64,000 nt of DNA from Macrostomum lignano (GCA_002269645.1 NIVC01000741.1:323206-387205), one strand, 5' to 3'. Numbered from the stretch's first letter, positions 1-64,000 are shown. Notes: a model not told the origin generated them from the sequence alone. Numbers and translations are program-made.

Positions 1-85
1 AAAAATTGGCTGATAAGGCAATGGCAAGCAAAAATATTGACTTTTTTCTATTTTCCAAAAATGTCCATCTTATATGGAATGAGCC
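1..85 (-). mobile_element. Terminal fragment of the PIF/Harbinger-like MITE family seen complete at 38067-38842 (cut by window edge)
   Basis: Bases 1-85 are the reverse complement of 38067-38152 apart from a 2-nt indel, and end in the TIR ATATGGAATGAGCC. Confidence 0.8.
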
Positions 86-509
86 AGAATCAATTCAGTC
101 ATACCTTATCAACTCAGTTCAGTCAATCAGTTTTTTTTTCAAATATTTTTTACAATGTCTTTTAAGTAGGGGCCTAAAAATATGCTTGACCTTGGTTTAT
201 CAAAAATGCATAAGTATTAAATTAAAATCTCTTGCCTAATGCATTGAGTAGTTTTTTAGCCAAAATATATACTAGATCTACCATCAGGGATCATCAGAAA
301 ATTTCTAATAAAAAATTGAAATTTTGAAGAAAATTGGTTGAGCCACTTTTCCTATAATCAATCGCATACCTAGATAGTTACTTCAAATGAAACCTCTCAA
401 TATTCAAGTAGGCCTATATGCCTACATTTAACTTTTTATGCATAGCTAAGCTAGGCCAAAAATAATATGATAAGGTGACCTTTCGAAGAAAAGTGAATCT
501 CTTGTCTTA

Positions 510-769
510 GGGCCTTTTCATATTACCAATTTCAGAACCAGAATCGGTTCGGAATTCCAAGAAAAACAGCAGTATAACTATTAAACTCTGTTAATATTTG
601 ACTGCCTTAACAACCTAACTTAGCACAATTTTTCACTTTCTTCTTGGCGATTGTCATTCAATAATAAAAACTTTATAGCACGTATCTCCCTCTAGTTATG
701 GAGACAAAAAGTTATACTTCACAAATTGGTTCTGGTTCTGGAACCAGAACAAGCAATATGAAAAGGCCC
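510..769. mobile_element. 260-bp Tourist/PIF-Harbinger-like MITE
   Basis: Perfect 15-bp TIR GGGCCTTTTCATATT / AATATGAAAAGGCCC; TTA target duplication at 507-509 and 770-772; no coding capacity. Confidence 0.85.
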
Positions 770-2799
770 TTAGTGGACTACAAGCCTTCTTAAGATAGTT
801 ATTATTACTTCTTTTTAAACACATTTATGCCCACACTAAAATAATGAAAAATATGTTTTCTACCAAGGACTGACAAATTGTTTTTTAACTGCTGCCAATA
901 ACTAAAAATGTACTTTTTTAAACTGAACCCAGTGCGGTTGGGACGTCCGGTTGAGCCATGGCTGGGCCCACGGGATCGACCCAAATTAAGCCTAATATTA
1001 GTATTCCACCCACGGACTAGGTAAATAAGTTGATAAAAGTACACATTAGTCCGTGATCCTCTACCTTATAAAATCCGGAAATCATAAAACTGTGCTATTT
1101 CTTGTATTTGTCACTCCATAAAATTGCAGCTATTGCATAGAATTATTTTGTTTCCGCGAGAAAACATTGACGGAAACAAATTTGAAATTCCACTAAAACG
1201 AATAAGGTGCGGTACCTTCTACATACATGTTTATACAAAATGAAATGAACAGCTGAATATTAATACAACCCCGTAACTTTTGTACATGTACATGTAACCA
1301 TGGATAACTAGAGTAGAAGGACGTTACACTCAGCTTTCGTGGAAATCGGGCTGGAGGCCCAATTTTCGCGTAAATAAACTAGCGAGATAGAAGAACATAA
1401 TTTTTTTCATGCGAAATAGGCAGCTAAATTTGAGTCGAAGAAGCAGTGAAGTTCTTATTTTGATATAAGTTGAAAGCTCTAGTTGTCCATGACATGTACA
1501 TGTGCATTTACCAATCTTTGCGTGATCATACTGTAGTGTAAAAGGAGATCGAACAAGCAGTTCTATATGCTGTGATAGATATCCGGCCTGGGATTTGTGC
1601 CTTGACGTACTGCGGCATAGATGTACGCGGGCGAGCTTATTTAGAGGTGCTGCAACCCTTAGGGGCGCCAATATGTCTTGGTGGACGTTCCTGGCTCTTA
1701 GTGGGCGCCACTACCCCCGTCTCTCATGCCGGGTAGGATGCCAATTCCAAGAAACGGCAAAATTGAGCTTCTGTCTTTCGTCGAGCTTGGTTATCATCTC
1801 TTTCATTTAGCTTTTTGTTGAACGCAATATTTGTGGGGGCTATAGGGAAGGCCTACTGCCCCGATTGCCACGGTCTCAGATTAAATTGTACTTTAGTTTG
1901 CTGTGCATGTATATGTGACGTATCTTATTTCCGGTGGACTGTACAGCCTAAAAGCGTCTGTCTGCGGGGTGCAATAAATGCCATTTTAATATAATAAAGT
2001 ACAAGAAAAAAAGCCAACATAATCAACTTCACTACACATGCGTTCAGTGGCAGATCATTAAAGATCATCTACATAATATCTGCTCTGGTACAAGTACGCT
2101 CATACATGTATATAGGATTGATTACACATGCTGACGCGTCTGCAAAATTTTACAATATTGTTCAGGATGTATCTGCAAATCTCTTTCCAGCCGCATAAAT
2201 ATGGTAGACGCAGCTTCTATGCGCAGAAAGCATTCTCGAATTCCCTTATCTGGTGGAATCCACGCCGCTTCTGGCTACCGCTGCACGGCAGTCGGCTGCG
2301 CAAGGCTGCTGGGCGATTAATGTATTAGGCAAATAGAAGAATAACAGAAACTGCAGTTGCGGCCGCGCATCAAGCATGCAGCATGAGTGCTGCGAATGGC
2401 GATAGAGGGCAGCCCCCGCACCCGAAGCTCGTCAACGCTACGATCGGGCCACGGCAACAAGTCAAGTACAAAGCAAGCATGCATGGGCAAACAGTTGCTG
2501 CTAGAAGAAGCAGGGCAAAATAGCCGCCAATTATACGGCTGCTTCCGTTTGGTCCGCGGACCGTCAGCGAATGAGAGAGCGCCATAGCGGAGTGCATGTA
2601 TTGAGAAAATCCAAAAAAATCCCCACGCATATCCTTTCAGAGCCGATTAAGCTTTTTACTGCTCACACAATTCTCCCCGAGCCCTAGCAGCAAATTTCAA
2701 GGTGCTGAAGAAGCCACGTGCAAAATTGAGCAAGTTGAACACTTTTCTAAAAAGCTATCTTCACAAGGTATTTCAATTTCTATTTAAACTGTTTCACGG

Positions 2800-3559
2800 A
2801 TGCCTATACTGTGTTAGATATGCCTATACTGTGTCAGATATGCCTATACTGTGTCAGATATGCCTATACTGTGTCAGATATGCCTATACTGTGTCAGATA
2901 TGCCTATTCTGTGTCAGATATGCCTATACTGTGTCAGATATGCCTATTCTGTGTCAGATATGCCTATTCTGTGTCAGATATGCCTATACTGTGTCAGATA
3001 TGCCTATACTGTGTCAGATATGCCTATACTGTGTCAGATATGCCTATTCTGTGTCAGATATGCCTATACTGTGTCAGATATGCCTATACTGTGTCAGATA
3101 TGCCTATACTGTGTCAGATATGCCTATACTGTGTCAGATATGCCTATTCTGTGTCAGATATGCCTATACTGTGTCAGATATGCCTATTCTGTGTCAGATA
3201 TGCCTATTCTGTGTCAGATATGCCTATACTGTGTCAGATATGCCTATACTGTGTCAGATATGCCTATACTGTGTCAGATATGCCTATACTGTGTCAGATA
3301 TGCCTATACTGTGTCAGATATGCCTATACTGTGTCAGATATGCCTATACTGTGTCAGATATGCCTATACTGTGTCAGATATGCCTATACTGTGTCAGATA
3401 TGCCTATACTGTGTCAGATATGCCTATACTGTGTCAGATATGCCTATACTGTGTCAGATATGCCTATACTGTGTCAGATATGCCTATACTGTGTCAGATA
3501 TGCCTATACTGTGTCAGATATGCCTATACTGTGTCAGATATGTCTATACTGTGTCAGAG
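2800..3559. repeat. 20-bp minisatellite (ATGCCTATACTGTGTCAGAT), about 38 copies
   Basis: Direct reading; A/T variant at one position. Explains the spurious CQICLYCVRYAYTVSDMPIL ORFs. Confidence 0.97.
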
Positions 3560-3560
3560 A

Positions 3561-3627
3561 TGTGAGGTGTCAAGAGTTCCTATGTGAGGTGTCAGGAGCG
3601 CCGAGGTGAGGTGTCAGGAGTGCCGGT
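3561..3627. repeat. 22-bp minisatellite (TGTGAGGTGTCAGGAGTGCCGG), left part, interrupted by the LTR insertion
   Basis: About three units; the array resumes at 12488 after the CCGGT target duplication. Confidence 0.9.
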
Positions 3628-3670
3628 TGTCATGACTTATGGGGTGGGGCCGCGTGGTAGGGGTGGAGCT

Positions 3671-6600
3671 TGTTGTATATTAACAGAGAAGACACAGAGT
3701 ATGCCCCCAAGCCCAATGTTTTGTTGTCTAAGGCACAACCTATTATTTTATAATAAAGTACGAGCTAGTTACAACATGAATCCCAAGAGGAGTTCGTAAC
3801 TACCGGAGCAATACGATAGCTCGAACCCCTAAGCGAACCGTTGTCTTCTTACTTAAATGTAGCAGCTCCACGTCGGAGCAGAAGACATAACAATGGCGAC
3901 GAGTACAAAAATCGGCGAGTTTGACGTGGCTAAACCGGATAAATGGGAAGCCTACGAAGAGCGGCTAGAACAATTTCTCGTCGTGAATAAAGTGACCGAG
4001 GAGGCACAAAAGCGAGCGAGCTTGATCACAGTGATAGGCAATGACTGTTATCAATTGCTACGCAACCTGCTATCGCCTAAGAAGCCAAAGGATGTGGCGT
4101 ACGACGAACAAGTGAAGACGCTGAGGGAACACTTCAACCCAAAGCCAAAGATTGTCGTCGAGCGGTACAACTTCCACAGCAGAGTCCAACACGAAGGAGA
4201 AACAGTGAGTGACTTTGTTGCAAGTCTGCGGAGGTTGGCAGCCACGTGTGGTTTTGACAAGTTCCTGGAGGAGGCACTGAGAGACAGGTTCGTCGTTGGC
4301 CTCAGGAACAGGCTCATCCAGCAGCGATTGCTACAAGAAGAGACACTGACCCTGTCGGGTGCATTAACGCTAGCGACTGCGATAGAAGCAGCAGAGCGAG
4401 GAGTCGTGACTATCACCTCCGCCACAGGAGTCGGTCATAGTGTCAATTTCTCGAAGGAAACTAACAAGCAATCAACTGCAGCGCAACATGGGAAAAGGAG
4501 CCGCGCCCAAGATGGATGTTTCCGCTGTAACGCGAAGGATCATTGGGCAAGGAGCTGTCCATATAGGAATAAAACGTGCAGCAAATGCGGCCGAGTAGGA
4601 CATCTTAGAGATGCATGCCGTACAAAGGACAAGGCAAAAGAGTCTGGAAGTGGCAGGTCGAAGAGATTCAACTCTTCAAAACGTGGGAAGTCCGGTAAGG
4701 TGCATTACGCGCGGAATTTCGACAGTGAGTCAGAAAGTGAGGGTTCGGACTGCAGTGGTCGAGACAAGCATTCCGAGATCAGGACTGTGTTTGCTACAGG
4801 AATGGCTGGCTTTAGTGGATCAGCACCGTATATGTGCGAGTTAAATATAAATGGGCATTTTGTAAATTTCCAACTGGATACTGGCGCAGACAAGACCCTT
4901 ATTAACGAAAATACTGGCAAGAAAATTGGCTTAAGGTGGTCTAAATCTAATGTTAGACTGTCAAGTTACACAGATCATCTCATACCAGTTCTGGGCGAAG
5001 CTACTGTTATCGTAACTAACTATCAGGAAAGACAGTATCAACTAACTGCGCTTGTTGTGAAGGGAGACAGAGTGAATCTTCTAGGTCGGGACTGGCTCTC
5101 TTCGTTGAAAATTGACTGGAGCAAATTTGCCCATGTGAAAACAACAACGTTGGTTCCACCTATCGAGCGGTTAATGAAGAAGTATGATCAAGTGTTTGCT
5201 GAAAGCCTTGGCACTATCAAAGGGTTAAAGGCCAGAATACTGTTGAAAGAAAACTTCATTCCAAAGTTTTGTAAGAGTCGACCGGTGCCATTTGCGATCA
5301 AAAGCCTCATTGAAGAGGAGCTGGCGAATTTGCAAGCTCAAGGCATAATAAAAAAAGTGAGCGCATCAGACTTTGCATCTCCGATTGTCCCAGTTTTGAA
5401 GCGCGATGGAAAATCCGTAAGGATTTGCGCTGATTTTAAGAGAACCGTTAATCCCCAATTGGAAGTTGACAAGTACCCTCTGCCGAAACCGGAAGAAATT
5501 TTCGCAACTCTTAATGGTGGAAGAGTCTTCTCGAAATTGGATATTTCGCAAGCGTTTTTACAACTGGAACTGGAGGATTCGTGCAAAAAGTTTGCTACAA
5601 TTAACACACATCTGGGTTTGTTCCAACACGAGCGACTAACAAGGGGTCTGGCATCAGCCCCTGCACAATTTCAAGAAGCGATGGAGAAAATTTTACAAGG
5701 CTTGGAAGTGGTTGTCTATATAGACGACATTCTTGTATCCGGCAGTTGTTTGGAAGACCACGACTAAAGACTGGAAGCTGTATTAGAACGTCTTTTAGCT
5801 CACGGTGTGCATTTGAATCGGAAAAAGTGTGAATTCCGCCTAAATAGAATTGAATTCTTGGGCTACGTTATCGATGAATCGGGAATCCATCCCTCGAAAG
5901 AGAAAGTTCAGGCAATTCATGAAGCTCCAACACCAACTAACGTGTCAGAGGTTCGTTCCTTGATAGGAATGATCAGCTATTATGGAAAGTTTATTCCAAA
6001 CCTATCATCAATACTGGTACCTCTCAACAGACTATTGCACAAAGACGCAGAGTTTCATTGGAGTGAGGCGTGTTCGGCAGCATTCGAGAAAGTGAAGGCA
6101 ACTCTAACTTCTGAGCGTGTTCTGGCTCATTTTGATTCTAAGAAGCAGCTTGTATTGCAAACGGACGCCTCCAAATATGGAATCGGGTGTGTCATCTCAC
6201 ATTTGATGCCCAATGGCGAGGAAAGGCCTGTAGCATTTGCTTCGAGAACTCTAACAAAACCTGAGATCAACTACTCTCAACTAGAGAAAGAAGCGCTGGC
6301 CATCGTATTCGGAGTTAAAAGATTTCACCAATATCTTTTTGGACATCATTTTATACTAGTGACTGACCATAAACCCCTACTGACCATTTTTGGAGATAAG
6401 AAGGACATTCCTAGCATAGCAGCAAGCAGACTTCAGCGCTGGGCCGTGTTGCTTTCTGCCCATCAGTATACCATCAAATTCAGAAGAACAGAGGATCATT
6501 CTAATGCTGACGCACTTTCACGTCTCCCAGTGCCTGGTAATATCAGCAAGGTTGATCGTGTCTTGGAGGTCAGGCTAGAAATGCTACCAGTCAACGCAGA

Positions 6601-8230
6601 AACAATACGAACCGAGACACAGAAAGATTCACAGCTTCAGAGAGTTGTTCGATACTGTCAAAATGGTTGGCCAGACACCTGTGAGCAAGAGCTGGAACAG
6701 TACTTCAGGAAGCGGAACGAGTTTTGCATTGAGCAAGGTGTGCTATTTTGGGGAGTAAGAGTAATTATTCCAAGAAGCTTACAACAGGTTGTGTTAGAAC
6801 TGCTTCATGATGGACATCCAGGAATTGTTGCAATGAAATCCATAGCTAGACTGCATGTATGGTTCCCAGGAATCGACAAGGCTATAGAAGCCCTAGTCCA
6901 TAGTTGTGAAGGCTGTCAGCTGCAAAGGAATTTGCCTGCACAAGCACCAGTTCAGCCTCTTGTCTGGCCGGAAAGGCCTTGGACTCGAATTCAACTGGAC
7001 TACATGGGACCATTCCATGGATACTACTGGCTTGTTATAGTCGATGCAACAAGTAAATGGGTTGAGATCTTTCCCATGAAGCACGCAACTACCAACAGGA
7101 CGATAGAATGTCTACGAGAAACTTTCGCACGATTTGGCATCCCACAGCAAGTGTTGAGTGACAATGGAAGCCAGTTCTGCTCAGCTGAGTTCCGTACTTT
7201 CCTAGAGCGGAATAACATCCGACAGATTTTGACAGCTGTTGGACATCCGCGTACCAACGGACTTAGTGAAAGAATGGTGCAAACAGCAAAGTCTGCTATC
7301 AAAGCAGGAATTAAGACTCACGGTGATCCAATCTTGAGCATGCAGAACTTTCTGTTTCGCTATCGCAGTACACCTCATTCAACAACCGGTAGAACACCAG
7401 CAGAGATGATGTTATGCTACAGTCGCAGGACACGGTTGGATTTTCTTAAGCCGGATGCTTACTCAAGAGTGTTAAACAAGCAGACGGATGTCACTGAACG
7501 ACAAATAGAGAGAGGATCAACTATTCGAGAATTTCAAGAAGGAGACTCAGTTCTGACGTTGGACTTCAGAAGGGAGCGAGAAAACAGGTGGATTTCTGCC
7601 AAGGTGATCGCCCGCACAGGACCGCTGTCCTATAGACTGTTGGTCAACGGACAAGTCTGGAAGCGACACGTCGACCAAATTGTCAGTGCAGAATTACCTG
7701 GACAGAACAAGCCGGAGGCTCATCACCTACCGCCTATTCTGAAGGATCCTAGGAGAGTTCAGAGCGACAAAACTACCACCGAGAAAGAGCGGCGAGAGAG
7801 TGAATCAACTCAACCGGTCCAAGACGTGCCAAGCCGAGGAGAATCTCAGACAGCGGACACATACCAGGATGACGCTGACCCTGGAGCAGAAGGCGTGGGC
7901 ACAAGGATACTGAGGGATCGAAGCAAATTGAGAAAACCGGATCGGTTGCATTACAGTGAATAATTCCGGATAACTGACAATGCAACTTTTTATTGACAAA
8001 AGGGGGAATGTTGTATATTAACAGAGAAGACACAGAGTATGCCCCCAAGCCCAATGTTTTGTTGTCTAAGGCACAACCTATTATTTTATAATAAAGTACG
8101 AGCTAGTTACAACATGAATCCCAAGAGGAGTTCGTAACTACCGGAGCAATACGATAGCTCGAACCCCTAAGCGAACCGTTGTCTTCTTACTTAAATGTAG
8201 CAGCTCCACGTCGGAGCAGAAGACATAACA
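3671..8230 (+). mobile_element. Inner Ty3/Gypsy (Mag-like) LTR retrotransposon; 222-bp identical LTRs
   Basis: LTRs 3671-3892 and 8009-8230 (TGTTG...TAACA) identical by eye; TSD GAGCT (3666-3670 / 8231-8235); PBS TGGCGACGAG at 3894; PPT AAAAGGGGGAA at 7998-8008. Confidence 0.97.
3893..7963 (+). pseudogene. Inner element gag-pol (Gag with 2 CCHC knuckles, protease, RT, RNase H, integrase), single frame with one in-frame TAA at 5765-5767
   Basis: CFRCNAKDHWARSC and CSKCGRVGHLRDAC; LDTGA; YIDD; TDASKYGIG / TDHKPL; HDGHPG..CEGC, DYMG, DNG, GPLSY. ORFs 3893-5767 and 5807-7963 share a frame (DHD*RLEAVL). Confidence 0.93.
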
Positions 8231-8379
8231 GAGCTTGTTTAGTAAGCCTAGCTAGCAGTACGTACGGTAATGTACATGCGCGGGCCACCGTGCCCCTTGG
8301 CCTATAAAATATACAGAGCGTGGAGGGTTTTGCCTCAACTGAGTTTACTCCAGAATAAGCGAATTGACTTCATTACAAT

Positions 8380-8394
8380 TGGCGACGAGAATGG
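8380..8394 (+). promoter_or_regulatory. Primer-binding site (tRNA-Ser(GCU)-like) overlapping the gag ATG
   Basis: TGGCGACGAGAATGG follows the LTR end; it is complementary, with one mismatch, to the metazoan tRNA-Ser(GCU) 3' end as I recall it (...CCATCCTCGTCGCCA). Confidence 0.7.
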
Positions 8395-11300
8395 CTTCAG
8401 TTGGACAACTAGAGCCTTACGAGGAAGGCAAAGATTGGGACGCCTATCAAGAGCGAATGGACTCTTACATGCTTGCAAACGGCATAGAAGGCGACGACAA
8501 GAAGAAGGCAGTGTTTCTGACATTGATTGGCGAACGATGCTACGCAGTCCTGCGGGATCTCTGCAGTCCGACCAAGCCAACAGATCTGCAATACAGCGCC
8601 CTCACCGAGCACCTTCAAAAGTACTTCAAACCGAAGAAGCCAGTAATCGCTGAACGGTTCAAGTTCTACAAGCGAGCACAAAAGGACGGAGAGACGGCTG
8701 CTCAATTTCTGGCTGCGCTGCGGAATCTGGCCGATTCGTGCGAGTTCGGCGGGTTTCGAGAAGAAGCTCTCCGAGACTGTTTCGTTTGTGGTCTTCGGGA
8801 CCAGCGGACCCAGCAGCGACTCCTGATGGAGGAGAAGCTCACGCTGGATGCGGCCAAGAAAATTGCCCTCGCGGCGGAGATTGCTAAGTCGGAAACTGAG
8901 CAGTGGAAATCGAGCTCAGAGGTCAGCTCAGTCCAGCAGGTAGCGCCAGACTCGAAGGCGTGCTACAGGTGCGGATTGAAAGGCCACCTGTCGGCAGCCT
9001 GCCACTTCAGGACCGCAAAGTGCCACAACTGCGGGAAAGTTGGACACCTGCAGAAAGTTTGCCGCTCAGCCAAGAAAGCCTCCAGCACAACGAAAGCCGG
9101 ACGGCCAGAGAACGGACCAGCGCACGCAATGCAAACGGAAGAGGAGGAGGAAGCAGCAACTGGCTGGATTTCGCAAGTCACTGCATCGGCCAAGAAGATC
9201 AGCGTAAGCCTGCTGGTGAATGACTAGCCCCTCACCATGCAGCTGGACACCGGTGCCTGCGTCAGCCTCGTACCGGAGTCGGTGTGGAAGCAGCTCGGAC
9301 GACCTCCACTGACACCAACACGCCTGCGACTCCGGACCTGGACGGGCGAGCCAATACAAGTCAAGGGAACAGCCGAGGTCAGGGTCAACTACGACGGAAG
9401 ACAGCATGATAAGCTGCCGCTGGTGGTCACCAGTCAGACCGGAGCCTGCCCATTGCTAGGACGCAATTGGCTGGAAAAGGTGCGACTCAACTGGACTCAG
9501 TTGTTTGCCAACCAGATCAGCCAGGCGCCGGCGCAGAACAGCGGGCCTCTCGACCAGATGCTGGAGGAGTTCGCTGATGTTTTCGACGAGAGCCTGGGGC
9601 AGTTGAAGGATCAGACAGTCGCACTGAGACTTAAAAGTGACGCACAGCCTCGATTCTGCAAGGCCAGACCCGTGCCATTCGCAGTGCGGGACAAGCTTGA
9701 GCTCGAGCTCCAGGACATGCTCAACAAAGGCATCATCCGCCCGGTGACCTACAGCGAGTGGGCTACGCCAGTGGTTCCGGTACTCAAGGCGGACGGCTCA
9801 GTCCGACTGTGCGGCGACTATAAACTGACGTTGAACCCTCAGCTTCACATCGACCAGTACCCGCTGCCTACGCCTGAAGAGCTTTACGAGCAGATGGGAC
9901 GGGGTCAGCTGTTCTCAAAACTCGATCTGTCACAATGTTATCTTCAGTTTCCACTCGACGAAGAGAGCTGCAAGCTGACGACCATCAACACGCATAAAGG
10001 GCTTTTCGAGTACCTCCGGTTGCCATTTGGCGTCAGTTCGGCTCCTGCGATTTGCCAGAGGCTGATGGAAACACTTTTGAAGGGCGTGCCGGGAGTCTGT
10101 TGCCGCATTGATGACATCCTGGTGTCCGGTCCGTCAATGAGTGAGCACCTAGCAGCGCTTCGCGAGGTACTGACCAGGCTGAGAGCGGCGGGCCTGCGGC
10201 TGAAACGAATCAAGTGCAAATTTCTGCAAGAAGAAGTCAAATACCTGGGCTCGTTGCTGAGCAAGGACGGAGTCAAGAAGCTGCCTCAGAAGGTGGAAGC
10301 AATAGTCAACAGCCCGAGGCCAGCGACAGTATCAGAGCTGCGATCATTCTTGGGCCTCGCAAACTACTATGCTCGACATGTCAAGGACTTCTCCACGATC
10401 GCTGCTCCTCTGTATAAACTTTTGAGGAAGAGAGACGGACTGGCGGTGGGCTGAGACGGAGGACCGAGCCTGGGACCATCTTAAGCAAGAACTGAGTTCG
10501 GACAGCGTGCTGACGCATTTCAACGAGCAGCTTCCAGTGGTGGTGGCCGCGGATGCTTCATCGGTCGGCATCGGCGCGGTGCTGTCCCACACGATGGAGG
10601 ACGGCTCGGAACGGCCGGTGACTTTTGCTTCAAGGACGCTGTCAGCAGCGGAGCGAAATTACTCGCAAATTGAGAAAGAAGCCCTCGCCATCGTGTTCGC
10701 CATCAAGCGGTTCCACCAGTACCTGTTCGGCCGGAGCTTCACGATAATTACGGATCATCAGCCGTTGACGACGATTTTCGGACCGAAGGTTGGCATCTCG
10801 CCGACTGCAGCAGGGCGACTTCAGAGATGGGCACTGCTGCTGTCAGGGTACAGCTACAGCATCCGGTTCCGCAAGACTGCTCAGCACAGCAACGCAGACG
10901 GCCTGTCTCGCTTGCCCCTGCAGATGAAGGACGACAGCCCAGACGACGACGATCGGGTCTGTCAGCTGACGGGCGAGTTTCCATTGACGGCGGCGGATGT
11001 AGCGGCAGCAACGAAGCGAGATGACGAGCTCCGAGATGTTCTCCGGATGATAATGACTGGCTGGCCAGAGTCGGTTCCCCCGGGGCTCGAGCCCTACTTT
11101 CGTCGTCGACTAGAACTAAGCGTGGAAGACGGCTGCGTGATCTGGGAAACTCGCGTGCTGGTTCCGGAAGCGTTGCGACCTGGAGTTCTGCGCGAGTTAC
11201 ACGTGGAACATTTCGGCATGGCCCGGATGAAAAGTGTCGCCAGAACCTTCGTCTGGTGGCCAGGAATGGATGCTGACATCGAGTCGGTTGCCAGCAGCTG

Positions 11301-12270
11301 CCAAGCCTGCCAATCCGTTAAGCTGCATCCGGTGCTGGCTCCAATGCACCCCTGGGTGTGGCCAGACCAGCCCTGGGACCGCATCCACGTTGACTTTGCC
11401 GGGCCGGTTCGAGGCCGCCAGTTTCTCCTCGTAGTCGACTCGCACTCAAAGTGGCCGCATGTGGAGGCCGTGTCAACACTCGAATCGGCCGAGCTGGTTC
11501 GCAAGCTGCGAGTGTTGTTTGCACAATGGGGCCTGCCGAGAGAACTGGTATCGGACAACGGTCCAGCATTCATCAGTCAAGGATTTAGCGATTTCTGCAA
11601 AGCAAATGGAATTCGCCACACAAGAAGCAGTCCATATCACGCCAAGACCAACGGACTGGTGGAACGGCTGGTGAAGTCGTTCAAGATGGCCATGGAGGCG
11701 TCACGGAGCAGTCAGCCGGACCTCGACATCCGCCTGTGCAACTGGCTGCTGGGCTACCGAGCTAGCCCGCACCCAACGACCGGTCGGACACCAGCGGAGC
11801 TCTTCCTGAAGCGGCAGCTCCGGACTCGAATGGACCTGCTGCGGCCGTCAGCCCGGGATCGAGTACTGCGGGAGCAATCTGCCCAGAAACGACAGCACGA
11901 CCGGCGGTCGCGGGAGCTGCCGGAGGAGCCGTGGTCGGAGGCCTGGGCCAGGGACTACCGGCCTAATGCGGCGGCCTGGCAACCAGCAAAAGTTCTCGAG
12001 CAGACTGGGCCGCTGAGCTTCCGAGTCGAAACGAGCGACGGCCTGACCTGGCGCCGTCATGCCGACCAACTGCGGGGCCGGCGAGTCGAGAGCGACCAAC
12101 CTGACGGTCCGGCAGCCGGGACCGAGCCAGCTGAAGCTGCGGACTCGACCGGGACCGGCGCGGAGCACCCGGAGCCGGAGCCGCCAGACGCGCCCTGCGG
12201 ACTGCAGCCTGCACGCCGGCGACGGCCACCTGAGAAGCTGACCTACTCAAAACTCGGGAGCTGTGATTGA
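8391..12270 (+). pseudogene. Outer element gag-pol with an in-frame TAG (9225-9227) and a +1 frameshift near 10428
   Basis: Two CCHC knuckles, VND*PLTMQLDTGA, RIDD, ADASSVGIG, HVEHFG..CQAC, DFAG/DNG, GPLSF. Removing one A near AGGAAGAGAGAC restores RKETDWRWAETEDRAW into the RNase H frame. Confidence 0.92.
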
Positions 12271-12487
12271 TAGGAAGCGGACTTCTTCTGAGAGGGGAAA
12301 AGTGTCATGACTTATGGGGTGGGGCCGCGTGGTAGGGGTGGAGCTTGTTTAGTAAGCCTAGCTAGCAGTACGTACGGTAATGTACATGCGCGGGCCACCG
12401 TGCCCCTTGGCCTATAAAATATACAGAGCGTGGAGGGTTTTGCCTCAACTGAGTTTACTCCAGAATAAGCGAATTGACTTCATTACA

Positions 12488-13355
12488 CCGGTGTGAGGTG
12501 TCAGGAGTGCCAATGTGAGGTGTCAGGAGTGCCGGTGTGAGGTGTCAGGAGTGCCGATGTGAGGTGTCAGGAGTGCCGGTGTGAGGTGTCAGGAGTGCCG
12601 GTGTGAGGTGTCAGGAGCGCCGAGTTGAGGTGTCAGGAGTGCCGGTGTGAGGTGTCAGGAGTGCCAATGTGAGGTGTCAGGAGTGCCGGTGTGAGGTGTC
12701 AGGAGTGCCGATGTGAGGTGTCAGGAGTGCCGGTGTGAGGTGTCAGGAGTGCCGGTGTGAGGTGTCAGGAGTGCCAATGTGAGGTGTCAGGAGTGCCGGT
12801 GTGAGGTGTCAGGAGTGCCAATGTGAGGTGTCAGGAGTGCCGGTGTGAGGTGTCAGGAGTGCCGGTGTGAGGTGTCAGGAGTGCCGGTGTGAGGTGTCAG
12901 GAGTGCCGGTGTGAGGTGTCAGGAGCGCCGAGGTGAGGTGTCAGGAGTGCCGGTGTGAGGTGTCAGGAGTGCCAATGTGAGGTGTCAGGAGTGCCGGTGT
13001 GAGGTGTCAGGAGTGCCAATGTGAGGTGTCAGGAGTGCCGGTGTGAGGTGTCAGGAGTGCCAATGTGAGGTGTCAGGAGTGCCGGTGTGAGGTGTCAGGA
13101 GTGCCGGTGTGAGGTGTCAGGAGTGCCGGTGTGAGGTGTCAGGAGTGCCGGTGTGAGGTGTCAGGAGCGCCGAGGTGAGGTGTCAGGAGTGCCGGTGTGA
13201 GGTGTCAGGAGTGCCAATGTGAGGTGTCAGGAGTGCCGGTGTGAGGTGTCAGGAGTGCCAATGTGAGGTGTCAGGAGTGCCGGTGTGAGGTGTCAGGAGT
13301 GCCGGTGTGAGGTGTCAGGAGTGCCGGTGTGAGGTGTCAGGAGTGCCGGTGTGAG
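12488..13355. repeat. 22-bp minisatellite, main array (about 39 units)
   Basis: Period 22 read directly; variants GCCGG / GCCAA / GCCGA. Confidence 0.97.
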
Positions 13356-13927
13356 CGGCATGGATATATAGAATTATCGCTGGTCAGAGCTAGGTGCCAC
13401 AGCAATCACTGCACCAACGCCCTACAATCCCAAATGCGCCAGGTGTACACCAGAAGAAAGCGCTGAGCAGTTTATTTACATTTTCGCTCTGATACCGGAG
13501 TGCCTGCTCTGCTCAGAGAAGGCAGCTCAGGTCGAGCACATAATAAGCGCGCACTTGCCGGGCCAGAAACTCCAGACGCAATTGTGGCCCGGTCAGCTGA
13601 GCAAGTCAGGGGCAGAGAGAAGGCGGCCCAGGTGCAGGCGGAGCGGCGCAGCATTCTAACGCTAGAAAACCTTAAGCCACCTCGTCTCCACCCGCTTGAA
13701 GTGCTCAAGAAACTCAAACTTGGCCTAGCTATCTAACCTCTGTCTGCCCGTCTCCACCCGCCCCAGCCCTGCAGTTTGGCATCTGACTGCCCAATGCGTG
13801 CCTCTCATGTCTTTGACTGTCGCGAGCTGGCGGCTATTCATTGAGCCTGTCTCATTCAAGCCTGAACCGCAGACCCATGCAGATCAAAGCTTGAGCATTT
13901 TTGATTTCCCTTGGCAGGCCGGTCACG

Positions 13928-17776
<3,849 letters not shown>

Positions 17777-18329
17777 CAACCAATATGCTAGTATTTACAC
17801 CATATGCATGTACGCAGCCGATAAAGTAGTCTTTACTGCATCTCTGATCAGCTTATTTAACAATGAATTTGACTCCATAAAAGGCAGATTCTCTTGAACT
17901 AGTTGCATACTACTTATCAAACAATGACGTCATAAGTAGCGTAATGCGTACATGTAAATCAGAAAGTTGAAGATATTTTATTAATTAACAAAATGTTAAA
18001 ATTAAACAATCAAAGAAACTTGATGCCTGAAGGCAGAAGCAATCGGCATGGATAGCAATCAATGAAATGATGGCAATAGAATCTGCGAGCGAAATCAATC
18101 AACAAGCAGAATAAACTACAGATGCCAAGGATAATTCAGAATAAGTATTGAAACCAAGTCGATCTCCAGCTAGGAGCTGGGTTTTCAGTCTCCTCAAATG
18201 CACCGAAGCAATGTTATCAAAGTGCGCCAACTGCAAGTGCTGTGGGTTCCAAAGCCTAAACTACGAGTTTAAATTAGCTCAGCTGTGCGGCTGCGTTACA
18301 AAAAACAGATCTCACTGATGGGCAACCAT

Positions 18330-18540
18330 TGGTGTGAATGAGGATCTGGGAGGTTAGAGCCTAGCAACTGAAGATCTGGGAGGTTAGAGCCCAGAAACTG
18401 AGGATCTGGGAGGCTGGCCCAGCAACTGAGGATTTGGGAGGCTGGCCCAGCAACTGAGGATTTGGGAGGCTGGCCTAGCAAAAGGATCTGGGAGGCTGGT
18501 CCAGACATACTGAAGATCTGTGGTTCAGAATCTGGGTTGC
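18330..18540. repeat. Degenerate ~29-bp minisatellite (ACTGAGGATCTGGGAGGCTGGCCCAGCA) downstream of NUBP2
   Basis: About 7 diverged units. Confidence 0.85.
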
Positions 18541-18586
18541 CCAGCACTTGAGGATCTGTCTACAGTCGCACAGAGTCGCAGATTAG

Positions 18587-19908
18587 CTAGGCCTGGTCCC
18601 CACCAGCAGCCGCCTCCCTATCCAGCTGCTCCCTCAGTCTGGTTGCCACCTCCTGCGCCAGTAGCTGAGCTGGCGACGACAGCGCCTTGGCGCCGGCCGC
18701 CTGGCCTTCGTCCAGACAGGCCGCCAGGCTGGGGTCGATCGGCAGGCAGCCGAGGAAGGGCAGCGCCTTGGCCCTGGCGAGCTCGCGGCCGCCGCCGCTG
18801 GAGAACGGGTTGCTGCAGCCGGCGCAGTGCGGGCAGGCGAAGCCGCTCATGTTCTCCACGATGCCCAGCACGGCGAGGCCCGTCTTGGCGCAGAAGTCCA
18901 GCTCGCGGCGGACGTCGCCGACGGCCACGATTTGCGGCGTCGTGACGGCCACCGCGCCGCGCCTGCGGCAGGCCGAGCCGACTGGTAGCGCCTCCAGCAC
19001 TGCCAGGTGCTCGTCCGTGGTTCCCGGAGGTGTGTCCACCTGGGATAAACCGGGGAAAGGGTGGAGGCTGACACTGCCGACTGCTCGATCTGACACTGCT
19101 GACTGCTCAATCTGACACTGCTGACTGCTCAATCTGACACTGTTGACTGCTTAATCTGACACTGCTGACTGCTCAATCTGACACTGCTGACTGCTCAATC
19201 TGACACTGCTGACTGCTTAATCTGACACTGCTGACTGCTTAATCTGACACTGCTGACTGCTCAATCTGACACTGCTGACTGCTCGATCTGACACTGCTGA
19301 CTGCTCAATCTGACACTGCTGACTGCTCGATCTGACACTGCTGACTGCTCAATCTGACACTGCTGACTGCTCGATCTGACACTGCTGACTGCTCAATCTG
19401 ACACTGCCGACTGCTCAATCTGACACTGCCGACTGCTCGATCTGACACTGCTGACTGCTCAATCTGACACTGCTGAACCCCACACTACTGCAGTGCTGCT
19501 ACTTACCACCAGGTAGTCCAGCCGCTGCCAGTGCACATCCCGCACAAACTGGCCCACCATGCTGGTCTTCTTCGGGCCCCGCCAAATCACTGGATCGTCT
19601 CGACCTTCCAACAGGAAGCCGATCGACATGACTAGGAGTTCGGCGCCGTCTGAGGCAGCTCCGGGCAGCCTCAGGTGCACCGGCACCCAGCCCTCCGGGC
19701 ACTGGTGAACCCGCTGGCCCTCCAGACCCAGCATTCTTGGCACACTGGGCCCGCACAGGTCGATGTCCAGCAGGCCGACCCTGTGGCCCGCCTGTGCCAG
19801 GGCCAGCGCCAGCTGCACGCTGACTGTCGACTTTCCGACGCCGCCTTTGCCGGACAGGACCAGCAGAGCCGTGTCGATCCGGGGACCGCCGCTGCCTTCG
19901 GACATCAT
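18587..19908 (-). CDS. NUBP2: Cytosolic Fe-S assembly P-loop NTPase NUBP2/Cfd1; exons 19908-19507, 19039-18587 (about 284 aa)
   Basis: [33 protein letters not shown]|[26 protein letters not shown]. Lacks the N-terminal Cys cluster of NUBP1/Nbp35. GTAAGT donor and CCCAG acceptor, phase 0. Confidence 0.93.
19070..19472. repeat. 22-bp minisatellite (GCTGACTGCTCAATCTGACACT) filling the NUBP2 intron
   Basis: About 18 units. Confidence 0.95.
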
Positions 19909-19949
19909 GCATTGCAGCGAGGTTGGCTGTCTGTCTTGCAAAAATATGA

Positions 19950-20490
19950 GGCACTTACCTAGCCTGATAAAAAGTGTTTACCTAGCTTCAGATAGTGTTT
20001 ACCTAGCCTCAGATAGTGTTTACCTAGCCTAAGATAGTGTTTACCTAGCCTGAGATAGTGTTTACCTAGCTTCAGATAGTGTTTACCTAGCCTGAGAAAG
20101 TGTTTACCCAGCCTAAGATAATGTTTACCTAGCCTAAGATAATGTTTACCTAGCCTAAGATAATGTTTACCTAGCCTAAGATAATGTTTACCTAGCCTAA
20201 GATAATGTTTACCTAGCCTCAGATAGTGTTTACCTAGCCTGAGATTGAGTGTTTACCTAGCCTCAGATAGTGTTTACCTAGCCTCAGATAGTGTTTACCT
20301 AGCCTGAGATTGAGTGTTTACCTAGCCTGAGATAGTGTTTAATTGAGCCTAAGATAGAGCGTTTAGTTAAGACTAAGATAAAGTGTTTACCTAGCCTGAG
20401 ACAGAATGTTTACCTGGCCTAAGATAGAGTGCCTTGTGTAGCCTGATATTGAGGTTTACCTGAGACTTGAGAGGGAGTGTTTAGCTAGCC
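19950..20490. repeat. 21-bp minisatellite (TAGTGTTTACCTAGCCTCAGA) between RBM7 and NUBP2
   Basis: Period 21, decaying towards 20490. Confidence 0.93.
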
Positions 20491-20841
20491 TCTAGGTTGA
20501 GTATAATCTAGTAAGCATATGCATATAAAAATACAAGCCAGCACCGTCATCAATTTAGCTTCATAAAAGCACCGGAATTTTTACAAGAGAGAAACAATCA
20601 CTTAGTACAGTACTTATAGTAGACAGAAGGAGCGCACTGCTTACAGTGCCCAGTGAAAACTGTTTACAAGCAAATTGATGCACATTATTTACGAGCTATT
20701 AAAATCTGCAGCTGAAATTAAGAAACAAAAAAGCTGCTCAAATGCATCGCAGACTGAAAAAAATCAATATTGATCGATCCAGGAACCCCGACGCAAATAT
20801 ATTTTTTATCTGTCGTTAGCTCGTATGGGCAACCGTATTGT

Positions 20842-22168
20842 TTAAAATCGGGCCTGCTTATTTCGGCCATAGTGGCTGTTGAATCCGCTGTCGCTGGTTG
20901 ATCGCTTAATGCCGTGCTGCTGATGTTGCTGGCGGTGCTGATGATGCTGCTGATGTTGCTGGCGGTGCTGATGATGCTGCTGATGATGGTGCTGCTGGTG
21001 GTGAACAACTGGCGGAGGGAGCGGCGGTGGCGGCGGCAGCAGAAAGTTGCCAGCTTGCTGATGCTGGCGCTGATGCTGCGGCAGCTGCGGCGGCGGCAGG
21101 AGAGGGAAGCTTGGCGGGGGCGGCGGCGGCATCGGAGGCTGCGGAAGCTGGCGGTGGCGCTGATGCTGTCGCCGGTGGTCGCTGCGGGCCTCCCGAGCGG
21201 CTCTGTCGGCCCGTTCCCGGTCGGCCAGCCGCTCTGTCGGCAGAATCTCCTGCCACTGGCGCTCGTGGCCGCTGCCCTGGCGCGGCTTCACGAGGAGTTC
21301 GGCGCCGCACAGGCGCAAACTCTGCGCAACAAGATGCCGGGATGGCGGGTGAGTTCAACTACCTGTGACAGTATCTGTAATAATACTCACTACCACTGAC
21401 AGTATCTGTAATAATACTCACTACCTGTGACAGTATCTGTAATAATACTCACTACCACTGACAGTATCTGTAATAATACTCACTACCACTGACAGTATCT
21501 GTAATAATACTCACTACCTGTGACAGTATCTGTAATAATACTCACTACCTGTGACAGTATCTGTAATAATACTCACTACCTGTGACAGTATCTCTATACA
21601 AAACTCACTACTTGTGACACTACTTGCACCACTGCCTGTGACACTTGCATCACTGCCTGTGACACTACTTGCACCACTGCCTGTGACACTTGCATCACTG
21701 CCTGTGACACTACTTGCATCACTGCCTGTGACACTACTTGCATCACTGCCTGTGACACTACTTGCATCACTGTCTGTGACACTACTTGCATCACTGCCAG
21801 TGACACTTGCATCACTGCCAGTGACACTTGCATCACTGTCTGTGACACTTGCATCACTGCCTGTGACACTACTTGCATCACTGCCTGTGACACTACTTGC
21901 ATCACTGTCTGTGACACTTGCATCACTGCCTGTGCCACGGCATCTGGCAGACGCCACTCACCCTAAACAGGCGGCAGGCATAGAGCACCGACTCCTCGTG
22001 TTTGAAGGTGACGAACGCGTAGCCATTTTTGCCATCCTTGCCGGCCACGAGTTTCACGGGACACTCGAGCGGGCCGGACTGCAGGAAGAGCTCGGTGAGC
22101 AGGTCCGCAGTCACATCGGGGCCCAGGTTGCCAACCCACAGGGTTCTCTCGCGGCTATTGTCATCCAT
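20842..22168 (-). CDS. RBM7: RBM7/RBM11-like RRM protein; exons 22168-21962, 21321-20842; Pro/Gln/His-rich C-terminus
   Basis: RTLWVGNL.PDVTADLLTELFLQSGP...GYAFVTFKHEESVLYACRLFR|SLRLCGAELLVKPRQGS matches the RBM7 RRM (FKHE.SV.YA...L.G..I.I..RSGS); GTGAGT donor, phase 0. Confidence 0.85.
21357..21932. repeat. Two adjacent minisatellites in the RBM7 intron (~31 bp at 21357-21595; 21/24 bp at 21600-21932)
   Basis: Units GACAGTATCTGTAATAATACTCACTACCTGT and GACAC(TAC)TTGCATCACTGCCTGT. Confidence 0.93.
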
Positions 22169-22269
22169 GAAGTCCAGAAACGCTGCAAAAGTAAAATGCA
22201 CCATTGTGAATGCTTTGAGATACTTGGGGACTGCTTTCTGAAGGACCAGGAAGTAACAGGTAACAGCTC

Positions 22270-22716
22270 AATGAATGATTGAGAGAGGGGTGCAGCAGCT
22301 CAATGAATGATTGAGAGAGGGGTGCAGCAGCTCACTGAATGATTGAGAGAGGGGTGCAGCAGCTCACTGAATGATTGAGAGAGGGATGCAGCAGCTCACT
22401 GAATGATTGAGAGAGGGGTACAGCAGCTCACTGAAGGATTGAGAGAGGGGTGCAGCAGCTCACTGAATGATTGAGAGAGGGGTACAGCAGCTCACTGAAT
22501 GATTGAGAGAGGGGTGCAGCAGCTCACTGAATGATTGAGAGAGGGGTGCAGCAGCTCACTGAATGATTGAGAGAGGGGTGCAGCAGCTCACTGAATGATT
22601 GAGAGGGGTGCAGCAGCTCACTGAATGATTGAGAGGGGTGCAGCAGCTCACTGAATGATTCAGAGAGGGGTGCAGCAGCTCACTGAATGATCGAGAGGGG
22701 TGCAGCAGCTCACTGA
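22270..22716. repeat. 32-bp minisatellite between CSTF2 and RBM7
   Basis: Unit TGAATGATTGAGAGAGGGGTGCAGCAGCTCAC, about 14 copies. Confidence 0.95.
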
Positions 22717-23027
22717 AGGTCAAGGACAAGGCGGCAACCTGATGCAAACAGCTTCTGATATGTACACTCGATAAAAAACACAGAAACCCAGAAGCCAAAA
22801 ATATTTTGCACAGGAACATTTTAATTGATCATATTGAACAGTCATTGAGTAGCAAACATTACAGAATGACAGCAGAGTTGATTAGCTTTTGCATTGTCCT
22901 ATCAACAGTTTACTAGTAGCCAGCCAGTACCGGAACACCAGCAGAGATCAGCAGGAACAATGCCTGATGCCTAAGCCGGCACTAAACCAGAGTGAATAAA
23001 TGACAGCGGCAATGAGCACACATTGAG

Positions 23028-25048
23028 TCAGATGTGACCAGCCTTGGCCAGCTGCTCTTTAAGAATCATGATGGACCGGCGCTGGTCCTCAGGCAGCATG
23101 TGGATTTGCTCATCTGACAGCTGCAGCACCTGCATGATGAGCGCCGCCTTCTCTTGATCTCCGCCGGCGATGGCGCCCATCGACAGCTGAGCGCCGCTGC
23201 CCTGCGAAGACTGCGGCTGCTGCGGTTGCTGCGGCTGCGCCTGGGGCGGCGGCGGCGGTGGCGGCTGGCGGTACGGCTGCTGCTGCTGCGGGTACATCTG
23301 CTGCTGATGTTGTGGTGGCGGAGGCGGTGGCGGTTGGTGATGGTGGTACATCTGCTGCTGCATCGGAGGCTGCGGAGGCTGAGGCGGCTGGTGTTGGTAG
23401 TGCTGCTGCTGCTGCATTGGCTGATCGACTGGCATTACGGGCGGAATCTGCTCAGTGGTTCTGCTCAGCATAGCGATGGCCACCTTGGGGTCAACCAGCT
23501 TCATCACAATCTGAGCCTGCAGCAGGGCGTAGGCCAGCTGCGGGTTCTGCAGCAGCATGTTGCGGGCCTCGTGCGGGTTGTTCTGAATGCACTGCTTCAT
23601 CTGACGCATCAGCTCGAACATCTGCTCGGGCGGCAGGCTGGCAACCGCCCGGCTGATCTCCTCCGGCGCGTTCTTTGGGTCCACCTGGGCGGTTTGGGGT
23701 TGGCTTTTTACCTGAATTTACATTGTTGTTTCTTATCCCAGCTTTTCATTCATCTCGCTTATCACCTCCCTCTTGCTTAACATGCACCCTTCCTTGTCCT
23801 TTATCCCCTTCCTTCTCCCTAATCCCCTTCCCTGTCCCTTATTCCCTTCCCTGTCCCTTATCCCCTTCCCTGATCCTTATCCCTTTTTCATCCCTTATCC
23901 CCTTCCCTGATCCTTAGCCCTTTTTCATCCCTTATCCCCTTCCCTGATCCTTATCCCTTTTTCATCCCTTATCCCCTTCCCTGATCCTTATCCCTTTTTC
24001 ATCCCTTATCCCCTTCCCTGATCCTTAGCCCTTTTTCATCCCTTATCCCCTTCCCTGATCCTTATCCCTTTTTCATCCCTTATCCCCTTCCCTGATCCTT
24101 ATCCCTTTTTCATGCCTTATCCCTTTTAAGCTTTTCATCCCTTATCCCCTTCCCTGATCCTTAGCCCTTTTTCATCCCTTATCCCCTTCCCTGATCCTTA
24201 TCCCTTTTTCATCCCTTATCCCCTTCCCTGATCCTTAGCCCTTTTTCATCCCTTATCCCCTTCCCTGATCCTTATCCCTTTTTCATCCCTTATCCCCTTC
24301 CCTGATCCTTATCCCTTTTTCATCCCTTATCCCCTTCCCTGATCCTTATCCCTTTTTCATCCCTTATCCCCTTCCCTGATCCTTATCCCTTATCCCCTTC
24401 CCTGATCCTTATCCCTTTTTCATCCCTTATCCCCTTCCCTGACCCTTATCCCTTTTTTGTCCCTTACCCCCTTCCCTGACCCTTATCCTTTTTTGTCCCT
24501 TACCCCCTTCCCTGTGTCCACATCCACTGCCGCTTATCCCTCCCTACAGCATACAGAATCCCAAGAGCTCCCGCTCCCACCTTCTCCCCATAAGGCGAGT
24601 CCACAGGCGGGCCGGAGACGCCGGGGCCATGGCCCTGGCCATCCTGCTGTTGCTGCTGCTGCTGCTGGTTCTGCTCGCCAGCGGCCGGGCCGATGCGCAG
24701 CGGCCTGCCGCAGAACTCGATATTCTGCAGATTGCGCAGGGCAGCCTGGGCGGTAGGCAGGTCCTTGTACTCGCAGAAGCCGTAGCCCTTGGGCTTGCCG
24801 GTCTCCCTGTCGTACACGAGGCGGAAGCCGATGACGGGCCCGGCCTGCTCGAACATCTCCTTCAGCCGGTCCTCAGACGCTTCGTAGGGGATGTTGCCGA
24901 CGAATATGGAGCGAGCGGTCCGCTCCAGGGCCTCGCGCTCGCGCTGGCCTTGGCTTTGCCTGTCAGCCGCGGCTTGCTGCTGCTGAAGCATTTGCTGCTG
25001 CTGCTGCTGCAGTTGCTGGGGGCCTGGGGCTGCCATTTTGGATTGCAT
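23028..25048 (-). CDS. CSTF2: Cleavage stimulation factor 64-kDa subunit; exons 25048 (or 25036)-24581, 23684-23028
   Basis: RRM RSIFVGNIPYE...DRETGKPKGYGFCEY; hinge ASLPPEQMFELM.QMK..NPHEARNMLLQNPQLAYALLQAQ; C-terminal QEKAALIMQVLQLSDEQIHMLPEDQR; phase-0 GT-AG intron. Confidence 0.96.
23800..24510. repeat. 37-bp pyrimidine-rich minisatellite in the CSTF2 intron
   Basis: Unit CTTATCCCCTTCCCTGATCCTTATCCCTTTTTCATCC. Confidence 0.94.
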
Positions 25049-25062
25049 GCAATAAATTGAGT
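25046..25062 (-). other. Spliced-leader-like 17-mer ACTCAATTTATTGCATG fused in frame to the CSTF2 5' end
   Basis: The minus strand reads ...TATA ACTCAATTTATTGCATG CAATCCAAA ATG GCA. It equals the last 17 nt of the M. lignano SL as recalled (CGGTCTCTTACTGCGAAGACTCAATTTATTGCATG), which is from memory and not verified. Confidence 0.65.
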
Positions 25063-25116
25063 TATAGCGCTCCGTGATTAGGTGAGCTTGTGAGATAAGG
25101 CTAGCTCAAGGACTTC

Positions 25117-25910
25117 GGAAGCAGCAGCCTACTCAAGTGACTGGGAAGCAGCAGCCTACTCAAGTGACTGGGAAGCAGCAGCCTACTCAAGTGACTGGGA
25201 AGCAGCAGCCTACTCAAGTGTCAGGGAAGGGAAGCAGCAGCCTACTCAAGTGACAGGGAAGCAGCAGCCTACTCAAGTGTCAGGGAAGGGAAGCAGCAGC
25301 CTACTCAAGTGTCAGGGAAGGGAAGCAGCAGCCTACTCAAGAGACAGGGAAGCAGCAGCCTACCCAAGTGTCAGGGAAGGGAAGCAGCAGCCTACTCAAG
25401 AGACAGGGAAGCAGCAGCCTACTCAAGTGTCAGGGAAGGGAAGCAGCAGCCTACTCAAGTGACAGGGAAGCAGCAGCCTACTCAAGTGACAGAAAAGGGA
25501 AGCAGCAGTCTACTCAAGTGACAGGGAAGCAGCAGCCTACTCAAGTGACAGGGAAGCAGCAGCCTACTCAAGTGTCAGGGAAGGGAAGCAGCAGCCTACT
25601 CAAGTGTCAGGGAAGGGAAGCAGCAGCCTACTCAAGTGTCAGGGAAGGGAAGCAGCAGCCTACTCAAGTGACAGGGAAGCAGCAGCCTACTCAAGTGAAA
25701 GGGAAGCAGGAGCCTACTCAAGTGAAAGGGAAGCAGCAGCCTACTCAAGTGAAAGGGAAGCAGCAGCCTACTCAAGTGACAGGAAAGCAGCAGCCCACTC
25801 AAGTGACAGGAAAGCAGCAGCCCACTCAAGTAACAGGGAAGCAGCAGCCTACTCAAGTGACAGGGAGGGGTAGCAGCAGCCTATTCAGGTGACAGGGAAG
25901 GGTAGCAGCA
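25117..25910. repeat. 27/32-bp minisatellite (GGGAAGCAGCAGCCTACTCAAGTGACA) between ZCCHC4 and CSTF2
   Basis: Direct reading; explains the KQQPTQVTG ORFs. Confidence 0.95.
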
Positions 25911-26079
25911 GTTTCCCTCGAACTTGGGAATTAACAAAGAAAGCAAAACAGAAAACGAAGATGTTTAGACTTCAAGAAGATTGAGCACGGTGTATTCTGG
26001 CGGTTACAAGTAGAAAAATGCATCAGAAATGTACAGAGCAGATTTCTTCATCGCAAGCAAATGCATCTCAGTAAGCAGC

Positions 26080-27723
26080 TCAGTTCTTCGCCGACAAGCC
26101 AGACCGGCAGTCGTGAGAGTCGATATACTTGGCCTTGACGCATCTGTTGCAGCGCTGGCAGTGCAGCCGGGCAGGCGGGTGCAGCGTGGCGCACGTGCCG
26201 CAGGCTGCACAATGCGGATTCCAGTGGGCCGAGTGGCGGGCGCAGACGGAGCACCAGCTGGTGCCGGGAGGCGGCGGCAGGCGGGACTCGGGCACGTTGG
26301 AGAACAGGCGGACGGCAGAGACCGAGGCGCTGCGCAGCTTGGCGTGATTGGCGTAACTCAGCTGGCAGTCGTGCAGGCTGAGCCGGGGGCGCAGCCACCG
26401 CTTGCCCAGGTAGTAGGGCGCCGCCACGGCTGTGAACACCTGTCGGGAATGCGGGGAGGGGTTGGCGCTCGGTTGCTGTGAATAGGACAGGTGAGACAGA
26501 TCTGATAGGACAGGTGAGACAGATCTGATAGGACAGGTGAGACAGATCTGATAGGACAGGTGAGACAGATCTGATAGGACAGGTGAGACAGATCTGATAG
26601 GACAGGTGAGACAGATCTGATAGGACAGGTGAGACCGATCTGATAGGACAGGTGAGACAGATCTGATAGGACAGGTGAGACAGATCTGATAGGACAGGTG
26701 AGACAGATCTGATAGGACAGGTGAGACAGATCTGATAGGACAGGTGAGACAGATCTGATAGGACAGGTGAGACAGATCTGATAGGACAGGTGAGACAGAT
26801 CTGATAGGACAGGTGAGACAGATCTGATAGGACAGGTGGGACAGATCTGATAGGACAGGTGGGACAGATCTGATAGGACAGGTGAGACAGATCTGATAGG
26901 ACAGGTGAGACAGATCTGATGTCAGGTGAAAACAAGAGTTGCCCACCTCGCAGTGGCCGGCAGCCGCGGCGAGATCTGCCAGGTGCTGCAGGCAGTCCAT
27001 CAAGGGGGTCAGCAGGCCGCCAAAGGGCGGGTCAGCCACAATGAGGCAGACGGAGTCCGAGCCCCGCTTGGCCGCCAGCCAGCTGACGAATCTGTCTCGC
27101 CCACCCGGTCGCAGAAACGCGGCGTTGAACATGTTGAAGGCCAGACAGTCGGGGAAGAATTCGGCCAGCCGCAGGTCGGCGTCAAGCAGGAGGCTGCGGC
27201 AGCGCCGGCCGCCGATTGCGTAGCGGGCAGCCTCGTGCAGGCGGGGGCAGCCGACGCAGACGAGCTGCCGGCAGCGGAGGCGGCGCACCAGGCGGAGCAG
27301 GTAGGCCAGGCTGGGCGGGGAGAAGAAGTACTGCGAGGACTGCCGGGTGGTGAGTGGCGGCAGGAAGACGGTGGGGGCCAGCAGGCGCCGCTTCGGTAGC
27401 CGCGGCAGCAGCTGGTGGGTGGCGCAGGCCGCCAGCTCGGAGCTGCCGAGTGCCAGCCGGCCGCAGTTCAGGCAGTAGGCGCGCAGCCGGCGCGGCGTGG
27501 CGAGGGCTTCGTCCAAGCGGCAGCAGTTCGGCGCTGACAAGGCGGAGGCCGCGCCGGACTTGGCCGAGCAGGCGCCAGGCCGCCTGGTGAAGGAGCAGCA
27601 GTGGCGCCGGGTGAATCGACCGGCGCCGTCGCGCAACACCAGGGCGAGCATGGGGCCGTGCAGCGGGCAGGCGGGCGCAGCCTCCTCAGCCGCATCAAGG
27701 CCACACTGCTGTATGGAGGCCAC
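26080..27723 (-). CDS. ZCCHC4: 28S rRNA m6A methyltransferase ZCCHC4; exons 27723 (start uncertain; alternatives 27756 or 27849)-26947, 26439-26080
   Basis: CPLHGP, YCLNC, SQYFFS, VCVGCPRLHE, SLLLDAD, FNMFN, DPPFGGL catalytic motif, YANH, VRLFSNVP, C-terminal Cys/His array (CSVC..NPHCAAC.TC..HCQRCNRCVK). Confidence 0.92.
   Translation of the reverse strand: MASIQQCGLDAAEEAAPACPLHGPMLALVLRDGAGRFTRRHCCSFTRRPGACSAKSGAASALSAPNCCRLDEALATPRRLRAYCLNCGRLALGSSELAACATHQLLPRLPKRRLLAPTVFLPPLTTRQSSQYFFSPPSLAYLLRLVRRLRCRQLVCVGCPRLHEAARYAIGGRRCRSLLLDADLRLAEFFPDCLAFNMFNAAFLRPGGRDRFVSWLAAKRGSDSVCLIVADPPFGGLLTPLMDCLQHLADLAAAAGHCEVGNSCFHLTSDLSHLSYQICLTCPIRSVPPVLSDLSHLSYQICLTCPIRSVSPVLSDLSHLSYQICLTCPIRSVSPVLSDLSHLSYQICLTCPIRSVSPVLSDRSHLSYQICLTCPIRSVSPVLSDLSHLSYQICLTCPIRSVSPVLSDLSHLSYSQQPSANPSPHSRQVFTAVAAPYYLGKRWLRPRLSLHDCQLSYANHAKLRSASVSAVRLFSNVPESRLPPPPGTSWCSVCARHSAHWNPHCAACGTCATLHPPARLHCQRCNRCVKAKYIDSHDCRSGLSAKN
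26482..26921. repeat. 23-bp minisatellite (GGACAGGTGAGACAGATCTGATA) in the ZCCHC4 intron
   Basis: About 19 near-perfect units. Confidence 0.96.
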
Positions 27724-28636
27724 CTGTAAAGCTGGGCGCCGATCTCGACTTCGCATGAGGATGGACTGCTGAAAATCGCGTGCCAGAATATTCGATGAGA
27801 TCGAGCCCAGGACCTCGGCAGGTGAATCTTGAGGCAAGATATGGGGCAACTATGAGCCAAGACAAAGCTGGAGACCGGGCAAAAAGGCCTCGAGAATCCG
27901 CAGGATTCGACTCGAGAGAGAGAAAGAGGAGGGAAGGACCTCTAAATATTGTATGGCCAAAATAGACATCGAACCAATGACCTCCTAAAACTAGTATTAG
28001 TAGGTATAGTATCGAGCTTTGACCTTTGACAATTCAATTGACAACATAAGAGTTCGAGCCTAGGACCCCTAGAATTGTATGCACAGACTAGAGATGGGAG
28101 CCAAAAGTAAAACAAAAAATACGAAAGAATTGGCAAAACCACAAGAACAAGCAATGTCTGCTTTTATTAAAGAAACAGTAAACTGACCATAATCGGCGAG
28201 AATGCATATGAAAATCACCGCCAGCCAGCAGGTGCCAACCGCACTGGCCGCTCAATATTACATTTGTCTGGGCGCACCTGGGCTCGATTAAGTTGAGCAT
28301 ACTACTGACAAGCCTGCACAAAATAGTAGTAACGTACTAAAGCAAACTCACTAGAGCTCCAAAAACTACCAAATCAAGAAAATAAATTCGCGTACTTCAG
28401 TTCCTAAGTTGGGAAATTGAAATTAGAAAGCGGTTGCACCAGAACCAGCAATTTCAACTGAGGAGCTTCGAAGTTAGCCCTTGAATAAAATTGGCGAAAC
28501 GTAAGCATTAGAAGGACTGCGATGGATAGTGGACAGGCGAATTACAAATGAGGGCGCATTAAACAATGAACACAGGTGGTCTGGGACCTTTTGTGCTCAG
28601 AAAATTTAACTTTGTATAAAGTTCACGATGTGACAA

Positions 28637-31600
28637 AGGATTTTGGAGTAACTGGGGCGACCTCAATGATGTAGCAGAGAGGATTCTGGAGTAACTGGGG
28701 CGACCTCAATGATGTAGCAGAGAGGATTCTGGAGTAACTGGGGCGACCTCAATGATGTAGCAGAGAGGATTCTGGAGTAACTGGGGCGACCTCAATGATG
28801 TAGCAGAGAGGATTCTGGAGTAACTGGGGCGACCTCAATGATGTAGCAGAGAGAATTCTGGAGTAACTGGGGCGACCTCAATGATGTAGCAGAGAGGATT
28901 CTGGAGTAACTGGGGCGACCTCAATGATGTAGCAGAGAGAATTCTGGAGTAACTGGGGCGACCTCAATGATGTAGCAGAGAGGATTCTGGAGTAACTGGG
29001 GCGACCTCAATGATGTAGCAGAGAGGATTCTGGAGTAACTGGGGAGATCTCCACGATGAGACAGAGGATTCTGGAGTAACTGGGGCGATCTACGTGATGT
29101 GGCGGATAGGATTCTGGAGTAACTGGGGCGACCTCAATGATGTAGCAGAGAGGATTCTGGTGTAACTGGGGAGATCTCCACGATGAGACAGAGGATTCTG
29201 GAGTAACTGGGGCGACCTCAATGATGTAGCAGAGAGGATTCTGGAGTAACTGGGGCGACCTCAATGATGTAGCAGAGAGGATTCTGGAGTAACTGGGGAG
29301 ATCTCCACGATGAGACAGATGATTCTGGAGTAACTGGGGCGATCTACGTGATGTGGCGGAGAGGATTCTGGAGTAGCTGGGGCGACCTCAATGATGTAGC
29401 AGAGAGGATTCTGGTGTAACTGGGGAGATCTCCACGATGAGACAGAGGATTCTGGAGTAACTGGGGCGACCTCAATGATGTAGCAGAGAGGATTCTGGTG
29501 TAACTGGGGAGATCTCCACGATGAGACAGAGGATTCTGGAGTAACTGGGGCGATCTACGTGATGTGGCGGATAGGATTCTGGAGTAACTGGGGCGACCTC
29601 AATGATGTAGCAGAGAGGATTCTGGTGTAACTGGGGAGATCTCCACGATGAGACAGAGGATTCTGGAGTAACTGGGGCGACCTCAATGATGTAGCAGAGA
29701 GGATTCTGGAGTAACTGGGGCGATCTACGTGATGTGGCGGATAGGATTCTGGAGTAACTGGGGCGACCTCAATGATGTAGCAGAGAGGATTCTGGTGTAA
29801 CTGGGGAGATCTCCACGATGAGACAGAGGATTCTGGAGTAACTGGGGCGACCTCAATGATGTAGCAGAGAGGATTCTGGAGTAGCTGGGGCGACCTCAAT
29901 GATGCAGCAGAGAGGATTCTGGTGTAACTGGGGAGATCTCCACGATGAGACAGAGGATTCTGGAGTAACTGGGGCGACCTCAATGATGTAGCAGAGAGGA
30001 TTCTGGAGTAACTGGGGCGACCTCAATGATGTAGCAGAGAGAATTCTGGAGTAACTGGGGCGACCTCAATGATGTAGCAGAGAGGATTCTGGAGTAACTG
30101 GGGCGACCTCAATGATGTAGCAGAGATGATTCTGGAGTAACTGGGGAGATCTCCACGATGAGACAGAGGATTCTGGAGTAACTGGGGCGATCTACGTGAT
30201 GTGGCGGATAGGATTCTGGAGTAACTGGGGCGACCTCAATGATGTAGCAGAGAGGATTCTGGTGTAACTGGGGAGATCTCCACGATGAGACAGAGGATTC
30301 TGGAGTAACTGGGGCGACCTCAATGATGTAGCAGAGAGGATTCTGGAGTAACTGGGGCGACCTCAATGATGTAGCAGAGAGGATTCTGGAGTAACTGGGG
30401 AGATCTCCACGATGAGACAGATGATTCTGGAGTAACTGGGGCGATCTACGTGATGTGGCGGAGAGGATTCTGGAGTAGCTGGGGCGACCTCAATGATGTA
30501 GCAGAGAGGATTCTGGTGTAACTGGGGAGATCTCCACGATGAGACAGAGGATTCTGGAGTAACTGGGGCGACCTCAATGATGTAGCAGAGAGGATTCTGG
30601 TGTAACTGGGGAGATCTCCACGATGAGACAGAGGATTCTGGAGTAACTGGGGCGATCTACGTGATGTGGCGGATAGGATTCTGGAGTAACTGGGGCGACC
30701 TCAATGATGTAGCAGAGAGGATTCTGGTGTAACTGGGGAGATCTCCACGATGAGACAGAGGATTCTGGAGTAACTGGGGCGACCTCAATGATGTAGCAGA
30801 GAGGATTCTGGAGTAACTGGGGCGATCTACGTGATGTGGCGGATAGGATTCTGGAGTAACTGGGGCGACCTCAATGATGTAGCAGAGAGGATTCTGGTGT
30901 AACTGGGGAGATCTCCACGATGAGACAGAGGATTCTGGAGTAACTGGGGCGACCTCAATGATGTAGCAGAGAGGATTCTGGAGTAGCTGGGGCGACCTCA
31001 ATGATGCAGCAGAGAGGATTCTGGTGTAACTGGGGAGATCTCCACGATGAGACAGAGGATTCTGGAGTAACTGGGGCGACCTCAATGATGTAGCAGAGAG
31101 GATTCTGGAGTAACTGGGGCGACCTCAATGATGTAGCAGAGAGAATTCTGGAGTAACTGGGGCGACCTCAATGATGTAGCAGAGAGGATTCTGGAGTAAC
31201 TGGGGCGACCTCAATGATGTAGCAGAGATGATTCTGGAGTAACTGGGGAGATCTCCACGATGAGACAGAGGATTCTGGAGTAACTGGGGCGATCTACGTG
31301 ATGTGGCGGATAGGATTCTGGAGTAACTGGGGCGACCTCAATGATGTAGCAGAGAGGATTCTGGTGTAACTGGGGAGATCTCCACGATGAGACAGAGGAT
31401 TCTGGAGTAACTGGGGCGACCTCAATGATGTAGCAGAGAGGATTCTGGAGTAACTGGGGCGACCTCAATGATGTAGCAGAGAGGATTCTGGAGTAACTGG
31501 GGAGATCTCCACGATGAGACAGATGATTCTGGAGTAACTGGGGCGATCTACGTGATGTGGCGGAGAGGATTCTGGAGTAGCTGGGGCGACCTCAATGATG

Positions 31601-33720
31601 TAGCAGAGAGGATTCTGGTGTAACTGGGGAGATCTCCACGATGAGACAGAGGATTCTGGAGTAACTGGGGCGACCTCAATGATGTAGCAGAGAGGATTCT
31701 GGTGTAACTGGGGAGATCTCCACGATGAGACAGAGGATTCTGGAGTAACTGGGGCGATCTACGTGATGTGGCGGATAGGATTCTGGAGTAACTGGGGCGA
31801 CCTCAATGATGTAGCAGAGAGGATTCTGGTGTAACTGGGGAGATCTCCACGATGAGACAGAGGATTCTGGAGTAACTGGGGCGACCTCAATGATGTAGCA
31901 GAGAGGATTCTGGAGTAACTGGGGCGATCTACGTGATGTGGCGGATAGGATTCTGGAGTAACTGGGGCGACCTCAATGATGTAGCAGAGAGGATTCTGGT
32001 GTAACTGGGGAGATCTCCACGATGAGACAGAGGATTCTGGAGTAACTGGGGCGACCTCAATGATGTAGCAGAGAGGATTCTGGAGTAGCTGGGGCGACCT
32101 CAATGATGCAGCAGAGAGGATTCTGGTGTAACTGGGGAGATCTCCACGATGAGACAGAGGATTCTGGAGTAACTGGGGCGACCTCAATGATGTAGCAGAG
32201 AGGATTCTGGAGTAACTGGGGCGACCTCAATGATGTAGCAGAGAGGATTCTGGTGTAACTGGGGAGATCTCCACGATGAGACAGATGATTCTGGAGTAAC
32301 TGGGGCGATCTACGTGATGTGGCGGAGAGGATTCTGGAGTAGCTGGGGCGACCTCAATGATGTAGCAGAGAGGATTCTGGTGTAACTGGGGAGATCTCCA
32401 CGATGAGACAGAGGATTCTGGAGTAACTGGGGCGACCTCAATGATGTAGCAGAGAGGATTCTGGTGTAACTAGGGAGATCTCCACGATGAGACAGATGAT
32501 TCTGGAGTAACTGGGGCGATCTACGTGATGTGGCGGAGAGGATTCTGGAGTAGCTGGGGCGACCTCAATGATGTAGCAGAGAGGATTCTGGTGTAACTAA
32601 GGAGATCTCCACGATGAGACAGATGATTCTGGAGTAACTGGGGCGACCTCAATGATGTAGCAGAGAGGATTCTGGTGTAACTGGGGAGATCTCCACGATG
32701 AGACAGAGGATTCTGGAGTAACTGGGGCTACCTCAATGATGTAGCAGAGAGGATTCTGGCGTAACTGGGGCGACCTCAATGATGTAGCAGAGAGGATTCT
32801 GATGTAACTGGGGAGATCTCCACGATGAGACAGAGGATTCTGGAGTAACTGGGGCGATCTACGTGATGTGGCGGATAGGATTCTGGAGTAACTGGGGCGA
32901 CCTCAATGATGTAGCAGAGAGGATTCTGGTGTAACTGGGGAGATCTCCACGATGAGACAGAGGATTCTGGAGTAACTGGGGCGACCTCAATGATGTAGCA
33001 GAGAGGATTCTGGAGTAACTGGGGCGATCTACGTGATGTGGCGGATAGGATTCTGGAGTAACTGGGGCGACCTCAATGATGTAGCAGAGAGGATTCTGGT
33101 GTAACTGGGGAGATCTCCACGATGAGACAGATGATTCTGGAGTAACTGGGGCGATCTACGTGATGTGGCGGAGAGGATTCTGGAGTAGCTGGGGCGACCT
33201 CAATGATGTAGCAGAGAGGATTCTGGTGTAACTGGGGAGATCTCCACGATGAGACAGAGGATTCTGGAGTAACTGGGGCGACCTCAATGATGTAGCAGAG
33301 AGGATTCTGGTGTAACTAGGGAGATCTCCACGATGAGACAGATGATTCTGGAGTAACTGGGGCGATCTACGTGATGTGGCGGAGAGGATTCTGGAGTAGC
33401 TGGGGCGACCTCAATGATGTAGCAGAGAGGATTCTGGTGTAACTAGGGAGATCTCCACGATGAGACAGATGATTCTGGAGTAACTGGGGCGATCTACGTG
33501 ATGTGGCGGAGAGGATTCTGGAGTAACTGGGGCGACCTCAATGATGTAGCAGAGAGGATTCTGGAGTAGCTGGGGCGACCTCAATGATGCAGCAGAGAGG
33601 ATTCTGGTGTAACTGGGGAGATCTCCACGATGAGACAGAGGATTCTGGAGTAACTGGCGCGATCTACGTGATATGGCGGAGAGGATTCTGGAGTAACTGG
33701 GGCGATCTCCGTGATGTGGG
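28637..33720. repeat. 5.1-kb satellite of related 43/41/43-bp monomers with a 1102-bp higher-order repeat
   Basis: Monomers share AGGATTCTGGAGTAACTGGGG and end in CGACCTCAATGATGTAGCAGAG (A), AGATCTCCACGATGAGACAG (B) or CGATCTACGTGATGTGGCGGAT (C). Identical ORFs recur at 29007/30109/31211 and 29555/30657/31759. Confidence 0.96.
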
Positions 33721-34044
33721 ATTTGAGCAGAAAGCGGTTCTGTCACAAGCGCAGCAGGCAGCATTCGCCAGAGCGCTTAAATCGTTACTGTTTGGCCCCT
33801 GAAGTAGGCAAAGGGTAGCGGCAGCCAGTCAAAGTGTAATTATGCCTAGCGAATAGAGACCAGAGTTTATCTCGGGCAGTGTTTTACAGCAGGGGGCGCG
33901 TACGCTATTAGAGAAAAAAAATAATTTACAGAGCGAACGGAACAGAATGATTACGCAACTGAAAGTAGATCTAAGGAACACAACTATGTAACAAGTAGAA
34001 AGCCTTCATTCGCGCATGCAGTTGAACCTTTGCAACTCTGCAAA

Positions 34045-35737
34045 TCAAGTACCAATAGTGGTTTGAATAGCCCGTACGTACTGGCAGGGCACCCAGTACA
34101 GCCAGTACATGGACTGCTCTGTGGTGCCCAGCTGCAGTCCGACAATGTGGTGCGCCTCCTGGCCTTCGATGGGCTCGCTGACTATCCGCTTGATTGACGA
34201 CATCGGGATCTTGTTGGTGCGCTCCTTAGTTCCGATCCACAGCTGGTCGATTTCCAGCTTGAATGTCAGGCGAACCTGCGGGCAGGCAGGCGGATGCTGG
34301 CGATTCTCGTGTTGGTGGGGGCGACTCTCATGTTTGGGGGGGGGGGCGATTCTCGTGTTGGTGGGGGCGACTCTCATGTTTGGGGGGGCGATTCTCGTGT
34401 TGGTGGGGGCGACTCTCATGTTTGGGGGGCGATTCTCGTGTTGGTGGGGCGATTCTCATGTTTGGGGGGGGGGGGCGATTCTCATGTTTGAGGGGGCGAT
34501 TCTCGTGTTGGTGGGGGCGACTCTCATGTTTGGGGGGGGGCGATTCTCGTGTTGGTGGGGGCGACTCTCATGTTTGGGGGGGGCGATTCTCGTGTTGGTG
34601 GGGGCGACTCTCATGTTTGGGGGGGCGATTCTCGTGTTGGTGGGGGCGATTCTCATGTTTGGGGGGGGGGCGATTCTCATGTTTGAGGGGGCGATTCTCG
34701 TGTTGGTGGGGGCGATTCTCGTGTTGGTGTGGGCGATTCTCGTGTTGGTGGGGGCGATTCTCATGTTTGGGGGGGGGCGATTCTCATGTTTGGGGAGGGC
34801 ATTCTCAGCATGGGGGGCATATTCATTTGGGGGGGAATTCTCATGTTTAGGGGGCGATTTTCATGTTTGGGGGGATTTTTATGTTTGGGAGGCGATTCTT
34901 ATGTTTGGGGGGGGGGGGTGTGATTCTCATTTTGAAGGGGCAATTATCATGCTGGTGGGACAACTCCAGTCTTAGTTGCAGTTCAGGTCAAACGGCCCCA
35001 AATACCTTGGCACCCTGTCGATTGTACATGCCACTAAGCGGGGCCGGGGGCAGCGGCAAGTTGGCATTGAGAATTCCGGGCGTCAGGTCGTCCGGCCGGC
35101 CGTACTTGTCCAGCACTCGGCGGTGCAGGTCGCGCTGCGACAGACGAACCGCGCCAGCGCCATCTGAGTTGCCTGGATTGTTCGCTTTCGACCTGCGGAC
35201 AAACGTTTGAGCGAAATTGCTCACCCGGACACAGACATCCCATCTCGGCCAGACCACAAGCAGACACCCCACCTCACACACGAGCTGAATCGCCTTATTC
35301 GCCTACCTGGCATCAGCCGCTTCGCCAGCCGCGTCCTGACGCCGTACCGACGCCAAGCTGTCCGGCGTGCTGCCCACGAGCATCAGCTTGGCACCGTCGC
35401 CGACCCCGAGCTCACTGAGTCGCCGATCGTCATGGCAGAGGCCTCTGAACATGAGCTTCTGCATGTCAACCGGAACGCCAGTCAATTCCTGAAGCTGCCG
35501 TTTCAGAGAGATGACCTTAGCCGAGACCGGCAAGGTCAGGTCAATCTTGCGCTTATTGAAGATGACCTTCAGTGACACTGGTGAGGAGTCTGCATCCGCT
35601 TCCAGTTCCGGTTCTGCGGCCGCTTCTTCTGCTGCCTCTTGAGTCGCTGATGAGCCCTCTGGTGCTGCCTCATCGCCATCTGCACAGATGGAAGTCTGCG
35701 GCTGCATCTCAGCAACTGTCGTGTGGTCTTCGCTCAT
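34045..35737 (-). CDS. UBFD1: Ubiquitin domain-containing protein UBFD1; exons 35737-35307, 35192-35006, 34275-34045
   Basis: UBL: LKVIFNK..LTGVPVDMQKLMFRGL..GAKLMLVGST. C-terminal domain: HRRVLDK..PLSGMYN..K|VRLTFKLE.DQLWIGTKERT..SEPIEG..YWLYWVP.QYV.AI. Intron phases 2 and 0 are compatible. Confidence 0.95.
34300..34920. repeat. G-run-containing ~21-bp minisatellite in UBFD1 intron 2
   Basis: Alternating GGGGCGATTCTCGTGTTGGTG and GGGGCGACTCTCATGTTTGGGG units, decaying towards 34920. Confidence 0.92.
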
Positions 35738-37258
35738 AGCTCTAGGTAACAGAAAAGTCAGAATTCAAATGTAATAGCCCACCCCAGCAATTTTGAGAAA
35801 GGCTACATATTGGAAAAAGAAAAAGGAACACTCAACTCAACATTTAAAAAACTATTATGAAGATTATTAGTCTATTTTTTATTTTACAAGCTCAAAGACC
35901 TGATACAGATTTTTATATTTTTTCATTTTCATTATCAATAAGTCCTTAAAATTTAACAAATGGCATCCCAACTGAGATTTAAAAATTCAAAATTCAAAAC
36001 TAGGCAATACTACCAGTTGAAAAATGAAATTAGTGTTTATACAAATTCATACATTGGCAAGAGCTTTGGCCCAAAACAAAAACATCACAAGGGATTCAAT
36101 AAACTGTTCCACTTTATAGACAAAATATCTAGACTTATTTTTGATATTATTTGAGTAAAAAATAGACAAAGTGAAAGTTTAAAGTCTTGAAATGAGCAAT
36201 ATAGCTGTGATCATGCTATATTAATTGAGTTTTTCTCTTTATATCTAAAGCTGAGTGGACTGGTCGATCGACCAGGTTTAACGCATATGTCCTCTTAGAT
36301 GGCTGCCAACTCAAATGCGGGACTTATATATATCAATGCAGAATTTTCCTATGCAACAAATAGGCTATTTTAATGTTGAATTTTTTAAATTAGGTAGGGT
36401 TGCTTGCTTAACAACAATTAAGTAGAGAAAACTCAAAATCAACATTTTAGTTCTGCCAATGCATTTTGACCACAATTGGTCATCTTCAAGGCAGACGCGT
36501 CAATTAATCACACAGAACCAAGTTATATATTTTATTTAAGAAATGAAGACTGTACAATGCCATGTGCAAATCAATTTTAGTCTAGTCCAGTTAACAAGAG
36601 AAAGAAAACCTAAATAAAGTTAACGAGACTGCCAATGTAGCTAAAACACATTGAGTTGGTAGCTTGCATCCCCCCATGGCTAACTGGCTGTTCCAATTTG
36701 GTTTCTGAGTAATTTTTTAAATTAAGTCTGTTAAAAAGCAGAAAACTGGTTTGTTAACCTTCTTTGGCCACTTTTCCTGCTCTGAACTGAAAATTTGCAA
36801 CAATTTTGAGCAATTGCGCCACAACTTTTTCCTATCTTGGCAGTGCATTTTTTCTCCAGTAGGGGTTTTGAGGAGTTCTAAATGGCTGCATTTGTACACT
36901 TGGACCCTTGCTAACTGGTGAAAAGTAAAATTCAATGCATAAACTTGCAAGCCTCTCACTGTAGCAAGCAGTGAATGTACACTAAAAAAAATTCAGTGCT
37001 TTAAACTGGGAAGTTCAAATGCAAACTGTTCCTTGAGTTTTAAACTTTCAAAGAAAAGACTTATATTGCTAGAAAGATCTTTCAATGGTGAGTTTGGGAA
37101 AATAAGTTTTTTTGCTTTAAGTATGAAAAATAAAAGCACAGCATTCAAAAAAATGATTTCCATACTTTTAACTTTCTACAAAGATTGTACTCATTTTGGG
37201 GTTGAATGGGGTTTCAACTGACCCCCACCAGTTGGGGGTTTCAATTTTTAATTGCTAT

Positions 37259-37800
37259 TTGATTGGCTAAACTAGAGAAATTTGTACTAGAGTGACCATA
37301 GTCACCTGGTGTCATCTGTTGAAAGAGCCAACAGTGTTGGGGTAATGACAAAATGCTTGAAAGACTAGCTGAGGATGTCCAACAGTTGAAGCCACTGTCA
37401 TCAACCCACTGTCAAGGCTTGATTGGCAAAACTATAGAAATTTGTATCAGGGTACTCATACAATAGTCACCTGGTATCATCTATTAAAGGAACCAACAGT
37501 GTTGGGGTAATGATGGAATGCTTATGCTCAAAAGACTAGCTGAGGATACCTAGTAGTTGAGGTTTGCCTACTATTGAGGCTTGATTAGCTAAACTAGAAA
37601 AATTCTTACCAGTGTCTATAGTTACCCAGTGTCATCTATTAAAGGAACCAACAATGTCAGGATAATGATAGAATACTCATGCTCAAGAGACTAGCTGAGG
37701 ATACTTAACAGTTGAGGTTTGCCCACTATCAAGGCTTGATTGGCAAAACTAAAGAAATTCGAATTAGGGTGTCTATAGGCACTTGGTACCACCTGATAAA
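37259..37800. repeat. Diverged ~160-bp tandem repeat, about 3.4 copies
   Basis: TTGATTGGCWAAACTAGAGAAATTT-like starts at ~37259, 37419, 37581, 37736. Confidence 0.75.
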
Positions 37801-37829
37801 GGTCTAGAAGCTCTACTTAGGTAAAGGCT

Positions 37830-38060
37830 ACTGACCAACAAAGTCAATGCTGATGCAGACACATTATCAATGTGCTGATAAAATTTGGAGGCTTGGCAAG
37901 GCTATACTGAGACATAGTGCTGATTGGCACACTGGGGTATATTGACTACACTAGTACGTGTTTATAGGAAAATCTAACTTGGCAGAATTGTTGAATATCT
38001 CAACAGTCTAGATGGCTGGCAACTTGATTCTTGTTTGAGAAGGTATATAACAAAAAGTTA
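37830..38060 (+). mobile_element. Possible highly decayed Gypsy pol fragment
   Basis: AAAGTCAATGCTGATGCAGACACATTATCA = KVNADADTLS resembles the RNase H-terminal PGK.N..AD.LS motif; no long ORF. Confidence 0.3.
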
Positions 38061-38066
38061 GCCTAA

Positions 38067-38842
38067 GGCTCATTCCATATTTAAGATGGACATTTTTGGA
38101 AAATAGAAAAAAGTCAATATTTTTGCTTGCCATTGCCTTATCAGCCAATTTTTTTACCAAATGTTTTTTATGTGTAATATCTACAATCTAAGAATAAATG
38201 AATGATAAAATGTTAGATTAGTATGCTATCAAGTGGCAAAAAGTCATTTTTGTAAAAATATAGACATTTTTCTAAGCAAAAGACATCATTAAGTTTGTGT
38301 ACCTTTTAAAAACAAATAGAAAGCTTTGGAAGGTTGAAACAAACTGTAGATAAAAGTATAATACTTGCATCATCAGATAAAAGTATTGGTGACCAAATAA
38401 TCTATTATATTTTTAATATATTGGTACCTCAAAGTTACTGAATTGACAGAAAAAAATATGTTACGACCATAAGGCTGCCTTTTCTTTTGTATCTTTGTTG
38501 CCTTTTTGAGTTTATATATTCTACAAAAAGAGTATGATTACTAAAGATGTTCTGAGTCAAATTTAAAAAAATGTATTGCAAAATATCAAAAATAAAAATG
38601 TTATAAGACTTTTACCTTTTAGTTTCTATATGTCAAAAATCCTGTTGTTACGACCATAAGTGCCATTCAAGGTTTAATAGCATCTATACTAATGATGATA
38701 TCTACATGAAACTCTATAAAAATATTTTTGACAAAATTATCTTTCATTTAAAATATTGGTTTAGTAAATTCTATTATTATATTTCATTTTATAAGTAAAA
38801 ATAGCCTGTCATGTTACGACCATGCTTATATGGAATGAGCCC
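38067..38842. mobile_element. ~776-bp PIF/Harbinger-like MITE
   Basis: TIR GGCTCATTCCATAT / ATATGGAATGAGCC(C); TAA on both flanks (38064-66, 38843-45); internal TGTTACGACCAT motif x3; second copy at 1-85. Confidence 0.85.
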
Positions 38843-39511
38843 TAAGTTCTTTGTGTGCCTGCATTGCTCCAGTATGGTGCAGCAAATATTGTCAAGGAAG
38901 GGAGAAATTTTTCCACTTTTTGGTAGTTTGACAGGCAGAAAAATGGCTTGGTATTCCTATTGTTAATATGTACTAGTAGCAAAGTTGTTTGTTATAGCCA
39001 ATTGCTACTTTAAAACTAGTTGTACTTCCACAAATGGCACAATCCAACTTGAGATTATTGGTTGTCTAGCCATCCAGAGAGTAGGGGTCTAAAAGCAGAA
39101 AAGTAAGCAATGGCTTGACTTGAATTCTAGTATTGATAGCTTAGGAGCCAATTTTTTCAATCTCAAATATATCTCCCTTTAAAGGTTGCCCATGTCATTT
39201 TAGCTTTTTGACCATAGACCTATTTAAAAAATTCTTGATACATCAACAAACAAATTAAAATGCTATAAAGACTTGTTGTCCTAAATAAAATTACCCAGTA
39301 GTACCTTCAGGCCAGACTTTGGAAGGTTATATGCCAGAAAATTCTAACATACAAATGACCCCTTTCAAAGTTAGCATAGGCCTACAAATTTTAGCATACA
39401 AGTTCATGCAATTTGTTGGCATAAAAATTTTGTTACCAAAATGGCTATTACCAAAATGGCTATTATTGAAGTTGATTATATTCCATTGCTCCTACCCCTG
39501 GCATTTTGCAA

Positions 39512-40175
39512 GGTGCGCGGCCATTTCGTCTGCCGCCTTTTTGTCTGCCGGCAGACGAAATGACTTTTTAAAATAAGTAACAAAATAAGTTTTATAAATG
39601 GCTGAAATTAATTTATAGCTTATTTTTAATACTTATAATTTACTAGTAATTTTCAGATTTAGAATTAGATGTAGTCTTTGTATTTTTTATTTTGCTTATC
39701 GCAATGTTTCCAAGAAATACAATTATTTGTATAATATAAGCTTTAATTAAATCTACGTAGTGAGCTGTGAATGGGATTTATAATTTGTGCACGTGTAACT
39801 TACTTATAATAAGTAAAATAATTCCAACTCGACTAATTGCTTTTGAGCTTTGAAGCTTTGAGACGGTTAAGAGATAGTATGGCGTCTGGGCCATATCATG
39901 ACGAAAATGCATTGAATTCGTTCAATCGCGTAGTTTAATAAATATAAACAAAAATATTCAGAAATTACTCGTTTAAGTCATTACTACTAAGAAATGATCC
40001 CGATATCTTAATCACTGTTATCTTAAATATCTTAAATCTAAAATTAATGACAACAACTGACATGTGTACAATTATTAAAACTTTACTATTCGTTGGCGGA
40101 CGAAACGACTGTATCGTTTTCTTGCAGACGAAATGGTGGCAGACAAACTGGCGGCAGACGAAATGACCGTCAACC
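39512..40175. mobile_element. 664-bp non-autonomous TIR element (Mutator- or hAT-like)
   Basis: 26-bp TIR with 22 matches (GGTGCGCGGCCATTTCGTCTGCCGCC); 8-bp TSD TTTTGCAA (39504-39511 / 40176-40183); repeated GCAGACGAAATG subterminal motifs. Confidence 0.85.
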
Positions 40176-41191
40176 TTTTGCAATTAGTACTTTCAAAACA
40201 AAACAATGTCAAAACAATATCTCATTTTATCCTTTGCTTTTCTTGTGGCCTTGCATATACTTTTAGAATTTTTTGTTAAAAAGATGGTTATCCAAGAGCT
40301 AAAGCCCTTCCCACCCCTCCCTTTACACTGCCACTGCTGGCATACATTTAGATTTAGCTAAGATAAGATTCTTGTTCTGGTAAACACTACTATACTATTT
40401 GGACCCTGGCCCTCAGGCCTTAGGCCTTGTATAGTTATAAGTTGTATTGTGATATAGATCTGGCAATTGATATCTATATAAAAGCAGGCCTATAACAAAC
40501 AACTTTGTTCCCAATACATATTAAACAATAAACTATTAAGCCTATAATTTCAATTTGTTCACTTGTTTCATAATTTTGGACATTAAAAATAGAAAAGAAA
40601 TTTGAATTCAAGTGAAAAAATAATTTAACAAATGATTCAATAGGATACTATAGCCTATAAGACATGTCTAAGTGAAATTTAAAACTAGGGGCCTAACATT
40701 TGTTATTCAACATAGTTAGGCTAGGGCCTATACTTATAATATAGTATTACCAAGTCATGGCACCCTCACTATCAAAGTACTTAGGCCTAGGCCCCTAGCC
40801 TATTATTTAGTAGGCCTAAGTAACTACTGACATTATAAGGGCTAATTAAAAATTAAGCTGCCTTATGCTTTTACCTATACCTAGTCCTAGGCCTACTTAT
40901 TACTATAGTTATATAGTATTATATTAGGCTAGGCCTATTATTATGATCTACAGATTATTTAGTCTTAGGGCCTAACTCTTATTAACAGAAAATATTAAAT
41001 AAGAAATTAACACTGCGACTGCTGCAGGAAAAATTGTTGGCACTTATTGGAATAGGCATAAATTTAGAGACGAAAAAGAACTGACTTAACAGTCATTGGA
41101 TGATAAAATGGATGCTTGTCACTTCTTTAACTGGTTTGTTGAACAGACCAAAGTGCTAGTTGGGCCTAATGGAATGGGTGGTTCAAAAAGT

Positions 41192-42365
41192 GGTTCCTGG
41201 ACACTTCGTCATCCACTCATATTTCTAGACACTTCGTCATCTTACCACTTCGTCATCTACGATACTATTGTGGACACATCGTCATCTACTCCCTGGACAC
41301 TTCGTCATCCACTTTGTCTAAAAAACTTAGCTATATGTAACTTCGTCAGCTAAGTTGTATCGAGTAGTCATAAATATAGGTGGCTACACTGAGGATTAAC
41401 TAACTGATTAACTAACTGATAATTAATGAGGATTAACTACAACGGGGGAAGAGCTGGAGAAGAGAAGAGATCGCGATCGCGATCAGTACAAAATTGAATT
41501 CTACTCGCGGTTTAAATCATACAATATCTTGGAATCATACAGTAAAACAAAAATAACAATAAATTGGAAATATGCATGCCTAAATAGCAAAATTAAATGA
41601 AAATTAAAAAAAACATAATAATAAATACACAAAAACACACTATTCATAAACATATTTAAATCTACATCGTTACAACTCCACACATGTTTGTGGAAGCGAA
41701 GCTATAATAAAATTACAATGAACACTTGTACACATACAGCGTGCATTTAGATGCCAATTATAGCGAGAAGTTGAATCCCTAAACGTGTATTTAATCCTAT
41801 ATTTTACAGACTATTGATTGAGAAACAATTTACATGCAAAAAAAAACAATCGAATAACAATTTTCCCGTACAACAATCCGACGTCGCACCGACCTCTGAA
41901 CCGACGTCGTACGACGTCTATGTAACATTACGTGTTTCCTATTGGTCGGACGTCGGGCCGACGTCGAAGTCGTAGTCCAAAAATTTATTTCGCGCTGCTT
42001 TAACATTTATTTTCGCGGGATGAACTGGCAAGCAATACTGTTACGCTTAATTTAATTATTTAAGGCGAATAACGTGAATTAAGGCGAATTTAATTTTTCG
42101 ACTACGACTTCGACGTCAGCCCGACGTCCGACCAATAGGAAACACGTAATGTTACATAGACGTCGTACGACGTCGGTCAGATACGTCGGATTGTTGTACG
42201 GGTTTACAGCTTTGAGAAATCTTGGGATGACGAAGTGTCCTCAAAATTTGGTCACTTCGTCATCTAGATTTCTAACATTTTTTTTGTATGACGAAGCGTC
42301 CAAAAACCATGGTCACTTCGTCATCTGGATGACGAACTGGTAAGATGACGAAGTGTCCAGGAACC
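41192..42365. mobile_element. 1174-bp non-autonomous TIR element (Mutator- or hAT-like) hosting a nested foldback
   Basis: Perfect 22-bp TIR GGTTCCTGGACACTTCGTCATC; 8-bp TSD CAAAAAGT (41184-41191 / 42366-42373); many CACTTCGTCATC subterminal repeats. Confidence 0.9.
41865..42202. mobile_element. 338-bp foldback MITE with ~125-bp inverted arms
   Basis: CCCGTACAACAATCCGACGT... / ...ACGTCGGATTGTTGTACGGG; arms rich in GACGTC; TTT on both flanks. Confidence 0.85.
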
Positions 42366-44161
42366 CAAAAAGTGGCCAAGCGATTCTCACTGAACTGCTG
42401 AACAGGCTGTTGACAACGGACAAAGTAGCCAGAAGACTTGGTAGTTAGGAAGTTTATATTAATATCTTTGAGGACGGGGGCCGGCTTGGAAACGAAAACT
42501 TTTCGCTCGGTTCTTCATACCTCGGGGCGGGCACTCCGGTGAACCCAACAGCCGGTGAATTCAGTAGTTAGTGGGGCGGGCGGCCGCCGGGGGTTGTTTC
42601 TTGCCGCGTTCAAATCGGTGCTGGATTTCCGGCGGTTCGACAAGTTAAACAAACTCGGGGTGCAGATTGGAGCTCAGGCTGCTAAGTTCCTCAGGCTCAG
42701 GGAGTGGGTAGCTGTGGTCGTAGCCGGGCGGTCTTGTTGTTGCTGTCTCTTTCAATGCCAATTGCAGATTAGTCGCTACCGCGGAGAACTTAATAAAATA
42801 AACGAATTCGCTAAATATAGTACCAGAAGTAGTAGGTCGCTGCCACCACCGCAGTAATTCACGAAGAAAAGCTTTAAGACGTAATTAGCTTGAAATAACC
42901 TAAGCACTTCTCTTTGATTAGACTGCAAGGGGTCGATTAATGCTTTCCGACGTCACAAAAGCTTGACAATTAAACAGCTTAGGCCCCCCACTCCTGTCAG
43001 ATGGTCAGCCCCATGGTAGCTTGATCGTGTGGCGAGCAGTCTAGGTCCTATAGCTAAGAGAGGGACAGCGAGAGACAAGCAGGGAGAATTTTGAAGGTAG
43101 AAATTAGCTAATCCGTAGACTAAGCTAACTCGCTGCAACCAGCCCGTGCGTCCTGGCTCACCACACCGGGACTCTCGAAATCGGGCTTCCGACTAGAAGG
43201 GGCTTTGCACTTACCTGCCAACTAGTGTCTTTTTGCTGTCAATCTCGAAGTCATAGCCGATGTTAAGGGACACTGCTGGGACTAGATCGCATTGGCCATG
43301 CAGGTACAGAGCAAGGACAATTGAAGTTACGTTATATCTAAGCTACTTCAGTTGTCCTTGGTACAGAGGGGACTTGTGCAGGGGATTCTTGCGGTGGCGA
43401 GTCTATGGGGTAGCTACATGTACTATTACATTGCTAAATACGAAGATATGTACTTTTGGCCTTCTACGCGCCAACTAGCCTCTCCTAGCGCTGATGATAG
43501 ACTAACTCAAACTTCAGAGACCGCATGATTCATTACCCGAGCCGCTTGGCGAACCTAGAGTGCACAAAGTACATCTCTGGCGCCGATTCTGCACTACTGG
43601 CAATTTTGCTCACTGATTTGATAGATTGATTGACTGAGAACTGCCTTGCCATTGGTCCACAGCTCTTATTAAATAGAAAGTGAAGATAATGAAGAGAAAT
43701 CGCTAATCGCTAATCCCAAAGTTACTTTTAGGGGTAAAACGCATAGCTGTCAAAGCTGTCACACGCTTGAGTGAACACGAACAATAGGCTCTGACCTCAT
43801 AAATCTTGATGGCCTGTCAAAATGATGAGAAAAAAGCTACCGCCCGCATCCTCTCAGACCATCTGGTGCCCGCCTCAACACTGAGTGAGGCGCAGGTGGC
43901 TGTCAGACCAGCCTCGAAAGCGATGATTTATGACCCAAAAAGCTGCGCCTACGTTATTATGACTACTAGTACGACCAGACATTATATCTAGTATAGATTC
44001 TATGACTATTCGCAGAAAAAGGATAAAAATGCCCATTGCCCACTGTTAGTAGGCTAGTAAGTTTAGAGCCCATGTGCTAGCGCGGGGTTTGGAAAAAAGC
44101 GCGTCCTCATCACTTTCATCGTAGTACTATTAGATGCCCACTCCGATCTTTTAGCAGGTGT

Positions 44162-44340
44162 CAGGGACTACTCAAACACCGGGACGGGAAACTAGGAATT
44201 TTTTACGAGGCTGGTCTTTTATCAGCAGTAGAAAATAACCATAGACAACAAAGTAACACAGCATCTATCTAATGAAAATAATTGCCAGCCAGCCTCGTAA
44301 AAAAATTTTGTTTCCCGTCCCGGTGTTTGAGTAGTCCCTG
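44162..44340. mobile_element. 179-bp hAT-like MITE
   Basis: Perfect 31-bp TIR CAGGGACTACTCAAACACCGGGACGGGAAAC; 8-bp TSD GCAGGTGT (44154-44161 / 44341-44348). Confidence 0.93.
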
Positions 44341-44559
44341 GCAGGTGTTAAAATATATACAGTATATATGCAGAGCTATACTTGTATGAAGCTAGCTTAA
44401 TTCTCTTGACGCACGCGACATGTGTTGACAAGTCGAAAATCAGCACTCTAGATTAAAGCCTTGTACGAGTTATTCACGGTAAATTGTGTTTTTTCTTCAT
44501 AAGGCAATTTTTTACCATGGATTGAATATTTAAATTTTATATATTCCTTCTGTAATCGC

Positions 44560-45828
44560 CAGTGTTGTGCAAGTTACTTTGAAAAGTAACTTCCAGTTAA
44601 GTAACTTCCGGTTCCAAGGAAATTAACTTCCGGCACTTGTTCGGGTACCGGTACTTTTTGTAAAATGTTAATTTTAAAGAACCGCCAATTAAAAAGTGTT
44701 CAAGCATGTCTTTATGAAAAAAAACAAAAAGTATTTGTTGGTCTAGAGTTAACATGCTGTTATTCCTCAAATCGCATCCAAAATTTGAGTGAATAAACAA
44801 AACCTTTACAAAACAAGGATTGCACTATCTGATATATCAGGAGGCTACACTCGCGATTCATAGAAAAGATTTTGGAGGCCGATTTTCAAATGTTGATTCT
44901 GACTCTTAAGAAGTACTCTATATTTGGAGATAATTTTGTCTAATAGGTGTGTCACAATGGGTAGAATACTTCAGACGAATTTTAGTTTTTGTGGGTCATT
45001 CCCGTCGCCCTTACTAGTATTGTGCTGTAATTTTACAGCAGCTATTTTACAGTAGTGTAAGTATACTTTTGTACAGCTGACTCATTTAGAATCAATGATA
45101 ATCTTCTGGCAGCCTTGCCAGTTAACAGTTAACCACAGTTAATACCAGTTAAAAATTAAGAAAAAAGATACCAGGACAACAAATGGATGGTATTTGAAAG
45201 CTGGATCAATGCACAAGACTAAATAACTTAGTGCCATGCGCTAGCTGCAATTAGAAAATTATAATACGCCTCAAAAGAGTTGAAGTCAAAACACTTTTAG
45301 AATGCATCACTCGTGTCGTCCTGCACGAACATCGAAATTAAGAAATCGGCCTTCAAAATATTTTCCACGAATCAGGAGTGTAGTGTCCTGGCGTTATCCT
45401 TGTTAGAAAACTTGCAAGGAGTTGGTAAAGGATGTTTATTGTTTTGAAAGTGTCTTGTTTCAGCATTAGTAGTTACCAATAATTACTTTAATTCTATGAT
45501 TCTATGATTCTTAAAACGTGCTTTAACTTAGAAAGTAAAAATCACACGAACTAGGATCATCTCTTTTTTACCTTTTTTATAATTGTGCTATGATTTTTTG
45601 GTGAAAGTTTTGCGCTTTTGGGAAATATTTAGTGCTAAATTGGCTGTTTGGCACCTAAAATTCATTTTCAAGTACCGGAGGACTGCGGACTTGTCAAAAA
45701 GTAACTTCTGTTACTTAAGTCCGGCATTCTGAAAAAAGAACCGGAAAAAACTGCCGTTTAAAAAAAAGTAACTTCCGGTACTAAAAGTGCCGGAAGTGCC
45801 GGAAGTGCCGGAACTTTGCCCAACACTG
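44560..45828. mobile_element. Older hAT-like non-autonomous element
   Basis: Imperfect TIR CAGTGTTGTGCAAGTT / AACTTTGCCCAACACTG with AACTTCCGG subterminal repeats at both ends; no TSD recognised. Confidence 0.6.
44812..45404. mobile_element. Diverged inverted-repeat element nested in the 44560-45828 element
   Basis: AACAAGGAT..CAGGAGGCTACACTCGCGATTCATAGAAAAGATTTTGGAGGCCGATTT is mirrored at ~45340-45404. Confidence 0.55.
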
Positions 45829-46303
45829 GTGAAGTTTTAATCAAGGATGATTAAAAATAGCTAAGCCAATTCGTGCACGTCAAATTAAAAAACGTTTATT
45901 AGCCAGCAGTCCAACGTGAGCTGCTTTGTCAGTCACAGCTAGCCATGCACAAGGATCCCCTGCTAAAAAGTCCTTCAGCTGCTTGGTGTAGGAGACTCCC
46001 CATGAATGCCCGAGGGCAAAGCAGAGTCCCGTCTTCGGCTAGCTCAAACACTCCCGATCATCAGAATCCGCCAAGTTAAAGTGGAAGAGACGGTGTGCCT
46101 GCTCATAATTGGTGGTGGCATCCTTCCTAGCTACAGCGGCCAGCAAGAGCAGTCGGGGGTCCGAAAGTTTTAGGTGAATTGCATTTTCAGCAAATTGCAT
46201 GGGAAATAAGTAACGGTTACATCACCCACCCGAGTCGAGTCACCATCACGTTGTCTATAAAAGTTATAGAATTATGCACATGTACATGTACATGTATTGC
46301 AGT

Positions 46304-47850
46304 CATGGCGTCGCCATGGATTTTATGGTGGGGGGGGGACAAAGCCAAGAATCCAACATGTTCATGTACATGACTAAATTTTGGCACTCATTTTGGCGTC
46401 ACAGGGACTCCTTTTGGCGCCGCAGGCACTCATTTCGGCACCGCAAGCATTCCTTTTAACGCCGCAGGCACTCATTTTAGCGCCTCAAGGCACTCATTTT
46501 AGCGCCGCAGGCACTCATTTTAGCGCCTCAAGGCACTCATTTTAGCGCCTCAAGGCACTCATTTTAGCGCCGCAGGCACTCATTTTAGCGCCTTAAGGCA
46601 CTCATTTTAGCGCCTCAAAGCACTCATTTTAGCGCCTCAGGCATTCATTTTAGCGTCTTAAGTCACTCATTCTAGCGCCTCAGGCACTCATTTTAGCGTC
46701 GCAGGCACTCATTTTAGCGCCTCAAGGCACTCATTTTAGCGCCTCAAAGCACTCATTTTAGCGCCGCAGGCACTTATTTTGGCGCCTCAAGGCACTCATT
46801 TTAGCGCCTCAAAGCACTCATTTTAGCGCCTCAAAGCACTCATTTTAGCGCCGCAGGCACTCATTTTAGCGCCTCAAGTCACTCATTTTAGCGCCGCAGG
46901 CACTCATTTTAGCGCCTCAAGGCACTCATTTTAGCGCCGCAGGCACTCATTTTGGCGCCACAGGCACTCATTTTAGCGCCGCAGGCACTCATTTTAGCGC
47001 CTCAAGGCACTCATTTTAGCGCCTCAAGGCACTCATTTTAGCGCCTCAAGGCACTCATTTTAGCGCCGCAGGCACTCATTTTTGCGCCACAGGTACTCAT
47101 TTTAGCGCCGCAGGCACTCATTTTGGCGCCGCAGGCACTCATTTTGGCGCCACAGGCACTCATTTTGGCGCCACAGGCACTCATTTTAGCGCCGCAGGCA
47201 CTCATTTTGGCGCCACAGGCACTCATTTTAGCGCCTCAAGGCACTCATTTTAGCGCCGCAGGCACTCATTTTAGCGCCGCAGGCACTCATTTTAGCGCCG
47301 CAGTCACTCATTTTAGCGCCTCAGGCACTCATTTTAGCGCCGCAGTCACTCATTTTAGCGCCTCAGGCACTCATTTTAGCGCCGCAGTCACTCATTTTAG
47401 CGCCTCAGGCACTCATTTTAGCGCCTCAAGGCACTCACTTTAGCGCCGCAGGCACTCATTTTGGCGCCTCAAGGCACTCACTTTAGCGCCGCAGGCACTC
47501 ATTTTAGCGCCGCAGGCACTCATTTTAGCGCCGCAGTCACTCATTTTAGCGCCTCAGGCACTCATTTTAGCGCCGCAGTCACTCATTTTAGCGCCTCAGG
47601 CACTCATTTTAGCGCCGCAGTCACTCATTTTAGCGCCTCAGGCACTCATTTTAGCGCCTCAAGGCACTCACTTTAGCGCCGCAGGCACTCATTTTGGCGC
47701 CGAAGTCGCTGTATTCTGGCGCCCTGAAGAAACATTATTGATTACCACAACGACTCACAAGGTGGGGAGAGACAAAACATTGGCATGTCCCCCCAGAGCT
47801 TTTACTGGGGGGGACATGTCCCCCCTGTCCCCCCGGTGGTGACGCGCCTG
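46304..47850. mobile_element. hAT-like MITE whose interior is a 21/22-bp minisatellite
   Basis: Ends CATGGCGTCGCCA / TGGTGACGCGCCTG, with G- and C-run subterminal motifs; flanks ATTGCAGT / GTTACAGT (6/8, decayed TSD). Confidence 0.6.
46380..47715. repeat. 21/22-bp minisatellite (GGCACTCATTTTAGCGCCGCA / ...GCCTCAA), about 60 units
   Basis: Direct reading. Confidence 0.96.
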
Positions 47851-48720
47851 GTTACAGTACAATATCCAATATGTACAATTAGTGTCATTTGTTTTACAAT
47901 ATCCATGGCTACATGTAAAGCGAGAGTCCCTCAATAGATTCTGTTGTGTTCGAGCTACGGGATACCTAAAATTAATCCTAACATTAACCGTAACAGGGCC
48001 CCAAGACTTGAGTGAGTCCTCATCATGCGAGTGTATGTAACACTTTGCATGTATGTATAATCTAATAATCTGCAGAAAAAGAATTTTTTCAACTTTCAAA
48101 CAAGACAGTGTATTTTGCAGAGGGAGCGGCACACAAAAAAGCGCGGCAATACATTGCACTTTTTAGATTAGTCGGTATAATATAACATAACAGCGTGAAA
48201 AAATCTAAACCGAGAAAAAACATTTTGCTTGAAACTTTTTTCAATCTACGAGCCAGCTAATTATTTACCTCAAAGTGCAGTAAAAACAGATAAAAAGAAT
48301 AACTGGAAGGAACTTATATAACATGATAGAAATTCACTCGAGAAGTGTTAGTCTTGGAAAATAATATTTTTAGCTAATTTAACGTGATTAGCGGATTCGC
48401 TAAGTTTTTTATTTGCTTGCCATAATTTTTTCACCATCTGATATTTAACTGAACTGAGAATACAGCTTCACTCGCCTTTGAACTCGAATGTTGCAGATTT
48501 TGGCAAAGTTTTCTAGAATGAGTCCACCAATTTGGGTGCATCAGGCATGCGGGAGGAGCGTCGGTCGGGGAGTGCAAGGCTTGCAAGATACACATGTATT
48601 GTGTAATTTTATTAATAAAGTCTTTCGGTTAGGTATAGAGAAATTCAATAAACAATACTGCTTCCTTACTGAGTTCGTAGGCAGAGGTTAAAGAGAATCA
48701 GTGATACAAATTTTGTTAGA

Positions 48721-49030
48721 AATTAAATATCGCAGAGTTCACACTAAAACAATTAAATATCGCAGAGTTCACACTAAAACAATTAAATATCGCAGAGTTC
48801 ACACTAAAACAATTAAATATCGCAGAGTTCACACTAAAACAATTAAATATCGCAGAGTTCACACTAAAACAATTAAATATCGCAGAGTTCACACTAAAAC
48901 AATTAAATATCGCAGAGTTCACACTAAAACAATTAAATATCGCAGAGTTCACACTAAAACAATTAAATATCGCAGAGTTCACACTAAAACAATTAAATAT
49001 CGCAGAGTTCACACTAAAACAATTAAATAT
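48721..49030. repeat. Perfect 30-bp tandem repeat x10 (AATTAAATATCGCAGAGTTCACACTAAAAC)
   Basis: Direct reading; no variants seen. Confidence 0.97.
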
Positions 49031-49981
49031 TGTTTCTGATTTCCGTCCTCTTTTAGTCGAAAACTGATCAGGCGGCGCGGCCGGTGGACCCGCCGGCGGA
49101 ATTCTCAGCTGTCGGCCCCGCCACCGGGTCGTAAAAACGAACTCTTCCTGCGAATATGGCGCAATTTTTTCACGTTTTGCGCAGCGACTTGATCCAAAGA
49201 AAACCCGGTTTAAACAATCCCCGATGCCAGAGGAACTCGTGAAACTCACTGAATGTCTTGAAGGTTTTAATACTCATAGGTCATAACCCACCATTGGCAT
49301 GTCTAGTCGGAAGTGACAGAACTTGTGCAAACCAGGCAATGTGTTGGATAAATTGGTAAGTTTAAATTTCTTCAGATTTAATTTTTGAAAAAATGCGACA
49401 TTCAACTTTGGCAAAAGCGGACGAATTTTGGCAACACGGTCATCTGAAAGGCAAACTGTAACAAACGAACGAGAAAGGCAAGATACAAACAGAAGAGTAG
49501 TCAATGTCACTGCTTCATTGATCCAGATGTTACTTTTGAAGTCATTCAAAAAGCATTCGCTATCAATGTCATTGACACTGGCGAGCGTAGTCAAGACAGC
49601 GGGGTCCATAGCTCAGCACGTACGCTCGTAATCGTGCCAATTCCGACATTTTTCGGAGGTGATGAAACTAGATGACGCTGCCTCTACTTGAGCCATCAGA
49701 ATAGTGAGGCGACGATGTTGTAACGTCTCACCAGATTGCGCTGCAGTCTGCCTGTCCTCAAGCTCGTGCACTGGGTCAGTTCCTCTTTCAGATCATCCTT
49801 CGCAATTCGCCCACTTTTGCCAAAGTTGAATGCACGCTTTAACTGATGATAACCATAGGCATATTGCCCGAAGGTTATTATATTATCAATGGGCTTGCCA
49901 AAATTAAGGTCAATTTTGCCAAAGTCGAAAATGAAATGGTATACTACAAGCAATTAACACAATAACTGAGTGAAACCCAAC

Positions 49982-50361
49982 CTGCCGTGTACGGCTCCTC
50001 AGTCCTATACGGCGTGTGAAGATTCGGTTCACGTTTCCGCCACCTGATGTGCACGATGTAGACCTGTGCAGTGGAGCATTGGTGAATCATTACAAATCTT
50101 CAGAATAACTATAAACTTATTAACTTCATTTCTTTTAATATCAATCAATAAGGCTTACGGAGACAAAAATGATGAGCACAAAGAGGAAAAGTCCACCAAT
50201 AACCGCCACCAGAATAATAAGGACAGTGTAATCCTGAGACGGAGTTGCAGTGACTCTGGTTGCTGTTGTGCCAGCCATGACACTTCCCGTTGTGGATGCT
50301 GCCTGTGCTGTTGTTTCGATGGCTGCAACAGAAGAGCTCGTACCGGCAAGGGTCGTAACAG
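49982..50361 (-). CDS. Juxtamembrane, TM and cytoplasmic exons of the mucin (50361-50159, 50063-49982)
   Basis: Phase-1 join from the SEA exon gives AVTTLAG...QDYTVLIILVAVIGGLFLFVLIIFVS|VYIVHIRWRKREPNLHTPY; hydrophobic span followed by a basic stop-transfer. Confidence 0.8.
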
Positions 50362-53300
50362 CTGAGGTGTCGTGACAGAAAAATTGTTACAAAAAATAAA
50401 TTTCTAGGTTAATATTTAAGCCGCTACTTACCAGAAGATCCAACGTTATCGACAATGACACCGCCCAGATCCGTCGCTTTAAGACTTTCAGAAAGAAGTT
50501 TAATAATAGCATCGGCCGTGTTTGTCAGCGTGTCTCGAACCACAAGGTTTCCACTGATAACAACACTTCCCGACTTAAACTGTAAGTTTACTGCATTTTG
50601 CAGTTCACCATTAAGCGAAGTTGACCTGGATGATTTCATAATGGTCTCGAAGGCGTAGTTAGCCAGCTGCTTGTAGCGCCAACTGTTCGGGTCTGCATAG
50701 TCATCGAACCACTGCAAATTTGAAAAGCGGAACGAGAACGGCACGGTCTTGACGTTCTTAAACACAGGCTGGTAGTTGGACGGACAGATGCAAGACGTCG
50801 TTGTGGGCGCAACAGTCGTAGTTGTAGTCGGAGTTGTAGTAGTGGTAGAGGTAGTCGTTGTTGTTGTGGTGCTTGTAGTTGGAGTAGTAGTAGTAGTTGT
50901 AGGGGTTGTAGAAGTCGTAGGAGTCGTTGTTGTAGATGTAGTAGTCGACGTTGTAGAAGTCGTCGTTGTCGACGTCGTTACAGGTTGAGTTTGACAGGCC
51001 GTAGACAGAGGCGCGAAACAGCCCTCAAGGCTCAGGAAGAATAAATAATTCGTTTCCAGCGACGAGCTGTTCAGTAGTGCGACTGGCGTGATTGCAATTC
51101 CTGTCGCGTTTGCTCCCAGAGTTATGCAAAGAGGAGTCAACGAAGACGAGACAGATACCAAATTGGATTCCAAGACAAGATCAAACCGACCGGTCGGATA
51201 AGTCGTCTGGGTAGACACTGTTACCTGCCTTACATTTCCTGTCACACAAACTCTCGTTAGGTATGTAGGAACAGGATTACATCCTCCAGCTGTCAAATCT
51301 ATGATAAGATCTCGTCTCGGACTCACTGGCATCTCGTATCGACCAGTTACATAAGTGGCGCCGGTAATGGCCCAATCAGGTATGTACTTTCTATCACTAA
51401 GGCCATTGAGTGCTGGACAAATTGTAGGCTTGACAGTAGTTGTAGACGTTGTTGTCGTTGACGTTGTCGTAGGAGTTGTAGTTGTGCTGGTAGTTGTAGG
51501 TGTTGTGGTGGTTGTTGAAGTAGTCGTCGGTGTTGTGGTAGTGCTACTAGTTTTCAAAGTTGTTGCGGTGGTTGTTGAAGTAGTGGTCGGAGTAGTAGTA
51601 GTAGTAGATGTTGTCGTAGTCAAGCAAATGTCTGGAACTCTTGTGAAGCAGCCGTTGATGATGAGGTACATCTGGAAATTTGTGCTCGTCGCTGAAGCTG
51701 TCTTAAGCGTGCGCGGCAAAATGATGAACTGAGCTACTGGAAAGCCGATGTCAAAGCACAGATCCGCCGCAGTGTCTGAGGATACCAAGCTAGCAAGATT
51801 TTGGAAAGGTGCCGCATAGAACTGCTTGTATCGAATCGTAGCCTCTCTAACGTTTCCGGAGAGACACAACTAGAAATTGTTGAAGAAAGAGACATTAATT
51901 TCTATTCTCAAACGGCAATCATATACCTAAAATTTGACCAGCTTTTTAAAGCTTACCCTATCAACATATATAGCAGTACGACAGTTTCTGACAGTAATAT
52001 CCACAGTCAAATATCCATCCGTTCCAGTGCGAATATTGAAGCCAGTAGCGTCGCTAAAGCTGGTGGCCCCTGTGATGGAATCCATCGGTAGCAGCAATGG
52101 GTCCGTCAGAGCATTAACCATTGGACAGACTAAAAATAAAGTTTAAAGAATACGAGTATTACACATAATTACCACAGATAATTCAGGGATGATAAGCAGC
52201 GAAGTCAAATGAAGCCAAAGAACAACTTTTCTTTGGGAAATATTAGTGCGAGAAACACAAAACAGGCCTGTTCGAGCGGCCGGCTAAATTTGTCATTCTT
52301 TTTCTTCACTTACAAGTGGTTCCAACAGTAGTAGTGGTCGTGGGGGTCGTGGTGGTTGTAGCTGCACTTGTGGTCGTGCTTGACGTGGTTGTGCTAGTGC
52401 TTGTCGTCGTGCTGGTCGTTGTGCTGGTTGTTGGAGTGCATCCTGGAATCGGCATGAAGCAGCCATACACCGACAGGAAGAAGTTGTAAGTGCTAGATCC
52501 GGTGGCTGCAGAAGACTTCAGTTCCTTCGGTGCGATGATGATAGAGCTCACGTTGAAGTTCAGGTCGTAGCACAGCAGTCCTGGACCGTCTTGAATAATA
52601 GTTGTGGACTGAACCAGTGGCAGGTAGGGCACCGATGCCGATGTCTGGTAGATGAGGTCAGCTTTCTTTACATTGCCACCGATAAGACAAACCTAAAATG
52701 CATGAAAATTTCGATTAGAGATTGAATCTTGACAAGCTTTCACTGACAAATAAAATAACAATGCTACAGAGCCTAATTGTACCTGTGTGATATATTCTGG
52801 TCTGCGGCAGTTGTTGGATGTCAAATCGATGAAAAGTCCTTCGCCGGGTGCTCTAGACATTGTGTAGCCCAAGACAGAAGAGAATGTTGCTCCACTGATG
52901 GCCCAGGAAGGCAGCAACGATGGATCAGCGATCGCATCGACAGCAGGACAAACTAAAAGTAATTACCGCGATTCAGATGACACTAGATTCAGCAAACTAA
53001 CGAAGAAGTAAAATTTGACTTTACTCGTGTAAGTTGCTTACAAGTTGGTTTAGGGGTAGTAGAAGTAGTGGTTGTTGATGTGGTCGAGGTAGTTGGCGTA
53101 GTTGTAGCAGTCGACGAGGTGGTCGCTGTAGTTGTAGAACTTGTTGATGTTGTCAATGTGCTTGAAGTTGGAGTAGAGGTCGAAGTTGTTGGAGATTTAG
53201 TCGATGCGCTGGTTGTTGGAGTCGTCGTTGTGGGTGTTGCAGTCGTCGTACTCGTTGTCGTTGAAGTCGTGGTTGAAGTTGTCGTTGGAGTAGTAGTTGT

Positions 53301-56300
53301 GGTGGTAGTCGTTGGAGTCGTGAGGCAGGCGCCTGTTAGCGGCGTGAAGCAGGCATCGACTCTAACAAAGAAATTGAACATACTTTCGGTCGAGAACGAT
53401 TTGAGTCGCAGAGGCACAATTGCTATTTTAGCTACAGTCTCTTTGTTGAGAACTGTGTAGCACCACGGACTCGTAGTGTCAACTGAGATGCTCGAAGCAG
53501 ACAAATCAGGCGAGTACTTTTCAGTGCTTAATCTTGCAAACAGCAAGTTGGCTTCTCGCACGTTACCAATCAGACAAATCTGAAAGAATAAGCGGACATT
53601 CCAGTGTATGGAAACATGTGAGGAAAATATAGTTCAAGACACGTCATAAATGACATACAAACGCGTACCCTATCAACGACTATTGGCGGCCGACATGAGT
53701 TTACAGTCAGATCAATCTCAAGGCTTCCGTTCTTCAGAGGAAGTCTGTAGCCATAGAATGGGTCGTATTCTCCACCAGTTACAGCGAATGAAGGAATCAA
53801 GTTGGACTGGTAGAAGCCGTCAATAGCACAAGACGTTGTGGTTTCCAGTGTTGTGGTCAGAGTAGTTCTTGTTGTCGTCGATGTCGTAGTGCTGGTCGTT
53901 GGAGTCGTCGTAGTGGTAGTTGTAGTCGGTGTAGTTGTAGTAGTGCTTGTTGTAACAGTAGTCGGCGTGGTCGGCGTTGTAGTAGTTGTAGTCGTGCTGG
54001 TAGTGCTGGTGCTGGTCGTTGTGGTCGGCGTGGTCAGACACGTGGAGTTAAGAGGATTGATGCAGGCCATGAGAGACACGAAGAACTGGTACTCGGTTGA
54101 GTTGTAGCCAGGCTTTGTAGCTTGAGGAACAATCATTAGTTCAGAGGTGAGTCTATTAAGATCATAGCACAGAGGATCTCCAGTTGAAGAAGTCTTTCCT
54201 GGCGTGTTGAAGTCGGGTACCAGTTTGTCGCTGGTTGGCTCTCGGATCAAGATTTGTGCATTGAACACGTTTCCAGCGATGCACAGCTGCAATCACAATC
54301 GTTGACGATTAGTTAGATTAATGTTATATACGAGCGTAGTTACTAAGCGAGTAAGCATATCCATATCGAAAACAGGAATACAACATCTAAACTTTACCCT
54401 TGAAATCACAGCAGCGGGTCGGCAGCCAAAGACAGTAAGATCGATTTTCAATGCGGCTTTGAGGGGAAGAATGTATCCAAAAAGCTCTCTGTATGTGCCA
54501 CCAGTGACTGCGAATGATGGCAGCAAGTCCGAGCGACTGAAGGCATCAACGAGGCATGCTGAAAATCAAGTAGTCAGTTTGCACAAATGATTAATCGCAT
54601 CTTGTAAGCTGGGTTTCCAAAGAAACTCGAGAACTAAAACTAAAAAGTTTCTTTTTAAACGTTGTTTTAACTTACAAGTAGTAGTAGTCGGGGTTGTTAT
54701 TGTAGTTGTTGGAGTCGTCGTCACAGTCGTGGTGGGCGTAGTTGTAGTTGTAGTAGTGGTAGGTGTAGTTGTTGTAGTGGAAGTCGAAGAGGTGCTTGTC
54801 GATGTTGGCGTTGTTGTAGTTGTAGATGACGTTGGTAGAGTAGTTGGCGTTGTGGTTGTTGAAGTTGTTGTTGGTGTACTTGTTGTGCTTGTTGACGTAC
54901 TTGTGGTAGGCGTGGTAGTTGCTGTGGTTGTCGTGGTTGTAGTCGTTGTGGTTGTTGGTGTTGTTTGACATGTGTCGTTAAGCGGCAAAAAGCAAGCTCG
55001 TATAGTCAAGAAAAACTGATAGTTCGTTGCAGGAGCTCGAAGAGCAGTAGGCTTGACTTGGAGCTCAACCATGTCGATGTTCAAATTGTAGCACAGTTGA
55101 GAGCTACTAGTTTCATAGTTTATTGAGTCGGCGAAGATAACCGGATAGTCGGAATATGTTCTTCGATATATTACGTTTGCCATCTTCACATTACCTCCAA
55201 TTAGACAAACCTGTAATAATGAGAATCAGGGAAGCCGTGCCGGTTTTGATGAACCAAAAATGTTTAGTAGTGACTTAAAACTGACCTGCGCTTTTCCTAG
55301 AATCTTATTTATTTTTCTAGTGTTGAAGCTACCTACATAACAAAGGCACTACAGTGCAAAAGCAAAATAAAATATAACAAAATTGTGGTTTAATAGACTT
55401 TCACTGTTAAGCCAGAGAAGATTAAAAATAAAAGCTGCGTCATCTTTCGTTGTACCCTATTATACATACCTGATAAACAGTCAAGGCTCCCCGGCATCCA
55501 CGAGCTGTGAGGTCAATCGCTATGTATCCACCGCTGGAAACTGGAATGTTCCAGCCAGTAGCGCCGTCAAACGTCGCACCAGTGATCGTAAATTGCGGCA
55601 AGTACACAGGACTCGATAAACCATTAACGACGGGACAAACTGTAATGAACGTGAAAATGTCTTATTTATTAAGTTATTAATACACTACTTCTCGAATACA
55701 GCTCTCAATAACAATTGAGCACTTAAAAGAATCATGTAACGATCTATTTACTTGTTGTGGGCACTGTTGTAGTACTTGTACTTGTCAGAGTAGTTGTAGT
55801 GGTAGTGGTCGACGTTGTCGGCGTAGTTGTGTGTGGTTGTTGTGGGTGTTGTAGTTGTTGTAGTGGTCGTTGTTGTCGGAGTTGTCAAGCAGGTATTATT
55901 CAAAGGTGTGAAGCAAGCCTTGATTGTGATGTAAGCTCGAAATGCCGTGTCGGAGCTGAAAGCGCTCTTCAACTGTTGCGGTGAGATGCGCACACCAGTG
56001 AGCATCATTCCTGTAGGCGGAGTGAAGCACAACGGATCGGAAACCCCAGTAGCTGACTGGCTTGCAGACGGAAGATTCGGACTGAATGGTCCTCCGTATG
56101 TAGTTTGATACAGGATGTAGGAACTCTGAATGTTTCCTAGTAGACAAATCTGCAAAAACCGTTGTGTGGTACACAATGTGCATTGTCTAGTGGTATGTCT
56201 GAAATGTATTAGCAAAGTGTCACGTTGTAACGAAATTCCTGCTCAATACTCACGCTCTCAACAGTAATTGGCATGCGGCAGCCAAACACGGAGATGTCCA

Positions 56301-59300
56301 CTGTCATTGCGTAGGTACCACCAGTTCGAATCATGTACCCTGAAACAGTGTAATTGGCTCCACTGACTGCAAATGATGGAATAAAGCGCTCATCCGACAA
56401 GCCATCAACTGCACATGAAGGCGTAGTTGTAGTAGCAGTGGTCGTTGTGCTCGTCGTCGTGCTCGTCGTTGATGTCGACGTGGTGGGTGTAGTTGTCGCT
56501 GTTGATGTTGTCGTCGGTGTAGTCGCAGTCGTTGTTGTGCTCGTCGAAGTGGTTGGTGTTGAAGTTGTCGTTGAGGTAGTCGTCGTAGTACACGATACTG
56601 GCAGAGGAGTGAAACAGGCCTCGATGGAAAGGAAAAACTGATACAACGAATCGCCTGAGGCTGCGCTTTTAAACTCTTTCGGAACAATTCTCAGCTCGGA
56701 AATGGGAAGCATTGGGTAGTAGCACAGCGGTGTAGCAGTGTCACTTGTATTGTACAGCGACTGCTCGAAGAAGTCCCAGTAGAGGGTGGAGCCTTGACGG
56801 ATGATAAGATCAGCTCGTTTTACATTACCGCCGAACAGACAAATCTAAAACGGAACGCATCTAATTTTAGCATTTGAAATTGCTATTTTATTTAAATATC
56901 AAGAAAAGAACAAGTTACATACCCTATTAATTAGGATCGGTGTGCGGCAACCGGATACAGAAATGTCCACATAGACGCCTTCCACTGAGCCTCTGGGTAC
57001 ATTATATCCTGTTAACGGATTATAACTAGGAGCATTGATAGAAGAACTAGGAATCAAGACGCCGTTGAGTCCGTTCACCAAACAGGATGTTGTTGTCGAC
57101 GGAGTGGTTGTAGTAGTGCTAGTTGCTGTTGTGGTCGATGTCGGCGTTGTGCTAGTAGTTGTGGGAGTTGTTGTTGTGGATGAAGTAGTCGACGTTGTAG
57201 AAGTCGTTACAGGTTGAGTTTGACAGGCCGTAGACAGAGGCGCGAAACAGCCCTCAAGGCTCAGGAAGAATAAATAATTCGTTTCCAGCGACGAGCTGTT
57301 CAGTAGTGCGACTGGCGTGATTGCAATTCCTGTCGCGTTTGCTCCCAGAGTTATGCAAAGAGGAGTCAACGAAGACGAGACAGATACCAAATTGGATTCC
57401 AAGACAAGATCGAAACCGACCGGTCGGATAAGTCGTCTGGGTAGACACTGTTACCTGCCTTACATTTCCTGTCACACAAACTCTCGTTAGGTATGTAGGA
57501 ACAGGATTACATCCTCCAGCTGTCAAATCTATGATAAGATCTCGTCTCGGACTCACTGGCATCTCGTATCGACCAGTTACATAAGTGGCGCCGGTAATGG
57601 CCCAATCAGGTATGTACTTTCTATCACTAAGGCCATTGAGTGCTGGACAAATTGTAGGCTTGACAGTAGTTGTAGACGTTGTTGTCGTTGACGTTGTCGT
57701 AGGAGTTGTAGTTGTGCTGGTAGTTGTAGGTGTTGTAGTGGTTGTTGAAGTAGTCGTCGGTGTTGTGGTAGTGCTACTAGTTTTCAAAGTTGTTGCGGTG
57801 GTTGTTGAAGTAGTGGTCGGAGTAGTAGTAGTAGTAGATGTTGTCGTAGTCAAGCAAATGTCTGGAACTCTTGTGAAGCAGCCGTTGATGATGAGGTACA
57901 TCTGGAAATTTGTGCTCGTCGCTGAAGCTGTCTTAAGCGTGCGCGGCAAAATGATGAACTGAGCTACTGGAAAGCCGATGTCAAAGCACAGATCCGCCGC
58001 AGTGTCTGAGGATACCAAGCTAGCAAGATTTTGGAAAGGTGCCGCATAGAACTGCTTGTATCGAATCGTAGCCTCTCTAACGTTTCCGGAGAGACACAAC
58101 TAGAAATTGTTGAAGAAAGAGACATTAATTTCTATTCTCAAACGGCAATCATATACCTAAAATTTGACCAGCTTTTTAAAGCTTACCCTATCAACATATA
58201 TAGCAGTACGACAGTTTCTGACAGTAATATCCACAGTCAAATATCCATCCGTTCCAGTGCGAATATTGAAGCCAGTAGCGTCGCTAAAGCTGGTGGCCCC
58301 TGTGATGGAATCCATCGGTAGCAGCAATGGGTCCGTCAGAGCATTAACCATTGGACAGACTAAAAATAAAGTTTAAAGAATACGAGTATTACACATAATT
58401 ACCACAGATAATTCAGGGATGATAAGCAGCGAAGTCAAATGAAGCCAAAGAACAACTTTTCTTTGGGAAATATTAGTGCGAGAAACACAAAACAGGCCTG
58501 TTCGAGCGGCCGGCTAAATTTGTCATTCTTTTTCTTCACTTACAAGTGGTTCCAACAGTAGTAGTGGTCGTGGGGGTCGTGGTGGTTGTAGCTGCACTTG
58601 TGGTCGTGCTTGACGTGGTTGTGCTAGTGCTTGTCGTCGTGCTGGTCGTTGTGCTGGTTGTTGGAGTGCATCCTGGAATCGGCATGAAGCAGCCATACAC
58701 CGACAGGAAGAAGTTGTAAGTGCTAGATCCGGTGGCTGCAGAAGACTTCAGTTCCTTCGGTGCGATGATGATAGAGCTCACGTTGAAGTTCAGGTCGTAG
58801 CACAGCAGTCCTGGACCGTCTTGAATAATAGTTGTGGACTGAACCAGTGGCAGGTAGGGCACCGATGCCGATGTCTGGTAGATGAGGTCAGCTTTCTTTA
58901 CATTGCCACCGATAAGACAAACCTAAAATGCATGAAAATTTCGATTAGAGATTGAATCTTGACAAGCTTTCACTGACAAATAAAATAACAATGCTACAGA
59001 GCCTAATTGTACCTGTGTGATGTATTCTGGTCTGCGGCAGTTGTTGGATGTCAAATCGATGAAAAGTCCTTCGCCGGGTGCTCTAGACATTGTGTAGCCC
59101 AAGACAGAAGAGAATGTTGCTCCACTGATGGCCCAGGAAGGCAGCAACGATGGATCAGCGATCGCATCGACAGCAGGACAAACTAAAAGTAATTACCGCG
59201 ATTCAGATGACACTAGATTCAGCAAACTAACGAAGAAGTAAAATTTGACTTTACTCGTGTAAGTTGCTTACAAGTTGGTTTAGGGGTAGTAGAAGTAGTG

Positions 59301-62300
59301 GTTGTTGATGTGGTCGAGGTAGTTGGCGTAGTTGTAGCAGTCGACGTGGTGGTCGCTGTAGTTGTAGAACTTGTTGATGTTGTCAATGTGCTTGAAGTTG
59401 GAGTAGAGGTCGAAGTTGTTGGAGATTTAGTCGATGCGCTGGTTGTTGGAGTCGTCGTTGTGGGTGTTGTAGTCGTCGTACTCGTTGTCGTTGAAGTCGT
59501 GGTTGAAGTTGTCGTTGGAGTAGTAGTTGTGGTGGTAGTCGTTGGAGTCGTGAGGCAGGCGCCTGTTAGCGGCGTGAAGCAGGCATCGACTCTAACAAAG
59601 AAATTGAACATACTTTCGGTCGAGAACGATTTGAGTCGCAGAGGCACAATTGCTATTTTAGCTACAGTCTCTTTGTTGAGAACTGTGTAGCACCACGGAC
59701 TCGTAGTGTCAACTGAGATGCTCGAAGCAGACAAATCAGGCGAGTACTTTTCAGTGCTTAATCTTGCAAACAGCAAGTTGGCTTCTCGCACGTTACCAAT
59801 CAGACAAATCTGAAAGAATAAGCGGACATTCCAGTGTATGGAAACATGTGAGGAAAATATAGTTCAAGACACGTCATAAATGACATACAAACGCGTACCC
59901 TATCAACGACTATTGGCGGCCGACATGAGTTTACAGTCAGATCAATCTCAAGGCTTCCGTTCTTCAGAGGAAGTCTGTAGCCATAGAATGGGTCGTATTC
60001 TCCACCAGTTACAGCGAATGAAGGAATCAAGTTGGACTGGTAGAAGCCGTCAATAGCAAGACGTTGTGGTTTCCAGTGTTGTGGTCAGAGTAGTTCTTGT
60101 TGTCGTCGATGTCGTAGTGCTGGTCGTTGGAGTCGTCGTAGTGGTAGTTGTAGTCGGTGTAGTTGTAGTAGTGCTTGTTGTAACAGTAGTCGGCGTGGTC
60201 GGCGTTGTAGTAGTTGTAGTCGTGCTGGTAGTGCTGGTGCTGGTCGTTGTGGTCGGCGTGGTCAGACACGTGGAGTTAAGAGGATTGATGCAGGCCATGA
60301 GAGACACGAAGAACTGGTACTCGGTTGAGTTGTAGCCAGGCTTTGTAGCTTGAGGAACAATCATTAGTTCAGAGGTGAGTCTATTAAGATCATAGCACAG
60401 AGGATCTCCAGTTGAAGAAGTCTTTCCTGGCGTGTTGAAGTCGGGTACCAGTTTGTCGCTGGTTGGCTCTCGGATCAAGATTTGTGCATTGAACACGTTT
60501 CCAGCGATGCACAGCTGCAATCACGATCGTTGACGATTAGTTAGATTAATGTTATATACGAGCGTAGTTACTAAGCGAGTAAGCATATCCATGTCGAAAA
60601 CAGGAATACAACATCTAAACTTTACCCTTGAAATCACAGCAGCGGGTCGGCAGCCAAAGACAGTAAGATCGATTTTCAATGCGGCTTTGAGGGGAAGAAT
60701 GTATCCAAAAAGCTCTCTGTATGTGCCACCAGTGACTGCGAATGATGGCAGCAAGTCCGAGCGACTGAAGGCATCAACGAGGCATGCTGAAAATCAAGTA
60801 GTCAGTTTGCACAAATGATTAATCGCATCTTGTAAGCTGGGTTTCCAAAGAAACTCGAGAACTAAAACTAAAAAGTTTCTTTTTAAACGTTGTTTTAACT
60901 TACAAGTAGTAGTAGTCGGGTTGTTATTGTAGTTGTTGGAGTCGTCGTCACAGTCGTGGTGGGCGTAGTTGTAGTTGTAGTAGTGGTAGGTGTAGTTGTT
61001 GTAGTGGAAGTCGAAGAGGTGCTTGTCGATGTTGGCGTTGTTGTAGTTGTAGATGACGTTGGTAGAGTAGTTGGCGTTGTGGTTGTTGAAGTTGTTGTTG
61101 GTGTACTTGTTGTGCTTGTTGACGTACTTGTGGTAGGCGTGGTAGTTGCTGTGGTTGTCGTGGTTGTAGTCGTTGTGGTTGTTGGTGTTGTTTGACATGT
61201 GTCGTTAAGCGGCAAAAAGCAAGCTCGTATAGTCAAGAAAAACTGATAGTTCGTTGCAGGAGCTCGAAGAGCAGTAGGCTTGACTTGGAGCTCAACCATG
61301 TCGATGTTCAAATTGTAGCACAGTTGAGAGCTACTAGTTTCATAGTTTATTGAGTCGGCGAAGATAACCGGATAGTCGGAATATGTTCTTCGATATATTA
61401 CGTTTGCCATCTTCACATTACCTCCAATTAGACAAACCTGTAATAATGAGAATCAGGGAAGCCGTGCCAGTTTTGATGAACCAAAAATGTTTAGTAGTGA
61501 CTTAAAACTGACCTGCGCTTTTCCTAGAATCTTATTTATTTTTCTAGTGTTGAAGCTACCTACATAACAAAGGCACTACAGTGCAAAAGCAAAATAAAAT
61601 ATAACAAAATTGTGGTTTAATAGACTTTCACTGTTAAGCCAGAGAAGATTAAAAATAAAAGCTGCGTCATCTTTCGTTGTACCCTATTATACATACCTGA
61701 TAAACAGTCAAGGCTCCCCGGCATCCACGAGCTGTGAGGTCAATCGCTATGTATCCACCGCTGGAAACTGAATGTTCCAGCCAGTAGCGCCGTCAAACGT
61801 CGCACCAGTGATCGTAAATTGCGGCAAGTACACAGGACTCGATAAACCATTAACGACGGGACAAACTGTAATGAACGTGAAAATGTCTTATTTATTAAGT
61901 TATTAATACACTACTTCTCGAATACAGCTCTCAATAACAATTGAGCACTTAAAAGAATCATGTAACGATCTATTTACTTGTTGTGGGCACTGTTGTAGTA
62001 CTTGTACTTGTCAGAGTAGTTGTAGTGGTAGTGGTCGACGTTGTCGGCGTAGTTGTGTGGTTGTTGTGGGTGTTGTAGTTGTTGTAGTGGTCGTTGTTGT
62101 CGGAGTTGTCAAGCAGGTATTATTCAAAGGTGTGAAGCAAGCCTTGATTGTGATGTAAGCTCGAAATGCCGTGTCGGAGCTGAAAGCGCTCTTCAACTGT
62201 TGCGGTGAGATGCGCACACCAGTGAGCATCATTCCTGTAGGCGGAGTGAAGCACAACGGATCGGAAACCCCAGTAGCTGACTGGCTTGCAGACGGAAGAT

Positions 62301-64000
62301 TCGGACTGAATGGTCCTCCGTATGTAGTTTGATACAGGATGTAGGAACTCTGAATGTTTCCTAGTAGACAAATCTGCAAAACCGTTGTGTGGTACACAAT
62401 GTGTATTGTCTAGTGGTATGTCTGAAATGTATTAGCAAAGTGTCACGTTGTAACGAAATTCCTGCTCAATACTCACGCTCTCAACAGTAATTGGCATGCG
62501 GCAGCCAAACACGGAGATGTCCACTGTCATTGCGTAGTACCACCAGTTCGAATCATGTACCCTGAACAGTGTAATTGGCTCCACTGACTGCAAATGATGG
62601 AATAAAGCGCTCATCCGACAAGCCATCAACTGCACATGAAGGCGTAGTTGTAGTAGCAGTGGTCGTTGTGCTCGTCGTCGTGCTCGTCGTTGATGTCGAC
62701 GTGGTGGGTGTAGTTGTCGCTGTTGATGTTGTCGTCGGTGTAGTCGCAGTCGTTGTTGTGCTCGTCGAAGTGGTTGGTGTTGAAGTTGTCGTTGAGGTAG
62801 TCGTCGTCGTAGTACACGATACTGGCAGAGGAGTGAAACAGGCCTCGATGGAAAGGAAAAACTGATACGAATCGCCTGAGGCTGCGCTTTTAAACTCTTT
62901 CGGAACAATTCTCAGCTCGGAAATGGGAAGCATTGGGTAGTAGCACAGCGGTGTAGCAGTGTCACTTGTATTGTACAGCGACTGCTCGAAGAAGTCCCAG
63001 TAGAGGGTGGAGCCTTGACGGATGATAAGATCAGCTCGTTTTACATTACCGCCGAACAGACAAATCTAAAACGGAACGCATCTAATTTTAGCATTTGAAA
63101 TTGCTATTTTATTTAAATATCAAGAAAAGAACAAGTTACATACCCTATTAATTAGGATCGGTGTGCGGCAACCGGATACAGAAATGTCCACATAGACGCC
63201 TTCCACTGAGCCTCTGGGTACATTATATCCTGTTAACGGATTATAACTAGGAGCATTGATAGAAGAACTAGGAATCAAGACGCCGTTGAGTCCGTTCACC
63301 AAACAGGATGTTGTTGTCGACGGAGTGGTTGTAGTAGTGCTAGTTGCTGTTGTGGTCGATGTCGGCGTTGTGCTAGTAGTTGTGGGAGTTGTTGTTGTGG
63401 ATGAAGTAGTCGACGTTGTAGAAGTCGTTACAGGTTGAGTTTGACAGGCCGTAGACAGAGGCGCGAAACAGCCCTCAAGGCTCAGGAAGAATAAATAATT
63501 CGTTTCCAGCGACGAGCTGTTCAGTCACGACTGGCGTGATTGCAATTCCTTCGCGTTTGCTCCCAGAGTTATGCAAAGAGGAGTCAACGAAGACGAGACA
63601 GATACCAAATTGGATTCCAAGACAAGATCAAACCGACCGGTCGGATAAGTCGTCTGGGTAGACACGTTACCTGCCTTACATTTCCTGTCACACAAACTCT
63701 CGTTAGGTATGTAGGAACAGGATTACATCCTCCAGCTGTCAAATCTATGATAAGATCTCGTCTCGGACTCACTGGCATCTCGTATCGACCAGTTACATAA
63801 GTGCGCCGGTAATGGCCCAATCAGGTATGTACTTTCTATCACTAAGGCCATTGAGTGCTGGACAAATTGTAGGCTTGACAGTAGTTGTAGACGTTGTTGT
63901 CGTTGACGTTGTCGTAGGAGTTGTAGTTGTGCTGGTAGTTGTAGGTGTTGTAGTGGTTGTTGAAGTAGTCGTCGGTGTGTGTAGTGCTACTAGTTGTAGT
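49982..64000 (-). CDS. 3' portion of a very large multi-exon type I membrane mucin: [Cys domain + Thr-rich linker] x >=17, SEA, TM, cytoplasmic tail; 5' end is outside the window and the last exon was not resolved
   Basis: Recurrent module C.....D...LP..AITG...L.IDLT..GC...|.C..GNV..A...Y...LCY...I.P..LK...F.L...C..PL...C followed by T/S/P tracts; short GT-AG introns; scattered 1-2-bp indels interrupt some copies. Confidence 0.85.
50432..50770 (-). CDS. SEA domain of the mucin
   Basis: VPFSFRFSNLQWFDDYADPNSWRYKQLA...LQFKSGSVVISGNL includes a GSVVV-like autoproteolysis motif (GSVVI, ~50557-50571). Confidence 0.8.
50975..64000. repeat. Intragenic tandem duplication with a ~6.22-6.23-kb unit, at least 2.1 copies
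   Basis: Identical ORFs offset by 6230 (51801/58031, 52306/58536, 52989/59219) and 6221 (56354/62575, 57035/63256); introns are also nearly identical. Confidence 0.95.

What the first reader, a model, noticed from the sequence alone, without database searches (positions are those of the whole stretch)
49982..64000. Giant membrane mucin with at least 17 divergent discoidin-like domains on Thr-rich stalks plus SEA
Seen: eight distinct ~130-aa six-Cys domain variants (A-H) recur in the order A-B-C-D-E-F-G-H-A..., each followed by a 40-100-aa T/S/P linker, ending in SEA (GSVVI), TM and an RWRKR tail. Inference: the pattern C..GL....IPD.AITG / L.IDL / V...GNV..V.Y / I.I.P / FL.LEGC echoes F5/8 type C (discoidin) domains (C..PLG..IPD..ITAS / LQIDL / IRI.P / LRLELYGC) but lacks their usual Trp residues and has an extra Cys pair. 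It may be an unannotated lectin-like family. I do not recognise a named protein with this beads-on-a-string architecture. It is a candidate epidermal glycocalyx, adhesion or microbe-binding protein.
Basis: partly seen in the sequence, partly recalled or inferred. Interest (0 to 1): 0.75.

Follow-up and report, generated by a model that had tools for sequence, protein, structure and literature searches.

The report
Flatworm membrane mucin with discoidin-like beads
The window ends in most of a Macrostomum lignano (flatworm) gene for a cell-surface mucin in which 17 small six-cysteine domains, shown here to have the discoidin (F5/8 type C) fold but absent from Pfam, alternate with threonine-rich stalks ahead of a SEA domain and a membrane anchor.

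Summary
On the minus strand, 63864-49944, there are 17 copies of a ~140-aa six-Cys domain. They alternate with 42-98-aa linkers (62-74% Thr). A Pfam-significant SEA domain (GSVVI), one membrane-spanning segment and an RWRKRE tail follow.

One correction: the 17 domains are eight old variants (31-39% identical) inside a very young 6.23-kb tandem super-repeat (99.4% identical, about 2.1 copies).

The discoidin idea holds at the level of fold. An AlphaFold model (pLDDT 85) matches muskelin, factor V/VIII C domains, neuropilin b1, lactadherin and CBM32 in Foldseek. Sequence support is weak: no Pfam or PDB hit, and profile-profile probability 37% (P 3.6e-4), though full-length and collinear.

The organism is Macrostomum lignano. 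Among 1.84 billion representative proteins only 14 match. Eight are M. lignano. The rest include a chiton "mucin-2-like" protein and unnamed eukaryotic contigs carrying a two-Cys version, also in tandem arrays.

Ligand, tissue and SEA cleavage are untested. As assembled, the frame is broken by scattered private 1-2-nt indels, which look like consensus errors.

Verdict: a real, unannotated, divergent discoidin-like family in a new mucin architecture. Moderately interesting.

The parts
49944..64000 (-). 3' part of the mucin gene: 17 modules, SEA, membrane-spanning segment and tail. The 5' end lies beyond 64000.
50952..57180 (-). Proximal 6.23-kb super-repeat unit. It holds D1(C-terminal end)-D2-D3-D4-D5-D6-D7-D8-D1.
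   Evidence: Self-BLAST 99.4% identity over 6835 nt, period 6229; differences listed
57181..63995 (-). Distal super-repeat unit plus the start of the next copy. It carries many private 1-2-nt deletions.
63444..63864 (-). Module D1, distal copy. No intron; frame broken by private indels.
   Evidence: alignment
62814..63305 (-). Module D2, distal copy
62113..62636 (-). Module D3, distal copy
61195..61863 (-). Module D4, distal copy
60266..60784 (-). Module D5, distal copy
59555..60060 (-). Module D6, distal copy
58665..59180 (-). Module D7, distal copy
57854..58357 (-). Module D8, distal copy
57223..57649 (-). Module D1, middle copy. A private extra base at 57412 shifts the frame.
56590..57084 (-). 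Module D2, proximal copy; phase-0 intron 56922-56845
55889..56415 (-). Module D3, proximal copy; intron 56253-56150. The public gene model PAA49141.1 uses the same junction.
54968..55637 (-). Module D4, proximal copy; intron 55469-55211
54038..54556 (-). Module D5, proximal copy; intron 54397-54287
53325..53830 (-). Module D6, proximal copy; intron 53668-53580
52435..52950 (-). Module D7, proximal copy; intron 52782-52693
51624..52127 (-). Module D8, proximal copy; intron 51956-51870
50994..51419 (-). Terminal module D1: intact, no intron, 154-bit match to the profile. This is the sequence modelled with AlphaFold2.
50472..50744 (-). SEA domain (PF01390), with the GSVVI autoproteolysis-type motif at about 50570-50556
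50159..50361 (-). Exon for a Ser/Thr/Ala-rich juxtamembrane stretch and most of the membrane-spanning segment (YTVLIILVAVIGGLFLFVLIIFVS)
   Evidence: introns 50431-50362 and 50158-50064, both GTAAG...CAG
49944..50063 (-). Last exon: end of the membrane-spanning segment (VYIVHI), RWRKRE stop-transfer signal, 33-aa cytoplasmic tail, and stop codon TAG at 49946-49944
55750..55888 (-). D3-D4 Thr-rich linker holding a (CA)n length slip at ~55829. The 5' and 3' halves are out of frame with each other. The distal copy (~62053) differs by one CA unit and is also out of frame.

Best explanation
This is the 3' roughly two-thirds of a Macrostomum lignano gene for a type-I, SEA-anchored transmembrane mucin.

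Its ectodomain is a string of compact, disulfide-stabilised beta-barrel modules of the discoidin (F5/8 type C, galactose-binding-domain-like) fold. Each module is separated from the next by a 42-98-residue Thr/Ser/Pro stalk.

Shown here:
- The module, linker, SEA, membrane-spanning and tail anatomy, with an in-frame GT-AG exon structure.
- The discoidin-like predicted fold.
- Eight positional variants arranged inside a very recent 6.2-kb tandem duplication.
- A paralogue (A0A1I8G2V1) with the same order of variants, a signal peptide, SEA and a membrane-spanning segment.
- The family is absent from Pfam and very rare in public protein space.

Inferred:
- The stalks are densely O-glycosylated and stiff, so they hold the modules away from the membrane as a brush.
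- The SEA domain self-cleaves at G|SVVI, so the huge ectodomain is held non-covalently and can be shed under force, as in MUC1, MUC3, MUC12, MUC13, MUC16 and MUC17.
- The modules bind ligands (glycans, other mucins, lipids or microbial surfaces) through the variable loops at one end of the barrel, as discoidin domains and CBM32 do.
- The eight or more long-maintained variants give different specificities, or a defined order of interactions.
- The recent duplication of the eight-module unit simply lengthens the molecule.

Combining the window with an older-assembly contig, the whole gene is probably: signal peptide, six further modules, two units of D1-D8, D1, SEA, membrane-spanning segment. 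That is about 23 modules.
For: - Anatomy.
- SEA: E 3.8e-9, above the Pfam cutoff.
- Fold: AF2 pLDDT 85.2, pTM 0.81. The Foldseek PDB hit list is dominated by discoidin/F5-8C/CBM32-type domains (top hits E 5e-5 to 1e-3, probability 1.00, TMq 0.5-0.63).
- Independent model of the distant two-Cys relative P0019: pLDDT 78, again hitting CASPR2 discoidin, neuropilin, FVIII C2, retinoschisin, discoidin II and CBM32.
- hhalign of the 20-sequence family alignment against an F5/8C alignment built from hits: 120 collinear columns from the first Cys to the GC motif, score 28.7, P 3.6e-4. Reversed and 30 column-shuffled controls score 11.6 or less.
- The only two Cys shared with the distant relatives (C1 and C5) align with the two canonical discoidin Cys.
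- Organism and paralogues.
- Paralogue collinearity: 33-54% identity to the positional counterpart, against 23-43% between positions.
- 5' end with a signal-like segment and six more modules on NIVC01003964.1.
- Intron position and phase are identical in seven of the eight variants.
- Discoidin domains are described as characteristic of lophotrochozoan mucin-like proteins (PMC4948705).
Against: - No sequence-level membership. PF00754 does not hit at E<=10, PDB profile searches are empty, the hhalign probability is only 37%, and the eight window variants alone give no signal.
- TM-scores of 0.5-0.63 with rmsd 4-7 A mean same fold class, not close similarity.
- The conserved discoidin Trp residues are mostly missing.
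- There is no expression, glycosylation, cleavage or binding data.
- The start codon and a verified signal peptide were not seen for this gene itself.
- As assembled, the reading frame is broken at 57412, in the D3-D4 linker of both units, and at about 12 places in the distal unit. An intact full-length product is therefore assumed, not shown.
- The copy number of the 6.2-kb unit could be mis-assembled.
Confidence: 0.78

Rival explanations
1. The modules are not receptors for outside ligands. They are structural knots or cross-linkers within the mucin layer, playing the role CysD domains play between the PTS stretches of MUC2, MUC5AC and MUC5B. They would set spacing, resist proteases and mediate mucin-mucin contacts.
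For: The layout is the same beads-between-PTS arrangement. Three disulfides sit in 140 residues. Variability is not concentrated in predicted loops: mean column entropy is 1.82 in strands against 1.80 elsewhere. That gives no sign of hypervariable binding loops.
Against: Discoidin and CBM32 relatives are almost all binding modules (hit list). Eight positional variants kept distinct since before a gene duplication suggests more than a generic spacer.
Confidence: 0.25
2. The array as seen is partly an artefact or a decaying gene. Either the 6.2-kb duplication (or its copy number) comes from assembling a repeat-rich, polyploid genome, or the internal units are truly frameshifted and the locus is a pseudogene.
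For: The units are 99.4% identical. About 18 indel events separate the copies, against about 10 substitutions. Both copies of the D3-D4 linker are out of frame. The older assembly's contig stops inside the repeat.
Against: The indels are private to each copy and to each assembly, at different positions. That is the signature of long-read consensus error, not shared mutation. Every exon between them is open and every intron keeps phase. The terminal 586 codons and the stretch from D4 to the stop codon are intact. Paralogues have the same architecture.
Confidence: 0.15
3. The module is not a homologue of discoidin domains. It is an independent or otherwise-related jelly-roll whose resemblance is only at the level of general fold, so discoidin biology is a poor guide.
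For: Sequence identity in structural alignments is 12-18%. There are no Pfam or PDB sequence hits. hhalign probability is 37%. The models are predictions from shallow alignments of eight sequences.
Against: Most of the top 50 Foldseek hits for two independent models are F5/8C/CBM32-type domains. The profile-profile alignment is end-to-end and collinear. It matches both canonical Cys and the IPD/ITASS, VDL, I.I.P and GC motifs, well above shuffled controls. The two-Cys relatives look more discoidin-like and bridge the gap.
Confidence: 0.12
4. It is a component of a secreted adhesive or reproductive material (for example temporary-adhesion glue, eggshell or sperm coat) rather than a general surface glycocalyx. 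The ectodomain would be released after SEA cleavage.
For: Marine invertebrate adhesive proteins often carry discoidin and other lectin-type domains together with glycosylated regions (general knowledge; papers listed). SEA cleavage permits shedding.
Against: A membrane-spanning segment with a basic stop-transfer signal and a cytoplasmic tail argues for a membrane-resident protein. Searches of the held literature for the gene identifier and for discoidin/SEA/mucin terms in flatworms turned up nothing on this gene or domain.
Confidence: 0.1

Closest known systems
F5/8 type C (discoidin) domains, Pfam PF00754: factor V/VIII C1-C2, lactadherin/MFG-E8, neuropilin b1/b2, CASPR2, retinoschisin, muskelin N-terminal domain, IFT25, bacterial CBM32
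   Same: Size is about 140-160 aa. The predicted beta-barrel fold is the same. A Cys at the very start and a Cys in the closing '..GC' motif are shared. The motif order is collinear: C..G[LM]..IPD..IT, then [IV]DL, then I.I.P, then L.[LV].GC.
   Different: It fails the Pfam model outright. It has two additional Cys pairs. The conserved Trp residues are largely absent. It is shorter in the loops. It occurs 17-23 times per protein, rather than once or twice.
Vertebrate SEA-type transmembrane mucins (MUC1, MUC3, MUC12, MUC13, MUC16, MUC17)
   Same: PTS stalks, a juxtamembrane SEA with a G|SVV-type motif, a single membrane-spanning segment and a short cytoplasmic tail. Tandem repeat units are very similar at the DNA level.
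   Different: The vertebrate mucins have an essentially uninterrupted PTS (MUC16 has repeated SEA; MUC3/12/13/17 have EGF domains flanking SEA). None has discoidin-type modules threaded through the PTS. No orthology is implied.
Gel-forming mucins with CysD domains between PTS blocks (MUC2, MUC5AC, MUC5B), and lophotrochozoan/arthropod VWD mucin-like proteins and hemolectin that carry F5_F8_type_C domains (Lang et al. 2016, PMC4948705)
   Same: Small Cys-rich globular beads interrupt the PTS. An association between discoidin domains and mucin-like proteins in Lophotrochozoa is already described. One distant relative (P0012) starts with a weak, sub-threshold match to the VWC domain (E 3e-4, 21.4 bits against a cutoff of 27.6).
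   Different: No VWD, C8, TIL or CK domains were seen here or in the paralogue P0001. The anchor is SEA plus a membrane-spanning segment, not secretion and polymerisation. The beads are a different fold from CysD.
Liolophura sinensis (chiton) 'mucin-2-like' XP_064614628.1, and unnamed tandem arrays on eukaryotic metagenome contigs (L002, L004)
   Same: Detectable sequence relatives of the module (E 5e-27 for the whole protein). They sit in tandem arrays: seven modules on P/T/S-rich linkers in the chiton protein, and 5 and 9 modules on the two contigs.
   Different: They are the two-Cys version, with a longer N-terminal half containing D.RP...W. No SEA or membrane-spanning segment was seen. Copies within an array are near-identical rather than forming eight old variants.

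Membership tests
F5/8 type C (discoidin) domain, Pfam PF00754 | Significant match to the family's sequence profile | tested here: not met
   No PF00754 hit at E<=10 for any of the eight variants, the 481-aa open frame, the paralogues or the distant relatives. A PDB sequence-profile search was empty at E<=10.
F5/8 type C (discoidin) domain, Pfam PF00754 | Distorted jelly-roll beta-barrel of about 150 residues | tested here: met
   AF2 pLDDT 85, pTM 0.81, nine strands. Foldseek top hits are 4oyu, 1czs, 8tn9, 1tvg, 8pfe and further discoidin/CBM32 entries, TMq 0.5-0.63, probability 1.00. This was repeated with a distant relative. These are predicted structures, not solved ones.
F5/8 type C (discoidin) domain, Pfam PF00754 | Remote homology by profile-profile comparison | tested here: inconclusive
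   hhalign of A2 against an F5/8C alignment: probability 36.8%, P 3.6e-4, 120 collinear columns. Controls score 11.6 or less against 28.7. A1 alone gives no signal.
F5/8 type C (discoidin) domain, Pfam PF00754 | Cys at the N-terminus and Cys at the C-terminus, which form the end-to-end disulfide | tested here: met
   C1 and C5 are invariant across all 20 family sequences and align with the two discoidin Cys.
F5/8 type C (discoidin) domain, Pfam PF00754 | Conserved aromatic core motifs (..AW.. / WLQVDL) | tested here: not met
   Only G-[YWF] remains at the first position, and [IV]DL without the Trp at the second.
F5/8 type C (discoidin) domain, Pfam PF00754 | Ligand binding through the loops at one end of the barrel | not testable with these tools
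   Needs recombinant protein. Column entropy shows no loop-specific hypervariability.
SEA-type transmembrane mucin | Long Pro/Thr/Ser-rich stretches | tested here: met
   Eight linkers of 42-98 aa, T+S+P 86-94%.
SEA-type transmembrane mucin | Juxtamembrane SEA domain | tested here: met
   PF01390, E 3.8e-9, 37.1 bits against a cutoff of 26.4, profile positions 3-95 of 106.
SEA-type transmembrane mucin | Autoproteolysis at G|S[VI]VV | not testable with these tools
   The motif FKSGSVVISG is present. Cleavage needs an experiment. The paralogues have GSVKA and GSVAF.
SEA-type transmembrane mucin | Single membrane-spanning segment followed by a cytoplasmic tail, giving type I topology | tested here: met
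   A hydrophobic run of 30 residues followed by RWRKRE and a 33-aa tail, read directly from the spliced frame. No dedicated membrane-segment predictor was available.
SEA-type transmembrane mucin | N-terminal signal peptide | tested here: inconclusive
   Outside the window. Contig NIVC01003964.1 has a hydrophobic '..AAALLAVLTLPVAG' segment before 'PFCSCVPLTTKYFF', but no start codon was located. The paralogue P0001 begins MPRRCLQTAFVALAACLLCAVQHAAC.
Gel-forming (VWD) mucins | VWD-C8-TIL assemblies and a C-terminal cystine knot | tested here: not met
   No such Pfam hits in the window's C-terminal 481 aa or in the full-length paralogue P0001.

The most novel reading that the evidence does not exclude
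The six-Cys module is a previously undescribed lectin or pattern-recognition family of spiralian animals. This gene would then be an ordered, combinatorial array of about 14 different specificities displayed on a shed-able mucin brush: a multivalent sensor or trap for microbes or substrate glycans at the flatworm surface. The order of variants would itself be functional, since it has been kept since before the paralogues split.
Probability: 0.25. Interest if true: 0.65.

Novelty: new variant of a known kind. Interest (0 to 1): 0.45.

Why it matters
It defines a domain family that Pfam does not cover and that exhaustive HMMER searching finds in only a handful of public proteins. It assigns that family to a known fold, so that "hypothetical protein" entries in Macrostomum, a chiton and unknown eukaryotes can be annotated.

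It also shows a mucin design not seen in vertebrates: discoidin-type binding modules threaded through the PTS of a SEA-anchored membrane mucin. M. lignano allows RNAi, in situ hybridisation and transgenesis, so the role of such a surface brush is directly testable there. Candidate roles are barrier, adhesion and interaction with microbes.

The locus is also a clear case of two-tier repeat evolution. Old divergent modules are kept in a fixed order, and a block of eight of them was duplicated very recently.

Tried and rejected
- Pfam at E<=10 on single variants, on all eight, and on eight relatives gave only noise: Hint, SOG2, PRCC, New_glue and various DUFs, all below cutoff.
- PDB sequence-profile searches with A1 and A2 were empty.
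- The word-indexed search with A1 found nothing. With A2 it found only eight short metagenomic proteins. The exhaustive representative search was what located the family.
- hhalign with the eight window variants alone gave no signal. Only the broader 20-sequence alignment did.
- Hit P0009, a 2219-aa bacterial repeat protein, is treated as spurious. It has many sub-threshold partial matches to profile positions ~2-56 only, and no shared Cys pattern.
- UniProt's automatic names for the paralogues ('ZP', 'PKD', 'CUB' and 'DUF3707 domain-containing') are not supported by Pfam scans of P0001, P0003, P0005 and P0015. P0010 ('CUB') was not scanned.
- I looked for hypervariable loops against conserved strands and found no difference.
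- I looked for an intron that would bypass the D3-D4 linker frameshift and found none with a credible donor. The cause is a CA-repeat length difference.
- Literature searches for the gene identifier and for discoidin+SEA+mucin in flatworms found nothing on this gene or domain.
- Disulfide pairing could not be read, because model coordinates are not exposed.

Full report
**What is in the sequence**

The feature lies on the minus strand and runs off the window at 64000. Stop-free segments in all three minus frames show a repeating pattern. It starts with a Cys-initiated N-half (C..[ND]G[LM]...[IL]P...[IV].G... [IV]D[LI][TS]...C). A short intron follows. Then comes a C-half (C[LI].GN[VI]... C ... 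I.[PV] ... [FY].[FL]... C[FI].P....C), and then a run of Thr/Ser/Pro.

Aligning the eight different versions gives a ~140-residue domain. It has six invariant Cys plus invariant P14, G26, D41, G61 and N62, and only 31-39% pairwise identity. A profile built from them hits the window 17 times. All hits are on the minus strand between 63864 and 50994, in the order D1-D8, D1-D8, D1, with none anywhere else.

The linkers are 42-98 aa with 62-74% Thr, 10-20% Ser and 5-10% Pro.

After the last module and linker comes a SEA domain (PF01390, E 3.8e-9, 37 bits against a cutoff of 26.4) with the motif FKSGSVVISG. Two GTAAG...CAG introns (70 and 95 nt) join it in frame to two further exons. The first encodes a Ser/Thr/Ala-rich stretch and a 30-residue hydrophobic segment. 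The second encodes RWRKRE and a 33-residue tail, ending at TAG 49946-49944.

**The repeat has two tiers**

Self-comparison shows that a 6.23-kb block containing all eight variants is tandemly duplicated at 99.4% identity (50952-57782 against 57181-63995). So the "17 domains" are eight old, divergent variants multiplied by a very recent block duplication, plus the terminal D1.

The two tiers have very different ages. Variants differ by 60-70% at the protein level, while blocks differ by 0.6% at the DNA level.

A paralogue in the same species, UniProt A0A1I8G2V1 (with A0A1I8... P0002 covering the same N-terminal region plus a D2-type module), carries one set of modules in the same order. Each of its modules is most similar to its positional counterpart: 33-54% identity, against 23-43% between different positions. 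The order of variants therefore predates the gene duplication and has been kept.

**Exon structure**

In seven of the eight variants a phase-0 intron sits one residue before the third Cys:
- D2: 56922/56845
- D3: 56253/56150
- D4: 55469/55211
- D5: 54397/54287
- D6: 53668/53580
- D7: 52782/52693
- D8: 51956/51870

D1 has lost this intron.

Four variants (D4, D5, D7, D8) have a second, phase-1 intron one residue before the first Cys. Exon lengths fit these phases: C-half-plus-linker exons are 1 mod 3, and N-half exons are 2 mod 3. All exons are open.

The public gene model PAA49141.1 uses the same D3 junction (ITVES|ICLLGN).

**Integrity**

As assembled the frame is not continuous. There are three kinds of break:
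- The middle D1 has a private extra base at 57412.
- The D3-D4 linker contains a (CA)n run whose length puts the two halves out of frame in both units, differently in each (~55829 and ~62053).
- The distal unit has about a dozen private 1-2-nt deletions.

The copies differ by more indel events than substitutions. An independent older-assembly copy of D1 has its own indel at yet another position.

This pattern fits long-read consensus error in a near-identical repeat, rather than shared inactivating mutations. From D4 of the proximal unit to the stop codon everything is intact. I treat the gene as probably functional, but this is an inference.

**Organism and the rest of the gene**

An exhaustive HMMER search of 1.84 billion representative proteins with the eight-variant profile found only 14 proteins. 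Cluster look-up shows that eight are from Macrostomum lignano. One of them, PAA49141.1 (BOX15_Mlig023086g3), closely matches modules D2-D3 of the window at the protein level. So the window is M. lignano.

The contig carrying that model is NIVC01003964.1, from assembly GCA_002269645.1. It matches the window's repeat at 98% and then ends inside it.

Upstream, that contig holds the following:
- a hydrophobic signal-like segment
- the motif PFCSCVPLTTKYFF, which is shared with the paralogue's N-terminus
- six further divergent modules (N1-N6)

The nine bases just upstream of the window's distal D1 linker match that contig's N6 linker, not the D8 linker. This suggests the window begins just after N6. 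The whole gene would then be: signal peptide, N1-N6, two units of D1-D8, D1, SEA, membrane-spanning segment. That makes about 23 modules. This rests on little sequence and on the two assemblies representing the same locus.

**What the module is**

Sequence methods alone say "unknown":
- No Pfam family hits at E<=10 for any variant, paralogue or distant relative.
- No PDB sequence match was found.

Structure prediction is informative. AlphaFold2 on D1, using the eight variants as its alignment, gives an all-beta model with pLDDT 85.2 and pTM 0.81. Foldseek against the PDB returns a hit list dominated by discoidin/F5-8C/CBM32-type domains:
- muskelin N-terminal discoidin domain (E 5e-5)
- factor V C2
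- factor VIII C1/C2
- HSPC034/IFT25
- neuropilin b1
- lactadherin C2
- CBM32 modules

For the top hits the probability is 1.00 and TMq is 0.5-0.63.

A second, independent model of a distant two-Cys relative (P0019, pLDDT 78) hits CASPR2 discoidin, neuropilin, FVIII C2, retinoschisin, MFG-E8, discoidin II and CBM32.

For a sequence-level test I built an F5/8C alignment from database proteins retrieved with the factor VIII C2 sequence. I compared profiles with hhalign. The 20-sequence family alignment aligns end to end with F5/8C over 120 columns. First Cys aligns to first Cys and GC to GC, with the IPD..IT, VDL and I.I.P motifs in register. The score is 28.7, P 3.6e-4, probability 37%. Reversed and 30 column-shuffled controls score at most 11.6.

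That is suggestive rather than conclusive. The eight window variants alone give nothing.

The two Cys that are invariant across the whole wider family (C1 and C5) are the ones that align with the canonical discoidin pair. The other four are a Macrostomum addition, so there are two extra pairs, not one.

My reading is that this is a highly divergent branch of the discoidin/galactose-binding-domain-like superfamily. It fails the Pfam family test but shares the fold and a faint collinear sequence signal.

**Relatives elsewhere**

Beyond M. lignano the profile finds:
- a chiton protein annotated "mucin-2-like" (Liolophura sinensis XP_064614628.1), with seven near-identical two-Cys modules on P/T/S-rich linkers
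- several proteins from metagenome assemblies

One of the metagenomic proteins (P0012) begins with a weak, sub-threshold VWC match and has His-rich linkers. Two of the contigs (GC 33-36%, clearly eukaryotic gene structure) carry 5 and 9 modules in tandem on one strand, roughly one per exon.

So the module typically occurs in arrays, and the beads-on-stalks design is not unique to Macrostomum. The six-Cys form and the SEA-plus-membrane anchor were seen only in M. lignano. One bacterial hit (P0009) is spurious.

**How it probably works**

By analogy with SEA-type membrane mucins (established knowledge for MUC1, MUC3, MUC12, MUC13, MUC16 and MUC17), the Thr-rich linkers should be densely O-glycosylated and extended. 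SEA should self-cleave at G|SVVI, giving a non-covalent heterodimer that can release the ectodomain under mechanical load.

By analogy with discoidin domains and CBM32, the modules should bind something through the loops at one end of the barrel. Candidates are glycans, phospholipid, collagen-like or mucin partners, or microbial surfaces.

None of this was tested. The only relevant computation, variability in loops against strands, showed no difference. That keeps open the rival view that the modules are structural knots or cross-linkers, like CysD domains.

The tissue is unknown. Searches of the held literature for the gene identifier and for discoidin/SEA/mucin terms in flatworms found nothing on this gene or domain.

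Lang et al. 2016 (PMC4948705) already noted that F5_F8_type_C domains are characteristic of lophotrochozoan VWD-type mucin-like proteins. A discoidin-mucin association in this clade therefore has precedent. A SEA-anchored version with 17-23 modules does not, as far as I could find.

**Verdict**

It is a new, divergent family within a known fold, set in a new variant of a known protein type (membrane mucin).

It is of moderate interest. It is useful for annotation and is a tractable model for invertebrate glycocalyx biology. It is not a new kind of system.

Noticed in passing
window 3893-7963 and 8364-12270 (+): Two adjacent Ty3/gypsy-type retroelement coding regions (zinc knuckle, aspartyl protease, RT, RNase H, integrase). 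Each is split into two or three open frames. The second is much more GC-rich (about 59%) than the first. They were only scanned piecewise with Pfam.
   Followed up: partly
window 28637-33717: A 5-kb minisatellite with a 43-bp unit, about 120 copies, 83-89% matches and strong G-over-C skew (0.28-0.37). The window as a whole is packed with 14-37-bp minisatellites, for example 2800-3562, 12488-13355, 19068-19476, 22264-22717, 23787-24514, 25117-25900 and 46383-47701.
   Followed up: no
window 18587-19941 (-), 23028-25048 (-), 26080-27849 (-): Three neighbouring host genes by Pfam. The first is a NUBP/Mrp-type P-loop NTPase (PF10609) in two exons. The second is a CSTF2-like gene (RRM, hinge, C-terminal domain). 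The third is a putative N6-adenine methyltransferase (PF10237). The open frame of the third reads straight through a 23-bp x 19 tandem repeat (26482-26920), which is probably intronic.
   Followed up: partly
window 48721-49030: A perfect (100%) 30-bp x 10.3 tandem repeat about 900 bp downstream of the mucin gene's stop codon.
   Followed up: no
L001 (NIVC01003964.1) 2813-3297 and 7501-7985: In the 5' part of the gene on the older assembly, modules N2 and N5 are 96% identical at the protein level. About 2 kb of non-module sequence lies between N3 and N4. This looks like a second recent internal duplication, or an assembly duplication, separate from the 6.2-kb unit.
   Followed up: partly
L002 (JGI 3300013843 Ga0181310_1090936) and L004 (ENA ERZ25069853 ctg28616l): AT-rich (33-36% GC) eukaryotic contigs from metagenome assemblies carry 5 and 9 tandem copies of the two-Cys version of the module on one strand. 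A prokaryotic gene caller split them into separate small 'genes'. The source organisms are unknown.
   Followed up: partly
window 57181-64000: The distal super-repeat unit has about 12 private 1-2-nt deletions in 6.2 kb, against two frame-breaking sites in the proximal unit. Consensus quality seems to drop towards this end of the window.
   Followed up: partly
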